64,000 nucleotides of DNA, taken from positions 48,201 through 112,200 of the forward strand of contig JADHUV010000004.1 of NCBI GenBank assembly GCA_016784355.1. The letters are read 5' to 3'. How positions within the stretch are numbered: the stretch's first letter is position 1; each line of letters starts with the position of its first letter. A model generated the notes under the pieces. That model made no database searches, was not told the DNA's origin, and saw only the letters and a list, made by a program, of their open reading frames with translations. Both the position numbers and the translations under genes were made by a program. This DNA comes from Nitrospira sp. (GTDB taxonomy: Bacteria > Nitrospirota > Thermodesulfovibrionia > UBA6902). This document shows positions 1-64,000 of this stretch, one piece after another.

Positions 1-810
1 ATTCATCTCACGGATAGATCTGTATACCTTTACCTTTTCATCGCGTATGTGATTTGCCGCCATCCCCGCGGGCGGTTCCATTGCTACAAGTGCCAGCAGC
101 TGCATCATGTGATTTTGCATTATATCTCTTATTACACCTGACTGTTCATAAAACTTCCCCCGATTTTCAATGCCGATGGTCTCTGAAACCGTTATCTGGA
201 TATGATCGATATAACTTCTGTTCCAGAGCGGCTCAAAGATACTGTTGGCAAAGCGGAAGTACAGGATATTCTGAACGGTTTCCTTGCCCAGATAATGATC
301 TATCCTGTATATTTGTGATTCATCAAAGACCTCAGATATCATGGTGTTCAGGCTTGCGGCAGTGGCTTGGTCGCGCCCGAAGGGCTTTTCAATGATTATC
401 CTGGTATCGGCCTTTCCGGTCTGCTCTGTGCAGATAGAAATGTACTGCATAATATCCGGCAAAAAAGACGGGGGCACGGCCAGATAATAAATGATATTGG
501 CCTCGCTGCCGAAGCTTACCTTATTTATTTGCTCCGCAAGGTCTCTGTAACCTTTCTCATGGTCAAACCTGCCCGAGACATAATGCAGATTACGGCTGAA
601 TTTATCCCAACAGGCTGATTCAAGGGATTCATCGCCGAATTCTTCAAGCGAGGCCTTCACCAGTTCCCTGTAATCTTCTTCTGACCTCTCGGTTGATGCG
701 AAACTGATAATAGAGAACTTTTCAGGAAGATTTTGATCATGACAGAGGTGAAACAGCGTAGGCAGGAGTTTGCGCCTGCTGAGGTCTCCGGAACCGCCGA
801 ATATAACCAT
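1..810 (-). CDS. zwf: Glucose-6-phosphate dehydrogenase, N-terminal 270 codons; the gene continues past the window start
   Basis: The minus-strand reading frame is open from 810 to the window edge. It translates to MVIFGGSGDLSRRKLLPTL, then EKPFGRD, then RIDHYLGKE, which are classic G6PDH motifs. The ORF track lacks it because there is no stop inside the window. Confidence 0.85.
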   Translation of the reverse strand, partial: MVIFGGSGDLSRRKLLPTLFHLCHDQNLPEKFSIISFASTERSEEDYRELVKASLEEFGDESLESACWDKFSRNLHYVSGRFDHEKGYRDLAEQINKVSFGSEANIIYYLAVPPSFLPDIMQYISICTEQTGKADTRIIIEKPFGRDQATAASLNTMISEVFDESQIYRIDHYLGKETVQNILYFRFANSIFEPLWNRSYIDHIQITVSETIGIENRGKFYEQSGVIRDIMQNHMMQLLALVAMEPPAGMAANHIRDEKVKVYRSIREMN

Positions 811-914
811 GGTAAAGGGTTTTATGTCATACCGCTCACGCGTTATCTGACAGGCCCCTGATAAATCATCTGCCGTATTATCTTCCTGATAGTTTGCGGA
901 CATTATATCTCCGG

Positions 915-1817
915 TCAGTCGTGTTTTTTTACTGCATGCCCGCCGAACTCGTTTCTCAGGGCAGCGATCATCTTGGCGCTGAAGGATTCCTCCTGCCTCG
1001 AACGGAACCTCTGCAGCAGGGACGTGGTAATCACCGGCGCAGGGATATTCTGCTCAATAGCCTCTGCAACGGTCCATCGCCCCTCACCTGAATCTTCTAC
1101 ATAACCTCGAATAGATTCCAGTCCCGGTTCTTTTTCAAAAGCACTTTCAGCAAGTTCAAGCAGCCAGGAGCGTACGACACTCCCCTGATTCCACAGGTGT
1201 GATATTGCTTGCAGGTCCAGGTTAAATTCCTTTTTCCCGTTCATGATCTCAAAACCCTCTGCATAGGCCTGCAGCATTGCATACTCAATTCCGTTATGGA
1301 CCATTTTTACAAAATGCCCGGCTCCATTAGGCCCTACCAGTTTACAGCCGTCTTCAGGGGCCATGGTTTTTAAGATCGGGAAGACCTTCTCATATATCTC
1401 CTGCTCTCCCCCTGCCATCATACAGTAGCCGACTTTCAGTCCCCATATGCCGCCGCTTGTACCGATATCAAGAAATGCTATGCCCAGCTCTTTTAAAAAC
1501 GCCGCATGTCTTATGGAATCTTTATAAAAAGTGTTTCCGCCATCTATTAATATATCACCTTTTTCAAGCATGGCTGCAACTGCTTCCAGTGTCTCATCCG
1601 TAGCCTTTCCGGATGGGACCATTAGCCATACAATGCGTGGAGACTCCAGTCTGTTGACAAGATCCTGAAGTGAAGATGCGCCCTCAGCACCCTTAGCAAC
1701 GGCCTGCTGAACTGTCGCCGGAGTGCGTGCATATGCGACAACCTCATGCCCGCCTGAGACCAGGCGTTCAACCATGTTCATTCCCATTTTCCCTAAACCA
1801 ATCAGCCCAAGTTTCAT
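915..1817 (-). CDS. gnd: 6-phosphogluconate dehydrogenase, short decarboxylating GndA/YqeC type
   Basis: 300-aa ORF with an N-terminal Rossmann motif, LIGLGKMG. It lies immediately upstream of zwf on the same strand. Confidence 0.85.
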   Translation of the reverse strand: MKLGLIGLGKMGMNMVERLVSGGHEVVAYARTPATVQQAVAKGAEGASSLQDLVNRLESPRIVWLMVPSGKATDETLEAVAAMLEKGDILIDGGNTFYKDSIRHAAFLKELGIAFLDIGTSGGIWGLKVGYCMMAGGEQEIYEKVFPILKTMAPEDGCKLVGPNGAGHFVKMVHNGIEYAMLQAYAEGFEIMNGKKEFNLDLQAISHLWNQGSVVRSWLLELAESAFEKEPGLESIRGYVEDSGEGRWTVAEAIEQNIPAPVITTSLLQRFRSRQEESFSAKMIAALRNEFGGHAVKKHD

Positions 1818-1990
1818 AGCATGCTCCTGACAATACCTTTAATTTAGAGACATTCAATAGCCTGATAGAGATTATGACAGATAATGTATGAAATTCAAAG
1901 GAAAATAATTATGCTCTTCTGTCGAGCGGAGTCTTGCCCATAAATTAGAGCCTTATACCGATAAAAGCTGAAATAGATTTTACTTTTACG

Positions 1991-2368
1991 TTGTTTCATG
2001 TTATTGTTTCTGCAATGTATATACGCAAGTTCACAATAAGTATACTTTTTATCGCAGTCGTATTTTTCATGCTGGCCATGGCCCCGGCACCCCAGGTGGT
2101 AAAGACGGATCGGGACAGCATTATGCGGGGGAAAAAGATATTCGCCCAGAAATGCAGCAGGTGCCATGACCCCCTCAGTTATGAATACATAAAGGGCCCC
2201 GGTTTAAAGAAGGTGATGAAAAAAGCTAATCTGCCAGTAAGCGGCAGGGCTGCTACACCGGCCAACATTGCAAGACAGCTCTCCAGTGCATACAGAGATA
2301 TGCCGTCTTTCAGGGATCTTTTACCGGAAGAAGTTACGTCCATTATTGCCTACCTCAATACACTATAG
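1991..2368 (+). CDS. Small secreted monohaem c-type cytochrome; the real start is probably a later Met
   Basis: Hydrophobic N-terminus followed by a single CSRCH haem-binding motif. Confidence 0.65.
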   Translation: MFHVIVSAMYIRKFTISILFIAVVFFMLAMAPAPQVVKTDRDSIMRGKKIFAQKCSRCHDPLSYEYIKGPGLKKVMKKANLPVSGRAATPANIARQLSSAYRDMPSFRDLLPEEVTSIIAYLNTL

Positions 2369-2550
2369 TCATTAAGACTGCACCGGATATTCTCAACTTT
2401 TGATGTCTCCAAGTAGCGGACTGAAGCAGACAGGCATGGTTTGGCGTTGATTTTTCGGTCAGGTTGTGATATAAAAATAGTCTCTTTGCCCTTGCTAAAG
2501 AAGCATGGGCTATCCTTTTTCATTAGTAAAAGGACAACTCAAACGGAGGT

Positions 2551-2988
2551 ATGAGCATGAATTATTACGAGATGATCGTGATAATCGATTCCAGACTTGA
2601 TGACAGTGCAGCACAAGAGACTGTTACAAAGATGGGAGAGGTTATAACGCAGCTGGGTGGTGAAATCTTCAAGACTGAAAATTGGGGACACCGCAAACTT
2701 GCATATGAGCTTAATAAGCACCAGAAGGGTAATTACTTTCTTCTGCAATTTAAGACCCCCCCCGAGACAATAGCAAAACTCGAAAGGTTCACCAAGATAA
2801 CAGATGCCGTCATTAAAATGATGGTCGTCAGGCTGGTCAAAAAACAGCAGATAGACGCAATTTTGCCGAAGGCTCCCGAGGCGGTAGCGGAACCGACTCC
2901 GACTGATGAAGTACCGGAGACCTCACAGGAAACTGTAAGTGTGGATGCGGGTGCTGATGCTGGTGTGCCTGCTCCAGAGGAAGGGTAG
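2551..2988 (+). CDS. rpsF: 30S ribosomal protein S6
   Basis: NYYEMIVII...WGHRKLAY motif with an acidic C-terminal tail. It is first in an S6-SSB-S18 arrangement. Confidence 0.9.
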   Translation: MSMNYYEMIVIIDSRLDDSAAQETVTKMGEVITQLGGEIFKTENWGHRKLAYELNKHQKGNYFLLQFKTPPETIAKLERFTKITDAVIKMMVVRLVKKQQIDAILPKAPEAVAEPTPTDEVPETSQETVSVDAGADAGVPAPEEG

Positions 2989-2991
2989 ACA

Positions 2992-3399
2992 ATGTTTAAC
3001 AAGGTTATTCTTATGGGCAATCTTACGAGAGATCCGGAGATGAGATACTCGCCGCAGGGTACCTCTGTATGCAAATTCTCTATCGCCATAAATCGCAAGT
3101 TCAGGCAAGGTGAGGAGTTTAAGGAAGAAGTAACCTTTGTAAATATAGTCGTGTTCGGCAAGCAGGCTGACAATTCTGGTAAGTACCTGAATAAAGGAAG
3201 TAGTGTACTTATAGAAGGCAGGCTGCAGGAAAACAAGTGGGAGACCGAGGACGGTCAGAAGCGGAGCAGGATGGAGGTTGTCGCTCAGGATGTCAGGTTT
3301 ATGTCACAGAAGAATCAGAGCACGTCATCAGGTTCAGGCATTTCTGAAGGGGATATGACTATCCCGCCTCAGGAGACAACTGATATAGAGCCGTTTTAA
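2992..3399 (+). CDS. ssb: Single-stranded DNA-binding protein
   Basis: N-terminus VILMGNLTRDPEMRY and an acidic C-terminal tail DIEPF. Confidence 0.9.
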   Translation: MFNKVILMGNLTRDPEMRYSPQGTSVCKFSIAINRKFRQGEEFKEEVTFVNIVVFGKQADNSGKYLNKGSSVLIEGRLQENKWETEDGQKRSRMEVVAQDVRFMSQKNQSTSSGSGISEGDMTIPPQETTDIEPF

Positions 3400-3429
3400 C
3401 TAATTCACGAAAATATAAGGAGTATACAA

Positions 3430-3654
3430 TTGCAATATAGAAGATTTCAGAGAAAAAAATTTTGCAGGTTCTGTGCTAATAAAGTAGAGGTTATTGATTA
3501 CAAGGATATTAAAACTTTGAGGCATTATCTTACTGACAGGGGTAAAATGGTTGCCGGACGTATGACAGGTAACTGTGCCAAGCATCAGAGGGCGTTGACC
3601 AGGGCCATAAAGCGGGCTCGTAACATAGCACTGCTGCCGTTTGTAGAAAAATAA
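3430..3654 (+). CDS. rpsR: 30S ribosomal protein S18
   Basis: FCRFC...IDYKD...[10 protein letters not shown] motif typical of S18. Confidence 0.9.
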
Positions 3655-3935
3655 TGAGAATTCCTCAGACATGGCTGCCGATAATGGCAAAAGAGATTAT
3701 CAAGAGCCTTATTGCGCGCAAACTTGTTGAGTGCAACGAGTCTGAGGATCACGTTATCAGTATGCTGCAGGAGATCATGCTGCAGGAGCTTATGGTAGAG
3801 GATACGCTCAATGATGAAGTAAGAGAGATGCTTCAGCAGTATGATGCTGAGATAGAAAAGGGGCACCTTGATTACCGCAGTCTTTTTGAAATGACAAAAA
3901 AGAAGTTGATCCGGGACAGGAATATCATAGTATGA
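3654..3935 (+). CDS. DUF507-like small protein
   Basis: Charged 93-aa protein, paired with a similar downstream ORF. The DUF507 assignment is from memory. Confidence 0.5.
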   Translation: MRIPQTWLPIMAKEIIKSLIARKLVECNESEDHVISMLQEIMLQELMVEDTLNDEVREMLQQYDAEIEKGHLDYRSLFEMTKKKLIRDRNIIV

Positions 3936-4210
3936 AACTTTCTGATGATAAGATAAGTCATATGGCTCATATTTCATTGAAGGCGCTAAAAGAAAAGGAT
4001 GCTTTAAAGCTTTTGGCCGAAGACAGTGAGGTAAGACGTGAGATAAAGCGGATCATTGTTAAGGAACTAAGGCTGGCCGAGGACATTGATGAGGTGGTTC
4101 AGAAAAAGCTGCAGTCCTACTCAAAAAAGATTTATGAAGGAACAAATGAGTGGGATATAATGTATAACAAGCTGTTTGAGGAAGAATCCTCAAAAAAGGG
4201 CAGGGGATAG
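3932..4210 (+). CDS. DUF507-like small protein, second copy
   Basis: 92-aa charged protein whose start overlaps the end of the previous ORF. Confidence 0.5.
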   Translation: MKLSDDKISHMAHISLKALKEKDALKLLAEDSEVRREIKRIIVKELRLAEDIDEVVQKKLQSYSKKIYEGTNEWDIMYNKLFEEESSKKGRG

Positions 4211-4254
4211 GATTTTACAGAAATTTGCCTGCTACATGAAGTAACCTTATAACA

Positions 4255-4282
4255 GGGCCTTGCAAAAGGCCCTTTATTTTTT
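4255..4282 (+). terminator. Rho-independent terminator after the ribosomal/DUF507 operon
   Basis: Hairpin GGGCCTTGCAAAAGGCCC followed by a T-rich run, TTTATTTTTT. Confidence 0.7.
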
Positions 4283-4290
4283 ATATTGCC

Positions 4291-5361
4291 ATGAATAACA
4301 GTATAGCCTGCTTCATCTCACCCCATGGATTTGGTCATGCGGCGCGCTTAACGGCCATAATGGAGGCCCTTCGTCGGTTAGACCCTTCGATAAGATTTGA
4401 GATTTTTACCCTTGTACCATGCTGGTTTTTTGCATCGGCAGAGATCGGGGAGTTTGGCTATCATGAGACACTCACAGATATAGGCCTTGTACAGGACTCT
4501 CCCTATCATGAGGACTTATCCGCTACCGTTAAAAAACTAGAGGTTTTCATGCCGTTTGATCCTGTTGTTGTGAAGGGTCTGGCTGATAAACTGCGTTTGT
4601 CCGGGTGTCGTCTTGCGCTGTGCGATATCTCGCCTTTAGGAATTGCGGCGGCGGCAGAGGCCGGGATCCCTTCAGTATTAATTTCCAACTTTACTTGGGA
4701 CTGGATATATGAGGGGTACGAAGATGGCGGACTTCTTCCCTATGTAAAGCAAATGAAGGAGTGGTTTGACCGTGCAGATTATTATATCCTGGCTGAACCT
4801 TACTGCGAGGCGCAGCCGGCCGATATAATTGTCCCACCCGTGAGCCGCAGTTTTAAGGCCGGTGCAGGTTATATCAGGGAGCGGCTCGGCAGTCCTGCTG
4901 ATGCAAAGGCAGTTATGATAACGATGGGCGGTTTTCAGGATGACTATGGTTTTTATGATATGATCAGCGATTATCCTGATATATACTTTGTTATACCTGC
5001 TGATAAGCCTGGCTCAATGCCCCTGTCAAACTTGATTACTCTCCCTTTTCACTCTGACCTGCATCATCCTGATCTGGTTAATGCAGTGGATGCTGTAGTC
5101 TGTAAGCTCGGCTATAGCACACTTGCGGAGATATATCATGCGGGTGTGCCATACGGCTATATCACCCGCCCCGCTTTCCGTGAGTCAGCAAAATTACAGG
5201 AGTATGTGGAGAAGCAGATGAACTGTATGCAGATAGATCTGAAGGAGTTTAAAAGCGGCGGGTGGCTCAGACAGGTGCGCAATCTTGTGAAAATGCCCCG
5301 GATTCAAAGGGATGTGCGCAACGGAGCAGATCAGGCGGCAGAGTTTATCAGCCGTATCTGA
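4291..5361 (+). CDS. Glycosyltransferase, MurG/UDP-glycosyltransferase-like GT-B fold
   Basis: N-terminal HGFGHAARL motif. 356 aa. Confidence 0.55.
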   Translation: MNNSIACFISPHGFGHAARLTAIMEALRRLDPSIRFEIFTLVPCWFFASAEIGEFGYHETLTDIGLVQDSPYHEDLSATVKKLEVFMPFDPVVVKGLADKLRLSGCRLALCDISPLGIAAAAEAGIPSVLISNFTWDWIYEGYEDGGLLPYVKQMKEWFDRADYYILAEPYCEAQPADIIVPPVSRSFKAGAGYIRERLGSPADAKAVMITMGGFQDDYGFYDMISDYPDIYFVIPADKPGSMPLSNLITLPFHSDLHHPDLVNAVDAVVCKLGYSTLAEIYHAGVPYGYITRPAFRESAKLQEYVEKQMNCMQIDLKEFKSGGWLRQVRNLVKMPRIQRDVRNGADQAAEFISRI

Positions 5362-5398
5362 GGTTTCCAGACATTAAATTTTTAATCCCCGCATTTAT

Positions 5399-5678
5399 AT
5401 GATTTACAGAACCATCTATGATTATACGGCTATGGCTCTTAGTGGAATACATACTTTTGCAGAGCCTGCCTTCCGGGATGGTTTTGACATAAAACAGCTG
5501 ACTGCTTTCATGATTAATGTCATCATATATCTTCGGTTTAGTCAGCGATCCTCTCGCGACGCTTAAGTGTGCCAATGAGATGAGACGACGCGGGCTTGGT
5601 GAGGATTTAATCAAAAAGGTTTTTTATAATAACCCTGCCGGTTTCCTCGGCCAGAGTCCGAAATTTCAGGCGAGTTGA
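5399..5678 (+). pseudogene. Remnant of an amidohydrolase-family gene; only about 90 C-terminal codons remain, in two overlapping frames
   Basis: C-terminal-type motif LIKKVFYNNPAGFLG. No plausible full-length ORF exists here. Confidence 0.25.
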
Positions 5679-5706
5679 TTTTTTTCAAAGAGACGGTTAT
5701 TAATGC

Positions 5707-6069
5707 TTAAATAGTTTTAGCAAACTCCTCTATCAGACGCAGCGTCCTGCCGAAATCCTCTCTGGCCACTTCATTTATAATGACCAGTCCAAGTATGCAG
5801 CCGCCGGCGAAGACGGTAAAAAAAGCCTGTTCCTGGTGATCAAAATTCAATGACTCTATATAGCCGGTCATTAACTCTACATCCAGCTCACTAGGATCGT
5901 CGACTTCTGACATCTGTTCTCTTCCCAGTTCCATAAGCTGCATCGCAAGGTCCTGAGGGGAGAGATCATTATCGAGTTCTTCAAGATTCTTCATGATAGT
6001 ACGGAAATCAGGAAGCAGGGTTGTGCAGAAGTTATGTACTATTTCATTAGGCATGGCGTGCGAATTCAT
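5707..6069 (-). CDS. Hypothetical protein
   Basis: 120-aa ORF with no recognisable motif. Confidence 0.4.
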   Translation of the reverse strand: MNSHAMPNEIVHNFCTTLLPDFRTIMKNLEELDNDLSPQDLAMQLMELGREQMSEVDDPSELDVELMTGYIESLNFDHQEQAFFTVFAGGCILGLVIINEVAREDFGRTLRLIEEFAKTI

Positions 6070-6101
6070 TTTCTTGTTCTCCTGTAAATATGTTATGCCC
6101 T

Positions 6102-6413
6102 CTAAAACATCCCTCTACTGTGTTCATCATCATGACAATGCACACAGAGATTTTCCCAGTTAGAACCATCGGGCGGATTATTCTGATGATCTCCATCTTT
6201 GTGGTGTACAGTTAGAAGTGTCAAATTATCAGGCTCAAATTCCCTTCCGCATTTCGCGCATATAAGTCCATGGATTTTTAGGGACTTTGCACGATAGTCA
6301 CTCTTTGGAGGCCCACCCTGTGTCAATGCCTTCACAATATCCGCAACTGACCGGGAATCGCTGTTATCTGTTGACGGCTTCTTAACGACTTTGAATGGTT
6401 TATTGTTTCGCAT
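6102..6413 (-). CDS. HNH endonuclease, YajD-like
   Basis: Zinc-finger pair CAKCG...HHKDGDHQNN...CVHCHDDEH. Confidence 0.7.
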   Translation of the reverse strand: MRNNKPFKVVKKPSTDNSDSRSVADIVKALTQGGPPKSDYRAKSLKIHGLICAKCGREFEPDNLTLLTVHHKDGDHQNNPPDGSNWENLCVHCHDDEHSRGMF

Positions 6414-6499
6414 ATTGTTCTATAGCATAGGTGTCAACAGGGCATCAGGTCAAGGGGTATTATATTCAGGAGTTCCCCCAATTTTCGGTTCTTTGTCGT

Positions 6500-6523
6500 C
6501 ATTCCCGCGAAGGCGGGAATTCA
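6500..6523. repeat. Inverted copy of the 24-nt core (CGTCATTCCCGCGAAGGCGGGAAT) of the 6840-7060 repeat
   Basis: It is the exact reverse complement of ATTCCCGCCTTCGCGGGAATGACG found in the tandem units. Confidence 0.8.
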
Positions 6524-6529
6524 ATCTTC

Positions 6530-6823
6530 TTACATTGTCAAGCTATCATATAAGTCCGCCCATTCAGGGTTATGTTCCTCAATAAGCCTGAGCTTCCATA
6601 CCCGATTCCATTTTTTCATTTGTCTTTCCCTCAGTAACGCTGTCTCGGTATCTCGTGCTATCTCATAGTAAACGAGCCGGTATATCCCATATTTCTTTGT
6701 GAAACCATCGACTTGGCCGTTTTTATTTTCATAAACCCGTTTCATTAGATTCGAGGTTACACCTATATACAAAGTCCCTCTTCTTTGGCTGGCCATGATG
6801 TAAATGTAAAAGTTCTCTTTCAT
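6530..6823 (-). CDS. GIY-YIG domain nuclease, UPF0213-like small protein
   Basis: YIYIMASQRRGTLYIGVTSNLMKRVYEN matches the GIY-YIG N-terminal motif. Confidence 0.75.
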   Translation of the reverse strand: MKENFYIYIMASQRRGTLYIGVTSNLMKRVYENKNGQVDGFTKKYGIYRLVYYEIARDTETALLRERQMKKWNRVWKLRLIEEHNPEWADLYDSLTM

Positions 6824-6839
6824 ATTCCTGATGATATAG

Positions 6840-7060
6840 CAATAATGGATTCCCGCCTTCGCGGGAATGACGCAATAATTACCGTGCTGACATCAGAGAG
6901 TAAAAGTGGTTTCCCGCCTTCTCGGGAATGACGCAACAATTACCATGCCGACATCAGAGAGTAAAAATGGTTTCCCTCCTTCGCGGGAATGACGCAACAA
7001 TTACCGTGCCGACATCAGAGAGTAATAATGGATTCCCTCCTTCGCGGGAATGACGGCTTA
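6840..7060. repeat. Tandem repeat of roughly 62 bp, about 3.6 copies. Each copy carries the palindrome TTCCCGC-CTTC-GCGGGAA.
   Basis: Direct reading: the units at about 6848, 6910, 6972 and 7034 are near-identical over their full length. Confidence 0.85.
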
Positions 7061-7239
7061 TATTAGCTCTTTGCCTGCAAAAAGTTCCCCCATTTTTCTA
7101 AAAAAGACCAACGACCACTTGATAGCATCCGTTTCCCTTTATCTCTTATAGTCTTATCTTCAGACGAACACTATTTCTGGGGGAACTCCTGGTATTATAT
7201 TCGGAATGATTAGGCGGTCAAGATTTCGTAGTAGTATTT

Positions 7240-7536
7240 CTATTCATGTAAGCTGGTTCGGCAATGTCTGCATATGCGTTTATTAATATCTCTGCCAAGA
7301 TACTTTTTGCATGCGGGGCATCTCCAGTTCAAGGCGGTAAAATTAATAAAGGCAACTATTACAACCAGTTGAGCTACAGATATAGTGTGTCCTGTGTACT
7401 CTCCAAAAATATCCGGATGTTTATACACCACGGCCAGCAGTACTATAAGAAGAAGTGTTATAGCTATAGCAAATATTTGGCGCCTCTGGCGGATCAGGAA
7501 TTCATTCATAATTATGTTTTCATTCTTTGTTTTCAT
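7240..7536 (-). CDS. Small membrane protein with a C-terminal zinc-ribbon-like CxxC...CxxC
   Basis: One transmembrane stretch, then CPACKK...CRHC. Confidence 0.35.
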   Translation of the reverse strand: MKTKNENIIMNEFLIRQRRQIFAIAITLLLIVLLAVVYKHPDIFGEYTGHTISVAQLVVIVAFINFTALNWRCPACKKYLGRDINKRICRHCRTSLHE

Positions 7537-7830
7537 GCTTGCTATTATAATATCCCCGGTGAATCTTTTGTTGACAGGTATGGATTCAAGCTGAATTTAA
7601 AATAAGTTCACACTCTGTGAGGGTTTACGTTTAAAAGAAAAGTGCCTCTGGATTTAGTGTGATAGTCACTGAAAGCGTATACAATCGGCCTTCCTGTCTG
7701 GCTGTTTAAGCCGCTTCTGAATCCTTCTTTCACATCTGACCAAGACAGGATTTAAGAAAGAAACCTTAAATATGAAGTCTTTTATCTCAGAACTCTTTGT
7801 GGCCTCTGTGGTTTAATCATTTTTTTCAGA

Positions 7831-8301
7831 TTAATCCATATCTCTGATTCGTAGCCCAAGTTCCTTTTCCGCATGTTCACTGCCGTTTTCTGCGGCAACT
7901 TTCAGCCACGACAGCGCTTCCTGCTCATTAATATCAGTCCCGAGACCGAGAGAATAAATCTGATACATCATGAACTGGGCATGTGGGTGGTCTTGTTGGG
8001 CGGCCAGGCGATAAAGGTTTCGTGCTTTTTCGAAGTCTTGCGCCACATAATTGCCCATAAGATACAACTCGGCCAATAGTACATGGCCGGAGGCAATATT
8101 ATCATTGGAACTTCTTGAACACCAGTAAAATGCCTGTTCGTAATTCGGGCCCCTTGAAATATTTCCATAACTGTATTCATGACAGAAATTCTGCGTTAAA
8201 AAGCTGCTGTTCCGGATGTCCATATGTGTATTCTTCAGGCCGCATCCCGTCAGGATGAAAGCCAGCAAGGCCATACAGATAAGATATTTTTTAATATACA
8301 T
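7831..8301 (-). CDS. Sel1/TPR-repeat lipoprotein
   Basis: Lipobox LTGCG, and Sel1-like repeats of the form HAQFMMYQIY...G. Confidence 0.55.
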   Translation of the reverse strand: MYIKKYLICMALLAFILTGCGLKNTHMDIRNSSFLTQNFCHEYSYGNISRGPNYEQAFYWCSRSSNDNIASGHVLLAELYLMGNYVAQDFEKARNLYRLAAQQDHPHAQFMMYQIYSLGLGTDINEQEALSWLKVAAENGSEHAEKELGLRIRDMD

Positions 8302-8311
8302 AAATCACTCC

Positions 8312-10027
8312 TTACTTAATACATTTGCTGCTGCATTTGTATCTGTTTAATTTCCGCATCAGCGGCTTTTCCGGTTCTTTGGGAAGCATAGCACTTTGAG
8401 TACCGGGCAGTCTTACAATATGCGGCGTAATAAGCAGGACGAGTTCACTTTTCTCTTCTGATTCCTGCGTACTTGTAAATGCCGTTCCAATAACCGGAAG
8501 ATCTCCGAGAAGGGGGATTTTTCTCTCATTATTGGAGTAGGTAGTGCGGGTAAGCCCTCCCACTGCAATAGTTAAGTTATCTTTAGCAATTATAGTTCCC
8601 TGAAGCCTCGCGGTATTAATGGCATCGATTGGCAAGTTAAGAACCTTGCCTTCTGAAACCACGGGTATTATCGCTCCATTTGTTCGGACATCTGAGCTTT
8701 CCTGCTGGATATTCAGCGTAATCGTGCCATCAGCATTAATGAAGGGAATTATCTCGATAGTATTGCCTATTTCCTGTACTGACGTTTCAGGTACGATATT
8801 CTCACTATTGTCACTGATGATATTACCGTTTATGTCTACATTGGTGTTATTGCTCACACTGTTGTATCCTGTCACCAGAACGCGCTCATCTCCGACAAAA
8901 AGGCGCGCCGGACGGTTGTTCGATGCCAATATCATTGGGGACGAAAGTATGTTCACTCGGTTCTGCTGTTCCATCAGTTCCATATTGGCCCGCAGCCTGC
9001 CGTTCAGATACTCAAAGACAAAGGTGCCGGCGCCGGGCAGCGCATTATTACCGAGCAGGGCGGGAATGGTGCTTTCGGAAAAAGCCCCTCCTTCAATCTC
9101 ATAGTTAAATATTGAAGTAAAGTCATCATCTACCAGTACGTTGATGATGCGCATCTCCAGGAGTACCTGAGGAACGGGCCTGTCCAGCCCCTTTATCAGT
9201 TCTTGTATGCTTTTTAACGCAAGCTTGTCACTGGAGCGTACAATAATAAGGTTGTGCTCGAAGTTCGCGGTCAGATAAACAGGCGCTTCCTGCGCTGTAA
9301 GCGCCTGCAGCTGATCAGCTGATATCTGATTATAGCCGCCCCCGGTAGGTGTCAGCGCGGCAATCTGGTCAATGCTTAGTTCTCCCTTCACCTTCCCGGC
9401 CTGTCCGGTACTGTTTGAGTTGCTATTCGATGAATTATTCCCGGAGGAATTAAAGAAACTGTTGTTGGTTACGCTGTTAAAATCATCATTTCTTTTTTCA
9501 GCGGAAATTCCCGCGAACCCTGCACTCCCCGGACTGCCGCTGCCGCCTGACTGCCTGCGCGTCACACGGTCCCCGTAGAGGTCTTCAATTGCATTTGCAA
9601 CCAGTTCCACATTCGGGTTGCTGAGTGTGAATATTTTAGTCTCGTCGTCATGGTGTACTATCAGGTCTTTACGGTACTCTTCGGTAGTCATGATGCGATA
9701 GGTAGCGGTATCACCGTCCTGCCGGTACCAGAGATTATTAATACGGCATATAGTTTCAATGACGTGCTTAACAGAAACGTCTTTAAGGTAGATAGTCACG
9801 GTTGTTTCAGCTGCCGATGAAGTAGCAACAATATTGGCGCCGGACATTTCAGAAATAACACGTATAACGTCAATAAGACGGGCGTCTCTGTATTCCAGTT
9901 CACTGATAATCATGCCGGAGATAACATCCGGTCCAGCCGCCCCGCTCCAGGTCCCGGCAAAAGCTGAAACAGGTAGCATCGCTGCAATTAAAATAAAAAC
10001 AATATATCGCATAATATTATCTGACAA
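8312..10027 (-). CDS. gspD: Secretin (GspD/PilQ family) outer-membrane channel
   Basis: C-terminal secretin motif GGLTRTT...IPLLGDLPVIG...LLITPHIV. Signal peptide present. An internal Asn/Ser-rich low-complexity stretch is also present. Confidence 0.85.
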   Translation of the reverse strand: MSDNIMRYIVFILIAAMLPVSAFAGTWSGAAGPDVISGMIISELEYRDARLIDVIRVISEMSGANIVATSSAAETTVTIYLKDVSVKHVIETICRINNLWYRQDGDTATYRIMTTEEYRKDLIVHHDDETKIFTLSNPNVELVANAIEDLYGDRVTRRQSGGSGSPGSAGFAGISAEKRNDDFNSVTNNSFFNSSGNNSSNSNSNSTGQAGKVKGELSIDQIAALTPTGGGYNQISADQLQALTAQEAPVYLTANFEHNLIIVRSSDKLALKSIQELIKGLDRPVPQVLLEMRIINVLVDDDFTSIFNYEIEGGAFSESTIPALLGNNALPGAGTFVFEYLNGRLRANMELMEQQNRVNILSSPMILASNNRPARLFVGDERVLVTGYNSVSNNTNVDINGNIISDNSENIVPETSVQEIGNTIEIIPFINADGTITLNIQQESSDVRTNGAIIPVVSEGKVLNLPIDAINTARLQGTIIAKDNLTIAVGGLTRTTYSNNERKIPLLGDLPVIGTAFTSTQESEEKSELVLLITPHIVRLPGTQSAMLPKEPEKPLMRKLNRYKCSSKCIK

Positions 10028-10592
10028 TGATCATACCCCCCAATGTTCCAACCTCCACAACGATACTCAGTCTGTCCATTTTCTGAATTTTTATTACTTC
10101 CTCGGGGCCGGCAGGGCTGATGCTTATCTGATCTCCGGCCCGGACCATATAGACGCCGCTGCCAGCTACTTCCAACAGAGCAATCGAGTCGTCAGGCGTG
10201 TCTTTGTAGGTGATACCCCTTAGTGTAAGTTTCGGGATACGCACTGTTTCTGGAGCTGCTCTGAATAGAGGGGCACTGCCATAAGCAATAGCAGTCTCCA
10301 TTTCCGGCGTAACGGTAAAAGGGTCCCTTACCTCCCGGTTATAGGGTTTGTGAGTGTCAGTGATGGGCGCGCGGGTATCATCATTAGCGCCCTGTTTGCG
10401 CATATATTTCTCCAGTTCCCCGTAGTGGTCATTCATAGTATTCATCAGAGTAGGCAGTTTTTCCATCAATGCCCTGCCCGGGTCGCTCTCCTCGGCATAG
10501 GCATTTATATGAAACAGGGACACAATAATAATTCCTGACACTAAAAAACATGCTGCACGATATTTTCTGTAATAATTTAATCTCATTTTCAT
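10017..10592 (-). CDS. Pilus/secretion-system accessory protein, GspC/PilP-like
   Basis: Signal-anchored 191-aa protein lying between gspF and the secretin. Confidence 0.35.
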   Translation of the reverse strand: MKMRLNYYRKYRAACFLVSGIIIVSLFHINAYAEESDPGRALMEKLPTLMNTMNDHYGELEKYMRKQGANDDTRAPITDTHKPYNREVRDPFTVTPEMETAIAYGSAPLFRAAPETVRIPKLTLRGITYKDTPDDSIALLEVAGSGVYMVRAGDQISISPAGPEEVIKIQKMDRLSIVVEVGTLGGMIIVR

Positions 10593-11806
10593 CCTCCTGA
10601 AATGGCAAAAACAGCGCTAAAAAACGCGATATATACAAAACCGACCATGCCCCCTATGAGCAGGATGGCCACAGGCTCCATTAACGCCGCCAGGACTTTG
10701 CTTTTGACCTGAAGAGCATTTTCAAAATAGTTTCCGGCTTCATCCATAATCTGGTCCAGACTTCCCGAGCTTTCTCCTACAGAAGCCATTTGCTGAATCA
10801 ATGGACTAATATGGGCATGCCGGAAACTCTCTTCGAGTGTGCCGCCGCGCGATATGTTTGAGCCGGCAGAAATAATTGAATCAGAGACAACGCGGTTTCC
10901 TACAAGGTCTTTTACAATGCCGAGTGATTCTACGATTGTAAGGCCGCTTCTCAGCAGTACAGACAGTCCCCAGCAAAGTTGAGACATGCAGGAAAGGTGA
11001 ACGACATGCCCGAACACCGGTATCATAAGAATGATGCGGTCGATGGCCCGGCGCGGCCCCGGTTTTTGATAGGAATAGACAATAGCGGCACAGGTCATCA
11101 TGAAAACTATCATCAATAAAATGCCCCAGGACTGAGCAAAATCACTTACATCAATTAATGCCTGTGTCATGGGGGGTACTACATTTCCGCGCCGTTGAAT
11201 GAATTCTGCAAACTTCGGGATTACCCCGACAGCAAGAAAAATAAACAGCCCGATAGCGAACAGCAGTGTAATGGAAGGATAAAGCATGGTGACTATTGTC
11301 TGACGCTTAAGTTCAGCCTTACGTTCCATATGGCCGGCAATACGTTCGGCGATAATATCCAGTTCGCCGGATGCTTCCGCACTGCGGACCATATGACACA
11401 CAATCCCCGGAAATACAGAGGGGTGCGCGCCCAGTGCCTGCGAGAAACGGTTCCCTCTTGTGACCTGTCTAAGGATGTCTTTCACAATGCTTTTCATGCG
11501 TCCCGTCATCAGGCGTTCGATTGACCGTAAACTTTCTGCCAGTGGCATACCGGAACGCAGCAGCACGGATAACTGGCGGAAAAAGAATATTTTACGCATT
11601 ACTGTTACAGGCATGAGATCTGACAACATATTGCGCACATCATTATTCTTTTCAATTGCAGCAGGGTCATCATCTGTATTTATCGATGTTACAAAAACGT
11701 CCCTGGATTTCAGTTGTGCTCTTGCGGAGCGCATATCAGGGGCTTGAATAATACCTTTAATCTCTTCACCATTTTCTCTTAGCGCTGTGTAGCGGAAACC
11801 CGTCAT
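10589..11806 (-). CDS. gspF: Type II secretion / type IV pilus platform protein (GspF/PilC)
   Basis: 405 aa with three transmembrane segments and two repeated GspF domains. Confidence 0.85.
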   Translation of the reverse strand: MTGFRYTALRENGEEIKGIIQAPDMRSARAQLKSRDVFVTSINTDDDPAAIEKNNDVRNMLSDLMPVTVMRKIFFFRQLSVLLRSGMPLAESLRSIERLMTGRMKSIVKDILRQVTRGNRFSQALGAHPSVFPGIVCHMVRSAEASGELDIIAERIAGHMERKAELKRQTIVTMLYPSITLLFAIGLFIFLAVGVIPKFAEFIQRRGNVVPPMTQALIDVSDFAQSWGILLMIVFMMTCAAIVYSYQKPGPRRAIDRIILMIPVFGHVVHLSCMSQLCWGLSVLLRSGLTIVESLGIVKDLVGNRVVSDSIISAGSNISRGGTLEESFRHAHISPLIQQMASVGESSGSLDQIMDEAGNYFENALQVKSKVLAALMEPVAILLIGGMVGFVYIAFFSAVFAISGG

Positions 11807-13458
11807 GCAACCTCCTTGTCCGGGCTGGCGGCAGCATTACAGAGACCGAGCTTTTTCAACTCTTCCATAGAAGTAATCCCCTTTAAGACTTTATCGCGGC
11901 CGTCGTCTGCAAGCCTGAGATGGGCGGTCGCGTGTTCGGTTATCTCACTTTCACTTGCAGCTCGCTGAATCAGATGACCTGTCTTTTCATCAAGCCATAA
12001 TGTCTCATACAATGCTGTTCGTCCCTTATATCCCGTACCCATGCAATGTGCACACCCCCGCGGCCTGAAGATGATAGTTGCAGCATCCTCCTGCAGAGAC
12101 ATACCAATGTTTTCTTCTGCAGATGCTGCTATAGGCTCTTTGCACAGGGAGCAGAGACAACGTACCAGACGCTGGGCAATCACGCATAAGAGTGTAGAAC
12201 CTATGAGATAACGTTCTACTCCCAGGTCAGCTAACCGTCCTATGGCAGAAACAGCGTCATTCGTGTGAAGTGTAGAAAACACGAGGTGTCCGGTCATGGC
12301 AGACTTAACGGCAATATCCGCTGTTTCATTGTCACGTATTTCCCCGACCATGATAACGTCAGGATCATGGCGCAGGAACCCTCTGAGAGCGGATGCAAAG
12401 GATACTTTAGTGCTGATCTGCACCTGGGCTATGCCTTCCATTGCATATTCTACAGGGTCTTCTACTGTAAGAATATTAATGTCTTCACGGGCAATCTCCC
12501 TCAGTGCCGCGTAAAGGGTCGTGGACTTTCCGCTGCCTGTCGGGCCAGTAAGCAGTACCATGCCGTGGGACTTTTCTATAGCTTTCCGAAAATGGTGAAG
12601 AGTACCTTCTCCCATGCCGATATTGTCCAGTGTTAATTTTTCAGTTTCCGAACCAAGAATCCTGAGTGTGGCACGCTCTCCAAAGCGGGTAGGCATGGTT
12701 GCAGCGCGAATATCGAACTCCCTGGCGGTTTTTATGTTGAATGTAAAACTACCGTCCTGTGGATAACGCTGTTCTGAAATATCCATATGGGCCAGCACTT
12801 TCATGCGGCTGATAAGTGCCTGTCCTTCTTCTGTCCTGTATTCAAAAGGATATTGCTTCAGATGGCCGTCTATTCTCAAGCGGACCTGAAACAGGTCCTG
12901 CCGCGGCTCCAGATGGATGTCGGAAGCGCGATGCAGATATGCCTCTTTTAATATCCGATCCAGAACATCTACAGGATCAAATGCTTCACTGCCAAACTGT
13001 ATGTCTGACTGTGCAAATGGTTTACTTACGGCTTTTGACAATGCATAGCGCAGTTCCTCAGGATTGGTCAGAACAATTTCCACAGGACTGTTCAACGCGC
13101 GCTTGGCCTGTTCAATACCGGAATGGTCTTCCGGGTCAGTGATGGCAAGAAATATAACATGATCATGTTTTATCCCCTGAACAATGGGGACAATAAGCCG
13201 TTTTTGTACCAGATAGGTCGGCATTGATTTTAAAGCCTTCATGTCAATATTCAGTCCTTTCCCGGTGACATAATCCATGTTATGAAGCTCCGCATAAGCC
13301 CGGTAAATCGAAGACACCGGAACCCTGTGCATTATACTCAGTGACTCCAGAAGGTCCTGGCGCAGTCTCCTGGCCTCTTTCTTCACGATCATCATCTGCT
13401 CCGGTGTGACCAGCCCCTGCTGTATTGCCGCATTTATTAGTGATGATGTCTTGATCAT
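11803..13458 (-). CDS. gspE: Secretion/assembly ATPase of the GspE/PilB/MshE type
   Basis: N-terminal MshE/GspE-N domain, Walker A GPTGSGKST, and a tetracysteine motif CxxC...CxxC. Confidence 0.9.
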   Translation of the reverse strand: MIKTSSLINAAIQQGLVTPEQMMIVKKEARRLRQDLLESLSIMHRVPVSSIYRAYAELHNMDYVTGKGLNIDMKALKSMPTYLVQKRLIVPIVQGIKHDHVIFLAITDPEDHSGIEQAKRALNSPVEIVLTNPEELRYALSKAVSKPFAQSDIQFGSEAFDPVDVLDRILKEAYLHRASDIHLEPRQDLFQVRLRIDGHLKQYPFEYRTEEGQALISRMKVLAHMDISEQRYPQDGSFTFNIKTAREFDIRAATMPTRFGERATLRILGSETEKLTLDNIGMGEGTLHHFRKAIEKSHGMVLLTGPTGSGKSTTLYAALREIAREDINILTVEDPVEYAMEGIAQVQISTKVSFASALRGFLRHDPDVIMVGEIRDNETADIAVKSAMTGHLVFSTLHTNDAVSAIGRLADLGVERYLIGSTLLCVIAQRLVRCLCSLCKEPIAASAEENIGMSLQEDAATIIFRPRGCAHCMGTGYKGRTALYETLWLDEKTGHLIQRAASESEITEHATAHLRLADDGRDKVLKGITSMEELKKLGLCNAAASPDKEVA

Positions 13459-14573
13459 AATTGTCCCGTTCCGCTTAATCTCTGCTGCGTTTCCTGTCTC
13501 AGGCCGTAGAGAATCTCCCTAAAGTGATCAGAGTTATGCGCCAGCCTGGAGGCTGTGTCTTCTGATATCATCCTCTCTCTGACCCGTTCTGCCAGCGCAT
13601 GGTCCAGTAACTGATTGCCCCGGGCACGCCCCGACTGCATTATCGAACGTATCTGTTCAGGTTTGTGGTTGCGGATCAGATTGGCAACGGCATTGTCCAC
13701 AATTAATATCTCATTGACAGGGACACGCCCCCTGCCGTCAACGGTTTTTACAAGCATCTGCGTTACAACGGCCCGCAGCACTCTCGACAGCTGCTGGCGA
13801 ACGCCAGTCTGTTCATTACCGGGGAAGGCGCCGACAAGACGGTCTATGACACCGACAGCATCATTTGTATGCAATGTGGAGAATACCAGGTGCCCTGTTT
13901 CAGCCGCCTGCAAAGCGGCATGCATGGTAGGAACATCACGCATTTCACCAAGCAGGATAACATCCGGGTCTTCACGTAATGCCGCACGGATCGCATGTGC
14001 ATAAGATGGTACATCATTGCCGATTTCTCGCTGGTGAATCATGGCTTTTTTGTTGCAGTGCACGAATTCGACAGGGTCCTCTATCGTAATTATATGACAG
14101 TATCGTCTGTTGTTGATCTCATTGATAATGCTTGCCAATGAAGTGGATTTACCACTCCCGGTTGTCCCTGTAAACAGTATCAGCCCGTCTTTCAGTTCAG
14201 CCAGTTCATAAAGCTGTGGAGGAAGTTTAAGTGACTCTATGCTTGCCGATACATCTTCCAGTCTTCTTATGGCCAGGGCTTTTGTACCATGTTGATGATA
14301 AATATTTATACGGAACCGTATGTTCTTTACTGATGTATAACCGGTATCAATCGTACGCTGCTCTTCAAGGATCTTCTTTCTCCTGCTGTCAAGGAGCTTT
14401 TCAGTAATCCCGTTGATTACTTCATGGTCAACAGGCAGTGTTGATGTGTCAGGGCGCAATTCGCCGTTGACGCGGTATGCGGGATGGCTGCCTTCGGACA
14501 AATGGAGGTCCGATGCCCCCAGCTGGCAGCAGACCAAAAGATAATGCTCTAATATGTCAGGTCTTTCTTTCAT
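13455..14573 (-). CDS. pilT: PilT/PilU-family retraction-type ATPase
   Basis: 372 aa. ASDLHL, GTTGSGKST, TIEDPVEF and AETGHLVFSTLHTN are all present. Confidence 0.85.
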   Translation of the reverse strand: MKERPDILEHYLLVCCQLGASDLHLSEGSHPAYRVNGELRPDTSTLPVDHEVINGITEKLLDSRRKKILEEQRTIDTGYTSVKNIRFRINIYHQHGTKALAIRRLEDVSASIESLKLPPQLYELAELKDGLILFTGTTGSGKSTSLASIINEINNRRYCHIITIEDPVEFVHCNKKAMIHQREIGNDVPSYAHAIRAALREDPDVILLGEMRDVPTMHAALQAAETGHLVFSTLHTNDAVGVIDRLVGAFPGNEQTGVRQQLSRVLRAVVTQMLVKTVDGRGRVPVNEILIVDNAVANLIRNHKPEQIRSIMQSGRARGNQLLDHALAERVRERMISEDTASRLAHNSDHFREILYGLRQETQQRLSGTGQL

Positions 14574-14574
14574 G

Positions 14575-15195
14575 TTATAAACTCACTGTCAGCATTGCTT
14601 CAATGTATCTGCTGGTGCCGGACGGAGTTGCTTTAACAGCCTGTATCTGCAAACGCATAATCACGGCATTAAAGGGCAATACCGCCAGCTGTCGTATGAA
14701 TTCGTTGACACTGATAAAAGCTCCTTGCAGTTTCAGGTCAAACAGTGGACGTTCATGTACGATTTGATTCCCGGCTTTCTTTGTCCCGGTGAGACTGTCT
14801 ATACGGAGCGAAGAGCGGTTTATTTGCAGTACCTTCATATTGTTCTTTTCTGCAAGTATGGTAATTTCACCTTTAGCATTTGCAAGGGCGTCACTGCTGA
14901 GAAGGTCAATTAAACCTTTTGAAAACCCTTCAAGCAGACGGTCAGTCTCTTCAATGCCCCGGGTCAGTTCGGCAATTTCTTTTTCCATGGCCTCCATGTT
15001 CTGAGCGCCGGTGCGGATCGGTCGCAGGCTGTTGCGCTCCTTCATTGTCTCCGCCAGTATCTCATTCATGCGCTTTCCCTCCGACTGCATCGACTTGACC
15101 CTTAACGTCAGATAACCGGCAGCCAAAATAGCAATTACAAGAAACAGGAGTAATGCCCTCTCCCGGGCATTTATTTTCTTCCACCATTGTGTCAT
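14575..15195 (-). CDS. GspM/PilO-like inner-membrane assembly protein
   Basis: One N-terminal transmembrane segment and a coiled coil, in the position following the GspL-like gene. Confidence 0.5.
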   Translation of the reverse strand: MTQWWKKINARERALLLFLVIAILAAGYLTLRVKSMQSEGKRMNEILAETMKERNSLRPIRTGAQNMEAMEKEIAELTRGIEETDRLLEGFSKGLIDLLSSDALANAKGEITILAEKNNMKVLQINRSSLRIDSLTGTKKAGNQIVHERPLFDLKLQGAFISVNEFIRQLAVLPFNAVIMRLQIQAVKATPSGTSRYIEAMLTVSL

Positions 15196-16901
15196 GATTT
15201 CCGCTCCATCAGAATGAAGGAAAACTCATAACCTTCCGCATCCTTCCATCCGCGGCCTGCAGCGCTTGGACTTTCGCTTATGTACAGGTTCCACTCCGCA
15301 ATATTGCGCGACAGGGACTGGTGGAACATATCAATATGGCGCTGCTCCAATGCCCAACCCTTTATGTGAAAGAGAAACCACTCCTGCTCGTCTATACTTT
15401 CGAGCACAACACCATCCGGGATGCTTCCGGTTATTGCCTCAAGAAAACCGGTCATCACCTGCTGCCTGTGCATAAATACTCTTTCAACTGCATCTTTCCG
15501 ATGTTTCAGACTGGTATTTTTGTCTTCCATTGCATCCCGTTTAGCAACAAGTTTTTGATATTCAGCGCTTTTATTAGACATTTTTTCATTTGCGCGCGCA
15601 ATTGTCCTGACCTCACCCTGCAGCGTTTCCGTCTCTGCCATTATTTTCCCCATAGATCTACTATGAGATATTTCGTAGAAACCAATAAATACAAGCAGAC
15701 ATGCCGTTGCAATATTAAGCCAGGCCATGGGCCGCTTATGCATGGCCGGCAGAGGAGGTTCTCCTGGAAGAAAGGGCGCAAGAAGATGAGATGACATACC
15801 CAGATAATGGCGCGAGCTCCCCAACAACGCATACCATGACTCTTTTTGAGACAACAGGGTACAGTCAAATTCTCCATTCAGTGAGAGGGGAAGCACTTTT
15901 CTATTCATCCGCTGCGCAAGGGCCGTCCCTAGATATTCTTTGTTAGGGTGTGATCCGGTAATGACCATTGCCTCCATATCCGCGGTAAGAACGGGACGGC
16001 ATAGTTCTGCAAGATCCTCCTCGCTAACAGAAATATTACAGGTCCTTCTATAGGCGCTTTGTGTGATCTCACCCTGTTCAATACTGGATACAGTAATATG
16101 TCCCTGCTCTATTTCCACCAGGCATTGTGCAGCAGGGGAGAGGGGCAGAAGTGCCGCGCTGGTCAATGCTTCAGGATATATTCTTTCCAGCCGAATTTCG
16201 CTGTTTCTCAGCGCCTGAAGCCATTCCCTCCCGATAGTTTCGTGTATTGCGCAGCATAATGTAAGCCCCGGCTGACTGCCTGCGGTTGTCGTGCTGTCTG
16301 ACCAGCCGCAATTCAGAGAATCTTCCAGGAGATGGAGCCGTTCCTGAATAGCAAGGCAATCTTCCAGCTGCTCACGATCAATAAAACCTTTTTCTATTGC
16401 TATTTCTCCAAAACGGGCAGGCAGCGTACCCCCGTGTCTTCCTGCGTAGCTTTCTTGCTTATCAAGCGTATCCAGTATTTGATCACGCTGAATGGCATCT
16501 ATATGTCCACGGGCTATCATTACCCAGCCGATATTGGGAGGAAGGGCAAGATCCTGTGTAAGCTCGTCCATTTCCCACCGGACCAGTTCTTCAATCTGTC
16601 CGGGAGCAATCTTCTTCCCCTGCGGAACGGGCAGTTTCAGCAGGGCAGGAACTGCGCCGGCACATACAAGCACAGCTTCTTTCGGTAAGGAAAGCCCTGC
16701 CTGTTTAAGTTGGCTCATTACCTGTTCAAGCGCCTGCCGGGCGACTACAGACCGGGTTTCTGCTGTCCCTTCAACCCGGAGAGATTCACCTTTTTTGGTT
16801 ATTATCATTGCCTTCAGGCCGAAGCCGTTTGCTTCAAGCGCCAATAACCGTTTTTTTTTTCTTTTTGTTAGCAGAGAGACGTGTTTAAGTATATTTTTCA
16901 T
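15192..16901 (-). CDS. gspL: GspL-like protein, a PilM-type cytoplasmic domain fused to a PilN-type TM/periplasmic domain
   Basis: 569 aa with a central transmembrane segment and a coiled coil after it. Codons 14-17 contain an A10 tract. Confidence 0.6.
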   Translation of the reverse strand: MKNILKHVSLLTKRKKKRLLALEANGFGLKAMIITKKGESLRVEGTAETRSVVARQALEQVMSQLKQAGLSLPKEAVLVCAGAVPALLKLPVPQGKKIAPGQIEELVRWEMDELTQDLALPPNIGWVMIARGHIDAIQRDQILDTLDKQESYAGRHGGTLPARFGEIAIEKGFIDREQLEDCLAIQERLHLLEDSLNCGWSDSTTTAGSQPGLTLCCAIHETIGREWLQALRNSEIRLERIYPEALTSAALLPLSPAAQCLVEIEQGHITVSSIEQGEITQSAYRRTCNISVSEEDLAELCRPVLTADMEAMVITGSHPNKEYLGTALAQRMNRKVLPLSLNGEFDCTLLSQKESWYALLGSSRHYLGMSSHLLAPFLPGEPPLPAMHKRPMAWLNIATACLLVFIGFYEISHSRSMGKIMAETETLQGEVRTIARANEKMSNKSAEYQKLVAKRDAMEDKNTSLKHRKDAVERVFMHRQQVMTGFLEAITGSIPDGVVLESIDEQEWFLFHIKGWALEQRHIDMFHQSLSRNIAEWNLYISESPSAAGRGWKDAEGYEFSFILMERKS

Positions 16902-17947
16902 TAATCTATCTCCAGTACTAGTGACGGCGGCGACATTCCGGGAAATATATTGAATTTTAAATATATATTTTTTCCTGTAGCGTCATAAACAACGTTTCCA
17001 TCCGTAGGCGTAACTCCAATTACTTTATCATTGTCAATCAAAACAAGAAGATAGGTGCCAAAAGGAATACGCTCACCTGCTGGAATGGTAATCTCAGCTG
17101 AATCAGTTACCTTATGCGTCATAAGGATATTACTTTTAGGCCCCACAGCGATGGGTTTCTGGTCAGCACTGCGATAGGTAACAGGCCATTCAGATTGCCC
17201 CCCGCTCGTAGTATTTTTATATACAAAAAGTGCAATAAAGTAGCCATTAGTATTAGTGATAATGGATGAGCCTTTATTGTTAAGTGTAATATTGATCTGA
17301 TTTACACCGATACTCCAATCATCGGGATATATATCTGCCGAGCGGTCGGGAAAAGTAGGAGTTATAGTTGATGCTGGTTGCAGGGAGATCTGATATTCGA
17401 TGGCCCCTGCCGGATCAGTAACAGTAAAATATCCTCCCCATGCGTCACGCAGTTCAGGAGTTGAGTCAAGTAGCGTCACAAGAGAAAGTGGGCGGCGGAA
17501 GCCCTTAAACATTGTCAGTTCTTTACTGTTCCCGCCGGCAACAGCCACTTTAACTGATTTATAAACGGTCGCTTCTGCGTAACGATAGTAAGGCTCTTTT
17601 TCGCCGTAGGGCTGCTGTACAGTGGTGCCATCAACTGCCCTATGCAGGGGCCAAAGAGGATATGGTGAAGATATCTCAGGCAATTTCCCATTATCAGCGA
17701 CATATCCTGAAAGGAGCGGTTGTTCTCCATCATATGTTATACGTATAACTGATTTATATATTTGATAAAGTTTCTGTACCGAAGCATCATAACGCTGCTG
17801 GTTGTCATTATTTTCAACAAAAACCATGGAAATGCTCGCCAGCACACCGAGAAGGAAAAGGACCAGCACCATTTCCAGCAGAGTAAATCCCCTCATTCCA
17901 CTAATATTATTTATACCGTTTGTCATGTTAGTTCCTAGAATATACAA
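16901..17947 (-). CDS. Large pseudopilin/minor pilin with a prepilin N-terminus
   Basis: GFTLLEMVLVLFLLGVL class-III signal, and cleavage motif G/FTLLE. Confidence 0.75.
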   Translation of the reverse strand: MYILGTNMTNGINNISGMRGFTLLEMVLVLFLLGVLASISMVFVENNDNQQRYDASVQKLYQIYKSVIRITYDGEQPLLSGYVADNGKLPEISSPYPLWPLHRAVDGTTVQQPYGEKEPYYRYAEATVYKSVKVAVAGGNSKELTMFKGFRRPLSLVTLLDSTPELRDAWGGYFTVTDPAGAIEYQISLQPASTITPTFPDRSADIYPDDWSIGVNQINITLNNKGSSIITNTNGYFIALFVYKNTTSGGQSEWPVTYRSADQKPIAVGPKSNILMTHKVTDSAEITIPAGERIPFGTYLLVLIDNDKVIGVTPTDGNVVYDATGKNIYLKFNIFPGMSPPSLVLEID

Positions 17948-18666
17948 AGCACAAGATCATCATTAGTGCCGGTTACAGTATATTTATTGCTGCATGCAGT
18001 TATGACTCCACTCTGGTAAATCCCGTCTTCACCCATGCTTACGATACGCGCCAGGCTGGTGTTGTTGAGATCAAAAAACAGATAGGGTCTGCCGTAACGG
18101 CTGATTGGCTGATCAGTACTTGCCTGTCCAACGAGACGCCAGTCAAACAAGCATGCGCTATTAGCAGCCACTTCTGAACAGGGAGTATCCAGGTTTGGCC
18201 TGATTTCCCCATTATTAACGGGTGCATAGGCAAAGGGATCTGGAATTGCCCGCTGCAATGTAACGGCTGTCGTGTCAATTACATAAGGAAGTCCGCTGCC
18301 GTCAAGCTTGAGATTGTCTCCTATATCTACCCGCCCGCTGTCCCCTCCGCTTAAATATGGGCCCCGCCATCCGGTTTTATAATCAACTCTCCAACTGACA
18401 AGCGTTCCCTGCTCAAAGAGAAATGAGATATCAGCTGCCGAATTCTGAACTGGAAATATTTGATTGTCCTGACGGAAACGGAGAAGGGTTTGCCGTATCT
18501 GCTCCATCTCAAAGCGCGCCGCTTCTATTTTAGCGGTATCTCCGATTCTGGAGGCAGGCGACCAGATAATCGCCCCTGCTATTACCGCCAGTATGGCGAC
18601 TACGACAACCAGTTCGAGTAATGTAAATCCCGACTGATTAATATTTTTAGTTATAGAATGTACCAT
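17935..18666 (-). CDS. Pseudopilin/minor pilin
   Basis: N-terminal hydrophobic pilin helix with motif GFTLLELVVVVAILAV. Confidence 0.75.
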   Translation of the reverse strand: MVHSITKNINQSGFTLLELVVVVAILAVIAGAIIWSPASRIGDTAKIEAARFEMEQIRQTLLRFRQDNQIFPVQNSAADISFLFEQGTLVSWRVDYKTGWRGPYLSGGDSGRVDIGDNLKLDGSGLPYVIDTTAVTLQRAIPDPFAYAPVNNGEIRPNLDTPCSEVAANSACLFDWRLVGQASTDQPISRYGRPYLFFDLNNTSLARIVSMGEDGIYQSGVITACSNKYTVTGTNDDLVLCIF

Positions 18667-18748
18667 TTAATTATGGACCGCAGGATTCATAAGGTAAGAC
18701 ACGGGGCAGCATTAATGCTGCCCCTGTATCTTTTATCAGATAAATACC

Positions 18749-19735
18749 TTAGCTTTTCTGACCTCTGAATTCAGCGATTTCCTCATCCAGGAAGTCACCC
18801 CGGGCATCAAGTATTGCCTGGACAATACCGCCTTGTGTGATATTGATAAGCGCTACGTAGTGAGCGTACTTATCCTTGCCAACCTGTCCGTAGAAAGGTG
18901 CCTTGGAAAATGGCGAGTTGGCCTTGCCAACAAGGTCTGAAGCCTGTCCAATTCCAACTCCAACGAGTACATCATTGACAGCTGCACCGACCTTCTTGTT
19001 GTTGTAACCATCGGTTCCGGCATTCCATACCATTGCAGGAGCGCCTGCAAGAAGAGGGGCTGAGAATCCGCGACCACGATTTTCCCATGATGTAGCTGTG
19101 TCTGGGCGTGGATCTTCAAATGCGTGGTTCATGATGTCCGATTTAACAAGCAGACCGGCCCCCAGAGCTGCATTGGTACCGCCGATTACTGTAGGAGTTG
19201 CATCGACTGAGGTTGCATCATTGTCACATGCTGCAGTAACTGCATAACGTAGAGTCGTAATGCCTGAATTGCTTAAATCAGTGGCCTCTGCAGCAGTCAA
19301 TGCCCTGAGAGTGAACTTCCCTGCGAGCTTGGAACCAAGGCCGCCGCCAATACCGGATACATCTGACTGTCCGCCAAATTTATAGGCTGCTGTTACTGTG
19401 GCGCTGTCCGGCGTTGCAGTGTTATTGATTGTCAGAGATGAATATAAAATTTCATCATAGGCGGGATTATAAGGCAAACAAGCCAGAGATTCCATTTCAG
19501 ACGGAAGACGGCCCTCTGTTGCCTGATAAATCTGAAGGGCATCCTGCACCCCTGCCAGTGTCTGTGTTGCCACGCCACGGGCAGCAGTCGTATCTTGACT
19601 TCCGAATGATGATATCATCGCTCCTCCAATGATGGCCATCACCGTGACGACTACAAGCAGCTCAAGCAAGGTGAAACCGTCCTCGCCCTTTGTATGATTA
19701 AGAACTTTTTTTGATTTGTTTAGAAGGTTACTCAT
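18749..19735 (-). CDS. Long type IV pilin-like protein, probably the major pilin or a pseudopilin
   Basis: GFTLLELLVVVTVMAIIG prepilin motif. 328 aa. First gene of the cluster. Confidence 0.75.
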   Translation of the reverse strand: MSNLLNKSKKVLNHTKGEDGFTLLELLVVVTVMAIIGGAMISSFGSQDTTAARGVATQTLAGVQDALQIYQATEGRLPSEMESLACLPYNPAYDEILYSSLTINNTATPDSATVTAAYKFGGQSDVSGIGGGLGSKLAGKFTLRALTAAEATDLSNSGITTLRYAVTAACDNDATSVDATPTVIGGTNAALGAGLLVKSDIMNHAFEDPRPDTATSWENRGRGFSAPLLAGAPAMVWNAGTDGYNNKKVGAAVNDVLVGVGIGQASDLVGKANSPFSKAPFYGQVGKDKYAHYVALINITQGGIVQAILDARGDFLDEEIAEFRGQKS

Positions 19736-19886
19736 ATTATTTATTTACCTTTCTGTTTGGGTTTATTCAGCATGATCTCTTAATCTGAAAGCCTATCCTG
19801 CTGTGCTATAGTTACTTTTTCTTTTCATAAATCATGCCTTCCGGCCCTCCCAGACAGGTCTTTTATAGCGGTTTATTCCATAGGCG

Positions 19887-20102
19887 TTACCTCCTTAGCT
19901 TTTCAGGATCATAATCTACTACAAAGCGATACTGTTTTCCGCAGTGCAGGATTACCTCCTTTTGTTCACGGCGTAAAATACGCATCTCTACCTTAAGCTC
20001 ACCATATCCGTTATGTCTGAATATCTCATCATAAAGCGTAAGCAGCCGGTCCTTTACAACTTCAGTTTTCGATGTTTTTTGTAAAATCTGTTTTTTATCC
20101 AT
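19887..20102 (-). CDS. Small hypothetical protein
   Basis: 71-aa ORF just upstream of the pilin gene. Confidence 0.3.
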   Translation of the reverse strand: MDKKQILQKTSKTEVVKDRLLTLYDEIFRHNGYGELKVEMRILRREQKEVILHCGKQYRFVVDYDPEKLRR

Positions 20103-20141
20103 GACCGATTAAATTTATTTACTCCTCTTCATAGTATGATA

Positions 20142-20459
20142 TTAAAGAGTGCTTCCTGAAAAAGCTTTTGTTGGCTCCAATTCCTTCAGACAACGAAGAC
20201 AGTTGCGCAGCGTGCACAATCCACATGAGTGATGCATTATCACAGGAATCCCTGAGGCCTTTGCCATGGCGGATGCCTCATGTTTTGCATTATGCGACAC
20301 CTTGTTTGTAAATATAATTAAAGCATCCATGCTTCCCAGTTTTGCCGGTATGCCCTGTTTGTGAGAATTGAAAACCTGTAACTTGATCCCAAGCATTTCT
20401 GCCTCTTTAATGTAATGTCTTTCAAGTCTCTTCATCCCGCCGATAAGCGCTACACACAT
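20142..20459 (-). CDS. Small Cys-rich protein, possibly DUF2325-like
   Basis: C-terminal motif HHSCGLCTLRNCLRC. Confidence 0.3.
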   Translation of the reverse strand: MCVALIGGMKRLERHYIKEAEMLGIKLQVFNSHKQGIPAKLGSMDALIIFTNKVSHNAKHEASAMAKASGIPVIMHHSCGLCTLRNCLRCLKELEPTKAFSGSTL

Positions 20460-20709
20460 AAATTTATTAACCTCCCAGCCTGAGCAAGCAACAAAGGGTT
20501 GCTGGATTAGTTATGATAATGATAACCATTATCAATATACCATTTTAAAAATATACTGTCAAGAGTTTTTTTTCAGTAGTGTGTAGAACACATAAACTTT
20601 CCGATTAAAATTAGCTCAACGGGAGGGCTAATGATGGAAAGGACAGAAGTACAATTTTCCGCCGGGCAATATGTGCAGAAGTAGAAAAATAAAGAACTGA
20701 ATCAGCTTG

Positions 20710-22383
20710 TTAATCTGATGGGGGCAGTGCTGAAGCCTTTGATAAGATAGAGAGTGTGGTTATAATGTATATTGCTCTTACAAGCAACTCGATAGGAAGT
20801 TTACCATTATATTTTCCAAGATCAGGATTAATTTTATCGTGCATCCATTTATCTGTCATCATGTAAACTGTCATTTCATCAGCAGCAGCCCCCCAGTCTA
20901 TGCAGCGGTCTAATTCTGATGAAGATGTGCCGGCGAAGTTCAAATAATAAAGGTTGAAACTTTTCTGCAGCAGGATTCGAATATATTTTTGAAACAGGGC
21001 TTTGCCGTCTATCTCAGACTTGCACTTTATCCTGTAATAACTGGCTACAACTAAAACCCATGCGAAGAGTTCATTGCTGACCGCATGGTGCAGCTCGCTG
21101 ATACTCTTTACCGATAATAAATGCTCAAAGTCTGCAATCCCGGATAATCTCATGTTGGGAAATTCAGTAGCGCAGAGCCACTTATCCACCCTGCCGGGTC
21201 CGCTTGAAACTGAAATATTATATTTAGTCTTATGCCCGATATTATGGTACAGATTAATAGGCTCGCTGTGCACTATACCAACAGATGCAAGCTGCGCCAG
21301 ATCTCCGATATTCACCAATGCCGCCTGGGAAAACTCTTTTTCCTGCAGCCCATTATCATTTAGATAAATCAGATAAGACTCAGCAGGAAGGTAGCAAATC
21401 GCATAGTATGCATGACCCGGATCTATATTTACTTTACCAAGGCAGCTGAGCTGCGCGCCTTTTAAAATCATTTTGTTCATTGAACAAATATACCTGTTGT
21501 TATTAAAAACCAGAGGCTCGGGAAGATAGCTTTCAAGAGATAGGTCAGATTTAGCCAGCCCGAGATAGGCCATCCATCTTGCGTCATCTTCCAGATTTTC
21601 AACTCTCATGGATTCTGAATCCAACCCGGCTCGATCTATCAGAAATTTCATGACTAAGGTCCTGTTATCCTCCGTAGTGATTATAAGAGAGCGGCCTGCC
21701 TCTTTAAAAGTTTTTATGCCGGAAGATAATTTAAGCCGTACAAGCTCGTCTATATTCTCAAAAGTCTCTATGGTTTCATAGTTGAACTTTATATCCGCTA
21801 AACGGGACCGCGGACTTGCAAGGACTTTATTAATCTGAACTCCCTCAATCAGGGCCATGGAAATTTCCCAATAATTAAATGCCTTTTTTTGATAACTGCT
21901 CACTATTCTGTCATAAGGATTTCGCCTTATATAGGGTTCAGGATTTAAAAATAAATCAAGCATGCTAATGCCCTTAAGGGCATACGGGTATTTTCTGGTC
22001 ATATTGTATAAAGCTAAAGTTACGCCAAACCGCACTCCTCTTTCCTGATGCTTTAATGCTGTAACCAAATCAGGTATGGCCGACTTGCCTATCTCAACTA
22101 AAGTATCTGCAACAGTTTCAGTAAAGCCTCCTCCCCAAAATTGAGTACCGTTCAGGGAAGCTATCAAAGCAGAAATTATCTTTTCTCTGTCCAGTAGTTC
22201 CAATTCCTGAAAATGGCTTTTAATGAGTTGGTTTAATTCATTTAGAGCGTCAAGACGAGAGGCGGTATATAATTTATCGATTAGCGCCTCTAACTCCAGT
22301 AGCACTGAATTAATATCAATTGAGTCAACAGGATTGGCGCACTTATTAATTGCCGATACTTTTTCGTTTATATTTTTATTCAA
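20710..22383 (-). CDS. Large hypothetical protein with N-terminal HEAT-like repeats
   Basis: 557-aa ORF in AT-rich DNA with no catalytic motif recognised. Confidence 0.45.
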   Translation of the reverse strand: MNKNINEKVSAINKCANPVDSIDINSVLLELEALIDKLYTASRLDALNELNQLIKSHFQELELLDREKIISALIASLNGTQFWGGGFTETVADTLVEIGKSAIPDLVTALKHQERGVRFGVTLALYNMTRKYPYALKGISMLDLFLNPEPYIRRNPYDRIVSSYQKKAFNYWEISMALIEGVQINKVLASPRSRLADIKFNYETIETFENIDELVRLKLSSGIKTFKEAGRSLIITTEDNRTLVMKFLIDRAGLDSESMRVENLEDDARWMAYLGLAKSDLSLESYLPEPLVFNNNRYICSMNKMILKGAQLSCLGKVNIDPGHAYYAICYLPAESYLIYLNDNGLQEKEFSQAALVNIGDLAQLASVGIVHSEPINLYHNIGHKTKYNISVSSGPGRVDKWLCATEFPNMRLSGIADFEHLLSVKSISELHHAVSNELFAWVLVVASYYRIKCKSEIDGKALFQKYIRILLQKSFNLYYLNFAGTSSSELDRCIDWGAAADEMTVYMMTDKWMHDKINPDLGKYNGKLPIELLVRAIYIITTLSILSKASALPPSD

Positions 22384-22685
22384 TGGTTTAAATGTTTCAG
22401 ACAGGATCTATGGCTCTATAGAGTAACATAGGAATAACTGCGTGAAGTAAATGATTGACCGCTCTTTCCGGTACGCGTAAACAGCAGCTGGTATAGATAC
22501 CCATTGTAACATAATTTATGGAATCGCCATTTCGAAATTTAGAACTTGTCAATAGATATACTTTTTTCTTATAGCTGCTTGAAACAGCGAATAATGAATA
22601 TCGGACAAGAAATATCGAATAACGATGACAACGCCACCGATAAGTATATCTATCCTATTTACAACTGATATCTTATAATGATCTC

Positions 22686-23309
22686 ATGCCCCATTTACTT
22701 GAAATATATTCCGATTATATATGACCCTGGTGCTACTTCATTACCGGGCGTATTGAACGACTGAATAAGGAATATGAACTTGATGTCCGCTGGAGAGCAT
22801 TTCCTCTGCATACTGAAACACCTGAGGCGGGGACTCTTTTGAAAGATCTCTTCTCTAACTTCAGTAGCGATGACCTGATGAATATGAAACGCCGCATGAA
22901 AGAAGCAGCGGCTGAAGCTGGTTTGCCTTTTGGTGATCGGGATCGGACTTTTAACAGTCGCCTTGCACAGGAATTGGGCAAATGGGCTGAAAGAAATAAT
23001 AAGGGAGATGCATTTCAACACGCGATATTTAAGGCCTATTTTTCAGAGGGGATAAATATCGCCAAAATTCCCGCTCTTATAAATCTAGCTGCCTCAATTG
23101 GTCTGCCCCGTGAGGAAGCCGAGGTAGTACTTTTGCAAAGAACATTTAAAACAGATGTGGATGAGGATTGGTTGCTTTCGCAAAAGAACGGGATTACCGC
23201 TGTTCCCACATTTGTTATGAATAAAGAAAAATTAATCGGAGCGCAGCCATATGAGATGCTGGTAAATTTTATGGAAACGCAGGGCGTGCAGAAGAGAATT
23301 ATTTCATAA
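22686..23309 (+). CDS. DsbA/FrnE-family thiol-disulfide oxidoreductase, predicted selenoprotein with UGA-Sec at 22722-22724
   Basis: ATG at 22686 reads MPHLLEIYSDYI-[TGA]-PWCYFITGRIERL. This runs straight into the 22839..23309 ORF. The TGA sits where the first Cys of the DsbA CPWC motif is expected. A hairpin lies at 22737-22757, 12 nt downstream. Confidence 0.7.
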
Positions 23310-23383
23310 GATTGCACTTTCCAATAATTTGCCTTAGAAACTTAAATTAAAAGAGAGGTATCAGTATTAAAACTATAAGCATA

Positions 23384-24154
23384 TTGGGAAGCGGTTGGCT
23401 CGGGCTGCCTTTAGCCGGGCATTTAGTTTCTATGGGGCATTCTGTTAAGGCCTCGACAACGTCAGAAGGTCGTGTCTCAGAATTAACGACTATTAATGCT
23501 GCCCCTTTCCTAATTGATATTGGAAGTTTGTCCAGCAGCATCCAAGGTTTCCTTCAATCTAATATTCTCATAATCAACATACCTTCAAAGAACATAGACG
23601 GTTTTAGCGGCCTGATAAAAGAGATTGAAAAATCTGATATAGAAAAAATAATATTTATTAGTTCCACTTCCGTATATGAAGACAAAAACAAAACAATATT
23701 AGAATCAGATGGTGAAGAGTCAGGACTCAGTCCTTTGATTACAATTGAAAACCTCTTCAGAAACTGCGGTAAAGTTAAAACTACCATTGTCAGGTTTGGC
23801 GGGTTAATTGGATACAGCCGTAATCCCGGTATGTTTTTTAGCAGCGGGCGGCTTGTCAGTAATCCTGATTCTAATGTAAATCTTATTCACCGTGATGATT
23901 GTATTGGAATTATCAGTCAGATTATAGAGCAGGGAATTTGGGGTGAGGTGTTTAATTGCTGCACTGATACTCATCCTTCAAAAAGGGAATTTTATACTCG
24001 AGCGGCAGAATCTATAGGGATGCCTGCTCCAGAGTTTGTAGATGCAGATTCAAAGTCATATAAAATAATCAGCAATGAAAAAGTGAAGCAGGTTTTAAAT
24101 TATAAGTTTTTACATCCGGATTTAATGAAAATTAATTTTGAGAAAATCACATAA
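23384..24154 (+). CDS. NAD-dependent epimerase/dehydratase (SDR) family protein; the true start may be a few codons upstream at a non-ATG codon
   Basis: ILGSGWLG Rossmann start. 256 aa. Confidence 0.6.
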   Translation: MGSGWLGLPLAGHLVSMGHSVKASTTSEGRVSELTTINAAPFLIDIGSLSSSIQGFLQSNILIINIPSKNIDGFSGLIKEIEKSDIEKIIFISSTSVYEDKNKTILESDGEESGLSPLITIENLFRNCGKVKTTIVRFGGLIGYSRNPGMFFSSGRLVSNPDSNVNLIHRDDCIGIISQIIEQGIWGEVFNCCTDTHPSKREFYTRAAESIGMPAPEFVDADSKSYKIISNEKVKQVLNYKFLHPDLMKINFEKIT

Positions 24155-24593
24155 TAAAAGTAGCAGACTAAGGCTCTGAGATAAATAGTATAATTCTCAT
24201 GTTACGCAGCTTTCTCAAGACGCGCTTATAATCTTGATGGATACTTTGTTTTGGCATCGGCAATAGCTCAAAAAGCAGGATGCTGCTTTTGGTAAACAAT
24301 GATAATCGTCTTGAACAGGTTGCACAGTTTTTTGAAAACACAATGACATACTATGTAGGGGCAGGTTTCAAACCTGCCCTTATATTCATTGCACCTATAG
24401 GCCTTGCGTGCTGCGTAGACGACAATAAACAGCGAATATCGAATTTCGAATAAGGAATGTCGAATGATGAAGGGAACGGCATAGAAGATTTTATTTTTTA
24501 CTTCGACATTCTCTTTTTCTGAATTCACTTTTATCTTTTTTAAATGCACTATACTGTGTATGCTCAGGCTGCAAAGAAAACAGGAGTATATTA

Positions 24594-25124
24594 GTGGCAT
24601 TAAAACCGACAATTTATAAATTAAAGATTACCTTATCTGATATCGACCGCGAGTATTATGAGACTCTGAATTTAACAGTAGCTCAACATCCTTCCGAAAC
24701 ACTTGAGCGAATGATGGCCCGCGTTCTGGCATACTGCATTAATGCGCAGGAACAGCTGGTATTTACCCAGGGAGTTTGTGCCGTGGATGAACCTGACATA
24801 TGGGCGCGCACATTGGATAATCAATTATCACTATGGATAGAGGTGGGCGAGCCGTCTGTTGATAAGATAAGAAAAGCTACACGCCTTTCTCAAACCGTTA
24901 TCGTTTATAGCTTTAATTCAAAATCGAATACATGGTGGGAGCAGGGACGCGCAAAAATCAATGAGCTAACGGCTTCTGTTTTTCAGATTCAGTGGAACAG
25001 TATTCAGGTATTGGCTGCACTGGTGAAGCGTACCATGGGTCTTTCAATTACTATTACGGAAGGTACTGCGTATATCACTGCCGAGGACGGGGGATGTGAG
25101 GTGTCCTGGGTGCTGTTGAATTAA
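24594..25124 (+). CDS. yaeQ: YaeQ family protein
   Basis: MALKPTIYKLKITLSDIDREYYE matches the YaeQ N-terminus. Confidence 0.75.
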   Translation: MALKPTIYKLKITLSDIDREYYETLNLTVAQHPSETLERMMARVLAYCINAQEQLVFTQGVCAVDEPDIWARTLDNQLSLWIEVGEPSVDKIRKATRLSQTVIVYSFNSKSNTWWEQGRAKINELTASVFQIQWNSIQVLAALVKRTMGLSITITEGTAYITAEDGGCEVSWVLLN

Positions 25125-25234
25125 ACAGCGAATGACGAATATCGAACAAGGAATATCGAATGATGAAGTTAACAGCAAGGAAGATGTCGAAGGCTGTTTT
25201 TTAACTTCGATATTCTCTTTTAAAACTCTCTATC

Positions 25235-25561
25235 TCAGGCTGCATCACGAGTAGCTTTAACCGTAAGCACTATATGTTCATGCGCCTGCAGAGCCTTAAT
25301 TATCTCAATGATATTATCAGCTCGTGGATTACCGCTGGGGCCGAGCATGCGGTGAAGACTTTTCCCGGATTTGCTGATTTTTTTGGCAAGCCCTTCGAAG
25401 GTTATGGTAGCATTTATATAATCTCGGAGAATGGCCTTGCCTGCATAAAGGTCTCCTGCCAATAACTCATTAACCGCCTCTACTAACAGTTCTCTTCTGA
25501 AAGCTGCATCCTTTTCAGCACGCTTTAGAATCGTCTCCCTGAAATTTCTGGTTATAGCCAT
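25235..25561 (-). CDS. Addiction-module antidote, an HTH DNA-binding protein
   Basis: GLAKKISKSGKSLHRMLGPSGNPRADNIIEIIKAL resembles the antidote family that pairs with RelE/ParE-like killer proteins. Confidence 0.65.
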   Translation of the reverse strand: MAITRNFRETILKRAEKDAAFRRELLVEAVNELLAGDLYAGKAILRDYINATITFEGLAKKISKSGKSLHRMLGPSGNPRADNIIEIIKALQAHEHIVLTVKATRDAA

Positions 25562-25575
25562 AATATTACCAACCT

Positions 25576-25905
25576 CTATATTTTCTTATCTGCTTTATAA
25601 TACCGCCACGATGCATGCGCGTTCTCGATGTCTTTATTCTGCATCTTTTTACTTCCTCCACCCAGAAGGATAATCAGCTGATTACCTTCTCTGCCAAAAT
25701 ATATTCTGTAACCAGGGCCAAAATTAATCCTATGCTCCATGACTCCCTTGCCTACTTACTTAACGTTAGACAAATTGCCCAACTTCAACTTGTACAGTGC
25801 TGTTGTTACTTTTGCGGCTGCGGTTGCATCCAGAGAGTTGAACCACTCCTCGAAGAGAGATTTGCCGTCTCGTAGATATTCGATTATTGTTAATTTATTA
25901 TTCAT
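25576..25905 (-). pseudogene. RelE/ParE-like addiction-module killer gene interrupted by an in-frame TAA at 25756-25758
   Basis: The minus strand reads MNNKLTIIEYLRDGKSLFEEWFNSLD...LGNLSNVK-[TAA]-VGKGVMEHRINFGPGYRIYFGREGNQLIILLGGGSKK. The conserved GPGYRIYF...LLxGGxK core is intact on either side of the stop. Confidence 0.6.
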
Positions 25906-26631
25906 AATGGTAACACATATGTTACTTATGGTCAATGGTTATTTGATATTACAGCCTGCAATACCTGCTATTAAATCTCGATTCATTCAGGCGTAATAAA
26001 AAATAGAAGGATGAGTGTTCCGCATAATAATCTATACGCGAAAAAAATACTCCAGCAGTTTTTGAATGGAAAACTACAGTCCCTGTCCCCTTAATGACCG
26101 TTAATTATAGCATTTAACAGCGAATATCGAATATCGAACAAGGAATGTCGAATGATGAAGTAAACGGCGCGGAAGAGTATGATCTTTGTCTTTATACTTC
26201 GACATTCGAAATTCGTCAATCGATATTCGACATTCTCCTTTAATCCTTTCATTCTTTTTTTCTTCCCCTGTCGGAATTTCTTACTCGGCAGATAATTGAT
26301 AAAAAAAGCTTTTGATCAAAAGGGTTATAAATATATTCTGGGTGAAAATCCTAACGACCGTTTGATATTGTCGGTATTACTTACAATAAAATGCATAAAA
26401 AATGGCATGAATAAATGATTAATAATAAATAAGCAATAAAATCAGTGTGTTACGGATTTGATGTGCAGTGGCCCTGTATTTGCAGGTATATAATAGATTT
26501 ATATGAAAAATATAAACCCAATAAAATCAGCCACTTATCAGTTGGTTTTATCAGCATTTAAATACAGCTTTCACAAATATATTTATAAGTAACGCGTTGC
26601 CCGGTTGCCGGGCAAGCAGGGAGGGACAACT

Positions 26632-26778
26632 GACCGACTTTCCCTAATACAGAGCAGGAGGACCTTGATAGTGACGGTCAAGGAGACGTAAGACTGAATA
26701 TTAGCCATAACTGTCCTGGTGTTGTAAATCCAGGACAGGAAGATATTAATCAGGATGGGTATGGAGATGCATGTTAAC
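26632..26778 (+). pseudogene. Fragment of a thrombospondin type-3-like calcium-binding repeat (DxDxDGxGDxCD), with no start codon
   Basis: Reads DSDGQGD...NCPGVVNPGQEDINQDGYGDAC and is preceded by an in-frame stop. About 48 codons only. Confidence 0.4.
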
Positions 26779-26820
26779 ACGAGATCTTATACCGAGCAAT
26801 GATTATGACAGGGAGGAAAT

Positions 26821-28692
26821 ATGAGGAAGTTCAGCACACGAAATTTATTGATTATTAATAAGGCCCGGCAATGCCTTTTTGTTATAGGTCTGTTATTGGC
26901 CTTCACAATACCGGCATCCGCCTCAATCCCCGGCAGCATCAATTATCAGGGATATCTATCTGACGGCGCTGGTAATCCGGTCAGTGCTACTGTCAGCATT
27001 ACATTCTCTTTGTATAATGTAGACACGGCCGGAACATTTCTATGGACCGAGGCCCAATCGGTTGCAGTAATCAGCGGAGTCTTTGATGTAACGCTGGGGA
27101 ATCCTGCGAACCCATTGCCTGCAGGATTGTTTGAAGATCCTTTATGGCTTGGTATTAATGTGGCCGGTGATGGCGAGATGGTTCCGCGAAAAGCCCTGGC
27201 CAGTGTTGCATTTTCCTTCAAGGCCAATGATGCGTATACGGTCGGCGGCCGAACTGCGGCCAGCCTGGATCAGGCTGATCATGTATTGGATACAGGTAAT
27301 CCGCATCACATAACTACAGCACAGCTTCCTGCTGATATCACGCGCGACAGTGAGATTATGCCCATTGTACTGCTAAGAGATGGCCCCGGCTCTACACTTG
27401 ATGCCGATACAATTGATGGTCTTGATTCGAGCGATTTTTTTAATACAGCCAGTGATTATGGCCGGTATAAAGTTGCTAATGATCTCTACGAAGGAACCTC
27501 CACCCTGAGCTTTAAGTATGTTAATACGACCGGAGATACAATGACCGGCAATCTTAGTGTTATGGAACGTGTTGGGATTGGCATAGAAACTCCTTTGGCC
27601 AGGCTTCATGTACTGGAAAGCAATACGTCAGCTTCTGGACTGTTTGAAACCGGAGTCTCACAAAACTGGATCGGGTTTTCTACTTCCAATGGTTATCAAG
27701 GTTACGCCGGAGTCTTTTCCGGTGCTGATGATATAGAGATAGGGACCGGTCTGGGTAATACTACGGGCAGTGTAAATCTGGCCATAGGTACAATTCCAAA
27801 GCTCACGGTTAATCAGGAAGGCAATGTCGGCATTGGAACAACAAGTCCTGTTTACGGTCTGGACGTGCGCGGCAGTTCCAGCGGCTATCTTGGTTATTTT
27901 TTGAATGACAATAATTCAGTCGGGACAAGCAGTGATGCCTTTGGTATATTCGCCAGCGGTGATGCCTACGGCACAGTGACCGGCGAGGCTGTAGGTGGTG
28001 CCTTTACCGCTTACGGAGGAAGTTCGCAGGGGACTGCCTATGGAGTTCAGGTTTTCACAAATGCATATGGTTCCGCTGATGCGTATGGGGTCTATAGCGA
28101 TGCTACCGGCGGCTCAACGACCGGCAGAGAGTTCGCATTTTTTGGAAGAGGCAATAGTATATTTACCGGTAAGGTTGGAATCGGTACTGATGATCCTCAG
28201 GCAAAACTGCATGTTGATGGTCAGATAAAGATACAGGGCGGCTATTATGCAAATGGTGTGCTTTCATCCTTTGGTTACCACGTCAATGATTGTGACGGAG
28301 TAACTGAAAAGTTTGTACATATGGCTGCCCAGGGCGGCGTGGACTACGGCCTGTGCATGGAGAAAAATGAGCGTCCTGCTCAGGTATGGGGTGATGCATC
28401 TGAGACCTGTAAAATGCAGGGAAAGCGCCTGCCCGATTATGTTGAGTGGAGGAAGGCCTGTGACGGCTATACGTCTGGAGCGCCAGGCACACCGGATCCA
28501 TTTTATTCCAACATAACCGGCAACTATGAATGGGCTTCGTCTCGTCCCTCTGTACTTAACAGCGATGGAATGCGCGGACCATCTTCTGTATTAGCAGGGA
28601 TGCTAAGCTGCGAGACAACGTATGCAGACCGGGTCGATAGAGGCAATCATGTTGATAGCAGATATCAATACACCTTCCGATGCGTTCGATAA
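26821..28692 (+). CDS. Secreted protein with fibre-like VGIGT-x-P-x-AxLHV repeats and a C-terminal FGE-sulfatase / C-type-lectin-fold domain
   Basis: Signal peptide present. Repeats are VGIGIETPLARLHV, VGIGTTSPVYGLDV and VGIGTDDPQAKLHV. The C-terminus reads GKRLPDYVEWRKAC...YEWASS...FRCVR. Confidence 0.6.
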   Translation: MRKFSTRNLLIINKARQCLFVIGLLLAFTIPASASIPGSINYQGYLSDGAGNPVSATVSITFSLYNVDTAGTFLWTEAQSVAVISGVFDVTLGNPANPLPAGLFEDPLWLGINVAGDGEMVPRKALASVAFSFKANDAYTVGGRTAASLDQADHVLDTGNPHHITTAQLPADITRDSEIMPIVLLRDGPGSTLDADTIDGLDSSDFFNTASDYGRYKVANDLYEGTSTLSFKYVNTTGDTMTGNLSVMERVGIGIETPLARLHVLESNTSASGLFETGVSQNWIGFSTSNGYQGYAGVFSGADDIEIGTGLGNTTGSVNLAIGTIPKLTVNQEGNVGIGTTSPVYGLDVRGSSSGYLGYFLNDNNSVGTSSDAFGIFASGDAYGTVTGEAVGGAFTAYGGSSQGTAYGVQVFTNAYGSADAYGVYSDATGGSTTGREFAFFGRGNSIFTGKVGIGTDDPQAKLHVDGQIKIQGGYYANGVLSSFGYHVNDCDGVTEKFVHMAAQGGVDYGLCMEKNERPAQVWGDASETCKMQGKRLPDYVEWRKACDGYTSGAPGTPDPFYSNITGNYEWASSRPSVLNSDGMRGPSSVLAGMLSCETTYADRVDRGNHVDSRYQYTFRCVR

Positions 28693-28709
28693 GAGTGCAT
28701 TATTAAAAG

Positions 28710-29530
28710 CGAATAACGAATATCGAACAAGGAATGTCGAATGATGAAGTGAGCGGCGTGGAAGAATATGATGCTAATTTTTTACTTCGAGATTCGAAAT
28801 GCGTCAATCGATATTCGAAATTCTCCTTTTTTGATTCACTATTTAAAGACTGACAGAAACAGCGAATAACGAATATCGAACAAGGAATGTCGAATGATGA
28901 AGTGAGTGGCGTGGAAGAATATGATGCTAATTTTTTACTTCGACATTCGAAATTCGTCAATCGATATTCGAAATTCTCCTTTTTTTGATTCACTATTTAA
29001 AGACTGATAGAACCAGCGAATAACGAATATCGAACAAGGAATCTCGAATGATGAAGTGAGCGGCGTGGAAGAATATGATGCTAATTTTTTTACTTCGAGA
29101 TTCGAAATTCGTCAATCGATATTCGAAATTCTCCTTTTTTTGATTCCCTATTTAAAAACTGATAATAACAGCGAATAACGAATATCGAACAAGGAATGTC
29201 GAATGATGAAGTGAGCGGCGTGGAAGAATATGATGCTAATTTTTTACTTCGACATTCGAAATTCGTCAATCGATATTCGAAATTCTCCTTTTTTGATTCA
29301 CTATTTAAAGACTGATAGAACCAGCGAATAACGAATATCGAACAAGGAATGTCGAATGATGAAGTGAGCGGCGTGGAAGAATATGATGCTAATTTTTTAC
29401 TTCGAGATTCGAAATTCGTCAATCGATATTCGAAATTCTCCTTTTTTTGATTCCCTATTTAAAAACTGATAATAACAGCGAATAACGAATATCGAACAAG
29501 GAATGTCGAATGATGAAGTCAACGGCGTGG
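28710..29530. repeat. Tandem array of about six copies of a unit of roughly 152 bp, of the same family as dispersed copies elsewhere in the window
   Basis: The unit recurs at about 28710, 28860, 29010, 29165, 29320 and 29465. Each unit contains inverted arms CGAATATCGA...GAATGTCGAA / TTCGACATTC...TCGATATTCG. Confidence 0.85.
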
Positions 29531-29665
29531 CAGATGCCTGTCGACCGTTGTTTTACATTATTATTTTATATAGAAAATAAATATGCCTGATCATCGCTTT
29601 TTCTGTTACAATTACAACGATCTCAAAAGCAATCTCAATAATTACTTATCAATGCTAGAGGATAC

Positions 29666-29956
29666 ATGACAGACAAGAATAAGAAATGCATTATTATCAC
29701 TGTAATCGGCAAAGATGAAGTCGGAATCGTTGCCAAGGTTGCCACTGCGCTGGCTGAAGATAGAATCAATATTATTGATCTTAATCAAAAGATACTTGGT
29801 GACGAAATTTTCGCCATGACGCTGCTGGCCGACAGGGTAGGCTCCAATCTTTCTCTGCCGGAAATAACGGAGAAACTTAAGGCGTCCGTTAAAGGCATGT
29901 CTCTTGAGGTCACGGTTCAGGACTCGGAAGTTTTTCAATATATGCATAGGGTGTGA
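29666..29956 (+). CDS. ACT-domain protein of the UPF0237 family
   Basis: [28 protein letters not shown] fold. It is paired with the UPF0210 gene downstream. Confidence 0.7.
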
Positions 29957-29957
29957 T

Positions 29958-31322
29958 ATGAAATTTTCCAATGAAGAGATACTTGAAACGATAGGCATGA
30001 TCGCCGAGGATAAGCTTGATATCAGGACCGTGACGCTGGGCATTTCCCTGCTTGATTGTTCCGATCCTGATCCGACTGCCTGTGCTCGTAAGGTCCGTGA
30101 AAAGATTCTGGCAAAGGGTGCAGATTTAAGCAGAAAAGCTGATTTCATTTCTGATGAATATGGACTGCCTATTGTCAATAAAAGAATCAGTCTCACTCCC
30201 ATCTCTCTGGTGGTTCCGATAGCTGATCCTGCTGCGTTTATTGAGGTTGCGCATGCAGTGGACAGGGCGGCTGCTGAGATTGATGTCAACTTCGTTGGCG
30301 GCTACACCGCTATGATTCAGAAGGGTGAAACGTCTATCGACAGGGCCATGATTGAGGCGATGCCGGAAGTTCTCTCAACTACCACTCGTTTTTGTGCCTC
30401 TGTGATTTTGGCATCTACTAAAGCCGGTATAAACATGGATGGCTGTTACACAATGAGTAAGGTGATGAAAGATACTGCCGCGAGAACGGCAAAGGATGAT
30501 GGGATTGGTTGCGCGAAATTAGTACTTTTTGCCAATCCCGTTGAAGACAATCCTTTTATGGCTGGCGGATTCTATGGCACGGGAGAGTCTGAAAGTTCCA
30601 TACTCGTCGGTGTAAGCGGCCCCGGGGCGGTACGTCGTGCCCTTGAAAGACTGGGACCAGATGCTGATCTTGGCGAGGTTGCTGAGACAATCAAAAAGAC
30701 TGCCTTTAAAATTACCCGTGCCGGTGAACTGGTGGGTAAGAAGTTGGCTAAAATCCTTGGAGTTGCTTTTGGCAATCTTGATCTTTCCCTTGCACCTACA
30801 CCTGCGGAAGGTGACTCTGTCGGTCAGATTCTGGAGACCATGGGCCTTGCCATGCCCGGTGCGCCAGGCTCAACGGCGGCGCTGATGATGCTGAATGACG
30901 CGGTGAAAAAAGGAGGCCTCTTTGCCTCCTCATCGGTCGGAGGTCTATCCGGTGCATTCATACCGATAAGTGAAGATGCATCCATGATCAGGGCAGCAGA
31001 AGCAGGAGCAATAACTCTTGAAAAACTTGAAGCAATGACAAGCGTCTGCTCAGTGGGTCTGGATATGATAGCTGTTCCCGGTGATACAAGCGCTGAGACC
31101 CTGGCCGCAGTTATAGCCGATGAAATGGCTATTGGCTGTGCCAACAATAAAACGACTGCAGTGAGAATAATTCCGGCTCCCGGCAAGAAGGTAGGAGATT
31201 CTGTTTATTTTGGCGGGCTTCTTGGAAGTGCCCCGATAATGGCAGTGAGTCAGGTCTCCTCAGAAACTTTTGTAAAAAGAGGCGGTCGTATCCCTGCCCC
31301 TCTTCAATCGTTGAAGAACTGA
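29958..31322 (+). CDS. UPF0210/PFL-like family protein; start taken at MKFSNEE just after the ACT gene stop
   Basis: About 455 aa. This is the conserved partner of the ACT UPF0237 gene. Confidence 0.65.
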
Positions 31323-31564
31323 TAACCGCGAATAACGAATATCGAACAGGGAATGTCGTATGATGAAGGGGACAGCACGGAGGAGTATGGTGCTTGTTTT
31401 TATACTTCGACATTTGTAATTCGTCAATCGATATTCGATATTCGATATTCTTTTTTGATTCTTTCCCTTACACTTACATCTACAGAAGGTGAGTCTGCTG
31501 GTCAAATTCTGGGGATCATAGGCTTTGCCCCGGTGCGCCAGGCTCAACTGCAGAATCCGCTTTG

Positions 31565-33253
31565 TCAAGAAATGACTTTCTTAAATTCTTTTTCCGCCTC
31601 GGCAGTGCCAATGAGAATCAGTTCTTCATTTTCTGTCAACTTAATATTTGGATCAGGATTTACATCGAAAGCATCCCCTGTGCGGATTGCAATTACATTA
31701 CAGCCTGTTTTTCTTCTTATCTGGCTTTCAGTCAGAGTTTTTCCTACTAATGATGCGGTTACATCAGCCTTGAATATGGTTAATCCTTCGGCCAGCATCA
31801 GGCTTTCATCAGGCTTTAGAATACTTGTAATTTTATTGGCCCCCATTGAGGCGTACGACATAACAATATCAGCCCCTACGGAATAGAGTTTACTTATATT
31901 GCGGTCCAGTACGGCCCTGCTGATAATCTGTATATTGGGCCGTAATTTTCTGCAGTAAATTGTTAAATAAATATTAATATCATCATTGTGCGTAGTGATA
32001 AGCACGGATGGAGATTCTAAAGAAATTCCAGCCCGCTCCAGTGCATGAATGTCGGCTGCATCTCCAATAATATATTTGCTGTCATCCTTTATGGATTTGC
32101 TGTTTTTTTCTAAAACGCGATAATCAACGCCAAGTGAGTCTAACTCTTCAGCAGCAGCCTGTCCTACTCTGCCCCCTCCCAATATAACAACGGGAGCTTC
32201 AAAGGTTCGGGCACTGCCGATATAGTCATCGTACCTTCTGAAATGCTCTTCCGATCCTGCAAGCAGTAAAACAGAGTTAGGATGAATAATTGTCTGCGGT
32301 CGCGGTATTTCAAATTTGCCCCGTTGCCATATCCCAACCACAATTACGCCTGTTTTTTCTCGAAGTCCGCTCTGAATAAGTGTCTTCCCTTCATATGGCG
32401 TATGGGCGGCATAAGCTTCAGCGATAAAGACACCACCGAGAGAACCGACTATATTGGCCTGAGCAGATACGCCCAGCGCATGGCGCGCCATGGTAACACC
32501 CAGCATCTTTGTAAATTGAAAGACGTGCGTTGCACCCGCTAGTTCAAGGACATCAATCGAATCGTAGGCATCCGCAATAGTAATAATTGGAACATTTTCC
32601 GAGATCTCGCGTATAGTGGCAATAATGTTTGTATTAACCATATCATCGTTATTCACAAAAACCAGAGCAGCCTGCTCTACCCTCAGTCGTCGGTATGTCT
32701 CGGGCGTATCAAGTTCTCCTATAACAACCCGCACGTTCATCTCCAGCAATTCCTCTGCAGCCTGCGCATCATGCACTGCAATAGCGTACTTCAAACCATA
32801 GTGATTCAGCTTCCTGATGAGACTTATGGCTATTGGATCATAGCTCGTCATGATAATATGGTTCGCCGTACCTTCCGGAAGTTCGTGCGGGGTACGTACC
32901 TGTAACTGCGACTCCAGCCATGGGGCATAAAAAAACCGGATAAAGGTGAACGGCAGCATGATAAGCAGAAAAATAATCCCGGATAAAAGAACAAATATTG
33001 AGAAGGTACGGCCAAGATCGCTTGTGAATGTGATATCACCAAAACCCAGTGTTGACATGACAGTCAATGTCCAGTAAAAGCCCGTTATCCAGGAATGCTG
33101 CTTTCCTTCGTACTCCATAATATAATGGAAAATAATACTGTAAGTAGCTATGGCTATTGCAATAATAAGAAAGAACTTGCCTAGATTACGCAAATTTTTC
33201 TTCATTGTCTTGTTCTTGACGAAGTAGGCTAGCTGTGAAGGCATGAATTTCAT
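31565..33253 (-). CDS. Potassium channel with two RCK/TrkA domains
   Basis: Selectivity-filter-like TLGFGD, two transmembrane helices, and an NAD-binding GGGRVG motif. Confidence 0.75.
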   Translation of the reverse strand: MKFMPSQLAYFVKNKTMKKNLRNLGKFFLIIAIAIATYSIIFHYIMEYEGKQHSWITGFYWTLTVMSTLGFGDITFTSDLGRTFSIFVLLSGIIFLLIMLPFTFIRFFYAPWLESQLQVRTPHELPEGTANHIIMTSYDPIAISLIRKLNHYGLKYAIAVHDAQAAEELLEMNVRVVIGELDTPETYRRLRVEQAALVFVNNDDMVNTNIIATIREISENVPIITIADAYDSIDVLELAGATHVFQFTKMLGVTMARHALGVSAQANIVGSLGGVFIAEAYAAHTPYEGKTLIQSGLREKTGVIVVGIWQRGKFEIPRPQTIIHPNSVLLLAGSEEHFRRYDDYIGSARTFEAPVVILGGGRVGQAAAEELDSLGVDYRVLEKNSKSIKDDSKYIIGDAADIHALERAGISLESPSVLITTHNDDINIYLTIYCRKLRPNIQIISRAVLDRNISKLYSVGADIVMSYASMGANKITSILKPDESLMLAEGLTIFKADVTASLVGKTLTESQIRRKTGCNVIAIRTGDAFDVNPDPNIKLTENEELILIGTAEAEKEFKKVIS

Positions 33254-33771
33254 CTATGGGATCCTTTGCAATCATTATGATGCAATATTAAAATTTCGTC
33301 AATGAGATGAGGTAGTTCAGATTTGTATTGGCAGACATGGTAAGGAGTCACGGTTGTTCAGTGTGTGACTCCTGCATATAGAGCCAGCTGATATTGCTAT
33401 GTATTTTTATTAAAATGAATAGTGAAGGCTTATACAAGTGTCAGCATTTTTTCTCGAGAGATAATGCAATAGGATCATCATCGGCAAGTGCCTTTTCCAC
33501 CACATCCAGCGTATCACAAAACTGACTCCATCTCTCTTTTCTTTCTGATACTGATTGGATAGCATGTCTGGTTTTAGCGTAAACTCCTGAATGACCCCAT
33601 GCAGCCTTTTTCTTCCCATCTGGCAAAATTTAAATCCCTGCTGCTTATCATGATCTGATTCGTCCTTGAAAAAAGATGCCGCTTTAAGAGCAAAGCGTAG
33701 ATGGGCAATGGTCAGAGGTATTATTGATGCAAAGCAGCCGGCAAAAGGGTTGATCTGTCTCTCACCAATCT

Positions 33772-34461
33772 TTATTTAAGTATCTTAGATTCAGGAAATT
33801 TTTTCTGCCATTTCCCCCACGGAATATCTTCAGAAGAAATCTTTAAAAGCATTCGTCCGAAGTATTTTCCCTGAATACCTTTGAGCCCTTTTCTTTCAGG
33901 ATACCAGAGTGTAATGCTTTCCTTGTCGTACAGCACAAAGGTGTTATCGTACGTCCATCCTGAAGGTGCAATCGTTAAAATCTGTCCATCAATCTCGCGG
34001 CTGTACACAGCCGCCAGGTCTGCCAGTGGTCAATAACCGACGGCAATAGGTTTTGAACCTATTGCACTGTTTGCAATTTCATGACCCCGAAGTTTCTGTA
34101 CAGAATAAGCTTGCGAGCTTGCGCCTTCTTCTATTCCAATGACTCGAAGATCGTCGGGTACGCTTTTTTTGTCATCACTTAATCCTGTTGCATCAAGAGT
34201 GGAGAATGCATCTTTTCCCATGCCGTATTGAAAGCGCTCAGGCTTAAAGCCGATTGATTTAGCTTCTGTGATATCCCACTTGTACCCTGTCTGGTCAATG
34301 ATATAAGTTCTGCTGCCTTCTTGAACTACCGTAGTAGGGTATAAGTTTTCATGTGAACAGCTGATGAGACTTATGACTGCTACAATAATAAATGTTATTT
34401 TTTGTAGGGTGATCATTATTGCATCTCCTTTTACAAGTACTACTAAGATTTTACGGATCAA
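33772..34461 (-). CDS. Lipoprotein, possibly DUF3179-like, predicted selenoprotein with UGA-Sec at 34030-34032
   Basis: ORFs 34030..34461 and 33772..34008 share one frame and are separated only by a TGA: ...KPIAVGY-[TGA]-PLADLAAVYSREIDGQ. A perfect 7-bp hairpin GCGGCUG-UGUA-CAGCCGC lies 15 nt downstream, at 33997-34014. Lipobox LISCS. Confidence 0.5.
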
Positions 34462-34694
34462 TATAATCTTAGCTCATTTTACGCCGACTTTCACGCAGCA
34501 AGATGGCACGTCTAATAAAGCGGAATGTTTGTTTTACTTCGACATTCGTAATTCGTCAATCTATATTCGATATTCTCCTTTTTTCATTTATTATCTGAAA
34601 CTGTTTGAAACAGCGAATAATGAATATCGAACAAGGAATCTCGAATGTCGAAGTGTGTTTATTTCCACATTTATACTACGAAAATCGATATTCG

Positions 34695-35786
34695 TCATTT
34701 GCTATTATAAGGTTCATAATCTGTGTATCCTTTCGCTCCAGGTGTATACCACAGTGACATGTCCTCAAAAGGATTCAGAGGCCAGTTATTTTTGAATCGT
34801 TCCGGTAAATCAGGGTTCGTAATGAAAGGGCGGCCAAAGGCAATCATATCAGCATTTCCGGCTGCAATACGTTCTTCAGCATCTTTTTGAGTATGACCGC
34901 AATTGCCGATTATTATCCCTTCATACACCGCTCTGAATTCAGTCAGGGTCATTGGCTCCCCTTTCTCATGAAAACCGAAGCCAAGCCCATCCATTATATG
35001 CAGATAGGCAAGATTGTATTTATTTAATTCTTCAGCGACATAAAGATATGTTTCTCTAAAGTCCTCGCTTCCCATATCATTGAAAACTCCATTTGGAGAA
35101 ATGCGGACACCAATCTGATCGCATGGCCAGATCTCAGACACAGCCTCAATCACTTCTTTCAGAAACCGAAATCTATTCTCGATGCTTCCCCCGTATTGAT
35201 CCGTGCGAAGATTTGTTTTTGAATCAAGGAATTGATTTATCAAGTATCCGTTGGCAGCATGAACCTCTACCCCGGAGAAACCTGCTGCTCTGGCATTGAT
35301 CGCAGCCTTGCGGTAATCATTTATAGTAGCGCGGATTTCATCTTCTGATAATGCACGCGGGGTTTCGTATGGCTTCTTACCAAGAGGGGTATGGATCAAG
35401 TCACCATTGAGTTTAACTTCGGATGCAGACACCGGTAGTTTGCCCTTGTGGAAATCACTGTGCGAGGCCCTGCCGCAATGCCAAAGTTGCAGAAACATGG
35501 GAGTCCATGTCGACTTCACCATATTGGTAACTTTCTGCCAGCCCTCAATCATTTGATCGGTATAGATACCCGGCGAATCAATCCAGCCGTTACCCTGCGC
35601 TGAAATTACTGTCGCTTCGGTTATCAGCAGTCCCGCTCCGGCTCGCTGATGATAATAATTTGCCATCATGTTATTCGGTATGCGTTCTGTCCCGGCACGA
35701 CCTCTAGTCATGGGTGCCAAGGCGATTCTATTTTTTAATCGTAATTTCCCCATTGCGAGCGGTTCAAATAAGTTAGTAATTCCCAT
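34695..35786 (-). CDS. NADH:flavin oxidoreductase of the Old Yellow Enzyme family, NemA-like
   Basis: N-terminal RIALAPMTR motif and the OYE motif HAANGYLINQFL. Confidence 0.85.
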   Translation of the reverse strand: MGITNLFEPLAMGKLRLKNRIALAPMTRGRAGTERIPNNMMANYYHQRAGAGLLITEATVISAQGNGWIDSPGIYTDQMIEGWQKVTNMVKSTWTPMFLQLWHCGRASHSDFHKGKLPVSASEVKLNGDLIHTPLGKKPYETPRALSEDEIRATINDYRKAAINARAAGFSGVEVHAANGYLINQFLDSKTNLRTDQYGGSIENRFRFLKEVIEAVSEIWPCDQIGVRISPNGVFNDMGSEDFRETYLYVAEELNKYNLAYLHIMDGLGFGFHEKGEPMTLTEFRAVYEGIIIGNCGHTQKDAEERIAAGNADMIAFGRPFITNPDLPERFKNNWPLNPFEDMSLWYTPGAKGYTDYEPYNSK

Positions 35787-35934
35787 TATCTTTTCCCCCT
35801 AAAGTATTCTTTGAGACTGCCCTGCTGATTGATATAATAGTTCATTTTAGTGCAAGTGTCACGCAGAAATTGTTCCCTCAATACATAACTCTACAGCGGA
35901 AAGATGATGTGGTGAATAGTGCATGAAGCACATT

Positions 35935-37461
35935 TTATAATGAGGACACAAAAAAACCAGCATGGTTGGATGTGAATATCGGCGGATCTCTTTTTATGAT
36001 TTCCATAACAGCCTTATTACGTTTAAATTCATTATCCAGAAACTGCCGGATCTGTTTTCTATTCCACCCTTCCGGATGAACAAAATCAGTATAGAGCGAA
36101 AGATCCCCGTCATAAAAATTCTTTGTTTCTAATTTAAAAGCATCATCTCCAACTACAGGCATATTGAAGATTGCTATATTCAGAAATGTAATTTCGTCTT
36201 TGTGCCTTATGACAAAATCCAGCGTGCTGCGTGCCTCGGGGAGTGTCTCGCCGGGAGTGCCGAAAATTAAATATACATACGTAGCTATTCCTGCATTTTT
36301 CAAAGTTTTTAAGGCAAGGGAGGCGGTTTTCAGGTCAATGCCTTTATGCATTTTATTGAGTACTTGCTGATCACCCGACTCGAGTCCAAGCTTAAGCATT
36401 ACACATCCTGAATTTTTCAGAGCCCTGCAGAAGTCGGGATCAGTCAGGTCACGATTAATTCTGGCAAACCCGTACCAGGGGACATCAAACGGTTGTTCCG
36501 TAATTCTTTTAAGCAGTGCGGGACTCACAGCGTTGTCCAGTAAATGAATAAGCACAGGTTTTGTTTTTTGGACAAGCGAACGGATGTCTTCCATTACCTT
36601 ATTAAGAGGCGTTGGAATATAAGGGCTTTCCTCTGCTTTCTCCGGGCAGAAAGAACACTTGTTCCAATAGCAGCCTGTCGAGGCATTGTATGGGAGGATG
36701 AAACCAGGGGCAAGGTAATCGCTCAGGGGCAGTGAATTATAATCAGGAGCATAGTGGTTTTCTTTAATTGCAGAAACACCCATAATATCCAGCAGTTGCT
36801 GCTCTCCCGGACCAGAGATAAGTGTATAAAACAGCCCTGAGAAAGGATTATGCCAATCGGGATTACTCATCCAGGAAGTGACGAGACCCCCGCCGATTAT
36901 GACCTTTGCATGCGGTAGAAGGTTTTTAATATAACCGATCATAGCGAATGTGCATAACGCCTGGCTTAAATAATTTAATGAAAACCCGATGACAGACGGC
37001 TCTTTCTGTTGGATTAGCTGCGTAAGGCGTCTACTGAAATATTCATAAAATATACTGCATTCGGGATTGTCGGCAGCCCTGATAAGATCACGGCTTCTCA
37101 AAGGAGAAAGCTCTGAATCACGGTAGTTTGCGAGGCCTAATGTCGCGATGTTATCTGTTGATTTTTCGAGTATACGGTTAAGGTCAGCGATAGCTCGCCC
37201 GTATCGGTCAATATTTGTGTATAATCTATTTCCTCTTAGAGCTTCAAGATTGGCTGCCTGGTTCTTCAGCGCCCGTGCTGTCCATTTATCCGACGGCTCG
37301 ACGGCTATGTCCTTAGTTTTATCCAGAGTATAGAGAAGTGCCTCAATATTGGCGTCCAGCAATGTGTGTTCTATCCCGTGCGCTGTTAGTGCTCCTGAGA
37401 GTTTGGCAATACCTGCCGGGGGCTCACATGGTTTAGCGACGGGCGGATGAATGAGTAACAT
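35935..37461 (-). CDS. B12-binding-domain radical SAM enzyme (class B)
   Basis: N-terminal Rossmann-like B12-binding region, then the Cys cluster GCYWNKCSFC. Confidence 0.65.
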   Translation of the reverse strand: MLLIHPPVAKPCEPPAGIAKLSGALTAHGIEHTLLDANIEALLYTLDKTKDIAVEPSDKWTARALKNQAANLEALRGNRLYTNIDRYGRAIADLNRILEKSTDNIATLGLANYRDSELSPLRSRDLIRAADNPECSIFYEYFSRRLTQLIQQKEPSVIGFSLNYLSQALCTFAMIGYIKNLLPHAKVIIGGGLVTSWMSNPDWHNPFSGLFYTLISGPGEQQLLDIMGVSAIKENHYAPDYNSLPLSDYLAPGFILPYNASTGCYWNKCSFCPEKAEESPYIPTPLNKVMEDIRSLVQKTKPVLIHLLDNAVSPALLKRITEQPFDVPWYGFARINRDLTDPDFCRALKNSGCVMLKLGLESGDQQVLNKMHKGIDLKTASLALKTLKNAGIATYVYLIFGTPGETLPEARSTLDFVIRHKDEITFLNIAIFNMPVVGDDAFKLETKNFYDGDLSLYTDFVHPEGWNRKQIRQFLDNEFKRNKAVMEIIKRDPPIFTSNHAGFFVSSL

Positions 37462-37685
37462 ATCTAATAAGTATCCTCGACAGTAGTGAACTCTCTTGCC
37501 CTATCCGTAGGATGATCAAACGATATTAAAAGCGGATGTCCACTTCGTCTATCAGTCATTATAAACTCAGCTATGCGTGGAGGTTCAATCATGTCCATAA
37601 GTTAACATAACAAGTTGAGTAAATAAGTGAAAAGTCGGTTAAGCACTCGCCCTATACATGCTAAAATATCTGTAAAAGGAGCCTT

Positions 37686-38255
37686 ATGAATAAAAATCGA
37701 TGCCAGTGGCTGACATCTGATCCTCTGTATATTGAATATCACGACAAAGAATGGGGCGTGCCTGTTTATGATGATCATAAACTATTTGAGATGCTTATTC
37801 TTGAAGGAGCTCAGGCAGGGTTAAGCTGGCTTACTATATTAAAAAGGAGAGAAAGCTACCGCAAGGCTTATGATGGTTTTGATCCCCATAAAATATCAAA
37901 ATGGAATGTTGAGAAAATCAATACCCTGCTTCTGGACAAAGGAGTTATAAGAAATAAATTGAAGATTGAAGCGGCTAAAATTAATGCACTGGCTTATTTG
38001 AAACTTGTGGAGGAGTTCGGAGATTTTAGCAGTTTTATATGGTCATTTACGGGAGGTAAGGTAATTCAGAATTCCTGGAAATCATTACAGGATATTCCGG
38101 CTACTACGGTGGAGTCTGATAATATGAGCAGGGAGTTGAAAAAGAGGGGGTTTAAATTTACGGGTTCAACTATTTGTTATGCATTTATGGAGGCAGTAGG
38201 TATGGTAAACGATCATATAACATCATGCTTCAGGTATAAGGAGATTAAAAAATGA
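37686..38255 (+). CDS. tag: DNA-3-methyladenine glycosylase I
   Basis: RCQWLTSDPLYIEYHDKEWGVPVYDD...FKFTGSTICYAFMEAVGMVNDH. Confidence 0.85.
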   Translation: MNKNRCQWLTSDPLYIEYHDKEWGVPVYDDHKLFEMLILEGAQAGLSWLTILKRRESYRKAYDGFDPHKISKWNVEKINTLLLDKGVIRNKLKIEAAKINALAYLKLVEEFGDFSSFIWSFTGGKVIQNSWKSLQDIPATTVESDNMSRELKKRGFKFTGSTICYAFMEAVGMVNDHITSCFRYKEIKK

Positions 38256-38402
38256 GCTGAGTTAATATGCAAGTGCATATTGCCGCCATTACCTATTTTT
38301 TTAAAGTCTATCCCACTCCCTTCGAAGTGCGTAGACCTGACACTCCCGATTTTTATGATATAATGTAGAACAATCATATTATTAATACGAGGTACTTATA
38401 AC

Positions 38403-39002
38403 ATGAATTATTTTTTTAAATCTGGCGATATCCGTAACTACAGCATCATATTGTTCTTGATCCTATTGACAGCATTTGCCGGTCCGGCCGATGCCGGGGA
38501 GAAAGGTTCGGAAATGGCAGCGAATCATCCCTGGATAGGAAAAAAGGCCCCTCTTTTTGAACTGAAAACAATAGAGGGAAGGCATGTATCACTTTCTGAT
38601 TATCTTGGTAAAAAGAATGTAGTCCTGCACTTTGCGGCTACATGGTGACCTTTCTGTCGTGCGGAGGCTCCGCATCTGGAAGCACTTTTTAATGAAGGGC
38701 ATGCTGACCTTGCAGTATTTGTTGTAGACGTTAAAGAGGATAAGGATCATGTAGCAAAGTGGGGAAAGAAGATGGGCTATACACTTCCGATCCTTATGGA
38801 TACCGATGGGAAGGTAACAGCATCTTTTGCCCCGCCGGAAGTCCTGCCTGATATGCCTCGTGATGAGGTAGTGATCGCGGCAAATATTATTATTGACCGC
38901 CATGGTGTTATACAGTTCTTCGATCTGCTGGATTCCAGGAATTTTGATTCCAAACTGCTGAAGCTTCAAAGCCGGTTAAAGATGCTTCGGGCCGCAGAGT
39001 AA
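38403..39002 (+). CDS. Periplasmic TlpA/ResA-like thioredoxin-fold oxidoreductase, predicted selenoprotein with UGA-Sec at 38646-38648
   Basis: Signal peptide present. Reads ...VVLHFAATW-[TGA]-PFCRAEAPHL and runs in frame into the 38772..39002 ORF. The TGA sits where the first Cys of WCxxC is expected. A hairpin lies at 38660-38674, 11 nt downstream. Confidence 0.7.
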
Positions 39003-39010
39003 GTTTTACA

Positions 39011-39505
39011 ATGCAAATGCTCAAGATATGCCTGATTATCCTTTCGGTTATTTTCATGGCTGCATGTGAAGGTGAAACCCCGAAATCCGCTGTTGATAGT
39101 CCTAATGTTACGGTTGAGAATCCAGCACGTATAGATATTGCTCCGGGGGAGTCTGCCGAGGTTGTGGTAGCGATTACAGTTGCTTCAGAATATCATGTGC
39201 AGGCCAACCCTTCTGCTGACGAGTTTCTTATCCCTCTTACAATTGTTTTTGATGAACATGACGGACTGCATATTGGTAAACCGGTATATCCCCCGCCGGA
39301 GAGGCACCATTTCGAGTGGAGTCCGATCGAGCTTTTTACATACTCCGGCAAGGTTCTTCTGCCATTTCAGCTTAGTGTTGATGAATCAATAACAGCTGGA
39401 GATCGGTTGCTAACAGGAACACTTCGTTATCAGGCGTGCTCCTACTTTATCTGTCGACCGCCGAAGCAGGCAGATGTTCGGCTTGCGGTACGTATTGTTC
39501 AGTGA
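39011..39505 (+). CDS. DsbD N-terminal (alpha-domain)-like lipoprotein
   Basis: Lipobox FMAACEG, and the C-terminal Cys pair in RYQACSYFICRPP that is typical of DsbD-alpha. Confidence 0.55.
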   Translation: MQMLKICLIILSVIFMAACEGETPKSAVDSPNVTVENPARIDIAPGESAEVVVAITVASEYHVQANPSADEFLIPLTIVFDEHDGLHIGKPVYPPPERHHFEWSPIELFTYSGKVLLPFQLSVDESITAGDRLLTGTLRYQACSYFICRPPKQADVRLAVRIVQ

Positions 39506-39756
39506 GACAGTATTAATTCTCTAGTCATGCTTTGATCATCAATCGTCATTCTCCGCTATTGTCTTTCTGATAGAAAAGAGAGTGATCAATAGTGATGAAA
39601 GACTTCTGAAGTAGAGTTTATCAATTACTCACCAATGGGACTTTAAAAAATAGCCGCGCTGTTGGTGAGATTCAATATATATCATTGACATTGCCTGATA
39701 ATGTTATATACCATTAAATATGGTAGCAATTACAATAAATATGGTAATAACAATAT

Positions 39757-40086
39757 ATGCTTGAGGGACTTTTTGGAAACCCGGTAATAGAAAAGATATT
39801 CTTTACACTTGTTGTTTACAGTGAGTGCTATGCGCTTGGACTGGCAAAGACGTTTAATGAGCCGGTCAATAAATTTCAGCAGCAGTTAAAGAGGCTTGAA
39901 GAGGGCGGCCTTGTAGTAAGCAGGTTAGTTGGCAATACACGGCTTTATACATTTAACCCGCGCTACCCTTTTTTAAAGGAACTCTCGGCATTCCTATCAA
40001 AGGCTTTCGAATTTGTTCCTGCTCAGGAGAAAGAAAAATATTATCGTAAACGTACACGGCCGCGGCGTCAGGGTAAGCCGTTATGA
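39757..40086 (+). CDS. Winged-helix DNA-binding protein, possible antitoxin-like partner
   Basis: 109 aa, with an HTH-like segment and a basic tail. It lies directly upstream of the nucleotidyltransferase. Confidence 0.35.
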   Translation: MLEGLFGNPVIEKIFFTLVVYSECYALGLAKTFNEPVNKFQQQLKRLEEGGLVVSRLVGNTRLYTFNPRYPFLKELSAFLSKAFEFVPAQEKEKYYRKRTRPRRQGKPL

Positions 40087-40615
40087 AGATTAACTGGAAA
40101 AAGATTAATATTAAAGATCTGGCAGCACTGGTCTGTCATAAGTTGACCGAAAACGATATTGATGCCGTACTGGTAGGCGGTGCATGTGTCTCTATATATA
40201 CTAAAAACGAATATGCCTCATTTGATCTGGATTTTGTATCTCATGCACGGCTGAAAAATATTGCCCCTGTATTAAAAGAGTTAGGTTTTTACAGGGAAGG
40301 TACACGTCACTTTATCAGGGAGAGTGTCCGTACTTTATTGAGTTTGTTGCACCCCCATTGGCAATAGGACGTGAGCCTGTAAAAGAAGAGCAGATAATTA
40401 AAACCAATTTTGGAAGCGTGAGGTTACTAACCTCGACAGATAGTGTTAAAGACAGGCTTGCAGCATATTATCATTGGAATGATCCCCAGGCTCTTGAGCA
40501 GGCTATTATGGTTGCAAAGGCTCAGAAAGTGAATATTGAAGAGATAGGAAAGTGGTCCGTAAAAGAAGGGCATAAAGAGAAATATGAAATTTTTTTGAAA
40601 ATGCTGAAGCTATAG
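40083..40615 (+). pseudogene. AbiEii/DUF1814-like nucleotidyltransferase split by a frameshift near 40358
   Basis: N-terminal part carries the NTase motif VLVGGACVSIY...SFDLDF. The C-terminal part continues in the +1 frame from 40358. Confidence 0.45.
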
Positions 40616-40706
40616 ATAGATTGCTGATCTTTTGCCTATGTGCCTTTGCCCCTTATTCTCTTCCCACCCGCTGTAGATTTCTGCGTAATGCGTAGACCTG
40701 TCACCT

Positions 40707-41342
40707 CTACTCTTCCAGCATCACAAGCGCAGACATCATAGCTACCGCCCATACAATATCTGAAAGTGCAATCTGTAAATCACAGGTCGAGTCAAGAAAG
40801 AGATCTACGCGGGGCGGGTACTCTTCATCAGCAACCCATAAGAGGAGTGTCACGGGGACTCTTGGAAGCGGGTATAATTTTATTGCAGCATCACCAAGAC
40901 CTTCAACCTTCTCTGCCCCGAACTTTTGACCTTGACAGACAAACCCTTTGGGATCATTAGCAAATCTTTCGGCTAGCTTATCAAGAGGAAGTATATGAGT
41001 TCCTTTTGAAAACCTGTGACCGCCTTTTACATCTGTGGGCTTGATTAACTGGCCTGAAAGGGCTATGTCTTTGGATGTCGCAAAATAGCAGAGAACAGAG
41101 AGGCGGTAAAAATCTTTGAATTTTCCAAGAAACAATTCGCCTTCTTTGTGATGGCACTCAATCTTTCTGTCGCAGGGGAAAACCTGAAACTCAGTACCGA
41201 AACATTTGATGGCATATGCACCAGTGGATTTATCAAAGATTGAGCTGGTTCGCTTACTCACATCCGCGGAATCGAGCTCGCAGATATCATCCCAGGATTT
41301 TTCTTCGCCGTAGATGGTTTTGATGGGTACGAGTTCTTCCAT
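40707..41342 (-). CDS. Hypothetical protein, possibly DUF3786-like
   Basis: 211-aa ORF. The family assignment is from memory only. Confidence 0.3.
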   Translation of the reverse strand: MEELVPIKTIYGEEKSWDDICELDSADVSKRTSSIFDKSTGAYAIKCFGTEFQVFPCDRKIECHHKEGELFLGKFKDFYRLSVLCYFATSKDIALSGQLIKPTDVKGGHRFSKGTHILPLDKLAERFANDPKGFVCQGQKFGAEKVEGLGDAAIKLYPLPRVPVTLLLWVADEEYPPRVDLFLDSTCDLQIALSDIVWAVAMMSALVMLEE

Positions 41343-41392
41343 GATCTGCCGTATTAAGTTGATACACTAAAATACTTGTTAAACCCGGGTAT

Positions 41393-42910
41393 TTATTTTC
41401 GCATTATCCGGTAGTAAATAATCCTGCATAAAACGGCCGGATTTCTTTTGAAGGCATCCAACATTCTAAAGAGGATAACTGTAGGCCGTTTGAGAAATGT
41501 TTTCAAATAATAATTTCTGCTCAGCGATAAAACTAGAGATTGCAATTCACTTACCGTCCAGTTCCTGGATTTTAATGATGGCCTGTCATAGGTAATATTG
41601 GTGAGGTCAAATTCTCTTATAAACAGGTTTTTATCTTCAGCCTGTTTCCACAAACGGGTTCCGGGAAGAGGCGTAGCGTAATTGAAGCCCGCTATCTGAA
41701 GATTACATTTAAGCGCAAACCTGAAAGTATCTTTTACGTCTTCCAGAGTCTCATCAGGAAAGCCTATTATGAAAAATCCGGCAAGGGTGATTTTGTATTG
41801 TGAAATAAGGCGGCAAATTTCCAGTATCTTTTCCAGTTTCACCGGTTTTCCAATAACCTTCGTTATAACACGCTGGTTTCCGCTTTCAATGGCGGCAATA
41901 ACATAATGGCATCCGGATTCACTCATTGCCTTGATTCGCTCTTCATCCAGTGACCAGAGTGCTATCCCATTGGGCATCGACCAATGTAAGTTCATTCCTT
42001 TAAGCTTGTCACAAATATCCAGGGTTCTTTGTTTGTTGAATGTAAAATTATCATCCTGAACCTGAAATTCCTCTATCTTATATTCCTTTTTTAAATGCTC
42101 AAGCTCTGCAATTACATTCGCGGCAGAACGATATCTGTATTTATTGCCCCATATTTTGGTTGATGAACAAAAGGCGCATTTTGCGGTGCATCCCCTTGAG
42201 GTCATAATAGGCGTGCTTCTTGTACTCTTATAAATGCCTCCCTGAGGGGAAGAGATCTTGAAATATTTTTCCATCGGCAATAAATGACGCGCCGGAAATG
42301 CAATGTCATCTAAATTAGTGATAAACCTTTGTTTCGGTTGATGGACAATATTGTTATCGGAGTCTTTATATACAATTCCATCTATCGTCTTTAGACCATC
42401 GGTATTGTTATCATTTATAGATATTGAAAATTCTAAGATACTGTTTTCACTTTCCCCTAAAAATACAAAATCTATAGCCTTATTTGCTGCAAAGTGTTCC
42501 GGCAGGGCAGAAGGCGTTGGCCCGCCTATGATTGTATATTTTGTCCCGCATTCTTTTGCGATTTTGCATATTTCTACAGCGATATCAGAAACAGATGTAA
42601 ATAAACAGGAAACTCCGAGAACGTCGGGTTTAAAATTGTCAATTTCCTTCCTGATTTTATTTAAGCTTAAGCCATAATACTTATAATTGTTATGCTCGAA
42701 CTCGTTATCTATGCCTTCAATAACAGTATCCAATATCTTTACTTCATGGCTTTGCTTAAGCAGTACTGCCGATATATAAGCCAGTCCGAGCGGAACAACG
42801 GCCTTGTTTACTTCATTGCGAAGTTTTCGGTTGGGTGGATTAATAAATAAATATTTCATTCGGAGGTTAGCTTGTAAGATGGTATTTCTACTCGTGCTTA
42901 AGCTTAGCAT
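41393..42910 (-). CDS. B12-binding-domain radical SAM enzyme (class B); start probably at the internal MKYLFINPP
   Basis: Radical SAM CxxxCxxC motif within RGCTAKCAFCSS, with an N-terminal B12-binding-like domain. Confidence 0.7.
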   Translation of the reverse strand: MLSLSTSRNTILQANLRMKYLFINPPNRKLRNEVNKAVVPLGLAYISAVLLKQSHEVKILDTVIEGIDNEFEHNNYKYYGLSLNKIRKEIDNFKPDVLGVSCLFTSVSDIAVEICKIAKECGTKYTIIGGPTPSALPEHFAANKAIDFVFLGESENSILEFSISINDNNTDGLKTIDGIVYKDSDNNIVHQPKQRFITNLDDIAFPARHLLPMEKYFKISSPQGGIYKSTRSTPIMTSRGCTAKCAFCSSTKIWGNKYRYRSAANVIAELEHLKKEYKIEEFQVQDDNFTFNKQRTLDICDKLKGMNLHWSMPNGIALWSLDEERIKAMSESGCHYVIAAIESGNQRVITKVIGKPVKLEKILEICRLISQYKITLAGFFIIGFPDETLEDVKDTFRFALKCNLQIAGFNYATPLPGTRLWKQAEDKNLFIREFDLTNITYDRPSLKSRNWTVSELQSLVLSLSRNYYLKTFLKRPTVILFRMLDAFKRNPAVLCRIIYYRIMRK

Positions 42911-42984
42911 ATAAATAATTAAACTGATAGGTGATTCTTGTGGCTCGGTTAATACATATTTATATGAAGCGAGGGTTGTTATAT

Positions 42985-45900
42985 TTATGCAAGTTCCTCT
43001 ATAAGCTTATAGAGTTCCCCATATATCTCATCCCATTTCTTCCCCTTAATATAAAGCTCAAGTCCCCCCTCAGGCAGAAACTTGATTTTCCCGCGGCGGG
43101 TAGTATCAAGGGCAAACATTTTTTCAGGTGTGACCGGGGTCTGTTCATCAAACAGGACTTTTATGCGGCCTGAGGAACTGGTGATTTTGGTGATTAATAA
43201 TTCTCTAGCACGGACCTTCAGCTGCATGAGTTCTACCAGTCTTGCGGTCTCTTCCGGCATTGGTCCGAAGCGGTCTTTCAGTTCATCTCCAAGGGAGGTT
43301 AGGGACTCTATAGTCTTGGAATTTGCTATCTTGCGATAGATGCTCATCCTGATACCGGGGGTCTCTATATAATGTTCTGATATTTGTGCTGTGACAGGTA
43401 GACTCAGTTCCGGTTCTATGGTCAGGGCTGGTTTTTCTCCCTTGAGTTCTGAGACAGCTGCCTCCAGCATTTCCAGATATAGTTCAAAGCCGATTGATTC
43501 GATGTGTCCTGACTGCTCTGCGCCCAGGAGGTTGCCCGCTCCCCGTATCTCCAGGTCCTTCATCGCCAGTCGAAAGCCTGCACCGAGATATCCCATTTCC
43601 TGTATCGCCTGGAGTTTTTCCCGTGCTTCCGCACTAATCGCGTCTTCTCCGGGGATGAGAAAATAGGCGTAGGCACTGACATTAGATCGTCCTACTCTGC
43701 CGCGCAGCTGATACAGATCCGCCAGGCCGAAGCGGTCTGAACGGTTTATGAAAATAGTATTGGCAGTCGGGACATCAAGTCCGGAGCCAATGATAGTTGT
43801 AGAGACCAGGACATTTATCTCCTGATGAAAAAATTTGTGCATAATGGCTTCCAGCTCTTTTTCCTTCATCTGTCCATGGGCGACCGCGACCTTACTGCCC
43901 GGGACAAGTCCCATGATAAAACTCCCCATTTTATAAATATCCTCGATCCGGTTGTGAACGAAAAAGACCTGTCCGCCTCGGTCGATTTCATGGATGATGG
44001 CTTCCTGGATTAATACAGGGTTAAATGCCGCAACGGTACTTCTGACCGCAAGCCGCTCCTCCGGTGGTGTCTCTATCGTGCTCATACCGCGTATCCCGGA
44101 TACCGCCATGTGCAGGGTACGCGGGATCGGCGTCGCAGATAAAGTCAGCACATCAACGGCTGCCATGATTTCTTTAATACGTTCTTTATGCGTCACGCCG
44201 AACTTGTGTTCTTCATCTATGACCAGCAGGCCTAGATCTGCAAACTGTACGCCCTTTCCGAGCAGCTTGTGTGTACCTATAACAATGTCTATGCTGCCAT
44301 CTGCGAGTCCCATCAGGGTTTCTTTTAATTCAGCAGGTGATTTAAAGCGGCTCAGGTAATCAATCTTGACAGGGAAGGCTGAAAAACGTGAGATAAAGGT
44401 TTCGTAATGCTGTTCAGCAAGTATGGTCGTTGGAACAAGCACCGCTGCCTGTTTTGAATCGAATACCGCCTTGAAGCAGGCTCGCATCACTACCTCGGTC
44501 TTACCGTATCCTACATCGCCGCAAAGCAGACGGTCCATGGGTACGGGCTGTTCCATATCGCGTTTGATCTCCTTGATAGAGGTAAGCTGATCAGGAGTTT
44601 CTTCATATTTAAAAAAATCATCAAATTCATTATGCATAGTGGAATCTTCAGAAAAGGCAAAGCCCTCGGCCGCTGTCCGGTTGGCGTAAATCTTTATAAG
44701 CTGGTCCGCCATATCCTTGATCTTTTTTCGGACACGCTGTTTTGTCTTTTGCCAGGTCTTGCCTCCAAGTTTGTCCAGCTTTGGCCGGCCGACCCCCGGA
44801 GCATTAAAACGCTGTACATAATTGATCTTGTCCAGGGGGACAAAGAGTTTGTCGCCTCCAAGGTATTCAATGGTGACAAAGTCGTATTGCCTGCCCTCGA
44901 TTATATCTTTCTGTATTCCCAGATACGTGCCGATCCCATGGTCAGCGTGTACAACAAGGTCTCCCGTCTGAAATTCTTCCACAGAGGAAATCAGATTCTT
45001 TACATGAGATACCTGCGCTGAACGAAAGACCGGTCTCTGGCCGAAGATCTCATGTTCTGAAAGAACCAGGGTGGTGCCGCAGGCAAAGCCGCGGCTTAGG
45101 CTTCCTACTGTAATAACAAGCTGCCCGTCATGCACGATTGCTTCAGGGTTGGGCAGGATCTGCACTCCGGTATCCTTTTCATTAAAAAGATCCCTAAGTC
45201 GTTTTGCCTGCCCTTCTGAGGAGCAGACCATCAGCAGGGCATATGTGTTTCTCAGCAGTTTGGCTGTTTCGATAAATTCATAGATAGTCTTACGCTCTTC
45301 TCTTGCCAGACCGAGACCGGAGATACTTCGTATGTCCAGTTTCAGGCCATCGGACTCAAGTGGAAGCGCGGTCAGAGAGAGTGTACTGATATCCTGCAGC
45401 AGTTCAAACATATCCGGCTCATGTCTTTTGATATCGTCCGGCTCATACATAATCAACGCATAATCAGACAGGAGTGTAAACAGGTCTGAGCCGCCTTCCG
45501 GCTCAGCAGCAGGATGTATCATGACCTCATTGATTTCATGCACAGACAGCTGGGTGTCAAGATCAAAATAACGCAGGGACTCTATCTCATCACCGAAAAA
45601 TTCGATTCTTACCGGCTGCTCGCTCTCAGGAGGGAAAATGTCTAAAATGCCACCCCTTAAACTGATCTCACCGCCTGTAGAAACCATAGATGCCATATGA
45701 TATCCCTGCTTTGCCAGATGTTGAATAAGATCATCGCGATTAGTGGTGCCGCCTTTTGTGATGCAGAGCGGGGCATGCTGTGCCTCGCTCCATACCGGTG
45801 CAGTAGCGGCATCTATCGAGGCTATCACGCTGCTGTCGTCATGGCGATACAGGGCGGTGAGGCTCTTGATACGGGATAAGCTGCCAGGTGGTTCTACAAG

Positions 45901-46113
45901 CACGGCAGGACGAACTTTATGACAGGCCGCCCAGAACTGGAAATCTGCGTTCAGCTGTAAGGCTGTCTCATCAGAGGCGCAGAGCAGCAGACATTTTTCA
46001 GGCAGCAGTGAGGTCAGCAATGCAGCTGATGAGCCGTGCAGTGAGGTGACACTGGTTACGCTTTGTTGTATCGCACGTACAGTCTGATGGAAATTGGTAA
46101 AGTCCAGAGGCAT
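42985..46113 (-). CDS. mfd: Transcription-repair coupling factor
   Basis: 1042 aa. Superfamily-2 helicase motifs GDVGYGKTEV and DEEHKFG, and the TRCF domain order. Confidence 0.9.
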   Translation of the reverse strand: MPLDFTNFHQTVRAIQQSVTSVTSLHGSSAALLTSLLPEKCLLLCASDETALQLNADFQFWAACHKVRPAVLVEPPGSLSRIKSLTALYRHDDSSVIASIDAATAPVWSEAQHAPLCITKGGTTNRDDLIQHLAKQGYHMASMVSTGGEISLRGGILDIFPPESEQPVRIEFFGDEIESLRYFDLDTQLSVHEINEVMIHPAAEPEGGSDLFTLLSDYALIMYEPDDIKRHEPDMFELLQDISTLSLTALPLESDGLKLDIRSISGLGLAREERKTIYEFIETAKLLRNTYALLMVCSSEGQAKRLRDLFNEKDTGVQILPNPEAIVHDGQLVITVGSLSRGFACGTTLVLSEHEIFGQRPVFRSAQVSHVKNLISSVEEFQTGDLVVHADHGIGTYLGIQKDIIEGRQYDFVTIEYLGGDKLFVPLDKINYVQRFNAPGVGRPKLDKLGGKTWQKTKQRVRKKIKDMADQLIKIYANRTAAEGFAFSEDSTMHNEFDDFFKYEETPDQLTSIKEIKRDMEQPVPMDRLLCGDVGYGKTEVVMRACFKAVFDSKQAAVLVPTTILAEQHYETFISRFSAFPVKIDYLSRFKSPAELKETLMGLADGSIDIVIGTHKLLGKGVQFADLGLLVIDEEHKFGVTHKERIKEIMAAVDVLTLSATPIPRTLHMAVSGIRGMSTIETPPEERLAVRSTVAAFNPVLIQEAIIHEIDRGGQVFFVHNRIEDIYKMGSFIMGLVPGSKVAVAHGQMKEKELEAIMHKFFHQEINVLVSTTIIGSGLDVPTANTIFINRSDRFGLADLYQLRGRVGRSNVSAYAYFLIPGEDAISAEAREKLQAIQEMGYLGAGFRLAMKDLEIRGAGNLLGAEQSGHIESIGFELYLEMLEAAVSELKGEKPALTIEPELSLPVTAQISEHYIETPGIRMSIYRKIANSKTIESLTSLGDELKDRFGPMPEETARLVELMQLKVRARELLITKITSSSGRIKVLFDEQTPVTPEKMFALDTTRRGKIKFLPEGGLELYIKGKKWDEIYGELYKLIEELA

Positions 46114-46218
46114 TATAGAAATAGTAATCAGTGTTCAGTTTAGTACTCCAGTATATCACAATGTAAACTGGCTCGGTTATAATATAGCGATTTTGTGTTT
46201 ATTTTTCTGGAGGTTTAA

Positions 46219-47175
46219 ATGTACGCTCGTCATATGCTGTCTGCAGACCCGGATTATTCCAGAAGGATATTATGTATTGTGTTTGCAGTGGTGTTAAGTA
46301 TCACGGCCGGTTGCTCCCCTGATGAAAAACCCAAAAAGGTCAGTCTCTATGCAAAGTCTGAGGCAGGCGCACATCGCCTGCATAGTCCCAAGCCTAATAC
46401 TTTATGGTTTGGTTTTGATTTGCGTCTTGGACCCAAAGAAGAGATCAGTATTTACTCTCCTTTTTTAAAATATCTTGAGAGCAGTACGGGAAACAGGTTC
46501 CGGATAAAGTTTACAAAAGATTATGAGGATACCGTTGGCAATCTTGGAAACGGCTCCACTCACTTTGCAGCGCTCGGGACTCTCAGTTATGTGATAGGGG
46601 AGAAAAAGTACGGTATTAAATATCTTGTCAGCGGAGTAAACCGTGAAGGAGATGCGCGCTACCATGCCATGATAGTGGTGCCTCCTGACAGTGATATACA
46701 AACTATTGCGGACATAGCCGGGCGATGCTTTGCCTTCGGTTCTAATATGTCTACTCAGGGGCACCTTATTCCGAGAAAAATGCTTGAAGACGGCGGAGTT
46801 ACTTTAGACCGGCTGAAAAAATACTTTTATGCCGGTTCTCACTCTAATGCGGTAAAGGCAATCTTAAACAGGGAATGCGACGCTGCAGGGCTGCAGGATA
46901 CGCTGGCCAATCGGCTGGCAGCCGAGGGCAAGCTCAGGATCATCAAAATATCAGAACCTTATCCGAGCAGTGTCATTGCTTATAACAATTCTATAGATGC
47001 CGCAATAGTGCAGACCGTTAGAAAGGCACTTTTGGAGTTTGAACCTCAGGGGCGAAATAAAGATCAGATGTATGATTGGGACCGCACTGAGATGCCCCTT
47101 GGCTTTACCGGTATAAGTGAGCTGGAACTTCAGAAGGTCAGAGTGCTCGCCGAGAGGTATGATCTTCTGCAATGA
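46219..47175 (+). CDS. PhnD/SsuA-like periplasmic substrate-binding protein, of the phosphonate-binding family
   Basis: Signal and lipobox present. Periplasmic-binding-fold motifs. The stop overlaps the kinase start (ATGA). Confidence 0.6.
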   Translation: MYARHMLSADPDYSRRILCIVFAVVLSITAGCSPDEKPKKVSLYAKSEAGAHRLHSPKPNTLWFGFDLRLGPKEEISIYSPFLKYLESSTGNRFRIKFTKDYEDTVGNLGNGSTHFAALGTLSYVIGEKKYGIKYLVSGVNREGDARYHAMIVVPPDSDIQTIADIAGRCFAFGSNMSTQGHLIPRKMLEDGGVTLDRLKKYFYAGSHSNAVKAILNRECDAAGLQDTLANRLAAEGKLRIIKISEPYPSSVIAYNNSIDAAIVQTVRKALLEFEPQGRNKDQMYDWDRTEMPLGFTGISELELQKVRVLAERYDLLQ

Positions 47176-48575
47176 AATTAAGAACTAAAATTGCACTGCT
47201 GACTATTGCCATAGCCTTTAGTATGTGGCTTATCACGATCCTTTCGATCAGAGGGGTAGTGATCGAGGCGATGAGGGGTGAGCTTGAAAAAAAGGCGGTT
47301 TCCATTGCCCGTAACCTCTCAGACCGTGTTGCCAACAGCATAATACTGAAAGATTATTTTCAGACCTCCACGGCCCTGGATGAGGTTCTGTCAAAGGAAC
47401 AGGATCTGGAATATATATTTGTGACGGATGATGCCGGCAGGGTATTTTCTCATACATTTAAGGAGGAGGCGCCAGAGGATGTCCTGACCTGGAATCCGCT
47501 GGGCAGTGATCATGTCCGGGTTCAGTTGCTGGATACAGAGAAGGGCTATATAAGGGATGTGGGTGTGAGTGTATTTAAAGGAGCAAAATCAGAGCTGCAC
47601 CTGGGAATCCGTGAGCAAAGCCTGCAGGATACCCTGCATGAGATGAGGTATATAACCTTTCCGGTACTGATTCTGGTGCTGGTATTCGGGGTCATAGCCT
47701 CGCTTATAATCAGTCGTCTTACCACAAAACCGCTTCAGCAGTTTGTTGAGTTTACCAAGGTGCTGGGAAGGGGTGATTATGGCAAAAAAGTGGAGGTTCC
47801 CTATGGTGATGAGATCGGGTATCTTGCACGTAATTTTAATAGGCTCTCGATGGAGCTGAAAACCGCCAGTGAGAAGATGGCGGAGGCCTACACCTACACG
47901 CACCTGCTGCAGGCGGAGAAACTTTCCTCGATTGGACAGATATCTGCGGGACTGGCGCATGAATTGAAAAATCCCATGACCACTTTGAAGATGTTGTTTC
48001 AGTCATTTAAGGAGCAGCCTGATATGACCAAAGAAGATGCAGAGGTCATAAATAATGAGATCAATAGAATAGATACTATCCTGACGAACTTTATCGGATT
48101 TGTAAGGCAGAAAGAGTTTCAGTATACAGATACCGACCTTGCTGAACTGGTAGATCGTGTCCTGTCGGTTGCGACTTATGATATAGAAAATCGCGGGGTA
48201 ACCGTTATCAGGGATATGATAGATAATCTCCCGCACGTAAATGCAGACCGGGCCCTTTTAGAGCAGGTATTTTTAAATTTAATATTAAATGCCGTGCAGG
48301 CCATGCCAGGCGGCGGCGAGATCAGGATATCAGGCAAGACAGATGAACACTTTGTGGAGATCATAATCTGGGACAAGGGAAGCGGCATCGCCACTAAGCT
48401 GAAAAGCAAGATTTTTGACCCATTTTTTACTACAAAGGAACAGGGTACCGGCCTGGGCCTTTCGATCGCATATAATATAGTGAAGTCACATGGCGGCAAG
48501 CTGTTTTTTGACAGCGAGGCCGGCAAGGGCACAGTCTTTACCGTGAGGCTGCCAAAAGGAGAACAGGATGGATAA
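47172..48575 (+). CDS. Sensor histidine kinase with HAMP, HisKA and HATPase domains
   Basis: H-box SAGLAHELKNP, and N/G boxes LNLILNAVQA and GTGLGLS. Confidence 0.85.
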   Translation: MKLRTKIALLTIAIAFSMWLITILSIRGVVIEAMRGELEKKAVSIARNLSDRVANSIILKDYFQTSTALDEVLSKEQDLEYIFVTDDAGRVFSHTFKEEAPEDVLTWNPLGSDHVRVQLLDTEKGYIRDVGVSVFKGAKSELHLGIREQSLQDTLHEMRYITFPVLILVLVFGVIASLIISRLTTKPLQQFVEFTKVLGRGDYGKKVEVPYGDEIGYLARNFNRLSMELKTASEKMAEAYTYTHLLQAEKLSSIGQISAGLAHELKNPMTTLKMLFQSFKEQPDMTKEDAEVINNEINRIDTILTNFIGFVRQKEFQYTDTDLAELVDRVLSVATYDIENRGVTVIRDMIDNLPHVNADRALLEQVFLNLILNAVQAMPGGGEIRISGKTDEHFVEIIIWDKGSGIATKLKSKIFDPFFTTKEQGTGLGLSIAYNIVKSHGGKLFFDSEAGKGTVFTVRLPKGEQDG

Positions 48576-58251: not shown

Positions 58252-58860
58252 TTAACCCCACCAGTAACGCACCTCTCCAACATCCACATGTATAAATCTG
58301 GACTTTGAGTAATAGCCGACGCCCCCCATCTTCTGCTTCATTAATACCTTCCGCAGCTTTTTAAGACTGTATCCCGGCAGTCTTATGTCCGCTGCCTGGC
58401 CATACATGTGAAAACTTTTCTTTGCGACACCGTTCATGGTCTTTCTTAATAATGCATTAGAGCGGGGTGTCCGATAGCCTGATATAATATGAAAGGGTGT
58501 TGATGTTTTGGTATCTGCCTGCACTTTTGAGAGCAGGTCTATCAGATTTTCGTCAATGGGTTTTATCTTGCCTGTGCGGTGATCGCGGAATATATGATTG
58601 ATCTGTTCCATGCAGTCGGGGTGATATGTTCCCTTTCTGTAATATACAAGGCTCAGGCTTTCCTTAGTGGTAGGGTTATAAAGAGATATGAGGCGTTCAT
58701 CATCTTGCACTGTATCAAGGGAGGCAAGTGCCTTGACAGGATTGATAAATGCGGCAGCCGCCACAAGTCCCATTGTCAGAAAACTTCTGCGGTTTATCGG
58801 GGTCTGGTTAGTTGGATCAGTTTTTTTATTAAAATAAATCAAAAGGTTATCTCTCTGCAA
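58252..58860 (-). CDS. DUF882 / YcbK-like Tat-exported peptidase M15-fold protein
   Basis: Tat motif NRRSFL, and ISGYRTPRSN...HMYGQAADI. Confidence 0.65.
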   Translation of the reverse strand: MQRDNLLIYFNKKTDPTNQTPINRRSFLTMGLVAAAAFINPVKALASLDTVQDDERLISLYNPTTKESLSLVYYRKGTYHPDCMEQINHIFRDHRTGKIKPIDENLIDLLSKVQADTKTSTPFHIISGYRTPRSNALLRKTMNGVAKKSFHMYGQAADIRLPGYSLKKLRKVLMKQKMGGVGYYSKSRFIHVDVGEVRYWWG

Positions 58861-59056
58861 GTCAAATAATCTCGCTATTTTAGCATTTAGCCCTCTAAAT
58901 TCTCAATTTTCACGGCTTCTCTTCCGCAGTGGTTTTGCAGTAACTTGTGCGGCCAGTTGAAAAGGGATGATATTATTGAATTATTGAGTGAATATGATTA
59001 GTATTGAAGGTGTAATTAAACGGACTATTTAATCGATACGTTGAAGGGTTTCGGGA

Positions 59057-60247
59057 ATGGGTATGCAGAAAGTAAAAAAAATTGTTGATGATGAACTATT
59101 TGAGTGGATAAGAGATGTCCGCAGGACTCTTCATCAGTGGCCGGAACTTGCCTTTAAAGAAGAAAAGACATCTGCCTATATTGCAGAGTGCCTAAAAAAA
59201 ATAGGCATAAGTTATAAAAGCGGCGTGGCGCAGACCGGGGTGGTGGGACATTTGATCGTGGATAAAAATGCGCCGACTGTAGCCTTGCGTGCAGATATGG
59301 ATGCCCTGCCTATTACAGAAGAGACGGGGCTTGCATATGCCTCGCAGAATTCCGGCGTCATGCATGCGTGCGGTCATGACGGGCATGTGGCAATTATATT
59401 GGGTGCTGCCGCATTATTGAAAAAAGATCCGCCTCCGGGCAATGTAGTTTTTTTGTTTCAGCCTGCCGAGGAAGGCGACGGCGGTGCAAAGCCCATGATT
59501 GAAGAGGGTGTGCTGGATAATGTGGATATGATCTTCGGCGGACATATTGAGGGGAGTCAGAAGGTTGGGGAGATCGGTATTAAGACAGGAGTGCATACCG
59601 CTTATACAGATGCCTTTGATATCCGCATTACGGGCAAGGGCGGTCATGCAGCACGGCCGCATGAGACCGTGGACGCAGTTCTGATTGCCAGTCAGATAGT
59701 CATAAATATTCAGACTATCATCTCGCGCAATATTGATCCGGTGCAGCCAGCAGTTATCACGATTGGTTCTATGCGCTCAGGAACGGTCTTTAATGCTATT
59801 GCTGAAAAGGCCTGGCTTCGCGGTACCGTCCGCACTACCAGTGAACAGGTGCGTAATCAGATCGTAGAGAGAATAAAAAAACTGACCTCATCTTTTGCGC
59901 TGCTTTATGACGCGGAAATAATCTATACCATTAAACCCGGATATCCTCCGATTATCAATGAAGACAGCACCTGTGAGTATGCCAGAGTGGTTGCGGAGAA
60001 ACTTCTTGGCAAGGGAAAGGCTATACAGATTGCCAATCCAAGTTTAGGGGGGGAGGATTTTGCATATTTCCTCCAGAAGATACCCGGATGTTTTATACGG
60101 TACGGCGCTGCCAAGGACGGGCATGACAATATTGCGGCTCATAGTTCCAAGTTTGATTTTGATGAAGATGTGCTTCGCGTAGGCGCTGCCTATATGGCAG
60201 AACTGACCAGGCATGCGCTGCAAAAACTCAGTAAAAATAGTCCGTAA
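59057..60247 (+). CDS. M20D-family amidohydrolase, of the N-acyl-amino-acid amidohydrolase / hippuricase type
   Basis: VALRADMDALPI, ACGHDGH, and GGAKPMIEEG. Confidence 0.8.
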   Translation: MGMQKVKKIVDDELFEWIRDVRRTLHQWPELAFKEEKTSAYIAECLKKIGISYKSGVAQTGVVGHLIVDKNAPTVALRADMDALPITEETGLAYASQNSGVMHACGHDGHVAIILGAAALLKKDPPPGNVVFLFQPAEEGDGGAKPMIEEGVLDNVDMIFGGHIEGSQKVGEIGIKTGVHTAYTDAFDIRITGKGGHAARPHETVDAVLIASQIVINIQTIISRNIDPVQPAVITIGSMRSGTVFNAIAEKAWLRGTVRTTSEQVRNQIVERIKKLTSSFALLYDAEIIYTIKPGYPPIINEDSTCEYARVVAEKLLGKGKAIQIANPSLGGEDFAYFLQKIPGCFIRYGAAKDGHDNIAAHSSKFDFDEDVLRVGAAYMAELTRHALQKLSKNSP

Positions 60248-60253
60248 TAATTA

Positions 60254-61357
60254 ATGGAAAAATTGATATTTAATAAATCCCCTGCGCCTACGATAGGTGT
60301 AGAACTTGAGATTCAGCTGCTCAGCAGGGAGACCATGGCGCTTGCGCCTTTTGCGCCTGCTGTCCTTGATATGGTCCCTGATAATATGATCGAGCGGATC
60401 AAGCCTGAGTTTATCAAGTCTATGGTGGAGATTAATACCGGCATCTGCTCCTCGGTAGCTGAGGTCGAGCGGGATCTCAGGGCTTCCTATTCCTGGCTCA
60501 ATGATGTTGTCGAAGGTATGGACGGCATGCTTTATCCGGTCAGCCTGCACCCTTTTTCAAGGGGGGCTGATCAGGAGGTTGCCGATAAGGAACGGTACAG
60601 GCAAATTATGGATGAACTGCAGCTGGTGGGCAGGCGTTTTATCACTCAGGGTCTGCACGTGCATATAGGTGTCGATGATGAAGAAAAGGTCATTCGCATA
60701 AATAATAACCTCCGCATTTACTTGCCAATACTGCTTGCAATCTCAACCTCTTCACCTTTTTATGAAGGAGAGGATACAGGGCTTATGTCTTATCGGTCAA
60801 AGCTGTTTGAGGCCCTGCCTCTGGCTGGAATGCCTGATTCCCTGGATAACTGGGCAGAGTTTGAGAAACTTATAAAGCTCTTCAGCAGCAGCGGTATCAT
60901 AGAATCAGTCAAGGACATATGGTGGGACGTAAGGCCTCATCCTGATTTTGGGACGGTTGAGATTAGAATCTGCGATCTTCCATACTGTCTTAATGATATT
61001 CTGGCGCTGACTGCTTTGATACAGGCGCTTGTAATAACTCTTGCTGATGTTGATGTACCCGAACCCCACATACAGATTCTGCGTTCTGATAAATGGCAGG
61101 CGGCCCGCTATGGATTAGACGGGACATATGCGGATCCATTTTATGGAAAGCAGTGTTCAATGAAGGAGGCCGCGCATAATCTGTATAAATTTGTCCGGCC
61201 CGCAGCGGAGATACTGAAGTCCACGAATTATCTTGATGAAATCCCTCAGATCCTTGAAAAACGGCTTACAGGTGCACATATACAGAAAAGGCTGTACAGG
61301 GAAGGCGGAGATTTCAATAAAATGATTCACAGTATGGCCGGCATGTTTCTGCAATGA
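60254..61357 (+). CDS. ybdK: Carboxylate-amine ligase of the YbdK / GCS2 family
   Basis: TIGVELEIQLL start, and the conserved HVHIGV. Confidence 0.8.
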   Translation: MEKLIFNKSPAPTIGVELEIQLLSRETMALAPFAPAVLDMVPDNMIERIKPEFIKSMVEINTGICSSVAEVERDLRASYSWLNDVVEGMDGMLYPVSLHPFSRGADQEVADKERYRQIMDELQLVGRRFITQGLHVHIGVDDEEKVIRINNNLRIYLPILLAISTSSPFYEGEDTGLMSYRSKLFEALPLAGMPDSLDNWAEFEKLIKLFSSSGIIESVKDIWWDVRPHPDFGTVEIRICDLPYCLNDILALTALIQALVITLADVDVPEPHIQILRSDKWQAARYGLDGTYADPFYGKQCSMKEAAHNLYKFVRPAAEILKSTNYLDEIPQILEKRLTGAHIQKRLYREGGDFNKMIHSMAGMFLQ

Positions 61358-62880
61358 AGGGGGCTGCTGCATCCGGTCACCCGCTTACCACAAAGGCTGC
61401 AACGGACATACTATCGATTGGCGGCAATGCATTTGATGCTGCGGTTGCTGCCGGCTTTGCCTCAACTGTAACAGAACCCACACTCACCAGCCTGGGCGGC
61501 GGTGGTTTTCTTCTGGCTCATGAAAAAAAGCAGCAGCGGGATATTCTGTTTGATTTTTTTGTGAATACGCCCGGTCTCGGCACACGGGAACCCCAACCGT
61601 CAGAAATGATCCCTGTAAGCATACAGTTCCCTGCCTGTGAACAGGTGTTTCATGTAGGCCATGCCTCTTTTGCTGTGCCCGGCACTTTAAAGGGACTGCT
61701 TCACGTTCACAGAAAGCTCGGTCGTCTCTCCCTGGCAGAGGTCATTGCTCCTGCACTTCAGTATCTGGATGCAGGAATTGAGACAAGCGCATTGCAGGGG
61801 AATTTTCTCGGCATGCTTAAGCCGATTTTTACTTTGACGCCAGGCTGCAGGGATATATACATTTGTGATGGTAAGTATGCCAGGGCCGGAGACAGGCTTT
61901 ATAATGCCGACCTGAAAAAGTTTTTCGAGGGAATAGTGACCGGGGAAAGTGATCTGTACAGCGGCAGTACGGCAGAGAGACTCATTGAAGAAGTAGAGCA
62001 GCATAACGGGCTTCTTACCATGCGGGATCTTCAGTCATATGAGGTTATTGAGAGGGAACCCTTGCGAGCATCATATCGTGGAAGGGAGATTCTGACAAAT
62101 CCCTCACCATCTTTCGGGGGTTCATTGCTTGAGCTGTGCCTTAAATATTTAGAGCGTCTGGATATTGCTCCTGAGGACCGGGACTCTGAAAAACTTCTGA
62201 CTGTCCTTGTAGAGCTTATAAGGGGAACTTCCAGTCTCAAGCCTGACAGGCAGAGTGATCTGCTGGGGCAGATATTTTCAGATAAGGATATTGGCTTTTT
62301 TTTAAATAATATGGATCAGATTATAAATGGCAAATCAGCAGTATCTACGCAGGGTACGACTCACATAAGCGTTATTGACTCTGAGGGTAATGCCGCGTCT
62401 CTGACTACATCAAACGGTACCGGTTCCGGATGCCTGATTCCGGGTACCGGCATAATGATAAATAATATGATGGGTGAAGATGATCTTCATCCAGGGGGGT
62501 TTTTCTCCTCAACACCCGGCCGCCGGGTTTCATCGATGATGATGCCTGCAATAGTGAAATTGGGGGGGCAGGTCGATGCGGTACTCGGCAGCGGAGGCAG
62601 CAAGAGGATACGTTCGGCTATGCTGCAGGTGATTGTTAATCTGATTGATTTCAGGCTTGATCTTAAGGAAGCAGTCGAGTCGCCGCGCATTCATTTTGAG
62701 GACGGTATTGTACAGGCAGAGCCTGGTAAGTCGATAGCAGTTATTGAAAAAATCGCCCGTAATTATAAGCTGAACTCCTGGGACGGGAAAAATATGTATT
62801 TCGGCGGGGTGCACTGCGTCAGCGGTAAGCTGGATGGTTGGGGAGACAGCAGGCGGGGGGGGACGTTTGCAGCGATTTAG
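61354..62880 (+). CDS. ggt: Gamma-glutamyltranspeptidase
   Basis: Catalytic Thr segment GTTHISVIDSEGNAASLTTS, and the GG motif GSGGSKRI. Confidence 0.85.
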   Translation: MKGAAASGHPLTTKAATDILSIGGNAFDAAVAAGFASTVTEPTLTSLGGGGFLLAHEKKQQRDILFDFFVNTPGLGTREPQPSEMIPVSIQFPACEQVFHVGHASFAVPGTLKGLLHVHRKLGRLSLAEVIAPALQYLDAGIETSALQGNFLGMLKPIFTLTPGCRDIYICDGKYARAGDRLYNADLKKFFEGIVTGESDLYSGSTAERLIEEVEQHNGLLTMRDLQSYEVIEREPLRASYRGREILTNPSPSFGGSLLELCLKYLERLDIAPEDRDSEKLLTVLVELIRGTSSLKPDRQSDLLGQIFSDKDIGFFLNNMDQIINGKSAVSTQGTTHISVIDSEGNAASLTTSNGTGSGCLIPGTGIMINNMMGEDDLHPGGFFSSTPGRRVSSMMMPAIVKLGGQVDAVLGSGGSKRIRSAMLQVIVNLIDFRLDLKEAVESPRIHFEDGIVQAEPGKSIAVIEKIARNYKLNSWDGKNMYFGGVHCVSGKLDGWGDSRRGGTFAAI

Positions 62881-62982
62881 TTGAAGTTGAAGGCTATCAT
62901 GGTAAACGCAGGTGTATCACGTTACTAATATATATAATATCTCTGGTATAATATCGCATTGTAATTATATGCAGTTAACTAA

Positions 62983-64000
<1,018 letters not shown>

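Follow-up and report, generated by a model that had tools for sequence, protein, structure and literature searches.

A GIY-YIG nuclease gene between inverted NTS-type hairpins in a Nitrospirota MAG, a probable further instance of the Ssn/NTS system

The GIY-YIG gene analyzed here and the hairpins on either side of it very probably make up an ssn cassette, in which an SsnA-like GIY-YIG endonuclease is encoded inside inverted copies of its cognate hairpin. The locus lies in a 64,000-nucleotide stretch of DNA (64 kb; the whole stretch is referred to below as the window) from a Nitrospirota MAG. An arrangement of this kind has already been described and, judging from its sequence, the window locus is a further instance of the known Ssn/NTS system.

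Chenal et al. (2025, Nat Commun 16:2388; PMC11893778) define the Neisseria Transformation Sequence (NTS) as CGTCATTCCCGCGMAVGCGGGAATCYRG. They report that the NTS is tied spatially across bacteria to one gene, ssnA (NMB0047; CDD cd10448, GIY-YIG_unchar_3), whose product, a 94-amino-acid (aa) GIY-YIG protein, binds the NTS solely as single-stranded DNA (ssDNA) and on one strand alone. SsnA uses Mg2+ to cleave upstream of the motif, at a distance of a few nucleotides, is inactive as a Y6A, Y17A, or E64A variant, and does not act on double-stranded DNA (dsDNA) or RNA. The C that follows the palindrome is the most critical base for binding by N. meningitidis SsnA, and in N. meningitidis the enzyme reduces the integration of NTS-bearing transforming DNA. 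The same authors liken NTS-ssnA-NTS to an insertion sequence and to REP/RAYT, and they raise the idea of a selfish element (PMC11893778). The repeat had been surveyed previously as the CGTC-1 class of tagged REPs, which corresponds to Neisseria dRS3 and Rickettsia RPE-6 and is defined by an unpaired CGTC tag followed by a stem of 8 bp that opens with AT, a loop of 4 nt, and the tail CCA; that 2013 survey reported no transposase and no associated gene for the CGTC REPs (Di Nocera, De Gregorio, and Rocco 2013, BMC Genomics 14:522; PMC3733652).

The protein encoded in the window has Pfam GIY-YIG (PF01541; E = 2e-12, residues 5 to 77) as the sole domain in its 97 aa, a length inside the range of about 90 to 150 aa expected of the Ssn family. 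As a reference we used the N. gonorrhoeae ortholog of SsnA from NZ_CP119142.1, which was obtained from two chromosomes labelled plasmids in PLSDB and stood in for N. meningitidis SsnA; this ortholog is 94 aa long and has Y6, Y17, and E64 as published for SsnA. The window protein was 53% identical to it over 86 aa (BLASTP E = 1e-36), and the tblastn comparison gave E = 7e-26, relative to the threshold of E < 1e-10 used in the Ssn paper. Y8, Y19, and E66 of the window protein align with Y6, Y17, and E64, are invariant in our homolog alignment (A1), and are its predicted catalytic residues. Taken together, these comparisons assign the window protein to the Ssn (SsnA) family as a candidate ssDNA endonuclease.

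Resources other than the Ssn literature said little about this protein. No NCBIfam model matched it, no homolog was found in GenBank phages, and the PDB held no Ssn structure, the nearest entry by sequence being the UPF0213 protein 1ZG2 (E = 1.4e-3), followed by UvrC. The UPF0213/YhbQ proteins (1ZG2 is Bacillus halodurans BH0048) resemble the window protein in being small stand-alone GIY-YIG domains, but they are only distant kin and do not have the KKWNRxWKxxLIEExNPxW motif found at the C-terminal end of Ssn-clade proteins. A YhbQ-like gene at one of the loci sampled below (L034) likewise has no flanking hairpins, unlike the window ssn gene. The features of the locus are collected in Table 1.

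TABLE 1 Features of the putative ssn cassette and its borders in the window
Feature	Position	Strand	Basis or remark
12-nt direct repeat GGTATTATATTC, abutting arm 1	6456..6467	+	Target-site-duplication-like
Outer terminal inverted repeat, arm 1, AGGAGTTCCCCCA	6468..6480	+	Also bounds the L207 ssn cassette
3' flanking NTS (putative CGTC-1 REP), CGTCATTCCCGCGAAGGCGGGAATTCAA read on the + strand	6497..6524	+	Perfect tag and palindrome
ssn gene, predicted 97-aa single-domain GIY-YIG nuclease	6530..6823	-	ORF, PF01541, SsnA homology
Proximal 5' NTS, gene strand CGTCATTCCCGCGAAGGCGGGAATCCAT	6845..6872	-	Published SRM pattern satisfied
Three degenerate NTS copies, each followed by a 33-nt spacer	6906..7055	-	TRF, stem mismatches
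Leader, from outer inverted repeat to NTS array	7056..7177	-	Conserved in L207; 5' part in L202
Third, imperfect outer-repeat copy AAAAGTTCCCCCA, within leader	7080-7092		
Outer terminal inverted repeat, arm 2, AGGAGTTCCCCCA on the minus strand	7178..7190	-	
12-nt direct repeat GGTATTATATTC, second copy, abutting arm 2	7191..7202	+	
Sigma-70-like promoter, TTGACC, 16 nt, TATAAT, 11/12 matches	7194..7221	-	Consensus match only

An earlier note on this DNA had described a GIY-YIG ORF between inverted copies of a palindromic repeat, and both the ORF and five repeat copies were verified, with NTS-type hairpins that are perfect in tag and stem on either side of the gene. The repeat core, CGTCATTCCCGCGAAGGCGGGAAT, occurs on the + strand at 6497-6520, and its reverse complement occurs at 6849-6872 (0 mismatches), 6910-6933 (2 mismatches), 6971-6994 (2 mismatches), and 7032-7055 (1 mismatch), whereas 0 matches were expected from shuffled sequences. 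Beyond the ssn locus, no further copies of the core were found within the 64-kb window, yet a search of other genomes for the hairpin, described below, returned at least 120 loci. The hairpin that the note had recognized in the core is present, with a stem of 8 bp (ATTCCCGC / GCGGGAAT) and a loop of 4 nt. The distances given in the note needed some adjustment. The core does lie past the 3' end of the ORF, although 9 nt rather than 7 nt separate it from the stop codon; the array does lie on the 5' side, although the nearest core begins 25 nt ahead of the ATG, and the edge of the array as called by Tandem Repeats Finder (TRF) is 20 nt away, rather than 17 nt. The array (6844-7055; 3.5 copies, 92% matches) contains the four copies originally counted, with a period of 61 bp by TRF instead of 62 bp.

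An AGGAA ribosome-binding site immediately precedes the ssn ATG, and the sigma-70-like promoter is directed into the cassette, its -10 box falling within the 12-nt direct repeat. In the Logan assembly of run SRR12347134 (L001), the array was base-for-base the same as in the window. This identity argues against an artifact of a single assembler, albeit with the qualification that the MAG may share the SRR12347134 reads.

In the upstream copies the motif consists of CGTC, ATTCCCGC, GAAG, GCGGGAAT, and CCA, while the tail of the downstream one is TCA. By this structure the window hairpin appears to be a CGTC-1 REP, which is also known as dRS3, NTS, and SRM. It shares with the CGTC-1 REPs the tag, stem, loop, and tail, and inverted dimers, which are frequent in the loci we sampled. 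In contrast, REPs are by definition high-copy repeats, whereas the window motif is confined to the ssn locus within the 64 kb, and the 2013 paper linked no gene to the CGTC-1 class, whereas the window motif brackets what appears to be its cognate nuclease gene. Rfam searches, run with permissive settings for 5500-8000 and with gathering thresholds for the whole window, returned nothing meaningful, the best hit being FtrB at 22 bits relative to a gathering threshold of 66.

The five copies are not equivalent. When folded as ssDNA, the two gene-proximal copies have perfect stems and reach about -9 kcal/mol (-8.9 for the proximal 5' NTS), whereas the three distal array copies carry stem mismatches and reach only -4.2 to -5.4 kcal/mol, values also obtained with shuffled sequences; stems are intact in the two gene-proximal hairpins only. 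The published SRM pattern has one match in the window, at the proximal 5' NTS, relative to 0.24 expected from shuffles, and this copy is one mismatch off the strict NTS consensus CGTCATTCCCGCGMAVGCGGGAATCYRG. The 3' NTS fails the pattern, as it has T after the palindrome where the N. meningitidis SsnA site has C. Since four of the five copies in the window fail the SRM pattern and three have broken stems, the system may be partly decayed or its specificity may have shifted.

Two other readings of the repeats were considered and set aside. The hairpins have no T-tracts of the kind found in intrinsic terminators, and a terminator scan flagged one weak site, in a degenerate copy. The succession of 28-nt palindromic repeats and 33-nt spacers recalls a CRISPR array, but the spacers are ~92% identical to one another, which points to tandem duplication.

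The association between hairpin and gene was assessed in both directions. We scanned one genome per species for the pattern GTCATTCCCGC-N4-GCGGGAAT and obtained at least 120 loci; those listed came from more than 10 phyla (e.g., Bacteroidota, all proteobacterial classes, Chloroflexota, Planctomycetota, Nitrospirota, CPR, Elusimicrobia, and, among genera, Neisseria). The 174 hairpins among the matches listed were sharply delimited on the 5' side by the GTC tag and had a conserved CCA-type tail, and 97 of them had an inverted partner no more than 220 nt away, with unrelated sequence in between. An ssn homolog was present at 2 of the 120 listed loci, L045 (Methylotenera) and L103 (Sphingorhabdus), where it was bracketed as in the window, and the remaining 118 listed loci had no ssn nearby. 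The 839 kb of hairpin-sampled DNA contained three GIY-YIG genes in all, namely, the bracketed Ssn-type genes of L045 and L103 and the hairpin-free YhbQ-like gene of L034.

For the reverse comparison, hairpins with a GTC tag and a perfect 8- to 9-bp stem were detected around 80 metagenomic ssn loci whose products were 53 to 64% identical homologs. A correctly oriented (+) hairpin was found no more than 200 bp upstream of ssn at 48 of 75 loci and a - hairpin no more than 200 bp downstream at 52 of 77 loci; hairpins were present on both sides at 38 of 72 loci, and the wrong orientation was observed at just 7 and 6 loci. Hairpin density was 4.1 per kb beside ssn relative to 0.12 per kb at distances above 400 bp, a 34-fold local enrichment. 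The usual gaps were ~15 nt between hairpin and start codon and ~9 nt between stop codon and hairpin. In IMG/VR contigs, 13 of 35 ssn loci were bracketed by hairpins, and a divergent protein clade in this set was accompanied by a different type of hairpin, GTCACCCCGGACTTGTTCCGGGGT, which is consistent with coevolution of the enzyme and its site.

GIY-YIG genes with the same flanks, which the earlier note had suggested seeking elsewhere, are not restricted to the window, the same arrangement having recurred at most of the homologous loci sampled. The note had also considered that the palindrome might be a REP found far from GIY-YIG genes. This holds in other genomes, at 118 of the 120 listed loci, but it does not break the link to the gene, because the repeat and the nuclease would form a cognate pair. 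The palindrome thus appears to be both a REP and the cognate site of an Ssn nuclease.

The window cassette shares with the published Ssn/NTS system a single-domain GIY-YIG protein of ~95 aa with conserved Tyr/Tyr/Glu, the inverted NTS-gene-NTS bracket, and a common motif, CGTCATTCCCGCG...GCGGGAATCC. It differs in several respects. Its host is represented by a Nitrospirota MAG; pathogenic Neisseria carry hundreds of NTS, whereas the window has no solo NTS in 64 kb; its 5' site is a 61-bp tandem array that includes three degenerate copies; its 3' site is without the C after the palindrome; and the cassette sits inside a unit marked by 13-nt inverted repeats together with a 12-nt direct repeat. 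The consulted parts of Chenal et al. (PMC11893778) contain no description of such nesting of NTS-ssn-NTS within terminal inverted repeats (TIRs) and direct repeats.

The array is a local, window-specific amplification of the 5' site. Two related loci, L207 and L202, whose proteins are 82% and 85% identical to the window protein, respectively, have the same leader with a single NTS where the window has the array. Relative to both, the window has a surplus of 183 bp, equal to three extra units of NTS plus 33-nt spacer. NTS arrays beside ssn were also seen at L122 (period 93), L174 (period 29), and L186.

The gene next to the cassette had earlier been called a YajD-like HNH nuclease gene, and the ORF at 6102-6413, its PF01844 match, and its score of 100.9 bits against the NCBIfam YajD equivalog (cut-off, 87) bear out that call. 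The nearest relatives of this neighbor (72 to 79% identical), which are not syntenic, had no adjacent ssn. Given that these relatives have other neighbors and no ssn, the adjacency to the HNH gene is incidental, with yajD being a housekeeping-type gene.

By homology with SsnA, the window Ssn protein would bind the motif only when it is single stranded and folded into the 8-bp hairpin, and only on the strand reading 5'-CGTCATTCCC... Cleavage would then occur on the 5' side of the CGTC tag, at a distance of a few nucleotides, and would depend on Mg2+ and on the Tyr/Tyr/Glu center formed by Y8, Y19, and E66. The cuts predicted in this way would fall just outside the two ends of NTS-ssn-NTS and on opposite strands, near 6875 (-) and near 6493 (+). 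We infer both the enzymatic activity and the cut positions from this homology, and good substrates would be limited to the proximal 5' copy and perhaps also the 3' copy. Most likely, the cassette is maintained as a horizontally mobile unit of low copy number. With no solo NTS in the 64 kb, there is no sign of repeat expansion in the window, and a genome-wide role of the nuclease like that in Neisseria is not evident.

The four closest homologs of the window protein (81 to 85% identity) lie in four unrelated neighborhoods, one beside a UPF0102-family (PF02021) gene and Hachiman genes, one between ahpC and ftsZ, one beside a DUF5678 gene, and one beside dnaG. Other cassettes separate the genes of the pairs glyQ|glyS, in Methylotenera, and sufB|sufC, on a replicon of Azospirillum lipoferum. 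In the window, perfect 13-nt inverted repeats bound a 723-bp cassette (6468-7190; element pattern, AGGAGTTCCCCCA...TGGGGGAACTCCT), and the perfect 12-mer GGTATTATATTC abuts each arm, these being its only two copies in 64 kb. Neither does AGGAGTTCCCCCA have another perfect copy elsewhere in the window. Arm 2 is the exact point at which the DNA becomes similar to that of L207 and L202, and for L207 the similarity also stops exactly at the repeat, the flanks being unrelated; ssn is the only ORF of the 723-bp unit, and related copies of the unit were found solely around ssn in L207 and L202. The reconstructed empty site would read ...TTGACC-N16-TATAATACC-CCTTGACC..., with a single GGTATTATATTC. 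The 723-bp segment thus bears what looks like the signature of an insertion with a 12-bp target-site duplication (TSD), albeit with substantial caveats. L207 has the inverted repeats without a flanking duplication, L202 has the left arm only, and no empty site was recovered through the relatives of the YajD neighbor. Across 36 other ssn loci, the sequence beyond the NTS pair was no richer in TSDs or additional inverted repeats than shuffled pairings were, which suggests that the TIRs and TSD of the window are lineage specific. The unit resembles an insertion sequence or MITE in its terminal inverted repeats and flanking 12-nt duplication, but it is without a transposase and without dispersed copies in the window.

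These features could mean that ssn is the cargo of a separate, nonautonomous 723-bp TIR element, which a transposase acting in trans would have moved by cut-and-paste or copy-and-paste, thereby duplicating the 12 nt of GGTATTATATTC in the promoter region of yajD. The perfect inverted repeat abutted by a perfect direct repeat, both unique in 64 kb, and the coincidence of the repeat with the limits of similarity to L207 and L202 fit such an element, as does the position of the -10 box of the 11/12 promoter in the left direct repeat, which is expected from one duplicated promoter-proximal site. The missing duplication in L207 and the single arm in L202 do not fit it, neither an ssn-free second copy nor a candidate transposase was found, and the sole other exact match to the repeat and leader, in an unrelated coding region of a viral contig, is due to chance. 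As the argument is based on one clear instance, we regard the cargo element as a possibility that we do not favor. It is rather unlikely, in our estimation, that the ssn cassette itself transposes, although its 13-nt TIRs, the 12-nt TSD splitting the yajD promoter region, and the occurrence of the L207 unit at an unrelated site could be read in this manner. If it does transpose, the 61-bp array could be a by-product of Ssn nicking its own 5' site.

The cassette could alternatively be an autonomous selfish element analogous to a REPtron, in which Ssn mobilizes NTS-ssn-NTS as well as solo and dimeric CGTC REPs by nicking ssDNA hairpins at replication forks, after which host repair or template switching would copy the unit. 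Such an element is compatible with the ssn cassette proposed here and adds a claim about the purpose of the nuclease. The bracket resembles that of RAYT genes flanked by GTAG REPs, and no transposase was reported for the CGTC REPs in the 2013 survey (PMC3733652). The inverted pairing of 97 of the 174 listed hairpins recalls REP dimers and MITEs, the closest homologs and the glyQ|glyS and sufB|sufC cassettes occupy unrelated contexts, and many homologs come from very short contigs, as is usual for repeats. Against this, GIY-YIG enzymes are hydrolytic nucleases for which, to our knowledge, no transposition chemistry (strand transfer or a covalent intermediate) is known. No pair of empty and occupied sites was found, nor any NTS expansion in the window; the 36 loci without a TSD or an extra inverted repeat beyond the NTS were counted as neutral. 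For Neisseria, the published function is to control transformation at the level of the host (PMC11893778). When the earlier note called the locus a compact selfish element, it was right about the architecture, which is the canonical NTS-ssnA-NTS, while the case for selfishness is circumstantial, and no empty site was found. We therefore consider the selfish-element reading plausible but unproven, and on present evidence doubtful.

The comparison with REPtrons themselves has clear limits. REPtrons (RAYT, an IS200-like Y1 transposase, with GTAG REPs/REPINs) likewise have a small gene inside inverted, dispersed hairpins and an enzyme that works on single-stranded hairpin DNA. In contrast, RAYT is an HUH/Y1 transposase and its repeats carry a GTAG tag, whereas the window has a predicted GIY-YIG hydrolase and a CGTC tag. 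The window locus is an architectural analog of a REPtron only and does not belong to that group.

The two remaining alternatives have little in their favor. A classical free-standing GIY-YIG homing endonuclease of the I-TevI or Seg type, with a dsDNA target and incidental hairpins, would agree with the GIY-YIG domain and with a small gene in intergenic DNA, but it is very improbable for a 97-aa protein with no DNA-binding extension or second domain, with no match in GenBank phages, and with an oriented hairpin association that is not a trait of such genes; moreover, the homologous SsnA leaves dsDNA uncut (PMC11893778). That the hairpins are REPs or terminators that neighbor the gene by chance, or that the array is an assembly artifact or CRISPR-like, is scarcely credible: the repeat is a widespread REP that lies mostly far from ssn among the listed loci and its spacing is superficially CRISPR-like, but the enrichment beside ssn is 34-fold and orientation specific, T-tracts are missing, the spacers are nearly alike, and a second assembly has the same array.

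Under the preferred reading, that of an ssn cassette, a protein of a Nitrospirota MAG that had gone unannotated beyond "GIY-YIG nuclease family protein" can be named as probably Ssn-type, together with its likely recognition hairpins, and the palindrome beside it can be named as a CGTC-1/NTS repeat; this correct classification is the chief value of the analysis. Our survey of metagenomes and IMG/VR independently reproduces the published association of ssn with the hairpin and adds the converse figure, namely, that most of the listed hairpins lie far from ssn. Further additions bear on the spread of the cassette and the amplification of its sites: the TIRs with their 12-nt duplication, the insertions in glyQS and suf, and the lineage-specific tandem array at the 5' site, where the proximal copy alone is intact. 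The natural site variants, with T for C after the palindrome or with stem mismatches, are ready substrates for tests of Ssn specificity. If the cassette is indeed a unit of transposition, the locus would provide sequence-level evidence that NTS-ssn-NTS moves as discrete DNA segments, and it would bear on how a nuclease-hairpin pair that spans phyla has spread, a question raised in 2013 for the CGTC REPs and anew in 2025 for Ssn.

The Ssn-family GIY-YIG nuclease gene (ssn) and its flanking CGTC-type REP hairpins (NTS) are themselves enclosed by a second, outer set of repeats, in which inverted and direct copies lie next to one another. The cassette of a close homologue (L207) is bounded by the same 13-nt repeat, at positions 3819 and 4355 of that locus, and only the left arm is present at L202/L203.

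Repeats and predicted promoter in the window
Feature	Position	Strand	Remarks
Terminal inverted repeat, 13 nt, perfect (AGGAGTTCCCCCA)	arms within 6456-6480 and 7178-7202		encloses the whole 723-bp ssn cassette
Direct repeat, 12 nt, perfect (GGTATTATATTC)	within 6456-6480 and 7178-7202		abuts each 13-nt inverted-repeat arm
Third copy of the 13-nt repeat, imperfect	7080-7092
Sigma-70-like promoter, near-consensus (TTGACC, 16 nt, TATAAT)	7194-7221	minus
Tandem array of 5.4 copies of a 153-bp unit (94% matches)	28708-29534

The -10 box of the predicted promoter falls within the left copy of the direct repeat. Judging from the sequence, transcription starting here would cross the leader, the NTS array and ssn, and since no terminator lies in between, it would probably read through beyond ssn into the neighboring HNH gene, yajD.

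At three other ssn loci, L122 (2202-2596; 332-696), L174 (5-85) and L186 (1162-3565), NTS-type hairpins are likewise arrayed in tandem, all in the same orientation, at periods of roughly 93, 171 and 29 bp and with two hairpin types mixed in complex ways. NTS amplification of the kind found in the window is thus recurrent. The 153-bp array elsewhere in the window, whose unit contains many inverted repeats like CGAATATCGA / TCGATATTCG and which occupies most of the gap between an ORF ending at 28692 and ORFs starting near 29640-29900, is unrelated to the 61-bp NTS array.

In other genomes, ssn cassettes separate the members of otherwise conserved gene pairs. On plasmid AZO_p3 of Azospirillum lipoferum 4B (NC_016623.1, 255506-255799), a cassette with REP dimers on either side lies between sufB and sufC, and in a Methylotenera MAG (L045, 6147-6476) one lies between glyQ and glyS. 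At L202 (3751-7750), the cassette of the closest homologue (P0002) is followed on its 3' side by a tRNA-like sequence, recognized by eye only, and then by a Hachiman-type defense pair (HamA and a helicase); the region beyond ssn is possibly a variable or defense island.

Contigs classed as viral in IMG/VR hold 39 Ssn relatives in total, and none were found in GenBank phages. One contig assigned by binning to a Nanoarchaeota archaeon MAG carries an exact NTS-type hairpin (L096, 1512-1534); this may reflect a binning artifact or a rare archaeal occurrence. The plasmid collection includes two N. gonorrhoeae records, NZ_CP119142.1, from which the SsnA orthologue surrounded by many NTS copies was taken, and NZ_CP119140.1. 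Both are 2.17 Mb and labeled "plasmid," and they look like mislabeled chromosomes, since this size fits the whole N. gonorrhoeae chromosome.

A small, YhbQ/UPF0213-like GIY-YIG gene of a Nitrospirae MAG (L034, 6630-6956) has no CGTC hairpins beside it, and thus the association is specific to the Ssn clade rather than general to small GIY-YIG genes. Divergent Ssn homologues (41-48% identity; IMG/VR contigs L239-L244, L233 and L237) are bracketed by another hairpin type, GTCACCCCGG-ACTTGT-TCCGGGGT, with a 6-nt loop. Because these homologues carry a different hairpin, the sequences suggest that nuclease clade and hairpin site co-vary.

Follow-up and report, generated by a model that had tools for sequence, protein, structure and literature searches.

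A conserved operon for a putative retractile type IV pilus, with its own PilT, a large pilin and a Fur-box promoter, in a Nitrospira sp. genome assembly

Organization of the locus

In a 64-kb window from a Nitrospira sp. metagenome-assembled genome (MAG), the whole stretch of DNA analysed here, positions 8312-19735 contain ten open reading frames (ORFs), all on the minus strand and of the sizes described earlier. A previous sequence-only reading had placed eleven co-oriented genes in this interval; the genes and their sizes are real, but only ten lie inside it, the gene for a Sel1 lipoprotein being situated outside (7831-8301). The domain calls of that reading were borne out by Pfam and NCBIfam (N_methyl in three proteins, TIGR01420, T2SSE with MshEN, T2SSF and Secretin). 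Neighbouring structural genes overlap by 1-11 nt, and because of these overlaps the genes fit a single operon. The GC content of the cluster is 46-50%, compared with 39-42% in the flanks, and GIY-YIG and HNH genes adjoin it. Three observations are new: a 71-aa ORF that makes a twelfth conserved gene, a Fur box at a promoter and iron genes near six related loci. The ORF, the promoter and the Fur box lie upstream of the pilin genes and are absent from the earlier description.

The putative promoter (20534-20562, minus strand) is of the sigma-70 type, with a -35 element TTGACA, a 17-nt spacer that carries an extended -10 TG and a -10 hexamer TATATT; it matches the consensus at 11 of 12 positions and is the best promoter-like site within 7000-21000. 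The Fur box, GATAATGATAACCATTATC (20515-20533), agrees with its consensus at 18 of 19 positions, directly abuts the -10 hexamer and precedes the first ATG by 56 bp. No other site in the window has three or fewer mismatches, and 0.02 such sites would be expected. The first gene after this promoter, about 800 bp of DNA separating the Fur box from the pilin gene, encodes a DUF2325 protein of 105 aa (20142-20459, minus strand; Pfam DUF2325, 92.4 bits), the ATG of which is preceded by a GGAGG ribosome-binding site; no DUF2325 homologue was found beside the related clusters. It is followed by the 71-aa gene (19887-20102, minus strand), whose product has the core VKxKLxELYDEVFxHDGYGDxRVEMRILRRxQKEVIIHCGKQYRFVVDY. 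This gene adjoins the pilin gene in all eight gamma-type loci, with 46-55% identity, and is also found in the Rubrivivax and Desulfobulbus loci. The protein, which is possibly a regulator, has no match in Pfam or NCBIfam and belongs to a family of 2022 clusters, all unnamed.

Pilins

All three pilins carry the N_methyl prepilin motif (Pfam). The first of their genes encodes the putative major pilin of 328 aa (18749-19735, minus strand), which is also matched by TIGR02532. Its 20-residue leader ends at a cleavage site between G and FTLLE and leaves a mature form of 308 residues, in which an alpha1 helix (23-74) is followed by a head, some 250 residues long, that is rich in beta structure. The pilins had been called unusually long, and the family of this protein (at least 182 clusters, 295-395 aa) agrees with that description. 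A structure prediction had also been proposed; the AF2 model is confident (pLDDT 90.9, pTM 0.84), and its likeness to solved pilins is limited to the classical alpha1 helix, with no Foldseek match in the PDB for the head. Identity across loci is 50-56%, like that of the motors, as compared with 28-37% for the PilM-PilN fusion described below. Such conservation is more usual in periplasmic T2SS pseudopilins than in pilus subunits that are exposed, and the secretin channel may be narrow for a filament built from 308-residue subunits.

A perfect 9-bp palindromic hairpin, GGGGCAGCA-TTAA-TGCTGCCCC (18703-18724), lies between the gene for the major pilin and the next gene and is followed by a weak T-tract; it possibly acts as an attenuator or RNA stabiliser that would set the ratio of pilin to machinery. 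The minor pilin encoded next (243 aa; 17935-18666, minus strand; N_methyl 32.4 bits) has the same G and FTLLE at its cleavage site, is covered by the GspG and GspH models over the N-terminus only and below their cut-offs, and has orthologues with 42-50% identity. The second minor pilin (16901-17947, minus strand; N_methyl 21.3 bits) had been given as 348 aa. This ORF is present, but its start is a TTG seven codons upstream of the ATG (at 17926) used in the public gene call, which gives 341 aa. Its orthologues have 25-34% identity, and in some related loci one more gene, for about 197 aa, lies ahead of it.

ATPases and platform protein

As the sequence-only reading had held, the cluster encodes two ATPases, one of the extension type and one of the PilT type: a 551-aa protein with T2SSE and MshEN domains and a 372-aa protein recognized by TIGR01420. 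The latter (13455-14573, minus strand) scores 401.9 bits against a cut-off of 319.1, and its scores against PDB sequences are highest for PilT (277 and 270 bits), followed by PilU (215), GspE (106) and PilB (99). It is 41-42% identical to PilT from P. aeruginosa, A. aeolicus and G. sulfurreducens and 29% identical to the E-type ATPase. The alignment with PilT extends over the full length, Walker A, Walker B and His boxes included, with AVANLIRN in place of AIRNLIRE; the N-terminal GSPII domains and the zinc-binding tetracysteine are both missing, as is expected of PilT/PilU. In a neighbour-joining tree with few references and no support values, the protein groups with PilT and not with the E-type ATPases, and the PilTs linked to these clusters make up a separate clade that is sister to canonical PilT. 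The family score, the PDB scores and the tree agree in placing it with PilT rather than with the assembly ATPases, the grouping that the sequence-only reading had named as its refutation, and it is the predicted retraction motor.

The extension ATPase (551 aa; 11803-13458, minus strand) belongs to the GspE/PilB/MshE family, with 417 bits for T2SSE and 30 bits for MshEN. The tetracysteine motif attributed to it, CxxC...CxxC, can be read in the sequence; its N-terminal MshEN/GSPII domain is degenerate, and the relaxed MshEN pattern detected no c-di-GMP motif in this protein or in six orthologues. It reaches 479.1 for GspE (TIGR02533; cut-off 630.25) and 474.5 for PilB (cut-off 675.65), and its PDB scores are 350 for EpsE and 334 for PilB. 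The inner-membrane platform protein of the GspF/PilC family (405 aa; 10589-11806, minus strand; T2SSF 171 bits) scores 279.6 for GspF against a cut-off of 424, and 251.5 and 213.9 for PilC against 700.

Proteins of the envelope complex

The gene for a 569-aa protein (15192-16901, minus strand) encodes a PilM fold fused to a PilN-like part, in the manner of GspL and MshI. Its actin-like cytoplasmic domain bears a helical insert with one MshEN-type c-di-GMP motif (R163-Q186); a transmembrane helix and a coiled coil (about 391-493) and then a periplasmic alpha/beta domain follow (AF2 pLDDT 92.1). Foldseek ranked PilM (5eou, E=4.9e-13) ahead of FtsA and of the cytoplasmic domain of GspL (about 1e-7). 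In the earlier designation of a GspL-like PilM-PilN fusion, the PilM domain and the PilN-like part stand, but PilM is a better structural match for the protein than GspL. The fusion family comprises 509 clusters, and no Pfam model matches it.

The motif in the insert is the single match of this protein to the relaxed MshEN motif and is conserved across the fusion family. A profile of the insert retrieved PilF (2.3e-7), MshE-N (6.9e-4) and PilF GSPII-B (4e-3) from the PDB and nothing else relevant. The c-di-GMP site of MshEN is composed of two tandem 24-residue motifs, RLGxx(L/V/I)(L/V/I)xxG(L/V/I)(L/V/I)xxxxLxxxLxxQ, with a 5-residue spacer (PMC5013675), whereas the fusion has one recognisable motif, the helix pair that precedes it (N123...) being a degenerate copy only. 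In the comparison with MshEN-type receptors, NF053729 gave 21.7 against a cut-off of 38. Judged from its sequence, the PilM-PilN fusion may bind c-di-GMP.

The neighbouring gene encodes a bitopic protein of 206 aa (14575-15195, minus strand). A match to Pfam T2SSM (E=2e-5, 25.3 bits; cut-off 27.8), weak profile matches to PilO chains (E=0.03-0.05) and a position conserved across loci make its PilO/GspM-like assignment weak but consistent. An accessory protein of 191 aa (10017-10592, minus strand) begins with a signal or anchor sequence and ends in a conserved beta domain, and its position is kept in all loci with 30-41% identity. It shows a faint T2SSC match (E=0.11), no PDZ domain and, in a profile search, no PDB sequence match; we infer that it is PilP/GspC-HR-like and links the inner-membrane complex to the secretin.

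The outer-membrane secretin (571 aa; 8312-10027, minus strand; Pfam Secretin 122 bits) consists of a signal peptide, an N0-like domain, a Gly/Ser/Asn-rich linker, one N-domain and the secretin core, with no AMIN domain detected by Pfam. It scores 149 for GspD (cut-off 351.35), 117.7 for PilQ (284.35) and 104.7 for MshL (250.2). The Sel1/TPR-like lipoprotein that follows (156 aa; 7831-8301, minus strand; Pfam Sel1 59.5 bits; lipobox LTGC) has the AlgK TPR lipoprotein as its best NCBIfam match (32.8 bits), and its gene is kept after that of the secretin in related loci. The TPR lipoproteins PilF, PilW and Tgl are pilotins, and by analogy with them it would be a pilotin-like helper of the secretin.

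Conservation of the cluster

At least 12 diverged loci keep the order of the eleven genes; they come from Gamma- and Betaproteobacteria, Desulfobulbus and Lentisphaeria and include the one in this "Nitrospira sp." MAG. The same-order loci include those of Gammaproteobacteria, a 'beta' MAG, Moritella, Rubrivivax and Desulfobulbus, and come from many independent assemblies as well as complete genomes; the sole change of order, in Lentisphaeria, is the movement of the E gene to the operon end. PilT is present in every locus examined, and the place of its gene between the M-like and E genes is conserved in related loci. As independent loci share these eleven genes in one order, with protein identities of 25-61%, the cluster is far beyond chance. 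The locus had been described as a hybrid or mosaic, and here we depart from the sequence-only reading: the order conserved across phyla and the separate PilT clade are those of a coherent, co-inherited module. The architecture was rightly called atypical in that it fits no curated T2SS, T4aP or MSH model.

Iron-related features of related loci

A Fur box that overlaps or abuts a promoter is taken to indicate a Fur regulon; the 18/19 box described above abuts the -10 hexamer, and related loci contain conserved counterparts of it. The pilin gene of Lentisphaeria is preceded by two Fur boxes of 17/19, at distances of 85 and 146 bp, where 0.03 would be expected. Fur-like sites of at least 14/19 were found upstream of the pilin gene in nine of 14 loci, and none so good in the other five; their density is 1.91 per kb upstream of the pilin gene versus 0.48 per kb in other intergenic DNA. 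Iron-related genes neighbour six related loci: Peptidase_M75 and DHOR (L005 and L028), hemP (L007, L012 and L013), ferritins (again L012 and L013), and a TonB receptor with an Fe ABC transporter (L027). The pilus operon appears to be induced by iron starvation; Fur may control the whole operon, and the sequence features would suit a role in iron acquisition. Against such control stand the five loci with no site of this quality and the place of the box in the present locus, ahead of DUF2325 and about 800 bp from the pilin gene.

A type IV pilin, PilA2, has been linked to iron acquisition in Legionella (PMC13170364). The likeness lies in a type IV pilin tied to iron acquisition; the PilA2 pilins, however, are ordinary T4aP pilins, whereas the present cluster has a large pilin, and no dedicated machine that is controlled by a Fur box and combines a large pilin with a PilT of its own is described there.

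Discussion

The gene content, the identity of PilT, the PilM-like fold, the synteny shared among loci and the Fur box with its position are shown by the analysis. The best explanation of the whole, which we consider probable, is a self-contained retractile type IV pilus, induced by iron starvation, that represents a distinct, uncharacterised lineage within the type IV filament superfamily and not a chimera of T2SS and type IV pilus; its function is proposed from the genes. The cluster resembles T4aP in its PilT-family ATPase, which exceeds the curated cut-off, in its PilB/GspE-type motor with tetracysteine and PilC-type platform, in its PilM-fold cytoplasmic protein and PilO-like protein, in a secretin followed by a TPR-like lipoprotein and in pilins with F+1 and E+5. 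Nevertheless, there are clear differences from T4aP. PilM and PilN are fused here and the fusion bears a helical insert; the PilB, PilC and PilQ models stay far under their equivalog cut-offs; the AMIN domain and PilY1 are lacking, and there are only two or three minor pilins. The major pilin of T4aP has about 150 aa and a leader of 6-7 residues, whereas the pilin here has 328 aa and a 20-residue leader. One operon holds everything here, and its PilT falls in a separate clade. Denise et al. (2019; PMC6668835) collected 884 'generic' systems with an ATPase, a platform and a pilin that fitted no specific model; this cluster would probably fall among them, and the available portion of that paper does not describe its architecture.

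For the retractile pilus, the following working is proposed. The Fur-box promoter would drive the DUF2325 gene, the conserved 71-aa ORF and, after these, the structural operon, which comprises the large major pilin, two minor pilins, the PilM-PilN fusion, the PilO-like protein, PilT, the PilB/GspE-type ATPase, the PilC/GspF platform, the PilP/GspC-like linker, the secretin and the Sel1 lipoprotein. On iron starvation, Fur would leave its operator and the operon would be expressed. The pilins would be processed by a prepilin peptidase encoded elsewhere, none being found within the 64-kb window; the 551-aa ATPase and the platform would then polymerise the 308-residue mature pilin through the secretin, and the dedicated PilT would depolymerise the filament, so that extension and retraction would alternate. 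The motors would be docked by the PilM-PilN fusion, which may sense c-di-GMP through the inserted MshEN-type motif.

Alternatively, in line with the retractile secretion pilus suggested by the sequence-only reading, the cluster could be a specialised T2SS with an endopilus actively retracted by PilT. It would then export a dedicated iron-scavenging protein under iron starvation, much as Hxc of P. aeruginosa is a phosphate-starvation T2SS. We regard this as unlikely, although several features agree with it. GspE, GspF, GspD and GspG give the top NCBIfam scores, all sub-threshold; the bitopic proteins are L-like and M-like, the latter with its T2SSM match; the major subunit is conserved like the motors, as is GspG; and the Fur box and iron neighbours (Peptidase_M75/DHOR at two loci) would suit nutrient-specific secretion. 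For the extension ATPase, platform and secretin, however, the T2SS and T4aP models score about equally without reaching any curated cut-off, and it is only slightly that the NCBIfam scores of these proteins and the pilin N-termini favour T2SS. The resemblance to a T2SS owes much to the naming of families, since Pfam T2SSE and T2SSF also take in PilB and PilC. Against a T2SS stands PilT in every locus examined, as known T2SSs are, to our knowledge, without it. Pfam and NCBIfam revealed no GspC with PDZ and no GspH-I-J-K set, only two pilins occurring besides the 328-aa one; the GspH and GspI models cover N-termini only, at 17-33 bits against cut-offs of 44-80. The secretin is shorter and without the four-N-domain GspD architecture, the 569-aa cytoplasmic domain is nearer to PilM than to GspL, and no cargo gene is conserved beside the cluster in related loci. 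GspG is about half as large as the subunit here, and we know of no pseudopilin that resembles its 308-residue form.

Somewhat more doubtful still is a reading of the locus as an iron-harvesting pilus, whose head would bind an extracellular iron source and be retracted by PilT to the envelope under the control of Fur and c-di-GMP. If so, what the large, unusually conserved head of the pilin binds could be, for example, a mineral particle, a chelate or a host protein; retraction via the secretin would bring the iron to the envelope, where the products of the TonB, hemP, M75/DHOR or ferritin neighbours would take over; and Fur would control the entire device, with c-di-GMP tuning it via the PilM-PilN fusion. 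Phylogenetically, such a pilus could be a PilT-retaining lineage that branches between T4aP and the T2SS/MSH clade.

A divergent MSH-type pilus, that is, a c-di-GMP-controlled adhesion pilus like Vibrio MSHA but with its own PilT, is improbable. In the MSH systems of Vibrio and Shewanella, MshI is a PilM-PilN fusion, MshJ is PilO-like and the gene order is mshIJKLMNEGF-BACD. The fusion and the PilO-like protein of the present cluster correspond to the first two, the ATPase has an MshEN Pfam domain, and an MshEN-type c-di-GMP motif lies within the system; MSHA pili, too, are retracted by PilT (PMC7096442). Here, however, the motif is in the PilM-like protein and the ATPase lacks both c-di-GMP motifs, PilT lies inside the operon, and the MshL model reaches 104.7 against 250.2. 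Genes like mshM, mshN and mshF are missing, the gene order differs, and MshA is only half as large as the pilins here.

Chance juxtaposition or recombination of T2SS and type IV pilus parts, or a binning or assembly artefact, might be suggested by the GC difference, the adjoining GIY-YIG and HNH genes and closest relatives that belong to other phyla, but is extremely improbable and was ruled out by conserved synteny: the order is identical in many independent assemblies and complete genomes, the genes overlap by a few nucleotides, and the PilTs of these clusters, which form one clade, are inherited together. The module as a whole may have been transferred horizontally, which would not amount to a mosaic. 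PilB, PilT, PilM, PilN and PilO in one locus are already familiar from other type IV pilus clusters; a different cluster that combines these five is present on a Manganitrophus plasmid.

Gene content of the cluster

The cluster comprises eleven tightly packed open reading frames (ORFs) on the minus strand, running from 19735 to 7831, with adjacent ORFs overlapping by 1–11 nt. All eleven genes listed in the sequence-only reading were found on this strand at the sizes given there. The range proposed for them, 8312–19735, holds for ten; the eleventh, the Sel1 lipoprotein (lipobox LTGC; Sel1, 59.5 bits), lies just outside it at 7831–8301 on the minus strand. The 348-aa pilin ORF opens with a TTG start; in the public annotation the start is an ATG seven codons further on, for a product of 341 aa. 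The motif for prepilin cleavage and methylation, G|FTLLE, is present in each of the three pilin-like proteins. The 551-aa ORF encodes an ATPase of the GspE/PilB family; its N-terminus has an MshEN/GSPII domain, and a CxxC...CxxC motif can be read in its sequence. The platform, of the GspF/PilC family, has 405 aa, and the secretin 571 aa. Resemblance of the 206-aa protein to GspM/PilO is weak (T2SSM, 25.3 bits, just under the cut-off; profile against PilO chains, E = 0.03–0.05). For the 191-aa protein the profile gave no PDB sequence match and Pfam returned T2SSC alone (E = 0.11), so that its assignment as a PilP/GspC-HR-like linker is one that we infer from its conserved position between platform and secretin and from a conserved C-terminal beta segment. 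The window's ORFs of 150 aa or more include no prepilin peptidase. An identical sequence occurs in the MAG GCA_014382155.1, labelled 'Nitrospira sp.' or 'bacterium'. The observation made in the sequence-only reading is confirmed, and its interpretation is partly supported, though not as a hybrid of a type II secretion system (T2SS) and a type IV pilus.

A dedicated PilT within a conserved module

The 372-aa ATPase is a PilT, as had been proposed; it does not cluster with the assembly ATPases, the outcome that would have refuted the sequence-only reading. On the PilT/PilU model its score of 401.9 bits exceeds the cut-off of 319.1; on GspE it reaches 142 and on PilB 126. Among solved structures, the PilTs of Aquifex and Pseudomonas match best (277 and 270 bits), followed by PilU (215) and by GspE and PilB at about 100; the alignment to PilT is full-length and spans the catalytic boxes and the AIRNLIRE-type motif. 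A neighbour-joining tree, built with few references and carrying no support values, likewise places the protein with PilT and far from the E-type ATPases. In this tree the cluster-linked PilTs form one clade, sister to canonical PilT (41–42% identical); identities are 55–59% within the gamma-type loci and 44–45% to the distant variants.

Gene order is constant in every inspectable locus: pilin, minor pilins, PilM–PilN fusion, PilO-like protein, PilT, extension ATPase, platform, small accessory protein, secretin and Sel1. This order is shared by MAGs of the Ectothiorhodospiraceae, Chromatiaceae and Alteromonadaceae, Moritella, a 'beta proteobacterium' MAG, Rubrivivax gelatinosus and Desulfobulbus, and the one difference in the Lentisphaeria is that their operon closes with a second ATPase gene of the T2SSE family (E-type). 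The constant order and the single PilT clade argue against the mosaic that had been proposed; the two motors, for extension and for retraction, have thus been passed on along with the other parts.

In the Lentisphaeria locus (L025, 10001–20948), the PilT-like ATPase is kept after the PilO/GspM-like gene and the second T2SSE-family ATPase gene comes last in the operon. Loss of the E-type ATPase in a Lentisphaerales MAG (L017) was considered and rejected, because L025 has this second gene at the operon end and L017 stops near a contig end. A triad of MoxR AAA+, DUF58 and transglutaminase (TgpA-like) genes adjoins the cluster in the gammaproteobacterial MAG L005 (19352–21782) and in L017 (2399–6279) and is absent elsewhere; flanking the cluster in two loci only, it was not counted among the system's components. 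The 199-kb plasmid CP114559.1 of Candidatus Manganitrophus (Nitrospirota) carries, at 67047–92627, a type IV pilus-like cluster of another kind. Its products are two GspE-family ATPases, a PilT and a platform protein, together with a PilM fusion of 553 aa, prepilins of 398 and 501 aa and a hypothetical protein of 1613 aa.

The large pilin

The unusual length ascribed to the 328-aa pilin (18749–19735, minus strand; G|FTLLE) proved to be a family trait, as its family of at least 182 clusters spans 295–395 aa. Structure prediction gave a confident model (pLDDT 90.9, pTM 0.84) with an alpha1 helix of 52 residues and a head that is large and rich in beta structure. The helix alone resembles solved pilins (Geobacter PilA, PulG and Thermus PilA), and a Foldseek search of the PDB returned no match to the head. 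Between loci the pilin is 50–56% identical, as conserved as the ATPases, while the PilM–PilN fusion is 28–37% identical. Conservation peaks in the C-terminal acidic segment DARGDFLDEEIAE (DxRGDFLDEExAE; residues 310–322), which includes an RGD tripeptide: G313 is invariant, and 90% or more of the family retain R312 and D314; this segment could be a metal-binding or ligand-binding site. If the pilus reading holds, the system uses a pilin of twice the normal size, with a head unmatched among solved structures and a conservation equal to that of the motors. The 82-bp gap after the pilin gene contains a perfect 9-bp palindromic hairpin, GGGGCAGCA-TTAA-TGCTGCCCC (18703–18724), which may act as an attenuator or mRNA stabiliser and would fit a subunit made in excess.

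The PilM–PilN fusion and its c-di-GMP motif

The 569-aa protein was modelled with AlphaFold from 85 family members at high confidence (pLDDT 92.1). Its N-terminal ~390 residues match PilM best (5eou, E = 4.9e-13), then FtsA and then the GspL cytoplasmic domain (~1e-7). In the model a long helix (391–493) and a C-terminal alpha/beta domain follow, an arrangement like that of PilN or the GspL periplasmic region. The protein at first appeared rare, a word-based search giving 3 relatives, but an exhaustive profile search gave 509 clusters (235 below 1e-30), and the apparent rarity had arisen from the word-based method.

A helical insert (~100–190) holds RFGEIAIEKGFIDREQLEDCLAIQ (163–186), which is the cluster's sole match to the relaxed MshEN c-di-GMP motif and is conserved across the family. 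The only PDB matches to the insert profile are c-di-GMP-binding modules (Thermus PilF, 2.3e-7; MshE-N, 6.9e-4; PilF GSPII-B, 4e-3), and the relaxed motif was not found in the cognate ATPase of seven orthologous systems. MshE requires two tandem motifs for c-di-GMP binding (PMC5013675) and the upstream copy in the 569-aa protein is degenerate; we therefore propose binding by this protein only tentatively. On the pilus reading, the second-messenger motif has moved from the motor ATPase onto a PilM-like scaffold, and the system would provide a testable case of how a single fused scaffold coordinates the extension and retraction motors. Given this motif, a response regulator with GGDEF and EAL domains encoded upstream of the cluster in the related locus L007 (537–2990) is of interest.

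Position among type IV filament systems

The extension ATPase scores nearly equally on GspE (479.1) and PilB (474.5), passing neither cut-off, and its PDB scores are likewise similar (EpsE, 350; PilB, 334). For the platform the scores are 279.6 for GspF and 251.5 for PilC. Those of the secretin (GspD, 149; PilQ, 117.7; MshL, 104.7) are all far under the cut-offs, and a domain search of this protein showed no AMIN domain. The T2SS appearance is in large part one of naming, since the Pfam families T2SSE and T2SSF include PilB and PilC as well. The main alternative, which goes back to the sequence-only reading, is a nutrient-specific T2SS whose endopilus is actively retracted. The slight lean of the scores towards T2SS and the strong conservation of the pilin are in its favour, but the conserved PilT, the PilM-like fold of the fusion protein and the lack of GspC, GspH–K or a conserved cargo make it improbable.

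Denise et al. (2019; PMC6668835) left 884 'generic' type IV filament systems unassigned, and the present cluster would probably fall among these. No description of this cluster architecture was found in the literature. We regard the cluster as a set of standard type IV filament parts whose arrangement is conserved, widespread and as yet unstudied; its distinguishing marks are the unusual pilin, the relocation of a second-messenger motif and predicted Fur control.

Proposed Fur control and iron-related neighbours

Directly upstream of the pilin gene lies a 71-aa ORF (19887–20102, minus strand), conserved in all eight gamma-type loci, Rubrivivax and Desulfobulbus. Its family counts 2022 clusters, all unnamed, and neither Pfam nor NCBIfam has a model for it; His30 and Cys54 are invariant, and some orthologues carry an Arg-rich (ERR-repeat) tail. 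Because the ORF is on the opposite strand in L005, the encoded protein may be a regulator rather than a structural part. The region's best sigma-70-like promoter (TTGACA, 17 nt, TATATT) lies further upstream and is followed by DUF2325, on which the literature was uninformative, the 71-aa ORF and the pilin; we infer read-through from the DUF2325 promoter into the pilin in the window. T4aP pilA genes often have a sigma-54 promoter; none was found upstream of the pilin, and window-wide matches were fewer than expected by chance.

Directly after the sigma-70-like promoter, GATAATGATAACCATTATC matches the Fur box at 18 of 19 positions and is the sole site with three or fewer mismatches in the 64-kb window (0.02 expected). 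The Lentisphaeria locus has two 17/19 Fur boxes 85 and 146 bp upstream of the pilin (0.03 expected). Fur-like sites of at least 14/19, often in 6-bp-shifted arrays, precede the pilin in nine of 14 loci, at four times the density in other intergenic DNA. Iron-related genes adjoin the cluster in six loci, across different phyla: an imelysin-like Peptidase_M75 and DHOR in L005 (2446–5354) and L028 (3191–7071); hemP in L007 (6192–6395); both hemP and ferritins, tandem copies among them, in L012 (2107–3098 and 4140–4439) and L013 (19006–21676); and, in Rubrivivax (L027, 3854–9762), genes for a TonB receptor and an Fe ABC transporter. From the Fur boxes and these neighbours, Fur control of the system is well supported at the sequence level. 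A di-haem peroxidase also occurs among the iron-related neighbours, and in L005 a Fur-box array (up to 16/19) precedes the M75 gene.

We consider it likely that the cluster encodes a self-contained type IV pilus that is induced by iron starvation. Extension would be the work of the 551-aa ATPase with the platform, and retraction that of the dedicated PilT, with the PilM–PilN fusion scaffolding the motors and perhaps reading c-di-GMP. Going by regulation and neighbourhood alone, the suggested role of the pilus would be adhesion to, or capture of, iron sources. If this reading of the cluster holds, conserved Fur control and iron-gene neighbours would link the iron nutrition of environmental bacteria to type IV filaments.

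Distribution and possible acquisition

On this reading, a widespread pilus machine without prior study, represented by hundreds to thousands of protein clusters, would span Proteobacteria, Desulfobacterota, Lentisphaerota and one Nitrospirota-labelled MAG. It is present in cultured Rubrivivax gelatinosus, where the complete genome CP181388.1 carries it, and the source names of pilin or small-protein relatives include Moritella, Desulfobulbus elongatus and Neptunomonas, so that the system is open to experiment.

The GC content of the cluster is 46–50% (8001–20000) compared with 39–42% in the flanks on both sides, and GIY-YIG and HNH endonuclease genes lie just downstream (6102–6823), which makes whole-module transfer into this genome plausible. 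The MAG bears the label Nitrospira, yet the closest homologues are proteobacterial. Together, these features suggest horizontal acquisition or a binning question.

Other features of the window

The stretch 47172–50071 holds genes for a HAMP histidine kinase and an NtrC-type sigma-54 activator and, after them, a perfect sigma-54 promoter, TGGCACTGGTTTTGCA (50056–50071), that precedes a solute-binding protein gene. This set is unrelated to the pilus operon. At 54432–56377, an AAA_21 (AbiEii-like ATPase) gene is paired with an RloB-like gene, likely a defence or toxin–antitoxin-type module.

Follow-up and report, generated by a model that had tools for sequence, protein, structure and literature searches.

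A gene of the DsbA/FrnE branch on a Nitrospirota-like contig very probably encodes a selenoprotein and is truncated in public annotation

Introduction

Genes in which a TGA codon specifies selenocysteine (Sec) raise the question of how such a codon can be told from an ordinary stop. Here, we consider one candidate, located within a 64,000-nucleotide stretch of a Nitrospira sp. contig (JADHUV010000004.1, positions 48,201 to 112,200 of the forward strand), which was analysed as a whole and is referred to as the window. At this locus a DsbA-like open reading frame is annotated without its active site, and a single TGA lies in frame upstream of the annotated start. Is this TGA the end of an upstream frame, or is it decoded? 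We conclude from comparative sequence analysis that 22686-23309 is very probably a genuine Sec-decoding gene, whose product would be a cytoplasmic thiol-disulfide oxidoreductase of the FrnE branch with a U13-P-W-C16 active site. It is a further, mis-annotated member of a selenoprotein family known since 2005. In the following, we describe the reading frame, the protein that it encodes, the TGA codon among its relatives and the downstream hairpin, weigh other readings of the codon where the evidence bears on them, and then outline a possible mechanism and compare the gene with known systems.

Reading frame and truncated annotation

The full coding sequence runs on the forward strand from an ATG at 22686-22688 to a TAA stop at 23307-23309 and specifies 207 residues that match PF01323. 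No start codon lies between this ATG and an in-frame TAA 15 codons further 5', homologues begin at the equivalent position, and only four residues separate the start from strand β1; a longer N-terminus, and with it a signal peptide, is therefore not possible. The frame contains one TGA (22722-22724), followed by CCC TGG TGC (PWC), and its read-through translation is MPHLLEIYSDYI-U-PWCYFITGRIE.... The TGA would correspond to Sec13, the first residue of a U-P-W-C motif (22722-22733, forward strand), as indicated by the homologous TGA codons, the Cys homologues and the Cys of FrnE at this position. In contrast, the mechanical open reading frame starts at a TTG at 22839, 153 nt or 51 codons 3' of the ATG, and covers 22839-23309 on the same strand; it encodes 156 amino acids without the active site, and the public call P0001 (ENA and NCBI pipelines) is likewise 156 amino acids long.

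A first-pass annotation, made from the sequence alone, had described the late start with its loss of 51 codons, the single TGA followed by PWC and the lack of a signal peptide. The coordinates were verified directly in the sequence, and the missing signal peptide agrees with the first start after the in-frame stop and with a domain that begins at residue 5. The same annotation predicted that standard gene callers would truncate the gene, which is what they do, both in P0001 and more widely: among the 120 closest proteins in a database of 5.8 billion proteins, 84 begin 3' of the active site, and the truncated starts vary between callers, giving products of 135-191 amino acids. In the Nitrospiraceae bin97 genome (CP070632.1; L007, 3001-3573), the deposited homologue, a 190-residue product with the sequence MTGRIEQ..., starts at an ATT just past the active site, a start forced on the annotation by the upstream TGA. 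The gene neighbourhood differs between the loci inspected, so that the context offers no functional clue.

Domain, fold and active site

For the profile search of the translation, U was entered as C. The protein matches the Pfam DSBA family (PF01323) from residue 5 to residue 195, which corresponds to profile positions 2-189 of 191 (E = 2.6e-30; 106.1 bits against a gathering cutoff of 25.6). As the match begins at residue 5, the domain is incomplete without the stretch that precedes the TGA; according to the structural model described below, the truncated product would be without strand β1, the active site and most of helix α1. NCBIfam holds no dedicated family model for this protein (best match 39.6 bits against a cutoff of 190). 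Among solved structures, the nearest match is FrnE of Deinococcus radiodurans (5cnw/5cp1; E = 3e-20, residues 5-195), whose CPWC aligns residue for residue with U-P-W-C, and the site that the first-pass annotation had assigned to the TGA is thus indeed the DsbA/FrnE active site. The UPWC sequence fits the FrnE active-site motif CP(W/F)C (PMC8945050) with Sec for the first Cys. Apart from U13 and C16, the protein, which ends at residue 207, contains no Sec or Cys, and it has no C-terminal CxxxxC.

The fold was modelled on a proxy, the natural Cys homologue P0026, which is 53% identical to the window protein. The AF2 model of P0026 has a pLDDT of 93.3, and its five best matches in the PDB are all FrnE structures (TM 0.87-0.89, rmsd 1.9-2.3 Å), the best being 5coh (TM 0.89, rmsd 1.9 Å). 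In this model the Sec-equivalent residue sits between strand β1 (6-12) and helix α1 (17-32), where the nucleophile of thioredoxin-fold proteins is usually found. Facing the active site is the putative thioredoxin-fold cis-Pro loop, Val173-Pro174 (23202-23207, forward strand), in which, across our protein alignment (A1), P174 never varies and V173 hardly ever does, both being aligned with the VP of FrnE; the cis conformation is one that we presume from knowledge of the family. With a domain that starts at residue 5 and no signal peptide, the protein is probably cytoplasmic. The earlier proposal of a cytoplasmic Sec-containing thiol oxidoreductase is thereby supported by the PF01323 and FrnE matches, by the absence of a signal peptide and by the conservation of the TGA, to which we now turn.

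The TGA codon among relatives

A scan of one genome per species returned 565 relatives, the best 80 of which were examined. In this set of the best 80 of 565, the codon homologous to that of the window gene is TGA in all 80 species-representative genomes, and the peptide around it, LEIFSDY[IV]-U-P[WY]CYFITGRIE, is conserved on both sides. The first-pass annotation depended on conservation of the N-terminal 12 codons, and this expectation proved sound, as LEIFSDY[IV] stands before a TGA at the same codon in all 80. The nearest relatives belong to the Thermodesulfovibrionia/Nitrospirota (70-76% identity), in line with the named affinities of the contig, which are with Nitrospirota; others among the best 80 include many Desulfobacterota, for example Desulfonema magnum, which is in culture, and a symbiont of Olavius algarvensis (L070), as well as Acidobacteriota and further groups. 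The median pairwise protein distance among the 80 genomes is 0.43. The only motif variant in the set is a U-P-Y-C in an uncultured Desulforhopalus (OY781976.1; L059, 3025-3036).

Among the 120 closest database proteins, the active-site residue is absent from the 84 entries that start past the site, is W in 32 and is C in 4. The four Cys forms carry CPWC (P0026, P0046, P0067 and P0073), and their codon, read in DNA for two of them, is TGT in P0026 (L088) and TGC in P0046 (L089). The W entries are of two kinds. In P0021 (L090, codon at 79 of the + strand) the DNA has TGA, miscalled as Trp under genetic code 4, and under code 11 this DNA does not yield the query protein. Such full-length 'W' entries of public metagenome protein sets hide selenoproteins as apparent WPWC proteins, as judged from the one entry outside P0011 that was read in DNA. 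The P0011 lineage, on the other hand, has a genuine TGG (Trp) at the Sec codon (L004, 2474-2476; L005, 2473-2475; L006, 240-242; MAGs GCA_018819005.1 and GCA_018820605.1). It comes from NCBI MAG assemblies and one ENA assembly, in two alleles distinguished by the synonymous codon just before the site, and still has the hairpin, with the loop CGUGC. CxxC chemistry should be lost with a Trp in the catalytic position, and the TGG may mark a loss of Sec decoding or a changed function; the lineage also shows that a full-length protein can be maintained with neither Sec nor Cys.

The machinery for Sec decoding was looked for around the gene. No selA, selB, selC or selD was found in about 84 kb (the window plus about 10 kb on each side) of a genome of several Mb: the nine large open reading frames of the window searched against Pfam are all unrelated to it, a tRNA scan of the window returned zero tRNA genes, and the roughly 10 kb past each window end contain neither sel genes nor tRNAs. 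Given the small share of the genome covered, this result weighs neither for nor against Sec decoding. In Nitrospirota, selC may overlap selB or be located inside it (PMC13188914). Elsewhere in the window TGA is an ordinary stop, as in the gene for the glutamate-cysteine ligase family 2 (GCS2) protein, which has full Pfam coverage and ends at a TGA at 61355-61357; a reassigned code is thereby excluded. Together with this, the Nitrospirota affinities of the contig and a second gene in the window with TGA at a WCxxC Cys (see below) lend indirect support to Sec decoding in this organism.

These observations bear on the reading that survives best beside Sec, namely that the UGA is decoded as Trp or Cys, by near-cognate read-through or through an altered code, with the hairpin only stimulating read-through. 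The genuine TGG of the P0011 lineage, the W at this site in 32 of the 120 closest proteins and the lack of Sec machinery in the roughly 84 kb examined speak in its favour, yet the one W entry outside P0011 that was read in DNA (P0021) has TGA, and TGA ends well-defined genes of the window. An alternative code with TGA for Trp, which the W homologues had suggested, was rejected on these two grounds. In addition, the site is the catalytic CxxC Cys, the classic position of Sec/Cys exchange, the family has been published as a selenoprotein family, and the position of the hairpin and its small, G-containing loop match the bacterial SECIS element (PMC1088965). Decoding as Trp or Cys is, in our view, very improbable.

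Less probable still, in our estimation, is the case in which the TGA is a true stop and the product is the 156-residue open reading frame from TTG 22839, a DsbA fragment without CxxC. This is how the ENA and NCBI pipelines call the gene, and no promoter or terminator site was found in a scan around 22686-23309, so that no such consensus defines the transcription unit. Against a true stop, the protein sequence is conserved in the 80 genomes (best 80 of 565) both over the 12 codons that precede the TGA and over the 38 that separate it from 22839, and the called starts are inconsistent with one another, ranging from 135 to 191 amino acids and including the ATT in CP070632.1. PF01323 needs the residues from 5 onwards, and a fragment without strand β1 and helix α1 would lose part of the modelled fold.

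A hairpin under selection downstream of the TGA

If the TGA is decoded as Sec, a bacterial SECIS element is expected next to it. This element has been described as a stem-loop just 3' of the UGA with a small apical loop that contains G (PMC1088965), and the position and CGGGC loop of a hairpin at 22737-22757 (forward strand) agree with this description. The hairpin, TTCATTAC-CGGGC-GTATTGAA, or UUCA(U)UAC-CGGGC-GUA(U)UGAA with the mismatched residues in brackets, begins 12 nt 3' of the TGA, and its apical loop lies at 22745-22749. The stem-loop given in the first-pass annotation stands as regards its distance from the TGA and its loop, whereas its stem is not a perfect helix of 8 bp but consists of seven pairs and one internal U.U mismatch. 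The SECIS reading as such is backed by the comparative evidence described below and not by the folding of a single sequence: the minimum free energy fold of 22722-22781 picks another helix (columns 5-11 with 21-27), and the stability of this segment is ordinary (z = -0.59; 43 of 200 shuffles are equally stable or better). One sequence alone does not go beyond chance, and it is through comparison that the hairpin becomes significant. Rfam returned nothing relevant, either at the gathering threshold over the whole window or in permissive searches of the two hairpins considered here (that of this gene and that of a second gene, see below).

The comparison is based on alignment A2, which is made up of 81 distinct sequences, each of 60 nt counted from the TGA, and whose column numbers are used throughout. 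The RNAalifold consensus of A2 returns the stem of the first-pass annotation. There are 15 double compensatory changes, comprising ten AU>GC changes at pair 19-33, four UA>CG changes at pair 21-31 and one AU>GC change at pair 22-30; across the 81 sequences, these three pairs show one G.U intermediate and zero broken pairs. The observed covariation was reached by none of 500 shuffles, and controls in a slid register gave zero double changes. In several independent lineages, an I>V change in the 5' arm is matched, in 10 of 10 cases, by a synonymous ATT>ATC change in the 3' arm. A neighbour-joining tree from which the hairpin residues were left out requires at least 7, 4 and 1 changes of state at the three pairs (at least 11 independent events), and the covariation signal therefore does not go back to one inherited event.

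Synonymous sites tell the same story. The seven hairpin codons, TTC-ATT-ACC-GGG-CGT-ATT-GAA, have normalised synonymous-codon entropies of 0.00, 0.21, 0.08, 0.05, 0.04, 0.36 and 0.47, compared with about 0.7-1.0 at nearly all other conserved codons of the gene. ACC, GGG, CGT and TTC are used in 97-100% of the sequences, while equally conserved residues elsewhere are encoded by mixed codons. Since the drop in entropy is limited to the hairpin codons, conservation of the protein cannot explain it. Taken together, covariation and codon usage argue that the hairpin is under purifying and compensatory selection at the RNA level.

The helix preferred by the single-sequence fold (CCUGGUG/UACCGGG, columns 5-11 with 21-27) was considered as a conserved element and rejected: its column 6, a synonymous third position of a Pro codon, drifts, 15 cells are broken, and its covariation is not clearly above that of the shuffled controls. 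In the Cys forms, the state of the hairpin can be followed in two DNAs, which makes any trend anecdotal: it is complete in L088 (TGT), presumably as a relic of a recent Sec-to-Cys conversion, and has two broken stem pairs in the more divergent L089 (TGC). Because a Cys form can have an intact hairpin, the presence of the hairpin alone is no proof of current Sec use.

Could the hairpin be a by-product of the conserved peptide FITGRIE, with no function as RNA? The peptide is highly conserved, in the Cys and Trp forms as well, and the single-sequence folding energy is unremarkable, both of which this reading would predict. It does not, however, account for third positions that are frozen beyond what amino-acid conservation requires, or for a non-synonymous I>V change that is paired every time with a synonymous one, and we regard it as very improbable. 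Least probable of all is a pseudogene whose active-site Cys codon suffered a nonsense mutation, since, although TGT or TGC is one base change away from TGA and Cys forms exist in the family, the same TGA is kept in 80 of 80 species (best 80 of 565) at a median protein distance of 0.43, which rules out sequencing error as well, the remainder of the frame is intact and the downstream hairpin is under purifying and compensatory selection.

Proposed mechanism

Under the Sec reading, the ribosome would reach the UGA at 22722-22724 and the hairpin at 22737-22757 would act as a bacterial SECIS element that recruits SelB.GTP.Sec-tRNA(Sec), so that Sec is inserted and translation does not terminate, as in established bacterial Sec decoding. 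In the folded protein, Sec13 is predicted to lie at the N-terminal end of helix α1, directly past strand β1, and to face the Val173-Pro174 loop. From the literature on FrnE (PMC8945050), Sec13 would be the attacking nucleophile on substrate disulfides and would cycle between a selenolate and a Sec13-Cys16 selenenylsulfide, and the activity may be the reduction or isomerisation of disulfides in cytoplasmic substrates, possibly of help under oxidative or metal stress. For the product of 22686-23309 we thus infer SelB dependence, selenium incorporation, a redox direction and a regenerating partner. As to direction, the placement of a Sec nucleophile in the cytoplasm favours reduction or isomerisation over oxidation; as to regeneration, the absence of the C-terminal CxxxxC suggests a route different from that of FrnE.

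A bolder proposal can be made for the short FrnE-like clade of the Nitrospirota and Desulfobacterota as a whole, whose members have a single U-x-x-C pair, no C-terminal CxxxxC and Sec in 80 of 80 species (best 80 of 565). This clade might be a near-obligate-Sec subfamily and form a distinct cytoplasmic selenenylsulfide module with its own reductant and substrate, an idea that we consider doubtful; if it were true, the natural replacements by Trp (TGG) or Cys would mark lineages that have lost Sec decoding.

Other features of the window

A scan of the window for other TGA read-through candidates found a second gene, which is probably also a selenoprotein gene, judging from its translation and its hairpin. 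It lies at 38403-39002 (forward strand), with a TGA at 38646-38648 and a GC-rich hairpin at 38659-38675, 10-12 nt after the TGA triplet. Its product would begin with a signal peptide, followed by HFAATW-U-PFCRAE, and resembles exported thiol:disulfide oxidoreductases of the TlpA/ResA type; the AhpC-TSA match spans the TGA (profile positions 1-123 of 124, E = 4e-23). No public protein call was found for this gene, and the mechanical list has an antisense open reading frame only. Cys occupies the TGA position in 83 of 83 motif-bearing homologues, and the TGA was found only in the window and in the 99%-identical L091 (an NCBI metagenome assembly), the metagenome scan for relatives having used WCPFCRAE back-translated with TGY, which biases it to Cys forms. 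As the TGA was seen in these two sequences only, the case against a recent nonsense mutation is weaker here than for the DsbA-like gene.

Elsewhere in the window, the GCS2 gene and a gamma-glutamyltranspeptidase gene (60254-62880, forward strand) overlap by ATGA at the GCS2 stop, with an M20 peptidase gene 5' of the pair. This is a small cluster for glutathione or gamma-glutamyl metabolism, and a link to the thiol oxidoreductases of the window is possible. On the reverse strand, a long same-strand cluster at 8312-19735 resembles type II secretion and type IV pilus systems by its Pfam hits (L001 and L136) and includes a secretin, a T2SSE ATPase, T2SSF and several N-methyl prepilin-like proteins. 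Finally, an AAA_21 (AbiEii-like) ATPase followed by a RloB-domain protein at 54432-56377 (forward strand) looks like a phage-defence or OLD-type module.

Comparison with known systems

The window protein shares features with several groups of thiol-disulfide oxidoreductases. Periplasmic DsbA of the E. coli type is a disulfide-forming oxidase that is recycled by DsbB. Like the window protein, it combines a CxxC-type site and a cis-Pro loop with a thioredoxin fold into which a helical segment is inserted, but classical DsbAs are exported with a signal peptide, which the window protein lacks; their structural likeness is also weaker (Foldseek TM of about 0.5-0.65 for the P0026 model), and no dsbB is found near the window gene. 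The Prx-like and TlpA-like UxxC selenoproteins follow the same principle, with Sec for the first Cys of CxxC and a SECIS hairpin downstream, but belong to another family (AhpC-TSA/Redoxin), are exported with a signal peptide and have a different hairpin sequence; the second gene of the window (38403-39002) is a probable member of this group.

Closer is FrnE of D. radiodurans (DR_0659; 5cnw, 5co3, 5coh, 5cp1 and 5xwh), a member of the DsbA family that acts as a disulfide reductase/isomerase in the cytoplasm (PMC8945050). It matches over the full length, has a CPWC site and no signal peptide, and shares the fold, as judged from the model of the Cys homologue P0026 (TM 0.89, rmsd 1.9 Å). The two proteins differ in that FrnE uses Cys where the window protein would use Sec, at an identity of about 30%, and in that the C-terminal tail of FrnE carries a CxxxxC (239-244), implicated in regeneration of the active site, which is absent from the window protein. 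This second motif is found in many members of the FrnE subfamily and not in all (PMC8945050), being absent, as in the window protein, from FrnE of S. roseofulvus and of D. maricopensis; its absence therefore does not exclude membership.

Closest of all is the 'DsbA-like protein' (COG2761, UXXC), which Zhang, Fomenko and Gladyshev described in 2005, with a SECIS figure, as a new family of selenoproteins in the Sargasso Sea (PMC1088965). In 2006 the family was recorded from Anaeromyxobacter, Desulfovibrio and Desulfotomaculum (PMC1794560) and in 2007 from the Olavius symbiont delta1 (PMC1976440); it was counted in 41 organisms with 45 genes in 2016 (PMC5029168), and is listed as 'DsbA-like protein form 1, PF01323, UxxC' in a 2026 review (PMC13188914). 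The label of an unannotated selenoprotein, given in the first-pass annotation, thus holds for this record and not for the family, which has long been known (PMC1088965, PMC5029168, PMC13188914). The gain is a modest one: a family catalogued since 2005 is extended by a member whose host is probably a Nitrospirota-like bacterium not yet in culture. Its practical point is annotation, given that among the 120 closest entries 84 are without the active site, 32 have Trp and only 4 are real Cys forms. The family is also an unusually clean case of a SECIS element inside a coding sequence, in which frozen synonymous codons and repeated compensatory changes are visible side by side, and gene callers that take selenoproteins into account could be trained on it. 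Compared by described features, the window gene and form 1 of the DsbA-like selenoproteins share PF01323, COG2761 (the FrnE group) and a UxxC site with Sec for the first Cys. In both, the UGA is closely followed by a SECIS-like hairpin whose small apical loop contains G. Sulfate-reducing and deltaproteobacterial lineages carry the family, Olavius symbionts among them, and such a symbiont is also found among the relatives of the window gene. What is particular to the window copy is its origin, an uncultured Nitrospirota-like contig, and its truncation in public annotation, and almost all members of the sampled clade have the Sec form (80 of 80 species among the best 80 of 565, with Cys in 4 of the 120 closest proteins); in the features compared, nothing essential separates the window gene from the known family.

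Follow-up and report, generated by a model that had tools for sequence, protein, structure and literature searches.

Gene-less hairpin repeats in a Nitrospira genome are probable remnants of an S23p-type gene cassette

A 153-bp repeat in Nitrospira sp. (contig JADHUV010000004.1) is probably, at a likelihood that we put at about 70%, the gene-less, internally deleted remnant of an S23p-type hairpin gene cassette. The same hairpin arms recur between ordinary genes in many bacterial phyla, and the full-length relatives enclose a small gene between them. This would give a concrete identity to the cross-phylum intergenic hairpin repeats that break metagenome assemblies, and would link four-helix-bundle and Avd-like proteins, rRNA intervening sequences and the over-representation of 7-nt repeats in intergenic DNA. 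The S23p-type 'intervening sequence' would then be no rRNA curiosity; rRNA would be one landing site of a far wider hairpin gene cassette, located mainly between ordinary genes and usually surviving as the stem only.

Results

Within the window (the whole 64,000-nucleotide stretch of DNA analysed), Tandem Repeats Finder detects an array at 28708-29534 with a period of 153, 5.4 copies and 94% matches. The units measure 153-155 nt, in agreement with the repeat of about 152 bp in the original prediction, which had been made from the sequence alone. Each complete unit (n = 5) consists of a left arm, a loop, a right arm and a T-rich spacer; the sixth copy is a lone left arm, so the six-copy array first described is real but slightly overstated. 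The number of units depends on the assembly: the same-species assemblies L123 and L124 stop inside the array, and L121 has Ns there.

The units form long hairpins. Their arms are 40-60 nt, 70-78% complementary and separated by 32-36 nt; the inverted arms and long hairpin proposed originally are thus borne out, with a loop shorter than the estimated 45 nt or so. RNA of a single array unit folds at -43.7 kcal/mol (z = -4.2), a stability that none of 200 shuffles reached. The arm is itself a run of 7-nt modules (GAATATC GAACAAG GAATGTC GAATGAT GAAGT), and the pattern GAA-N4-GAA-N4-GAA-N4-GAA has 31 matches in the window against 0.02 expected. These sub-repeats had been absent from the original prediction. 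The left arm holds five or six heptads and includes both AAGGA and ATGATGAAG; the unit begins with TAAACAGCGAAT... and ends with ...TCTCCTTTTTTGATTC, and in the window copies a T-run follows the right arm. A consensus scan for terminators did not call the units, whose AT-rich stems greatly exceed those of terminators in length. In the right frames, the repeats translate into peptides such as ...FDIRYS....

The suggestion that the units are a structured-RNA gene family found no support. Rfam searches, at gathering and E-value thresholds, returned nothing relevant, only chance-level miRNA-like hairpin matches, and identified neither rRNA nor any other Rfam family in the window. The covariation analysis proposed at the outset was also run: the variable arm position paired in 32 of 81 elements, with no excess over the 34.4 expected by chance, and the window copies contain one compensatory pair among 39. 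Base-pair covariation thus gives no support for selection on pairing.

The 41-nt left arm occurs 10 times in the window at three or fewer mismatches, always on the + strand (0 expected in 100 shuffles), with further, more diverged left arms at about 22585 and 34611. All the dispersed positions originally listed were confirmed, as six full or partial copies between 22.5 and 34.7 kb (Table 1), and the last of them is internally rearranged, as had been stated. Their placement at gene ends was also correct: every copy lies between called genes, mostly at or a few bases from a stop codon. The description as a hairpin-forming, non-coding, multi-copy intergenic repeat therefore stands. Copy B has the left arm TAAACAGC GAATATC GAATTTC GAATAAG GAATGTC GAATGAT GAAG, and in copies B and C the right arm is about 28 nt shorter, which equals four heptads.

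Table 1. Repeat copies and associated features in the window, with predicted RNA folds of the dispersed copies.
Feature	Position	Strand	Structure and setting	Fold (kcal/mol; z)
Copy A	22527-22628	+	Half-decayed two-unit junction, by sequence reading	
Copy A, parts	22527-22568; 22581-22627		Right-arm remnant, T-rich spacer, then diverged left arm with no right arm after it	
Copy B	24426-24519	+	Full left arm, 28-nt loop, right arm reduced to ACTTCGACATTC, then T-run	-18.3; -1.5
Copy C	25122-25221	+	Full left arm, shortened right arm; begins on the stop codon (TAA) of YaeQ; between convergent genes, YaeQ (+) and a 108-aa ORF (-)	-21.5; -2.05
Copy D	26114-26243	+	Complete hairpin unit; 49-nt arms, 78% complementary	-42.8; -4.3
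Array setting	28692; 29666		Stop of the 623-aa ORF; then the array, a conserved promoter-like region and the start of the ACT/UPF0210 operon	
Tandem array	28705-29534	+	Five complete units of 153-155 nt, then a lone sixth left arm	
Complete array units	Starts 28709, 28862, 29016, 29171, 29324	+	Left arm, loop, right arm, T-rich spacer	
Sixth left arm	Starts 29478	+	Without a right arm	
Copy E	31323-31459	+	Complete hairpin unit, starting one base past the native UPF0210 TGA stop (native end established from relatives); between convergent genes	-42.1; -3.95
UPF0210 interior duplicate	31460-31529	+	81% identical to 30782-30851; directly after copy E	
Copy F	34528-34706	+	About 1.5 units, first left arm lost; between two - strand genes	-37.7; -4.6
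Copy F, parts	34532-34582; 34606-34654; about 34660-34700		Right arm, then a spacer; left arm; decayed right arm	

A 22-nt degenerate arm motif was used to search a genome collection and matched at least 120 loci, against roughly 9 expected by chance according to our own arithmetic from the degeneracy of the pattern and the size of the collection. The matches listed include Desulfobacterota, Bacteroidota, Planctomycetota, Ignavibacteria, Verrucomicrobia, Gemmatimonadota and Nitrospinae. Cultured carriers among them are Flavisolibacter ginsengisoli DSM 18119, Flaviaesturariibacter flavus 17J68-12 and delta proteobacterium NaphS2. With such a distribution, the repeat is not the genome-specific family originally envisaged. 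The loci listed share the arm modules and have unrelated loops. Crude gene calls place 91 of the 123 elements among the matches listed between genes; the gaps that hold these listed elements are convergent, tandem or divergent in a ratio of 21/41/6, compared with 85/313/84 in the background. The motif matched a single viral contig, the full-length cassette L139 had no blastn match in a plasmid collection, and a search of the full-text literature with the arm sequences found no relevant paper.

The full-length cassette is about 440-520 nt and carries one small gene between two inverted arms of five to seven 7-nt modules each, so that the whole gene is the loop of a roughly 40-bp stem. Its product is a four-helix-bundle protein of about 125 aa in the TIGR02436/PF05635 family (S23p, 23S-rRNA-intervening-sequence protein, Avd-like). 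The protein matches TIGR02436 in NCBIfam at E 1e-22 and PDB entry 2RLD, which has five chains, at E 4e-16; a Pfam search of 150 flanking ORFs likewise found PF05635 beside the arms. The S23p-family gene is present in relatives L001, L043 and L126-L205. The left arm contains the ribosome-binding site (AACAAGGAAT; AAGGA) and the start codon (GA ATG ATG AAG or GA ATG TCG AAG), and the gene ends inside the right arm, with its final codons and stop codon (ACT TCA TAA); in L001 and L043 the ATG falls within the last left heptad and the TAA within the right arm. This arrangement extends to further metagenome homologues, in 58 of 76 of which inverted repeats span the gene, and GAA-N4 heptad runs flank both sides in 40 of the 76. 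Across 73 homologous genes, self-identity at lag 7 reaches 18.5/28 on the upstream side of the gene and 18.0/28 on the downstream side, compared with about 11.5 at lags 4-10 and 11.0 within the gene. The TCGAA and TCCAA arm types follow the lineages of the protein (Fisher p = 2e-8), which indicates that gene and arms evolve as one unit.

Elements in other genomes form a deletion series, with remnants of the gene inside their loops: residues 1-71 fused to KTS* (L097), 1-50 (L075), 1-36 (L084), 1-28 (L110) and 96-124 (L085). The window copies share the arms of the full-length form. The left arm of copy D is identical at 39 of 39 positions to the 5' arm of full-length cassette L164, the ATGATGAAG start included; that of copy A matches full-length cassette arms at 89-93%, and a window right arm agrees with an arm in L153 at 46 of 51 positions. 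By tblastn, the window contains no four-helix-bundle gene or fragment, and comparison of the window-unit loops with the N-terminal coding sequence of the cassette gene was not significant against shuffles (p = 0.01 to 0.97). Since the loops are not traceable to the gene, it is the arms, together with the deletion series in other genomes, that support the derivation. A less likely reverse history would have the gene settle into heptad hairpins that were already in place. As a separate observation, copy D reads ...E E Y D L, similar to the conserved (K/E)YDLEERL.

The cluster itself bears signs of local duplication. All copies lie on one strand within 12 kb of the 64-kb window, the repeated array unit takes in the spacer, and a fragment of the UPF0210 gene is duplicated 3' of copy E. 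This fragment looks like the relic of a duplication event in which the element formed the junction, and the spacer ends in bases (AAGACTGATAGAACC) similar to the native UPF0210 3' end before copy E (AAGAACTGATAACC). These features do not bear out the claim that the family is proliferating in this genome. In relatives 88-90% identical in UPF0210, synteny stops exactly at the end of the gene and no clean empty site was found. Complementarity of the flanks beyond the element ends was not in excess (4.6 versus 5.0 in the control, p = 0.79), and on this basis we rejected a palindrome reaching into the flanks, or insertion at the tips of host hairpins; an imperfect palindrome extension of 10-20 nt into the flanks occurs in L045 and L050 only.

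Discussion

We propose that the window copies would have lost the gene of such a cassette and kept its arms, including a ribosome-binding site and ATG that no longer serve any purpose. If transcription of the upstream gene reads through a unit, the arms would be able to pair as a long double-stranded RNA stem, which RNase III may cut, as experiments showed for the same architecture in the 23S rRNA intervening sequences of Coxiella, Leptospira and Salmonella. In that case the units would not serve as genes; they would be sites of 3'-end processing or of decay, and could also be barriers to transcription. RNase III-sensitive stems are predicted in the 3' region of several transcripts of the window, and an unstable tandem array directly 5' of the ACT/UPF0210 operon. 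The 12-kb cluster, the array included, probably grew mainly through local duplication and unequal recombination and not through transposition. The first arrival of the cassette and its wide spread would call for some mobility mechanism, possibly one dependent on the four-helix-bundle protein; we infer such mobility solely from the presence of the cassette at many loci in many phyla.

The confinement of all copies to the + strand between 22.5 and 34.7 kb, the inclusion of the spacer in the tandem unit, the gene fragment duplicated beside copy E and the likeness of the spacer to the gene end preceding that copy would all suit purely local satellite DNA, in which one hairpin segment was duplicated by slippage and unequal crossing-over and has neither mobility nor relatives. 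We consider this improbable, because it accounts for the cluster but not for the origin or sequence of the unit, whose arms recur with up to 39/39 identity at 120 or more loci in many phyla and also around TIGR02436 genes. A classical MITE, that is, a non-autonomous cut-and-paste element with terminal inverted repeats moved by a transposase in trans, would explain why the units are small, non-coding and multi-copy with inverted arms, and would suit both the near-identical copies, loops included, on different contigs of one genome (L045/L050 and L018/L063) and the one nested insertion within the cassette ORF of L164. We rate a MITE as distinctly improbable, however. The target-site duplications that the original prediction proposed to seek did not show up at the window copies or at 22 elements whose ends are well defined, although fuzzy ends could hide short ones; the full-length form encodes the four-helix-bundle protein and no transposase domain; no transposase gene turned up and no transposase family is enriched among the 150 flanking ORFs; and the arm is conserved over its whole 40 nt, beyond the tips. 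The MITE-like label is apt insofar as the short copies look like forms of a longer, gene-bearing element that have lost the gene by internal deletion, and fails on target-site duplication and transposase. A REP or REPIN-RAYT identity was rejected: the unit is 110-155 nt with heptad arms, against palindromes of 20-40 nt with a GTAG-type head and a RAYT (Y1 transposase) gene, and RAYT is absent from the leading Pfam families of the flanking ORFs.

It is also unlikely that the units are primarily host hairpins selected for their structure, as bidirectional intrinsic terminators or as 3'-end stabilisers like REP/BIME or ERIC. Such a role would fit their location at or just past stop codons, the enrichment of convergent and depletion of divergent gaps, the T-run 3' of the right arm in the window copies and an orientation to the neighbouring gene that is not fixed (25 opposite and 15 the same among the matches listed), as a symmetric hairpin predicts. 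Yet the variable positions show no excess pairing, the flanking runs in the wider family are sometimes A...T and sometimes T...A, a canonical GC-rich terminator is present directly upstream of the element in L067, the AT-rich stems far exceed terminator length and escape the scan, and this reading offers no explanation for the ribosome-binding site and ATG conserved in the arm. As a secondary, exapted role, this is compatible with derivation from the cassette. The phyla that carry the arms are known for chromosomal integrons, and the repeats lie 3' of short + strand genes at cassette-like spacings (696, 992 and 1845 nt); moreover, the lectin-like 623-aa ORF ends in ...YQYTFRCVR, and the cassette protein has a relative in Avd. 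That the repeats are integron attC sites marking gene cassettes, or part of a diversity-generating retroelement (DGR) beside the 623-aa gene, is nevertheless scarcely credible. Both candidates were rejected, attC because the unit ends lack the R'' RYYYAAC and R' GTTRRRY cores and no integrase is found among the cluster-adjacent ORFs, and the DGR because the 3' end of the 623-aa gene has no template repeat, nor any other second copy, in the whole 64-kb window. The genes involved (ACT/UPF0210, YaeQ, TrkA-like) are, furthermore, of a conserved housekeeping type.

Beyond the derivation of the repeat from an S23p-type cassette, which we prefer, lies a more speculative reading that we hold to be doubtful: the heptad arms could be a binding array for a ring-shaped four-helix-bundle protein that controls, and perhaps copies or moves, its own cassette without a transposase, the gene-less hairpins being non-autonomous passengers or decoys. 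If true, this would constitute an undescribed kind of mobile or self-regulating element, and would explain the long-noted excess of intergenic 7-nt repeats and the origin of rRNA intervening sequences. The arithmetic of this reading sets about five heptads per arm beside five subunits, the five chains of 2RLD.

S23p-ORF intervening sequences, found in Coxiella burnetii, Leptospira and Brucella (PMC4990558), resemble the cassette in having terminal inverted repeats, a long stem around a PF05635 four-helix-bundle gene of about 120 aa, and a ribosome-binding site with tandem heptamers inside the stem just 5' of the ATG. In the Coxiella element the terminal stem measures 28 bp, and a ribosome-binding site and two to three tandem heptamers precede the S23p ATG; the RNase III site lies at the first of these repeats, and one strain has a 176-bp ORF deletion (PMC4990558). 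In these elements, too, the number of heptamers is variable, deletions erode the ORF but leave the RNA stem in place, and the whole is viewed as selfish and horizontally transferred. The window units have the long-stem terminal inverted repeats (arms of 40-60 nt; complete single units at -42 to -44 kcal/mol, z about -4) and, in the left arm, the ribosome-binding site and tandem heptamers before a start codon. They differ in lying in a tandem array without any ORF, the S23p/PF05635/TIGR02436 ORF being found in the loops of relatives and not in the window, and in their heptamers, which are of the GAATATC type versus GACAGAT in Coxiella. Insertion in a 23S rRNA helix (9, 25 or 45) was not found: the window units and the 40 full-length relatives tested lie outside rRNA, between protein-coding genes, and no LSU rRNA match was obtained in those relatives.

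Intergenic heptamer repeats are also known, including TAACTGA in Beggiatoaceae, Cyanobacteria and Bacteroidetes (PMC4679880), GGGAATC in Xanthomonas and Nostoc (PMC4692102), the heptanucleotide elements of Geobacter (PMC2700814) and cyanobacterial STRR. They resemble the present family in their patchy cross-phylum distribution, in the 7-nt period and in a location near the end of the upstream ORF. Whereas they are mostly direct tandem copies of one heptamer, each arm described here strings together unlike heptads in a fixed order, and the arms come as an inverted pair linked to one particular gene family. Avd, the DGR accessory protein, is a member of the pentamer-forming four-helix-bundle superfamily that also includes the cassette protein (PMC10053308; PDB 2RLD, five chains). 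Avd inside a DGR is not described between heptad arms, however, and near the repeat cluster no reverse transcriptase was identified, nor was a template/variable repeat pair found in the window. From MITEs and REPIN/RAYT systems the family differs in lacking both target-site duplications and a transposase or RAYT (HUH) gene, in its partner gene, which encodes a small helical-bundle protein, and in arms conserved over about 40 nt across phyla. Like them, it is intergenic, multi-copy and assembly-breaking, and its short non-coding inverted-repeat units far outnumber the longer gene-carrying form with the same ends.

Hairpin repeats in the window

Tandem Repeats Finder reported one array at this place, with a period of 153, 5.4 copies and 94% matches. 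Reading the sequence, we resolved it into five complete units followed by a sixth left arm that passes into unique sequence; the original prediction of six tandem copies is a slight overstatement. Each complete unit runs from a left arm through a loop of about 35 nt (shorter than the 45 nt or so predicted) to a right arm and a T-rich spacer, and folds at -42 to -44 kcal/mol (z ~ -4). Allowing up to three mismatches, the 41-nt left arm is present at ten sites in the window, all of them on the + strand, where chance would give none; there are also two more diverged left arms and at least eight right arms. With the 153-nt-period array and all six predicted dispersed places recovered, the repeat family is real. 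Its predicted position at gene ends was also borne out, every copy lying between called genes and several on, or a few bases from, a stop codon.

The number of units in the array is uncertain: contigs of two same-species assemblies (L123 and L124) end within it, and a third (L121) has Ns there at about 16120-16900. The repeat is a practical source of assembly breaks in these public assemblies; GCA_014382155.1 also represents this uncultured bacterium.

Coordinates of the repeat copies and of associated features
Feature	Position	Strand	Description
Tandem array	28708-29534		period 153
Copy A	22527-22628	+	adjacent-unit junction, decayed
Copy B	24426-24519	+	right arm 4 sub-repeats shorter
Copy C	25122-25221	+	right arm 4 sub-repeats shorter
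Copy D	26114-26243	+	complete
Copy E	31323-31459	+	complete
Copy F	34528-34706	+	adjacent-unit junction, decayed
UPF0210-like segment	31460-31529		70 nt directly after copy E
Second tandem repeat	6844-7055		61 nt x 3.5 copies, 92% matches
ORF of 623 aa	26821-28692		signal-peptide-like start, no Pfam match
L164 (other locus)	~683-835		interruption of cassette ORF
L128 (other locus)	1053-1097		Acido-Lenti-1 RNA (Rfam RF01687, 45 bits)
L206 (other locus)	~3445-3560 and 5366-5420		AATTACT/AATTACA direct repeats
L067 (other locus)	2677-2704		GC-rich terminator hairpin

Heptad arms in other genomes

The arms are built of 7-nt modules, a feature that the original prediction lacked. The left arm of the window unit reads GAAACAGC GAATAAC GAATATC GAACAAG GAATGTC GAATGAT GAAGT, and runs of four in-phase GAA-N4 modules occur 31 times in the window against 0.02 expected. 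Scanning a collection with a single genome for each species for a degenerate 22-nt arm motif gave at least 120 loci, against about 9 chance matches by our own arithmetic from motif degeneracy and collection size; the family is not specific to this genome. Among 80 listed titles of these loci, counted by hand, about 34 belong to Desulfobacterota or 'delta', 21 to Bacteroidota, 11 to Planctomycetota and 5 to Ignavibacteria-type genomes, the remainder being Verrucomicrobia, Balneolaceae, Gemmatimonadota, Nitrospinae and unclassified. Many matches sit at contig ends, as a multi-copy repeat would predict. No Rfam family matches the heptad units, and a full-text literature search found no occurrence of the arm sequences. 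Judged by crude gene calls, 91 of the 123 elements lie between genes, and convergent, tandem and divergent gaps hold 21/41/6 elements against a background of 85/313/84; the elements can point either way with respect to the neighbouring gene.

Matches from other genomes share the module order (GAATATC)1-3, GAACAAG, GAAT[G/T/A]TC, GAAT[G/T]AT, GAAGT, with the 8-mer GAACCGCA optional, and when they are aligned in register their opposite sides carry complements of the arm modules. Loop length varies from 6 to 204 nt; loops are common to copies within one genome and unrelated between genomes. The covariation proposed as a check did not appear: the most variable arm position is paired in 32 of 81 cases against 34.4 expected, no better than chance. 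The arms are conserved as sequence rather than structure, which points to protein recognition or recent common descent.

Two other repeats were observed. In L206 (also L207), a relative whose UPF0210 protein is 90% identical, direct repeats of another heptamer lie on both sides of the ACT/UPF0210 operon, where the window has the array and copy E. Each unit of the 61-nt tandem repeat in the window contains a GC-rich hairpin, GATTCCCGCCTTCGCGGGAATGAC, whose motif GGATTCCCGCCTGCGCGGGAATGAC also adjoins a heptad element of L035, a Pirellulales MAG; this may therefore be another cross-phylum hairpin repeat.

A four-helix-bundle gene between the arms

A Pfam scan of 150 ORFs flanking arm matches returned housekeeping genes of all kinds, and just one family, PF05635 ('23S rRNA-intervening sequence protein'), was physically attached to the arms. 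NCBIfam identifies this protein as TIGR02436, 'four helix bundle protein' (E 1e-22); among solved structures, 2RLD is the nearest to it. At two such loci, L001 and L043, the left arm ends ...AACAAGGAAT..GA ATG TCG AAG, placing an AAGGA ribosome-binding site and a start codon within the arm; next comes a gene of 124-126 codons, whose final codons and stop (AAA ACT TCA TAA) form the beginning of the right arm, ACTTCATAATTCGAAATTCCTTGTTCGATATTC.

Searching all loci with the cassette proteins by tblastn revealed remnants of the gene within loops: residues 1-71 fused directly to KTS-stop (L097), 1-50 (L075), 1-36 (L084), 1-28 (L110) and a 3' piece, residues 96-124 (L085). It is chiefly this graded loss that leads us to regard the short hairpins as cassettes with internal deletions, not as hairpins awaiting a gene.

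Scanning metagenomes with an alignment of the cassette protein gave at least 567 relatives. In the top 80, 76 genes were assessable; in 58 of these an inverted repeat links the 90 nt ahead of the ATG to the 90 nt past the stop, and 40 of 76 are flanked on each side by GAA-N4 runs. At a 7-nt lag, self-identity reaches 18.5/28 upstream and 18.0 downstream of cassette genes, compared with ~11.5 at lags 4-6 and 8-10 and 11.0 within the gene. Distant lineages repeat the design with other heptads (AATATCC/CCAAT-type, GCAGAAT-type and GAACCTT-type), usually retaining AACAAGGAAT before the ATG. The ratio of TCGAA to TCCAA arms is 31:1 above 65% protein identity and 7:18 below it (Fisher p = 2e-8); arm type tracks protein lineage, and gene and arms thus form a single evolving unit. 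Of 40 full-length cassettes, not one is located within an rRNA gene.

In L164, the ORF of a full-length cassette is broken by ~150 nt that start with another heptad arm (GAACGTC CAACATC GAACGTC CAACATC GAACATC GAATAAT GATG), as though a second element had inserted inside the first. At L128, the Acido-Lenti-1 RNA lies ~220 nt upstream of a full-length cassette.

Origin of the window units

Copy D has a left arm identical at 39 of 39 positions to the 5' arm of the full-length L164 cassette, through the ATGATGAAG start, and left arms of the array units match it at 38 of 39. The window right arm agrees with an L153 arm at 46 of 51 positions, and the outermost window module, AACAGCGAAT, is found again at both L150 and L180 ends. 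What stands for the 'gene' in the window is ATG ATG AAG TGA; the loops of the window units show no significant homology to the coding sequence of the cassette gene, and tblastn found no four-helix-bundle homologue in the window. Considering the arm homology, deletion series, 7-nt periodicity and intergenic position, we think it probable (about 0.7) that the window unit is an S23p-type intervening-sequence cassette outside rRNA, with its gene stripped out.

The cluster bears signs of local duplication. All copies lie in one orientation within 12 kb, the repeated unit of the array takes in its spacer, and the last bases of the spacer resemble the native gene end preceding copy E. The segment after copy E, 81% identical to the UPF0210 interior (30782-30851), is the scar of a partial duplication of that gene with the element at the junction. 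Pure local satellite DNA would account for the cluster but leaves the unit itself unexplained, and we consider it improbable. The original prediction of a MITE-like or REP-like repeat was right about a hairpin repeat and a miniature derivative, and wrong about class and scope. A classical MITE, to which we give very little credence, fails on its defining features, as does a REP/RAYT element. No target-site duplication, which the original prediction proposed to look for, was seen at the elements, nor any excess of flank complementarity around them, nor a transposase.

A selected terminator or stabiliser would agree with the position of the elements and may be a secondary role. As the primary explanation it is unlikely, because the conserved ribosome-binding site and ATG and the mixed A/T flanks do not fit, covariation is absent, and the element in L067 has a canonical terminator directly upstream (AGCCTCTGT TTTC ACAGAGGCT TTTT), so the heptad element is not needed as a terminator there. 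Integron attC sites were also tried and did not match, nor did a DGR: the 623-aa ORF ends ...GNYEWASS...YQYTFRCVR, resembling the C-termini of DGR variable proteins of lectin/FGE type, and no template repeat for it lies anywhere in the window.

How a stripped cassette might act can be sketched. Read-through transcription would cross the units, and their ~40-bp stem could, by analogy with rRNA elements, serve as an RNase III substrate; for the host this would mean processing or decay of 3' ends, and perhaps a block on transcription running into the ACT/UPF0210 promoter region. Tentatively, and with considerable doubt, the heptad arms might be a putative binding array for a ring-forming cassette protein, the two together making a transposase-free mobile or self-regulating element. 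A full-length cassette had no blastn match in the plasmid collection, and the arm motif matched one viral contig.

Comparison with known systems

Intergenic heptameric repeats of unknown function, over-represented near the end of the upstream ORF, have been described in Xanthomonas and Nostoc (PMC4692102), and an excess in the same setting in Beggiatoaceae, Cyanobacteria and Bacteroidetes (PMC4679880) and in Geobacter (PMC2700814). A connection between these repeats and the cassettes is a lead rather than a finding.

The 23S rRNA intervening sequence of Coxiella burnetii has been described as a selfish element of 428 nt with a 28-bp terminal stem, in which a ribosome-binding site is followed by two to three tandem heptamers (GACAGAT) and then the S23p start codon (PMC4990558). 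RNase III cuts at the first repeat, heptamer number differs among strains, one strain has a 176-bp ORF deletion, and the authors concluded that the RNA is more important than the protein (PMC4990558). Its architecture and mode of decay are those of the heptad cassettes and window units. The Coxiella element, however, resides in rRNA, whereas the window units lie between protein-coding genes, have lost the ORF wholly and are tandemly amplified.

Follow-up and report, generated by a model that had tools for sequence, protein, structure and literature searches.

A conserved in-frame UGA and a codon-frozen hairpin point to a short, single-repeat DUF3179 selenoprotein in Nitrospirota and other bacterial lineages

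The DNA considered here (the window) is a stretch of 64,000 nucleotides from contig JADHUV010000004.1 of a Nitrospira sp. genome belonging to Thermodesulfovibrionia. On its minus strand lies a single frame that runs from ATG 34416 to the TAA at 33774–33772 and has as its sole internal stop a TGA at 34032–34030. The ORF list breaks this frame into two entries on that strand, 34030..34461 and 33772..34008, with the TGA the one stop separating them; both the list and a reading of the minus strand thus confirm the original prediction of two collinear ORFs parted by nothing else. The codons around the TGA are ATT GCC GTC GGT TAT TGA CCA CTG GCA GAC CTG GCG GCT GTG TAC AGC CGC GAG, giving the peptide context IAVGY-TGA-PLADLAAVYSRE or, more widely, SKPIAVGY-TGA-PLADLAAVYSREIDGQ. 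The features of the locus are the following:

34623..34651, minus strand: weak sigma-70-like promoter match TCGACA-17-GATATT, about 200 nt 5' of the ATG (consensus scan only, 9 of 12 matches)
34425..34430, minus strand: Shine-Dalgarno-like AAGGAG, 8 nt 5' of ATG 34416 (read from the sequence)
33772..34416, minus strand: predicted complete selenoprotein gene, a short single-repeat DUF3179 (214 codons plus TAA; 128 aa, Sec and 85 aa)
34357..34416, minus strand: putative signal peptide with lipobox L-I-S-C (Cys20), MITLQKITFIIVAVISLISC (sequence pattern only)
34030..34032, minus strand: UGA predicted to be read as selenocysteine, residue 129, motif Y-U-P-L-A (TGA in 81/81 clade members; Cys column in homologues)
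33994..34017, minus strand: extended hairpin, two outer pairs (CU/AG) over a G·G mismatch (predicted fold)
33997..34014, minus strand: candidate SECIS core hairpin GCGGCUG-UGUA-CAGCCGC in the codons Ala-Ala-Val-Tyr-Ser-Arg (fold, frozen codons, bacterial SECIS model)
33775..34029, minus strand: coding part after Sec, 85 codons (the same number in 80/81 sequences), PLADLAAVYSREIDG…SGWTY…FVLYDKES.TLWYP…W..W…P
33670..33697, minus strand: weak terminator-like hairpin and T-run, about 75 nt past the stop codon (consensus scan only)

The likely start codon is ATG 34416, which would give a product of 214 aa. The joined length of 229 aa proposed earlier relied on a far-upstream TTG and yields to this value, as the ATG is preceded by AAGGAG and the deposited fragment MBC8413722.1 begins MITLQK, i.e., at the same Met. 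In GenBank, the product of the gene is a 128-aa "DUF3179 domain-containing protein" (MBC8413722.1 / MBL7048336.1), which is the N-terminal half only; the start of the second listed ORF, GTG 34008, is a Val codon within the hairpin. The promoter- and terminator-like matches are weakly compatible with a monocistronic unit.

Read through the TGA, with Cys put at that position, the joined protein scores 97 bits with the Pfam model PF11376 (DUF3179), whose cut-off is 27 bits (E 1.8e-27; profile positions 17–148 of 292), which bears out the earlier guess of a DUF3179-like family; no NCBIfam model matches it. The core motifs HE.xN, [C]PL, Y.R, SG, D..T.S.W and W..W…P align with those of family members. 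The 292-position Pfam model has a two-repeat architecture, which the window protein, a single-repeat short form, does not share. When the 85-aa C-terminal part was used to query 1.84 billion representatives, 525 family proteins came back at E<=1e-3, uninterrupted homologues included, and the long forms match this query twice. In an alignment of the window protein with 23 homologues, 21 of them Cys-containing, the UGA column is Cys in all 21, in short and long forms alike. The UGA therefore stands at the first Cys of a CPLC-type motif, just where the original prediction had tentatively put it. In this alignment (A4), the short Cys forms read CPLA, CPLV, CPLI, CPLL or CPPV, the long two-repeat forms are mostly CPLC with one CPLT and one CPLA, and the invariant columns are Y104, E113, P130, R140, G153, D164, W171, G183 and L190. 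The window's clade lacks the second Cys of CPLC.

The interruption is itself a conserved character. A tblastn search over species-representative genomes gave 80 loci collinear with residues 1–214, the matches reaching residue 212–214 through both halves, from Nitrospirota/Thermodesulfovibrionia, Desulfobacterales, Syntrophobacterales, Deferrimicrobia and other taxa; all of the loci come from metagenome-assembled genomes. All 80 have TGA at the Sec column (81/81 with the window gene) and none has a Cys codon there, while the downstream part is exactly 85 codons long in 80 of the 81 sequences, the exception (L029) having an extra in-frame stop. Pro at +1 and Leu at +2 after the TGA are invariant in 81/81, with all of their synonymous codons in use; this fixation as amino acids with free choice of codon is the mark of translation continuing through the TGA. 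The third residue after Sec is V in 59 sequences, A in 13, Q in 6, S in 2 and M in 1. A protein search, in turn, returned 127 homologues, nearly all of them 123–130 aa long and ending exactly at …AVGY, …AAAY or …AVGF; four longer homologues have W at the Sec position (YWPLV[DN]LAAVY), and one later match has G. These comparative data effectively refute the notion that the TGA is a genuine stop in a pseudogene, or between two genes with the downstream ORF independently translated from GTG 34008: gene callers and GenBank do annotate the 128-aa N-terminal part alone, and a GTG-initiated 78-aa ORF is present, but such a stop would hardly be shared by 81 diverged species with the 85 codons beyond it intact in 80 of them, in no orthologue are the halves conserved as genes of their own, protein-level selection acts on the seven codons from the TGA to this first possible restart, the Cys-form homologues are uninterrupted single proteins, and the GTG lies inside the hairpin with no Shine-Dalgarno-like (GGAGG-type) sequence evident upstream, all of which leaves that reading only a negligible probability.

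The perfect hairpin noticed at the outset, confirmed here at 34014–33997, begins 15 nt past the UGA and consists of a perfect 7-bp stem and a 4-nt loop, the G-U of the loop being nucleotides 27–28 counting from the U of the UGA. On its own, it folds at -12.2 kcal/mol (z -3.8; 1/200 shuffles as good). The 42 nt starting at the UGA have a predicted fold of -17.2 kcal/mol with two additional outer pairs, which are less conserved (17-38 in 70/79 and 16-39 in 47/79 distinct sequences). The bacterial SECIS model specifies a loop of 3–9 nt, a stem of 4–16 bp, a UGA-loop spacing of 16–37 nt and an MFE <= -7.5 kcal/mol, with a G among the first two loop positions that is usually followed by G or U (PMC13188914). 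With its UGUA loop, 7 bp, G at loop position 2 followed by U, 22-nt spacing and -12.2 kcal/mol, the window hairpin fits this published model, so that the SECIS prediction comes out on the side of the original proposal. No Rfam family was matched, either in the whole window at gathering thresholds or at the locus at E<=10.

Constraint at the level of RNA is apparent from the choice of codons. Over the 81 sequences, the synonymous-codon entropy is 0–0.5 bit across the hairpin codons (about 0 at +6 to +10) as against 1.6–2.0 bits in the flanking four-fold and six-fold degenerate codons. The first Ala is GCG in 66/73 and the second GCT in 79/81, whereas Val (GTG), Tyr (TAC) and Ser (AGY, never TCN) are each uniform in 81/81. 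Where the first Ala is replaced by Thr (ACG; eight variants), the Arg codon is CGT in seven, so that an A-U stands for the G-C at the base of the stem. Four GCC variants (e.g., L069) all have CGG and then C, which permits a shifted GCCG/CGGC pairing with one bulge; in L069, the sole GCC variant folded, this bulged alternative is not the MFE structure. The covariation score within the clade was not above the shuffle control, the signal being weak because the hairpin is nearly invariant.

Covariation of the stem is seen in the sister short-form clade (P0128-like; metagenome loci L081–L155), for which 79 loci were fetched from metagenomes. Its members resemble the window gene in architecture and length, and both Sec and Cys forms are known among them, with TGA in at least 75 of the 79 loci and TGC in one. 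The SECIS falls on the same L-A/T-A-V-Y-S-R codons, with the hairpin GGCUG-CCGUGUA-CAGCC, which has a 7-nt loop, moved 3 nt upstream on the same peptide. Of the cells, 98.4% are paired, there are 20 double changes, and 0/500 shuffles reach the score. Among the stem changes, 16 sequences have A-U for G-C and 4 have G-C for C-G, and in some cases the compensation alters the residues of both sides (Ala/Ser to Gly/Thr). The sister clade differs from the window's in an extra invariant Cys (GLTC), which the latter lacks, and in a different insertion (LLPGEPGYP). At some sister-clade loci, there are two tandem Sec paralogues. Four Cys-form genes were also read as DNA: L160 and L162 keep a window-like hairpin, and L161 and L124 have degraded versions of it. 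The hairpin, being kept in two of these four, is thus not strictly coupled to the UGA, and in L160 and L162 it is most simply read as a fossil SECIS surviving a recent Sec-to-Cys conversion.

The window contains two further genes with an in-frame TGA, both with a classic UxxC motif, namely one for a signal-peptide AhpC/TSA-Redoxin (TlpA-like) protein with W-U-P-F-C (TGA 38646–38648) and one for a DsbA-like protein with U-P-W-C (TGA 22722–22724). Going by these other Sec genes of the window, the organism would possess the Sec machinery; a Pfam scan of the 20 larger ORFs of the window gave no selA, selB or selD domain, and ARAGORN detected no tRNA gene anywhere in the window. The W or G at the Sec position of several database entries (P0002, P0003, P0016, P0017, P0274, P0278 and P0129) might be taken to mean that under code 4 or 25 the UGA stands for Trp or Gly, or that it is passed by suppressor or near-cognate readthrough, rather than decoded as Sec. 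However, the simplest account of these entries is automatic gene calling of the TGA under code 4 or 25, the column is Cys and not Trp or Gly in the homologues, and the codon is followed by a SECIS-type hairpin under RNA-level constraint. Moreover, TGA ends 11 of the 27 ORFs of at least 250 codons in the window and is hence an ordinary stop in this genome, which excludes a reassigned genetic code; on this stop-codon usage and the comparative evidence, the alternative is rejected as extremely improbable. The conserved UGA, the Cys column, the constrained hairpin, the use of TGA as a stop elsewhere and the two other UxxC genes together argue that this is a real selenoprotein gene, and we estimate from these sequence comparisons a probability of roughly 93% that it is a DUF3179 gene decoded with Sec.

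If decoding follows the standard bacterial pathway, the mRNA hairpin, with G27-U28 exposed in its UGUA loop, would be bound by SelB carrying Sec-tRNA(Sec) as the ribosome nears the UGA, and SelB would then bring Sec into the A site in place of release factor 2. Since the hairpin lies inside the coding sequence, the Ala-Ala-Val-Tyr-Ser-Arg codons serve both the protein and the RNA. In the SECIS of E. coli fdhF, the corresponding loop nucleotides are G23-U24. The window hairpin resembles the fdhF type, and the bSECISearch consensus model, in its place in the coding sequence immediately 3' of the UGA and in its small apical loop bearing G and then U; it shares no sequence similarity with fdhF, its loop G-U is 4 nt farther from the UGA, and its predicted fold lacks a bulged U.

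Two reviews (PMC9312934, PMC13188914), both of which cite Zhang & Gladyshev 2007 (PMC1976440), already include DUF3179 among the prokaryotic selenoprotein families, with the motif UxxC/T; the window gene therefore does not represent a new family. Thus, of the earlier suggestion of a poorly characterised selenoprotein family, the selenoprotein gene is supported, whereas an undiscovered family it is not. DUF3179 is probably the "OS_HP1" of the 2007 paper (PMC1976440; 3 Sec and 2 Cys sequences), judging by the order of the tables. Searching by GenBank accession gave no link between the example proteins of the reviews and the window's clade. The same reviews list the mercuric transport protein (MerT), an E1-E2 cation-transporting ATPase and a mercuric reductase-like metal-binding protein (PMC9312934, PMC13188914). 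A literature search found no account of the function of DUF3179 proteins.

With the published DUF3179 selenoproteins, the window gene shares the Pfam family, Sec at the first CPLC-type position, a coding-region stem-loop after the UGA and an occurrence in Sec-rich anaerobic deltaproteobacterial lineages. It departs from them in its motif: the reviews print UxxC/T, whereas the third residue after Sec is Ala in the window gene (U-P-L-A) and V, A, Q, S or M across its clade, hence neither Cys nor Thr. The window protein is also short, covering the above-stated part of the profile, and has an extra N-terminal beta element. The canonical long forms (e.g., P0165, P0169, P0174, P0191 and P0195) have in common with it the core HE[IV]xN…[C/U]PL…Y.R…G…SG…D..T.S.W…G…L…W..W…P and an N-terminal signal or lipoprotein leader. 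They are, however, 330–430 aa long, with a second, Cys-less repeat of the domain and usually a second Cys (CPLC), in contrast to the one repeat and the absence of Cys in the mature window protein. What appears particular to the window gene's clade is thus the short single-repeat form, U-P-L-A/V without a partner Cys, the near-exclusive use of Sec and, together with the sister clade, a SECIS in two registers.

The leader MITLQKITFIIVAVISLIS-C matches a lipoprotein signal, …AVISLIS-C20, with the pattern [LVI][ASTVI][GAS]C. Of the 81 clade members, 10 have a lipobox-like motif, and the remaining leaders are ordinary hydrophobic ones. The leaders suggest that the clade proteins are exported and that the window protein is probably lipid-anchored in this organism, in which case lipidation would be lineage-specific; the label of lipoprotein given to it originally therefore holds for the window gene and its Nitrospirota relatives but not for the clade at large. 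The mature part is without any Cys in 80/81 sequences. An AlphaFold2 model of the clade member P0002 (pLDDT 93.2, pTM 0.88) is almost all-beta, with the Sec position at the end of a strand that enters a short helical turn. Foldseek of this model against the PDB gave no match below E 0.3, and sequence searches of the PDB, with the single protein and with a profile, gave nothing below E 0.5. The low-rmsd partial fold matches are Rieske-type domains (TM 0.30–0.33, rmsd 4.1–8.3 Å), which with E > 2 and probability <= 0.28 are not significant. A thioredoxin-fold thiol:disulfide oxidoreductase was considered and rejected in view of the all-beta model, the lack of a second Cys and the absence of a thioredoxin-family Pfam match or a PDB fold match.

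The neighborhoods of the 81 loci have no universally conserved partner and no conserved operon. In about 10/81 loci, the gene immediately follows a same-strand pair encoding an ECF sigma factor and a zf-HC2 anti-sigma factor, and a pyridine-nucleotide disulfide oxidoreductase is found somewhere nearby in about 10/81. In the window, the upstream neighbor is an OYE-type flavin oxidoreductase and the downstream one a TrkA-type K+ channel, and the Sec-TlpA-like gene and a DsbD_N gene are 4–5 kb away.

In the proposed selenoprotein, Sec would stand in for the one Cys conserved family-wide, the first of CPLC, and since the mature protein has no Cys, its selenol would be a lone reactive center outside the cytoplasm. 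Our best guess is that this selenol is a redox or metal(loid)-binding site that uses an external partner and not an internal resolving Cys. Of the more specific forms that this could take, a catalytic redox nucleophile, akin to a peroxide or disulfide/persulfide reductase and recycled by an extracytoplasmic DsbD/TlpA-type pathway, is possible, though we hold it at somewhat less than even odds. The replacement by Sec of the family's invariant Cys, the CxxC-like CPLC of the long forms and the second invariant Cys of the sister clade (GLTC), which could resolve, favor such a role, as do the sigma/anti-sigma pair in a fraction of the loci and the Sec-TlpA-like and DsbD_N genes near the window gene. 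Against this, the mature protein of the window's own clade offers no Cys that could resolve, the model is all-beta and not thioredoxin-like and matches no PDB structure, and the neighborhood varies across loci. It is more doubtful that the selenolate, with nearby conserved residues such as His112, Glu113 and Asn116, forms a metal or metalloid ligand concerned with binding, trafficking or sensing and not turnover. The spacing HE..N…[C/U]PL[C] is conserved family-wide, the best low-rmsd fold matches are metal-binding Rieske-type domains and the reviews place DUF3179 beside metal-handling proteins; yet these fold matches fall short of significance, metal-resistance genes are not consistently adjacent, and His112 is not invariant in the wider family.

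The presence of the Sec codon in all 81 species-level genomes and of a Cys-free mature part in 80 of them also raises a further reading, which we consider unlikely, namely that the short-form clade is an essentially obligate-Sec, Cys-free extracytoplasmic protein whose lone selenol does chemistry that a Cys form cannot sustain, and hence a functionally new class of exported selenoprotein. If this were true, it might be, for example, a single-selenol peroxidase or a persulfide- or metalloid-handling protein in the periplasm of sulfate reducers and Thermodesulfovibrionia, switched on in some lineages by the ECF sigma/zinc-finger anti-sigma pair.

As the selenoprotein status of DUF3179 is already in the literature, the find opens no new question in that regard. 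It does correct a systematic annotation error, in that GenBank and metagenome gene calls give the protein as a stub of 123–130 aa (MBC8413722.1 being one) or place W or G where Sec would be, and it brings to light a large Cys-free short-form clade, nearly all of it Sec-using, within a known but uncharacterised selenoprotein family. It also offers a clean case of dual coding for protein and RNA, wherein six codons (A-A-V-Y-S-R) have been frozen as a SECIS in one clade, while its sister holds the element in a shifted register with compensatory changes.

The selenocysteine (Sec) repertoire of the window extends beyond the short-form DUF3179 gene: a second selenoprotein gene codes for a protein of the AhpC/TSA-Redoxin type and a third for a DsbA/FrnE-like protein. 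For five large ORFs (341-623 aa) in the same window, no hit to Pfam passed the thresholds applied. These features are as follows:

38403-39002 (+), TlpA/ResA-like (AhpC/TSA-Redoxin) selenoprotein gene with signal peptide, TGA at 38646-38648, motif W-U-P-F-C
39011-39505 (+), DsbD_N-domain protein gene, next after the preceding gene
22686-23309 (+), DsbA/FrnE-like selenoprotein gene, TGA at 22722-22724, Pfam DSBA E 2.6e-30
26821-28692 (+), ORF without Pfam match
20710-22383 (-), ORF without Pfam match
52238-53263 (+), ORF without Pfam match
16901-17947 (-), ORF without Pfam match
4291-5361 (+), ORF without Pfam match

In the TlpA/ResA-like gene, a hairpin (7-bp stem, GGC loop) begins 10 nt 3' of the UGA, and the DsbA/FrnE-like product carries the motif Y-I-U-P-W-C close to its N-terminus.

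Among the Cys-form DUF3179 genes, those encoding the database proteins P0272 and P0273 (loci L160 and L162, with TGT as the Cys codon) keep CGGCUG-UGUA-CAGCCG on the T-A-V-Y-S-R codons, which looks like a fossil SECIS, i.e., the remnant of a recent Sec-to-Cys change; two further Cys-form genes (L161, L124) retain the hairpin in degraded versions. Public protein predictions show Trp (P0002, P0003, P0016, P0017, P0274, P0278) or Gly (P0129) at the Sec column, apparently through the adoption of genetic code 4 or 25 by gene callers on those contigs, an annotation error that Sec genes suffer repeatedly.

Six metagenome loci (L081, L082, L084, L104, L107, L113) bear two tandem short-form DUF3179 paralogues with Sec on the same strand, spaced by ~700-880 nt, with each copy having its own UGA and hairpin. 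A 1587-aa protein of the representative library (P0123) is a putative multi-repeat DUF3179 protein, given that six separate stretches of it match the 85-aa C-terminal query. The locus from a Nitrospiraceae MAG (L029, CP070632.1) has an extra in-frame stop ~33 codons past the Sec codon, at the conserved Tyr of FVLYD (reading TFVL*DRETE); in none of the other 80 sequences is the C-terminal part disrupted, and the stop reflects a pseudogene or else an error of assembly.

At nine loci (L005, L009, L012, L019, L035, L043, L063, L067, L079), the DUF3179-Sec gene is directly preceded on the same strand by genes for an ECF sigma factor and then a zf-HC2 (zinc-finger anti-sigma) protein, with the anti-sigma gene alone lying upstream at L054; this arrangement is absent from the window. 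The presence of the pair directly upstream suggests that, in those Desulfobacterota lineages, DUF3179-Sec expression is stress-regulated.
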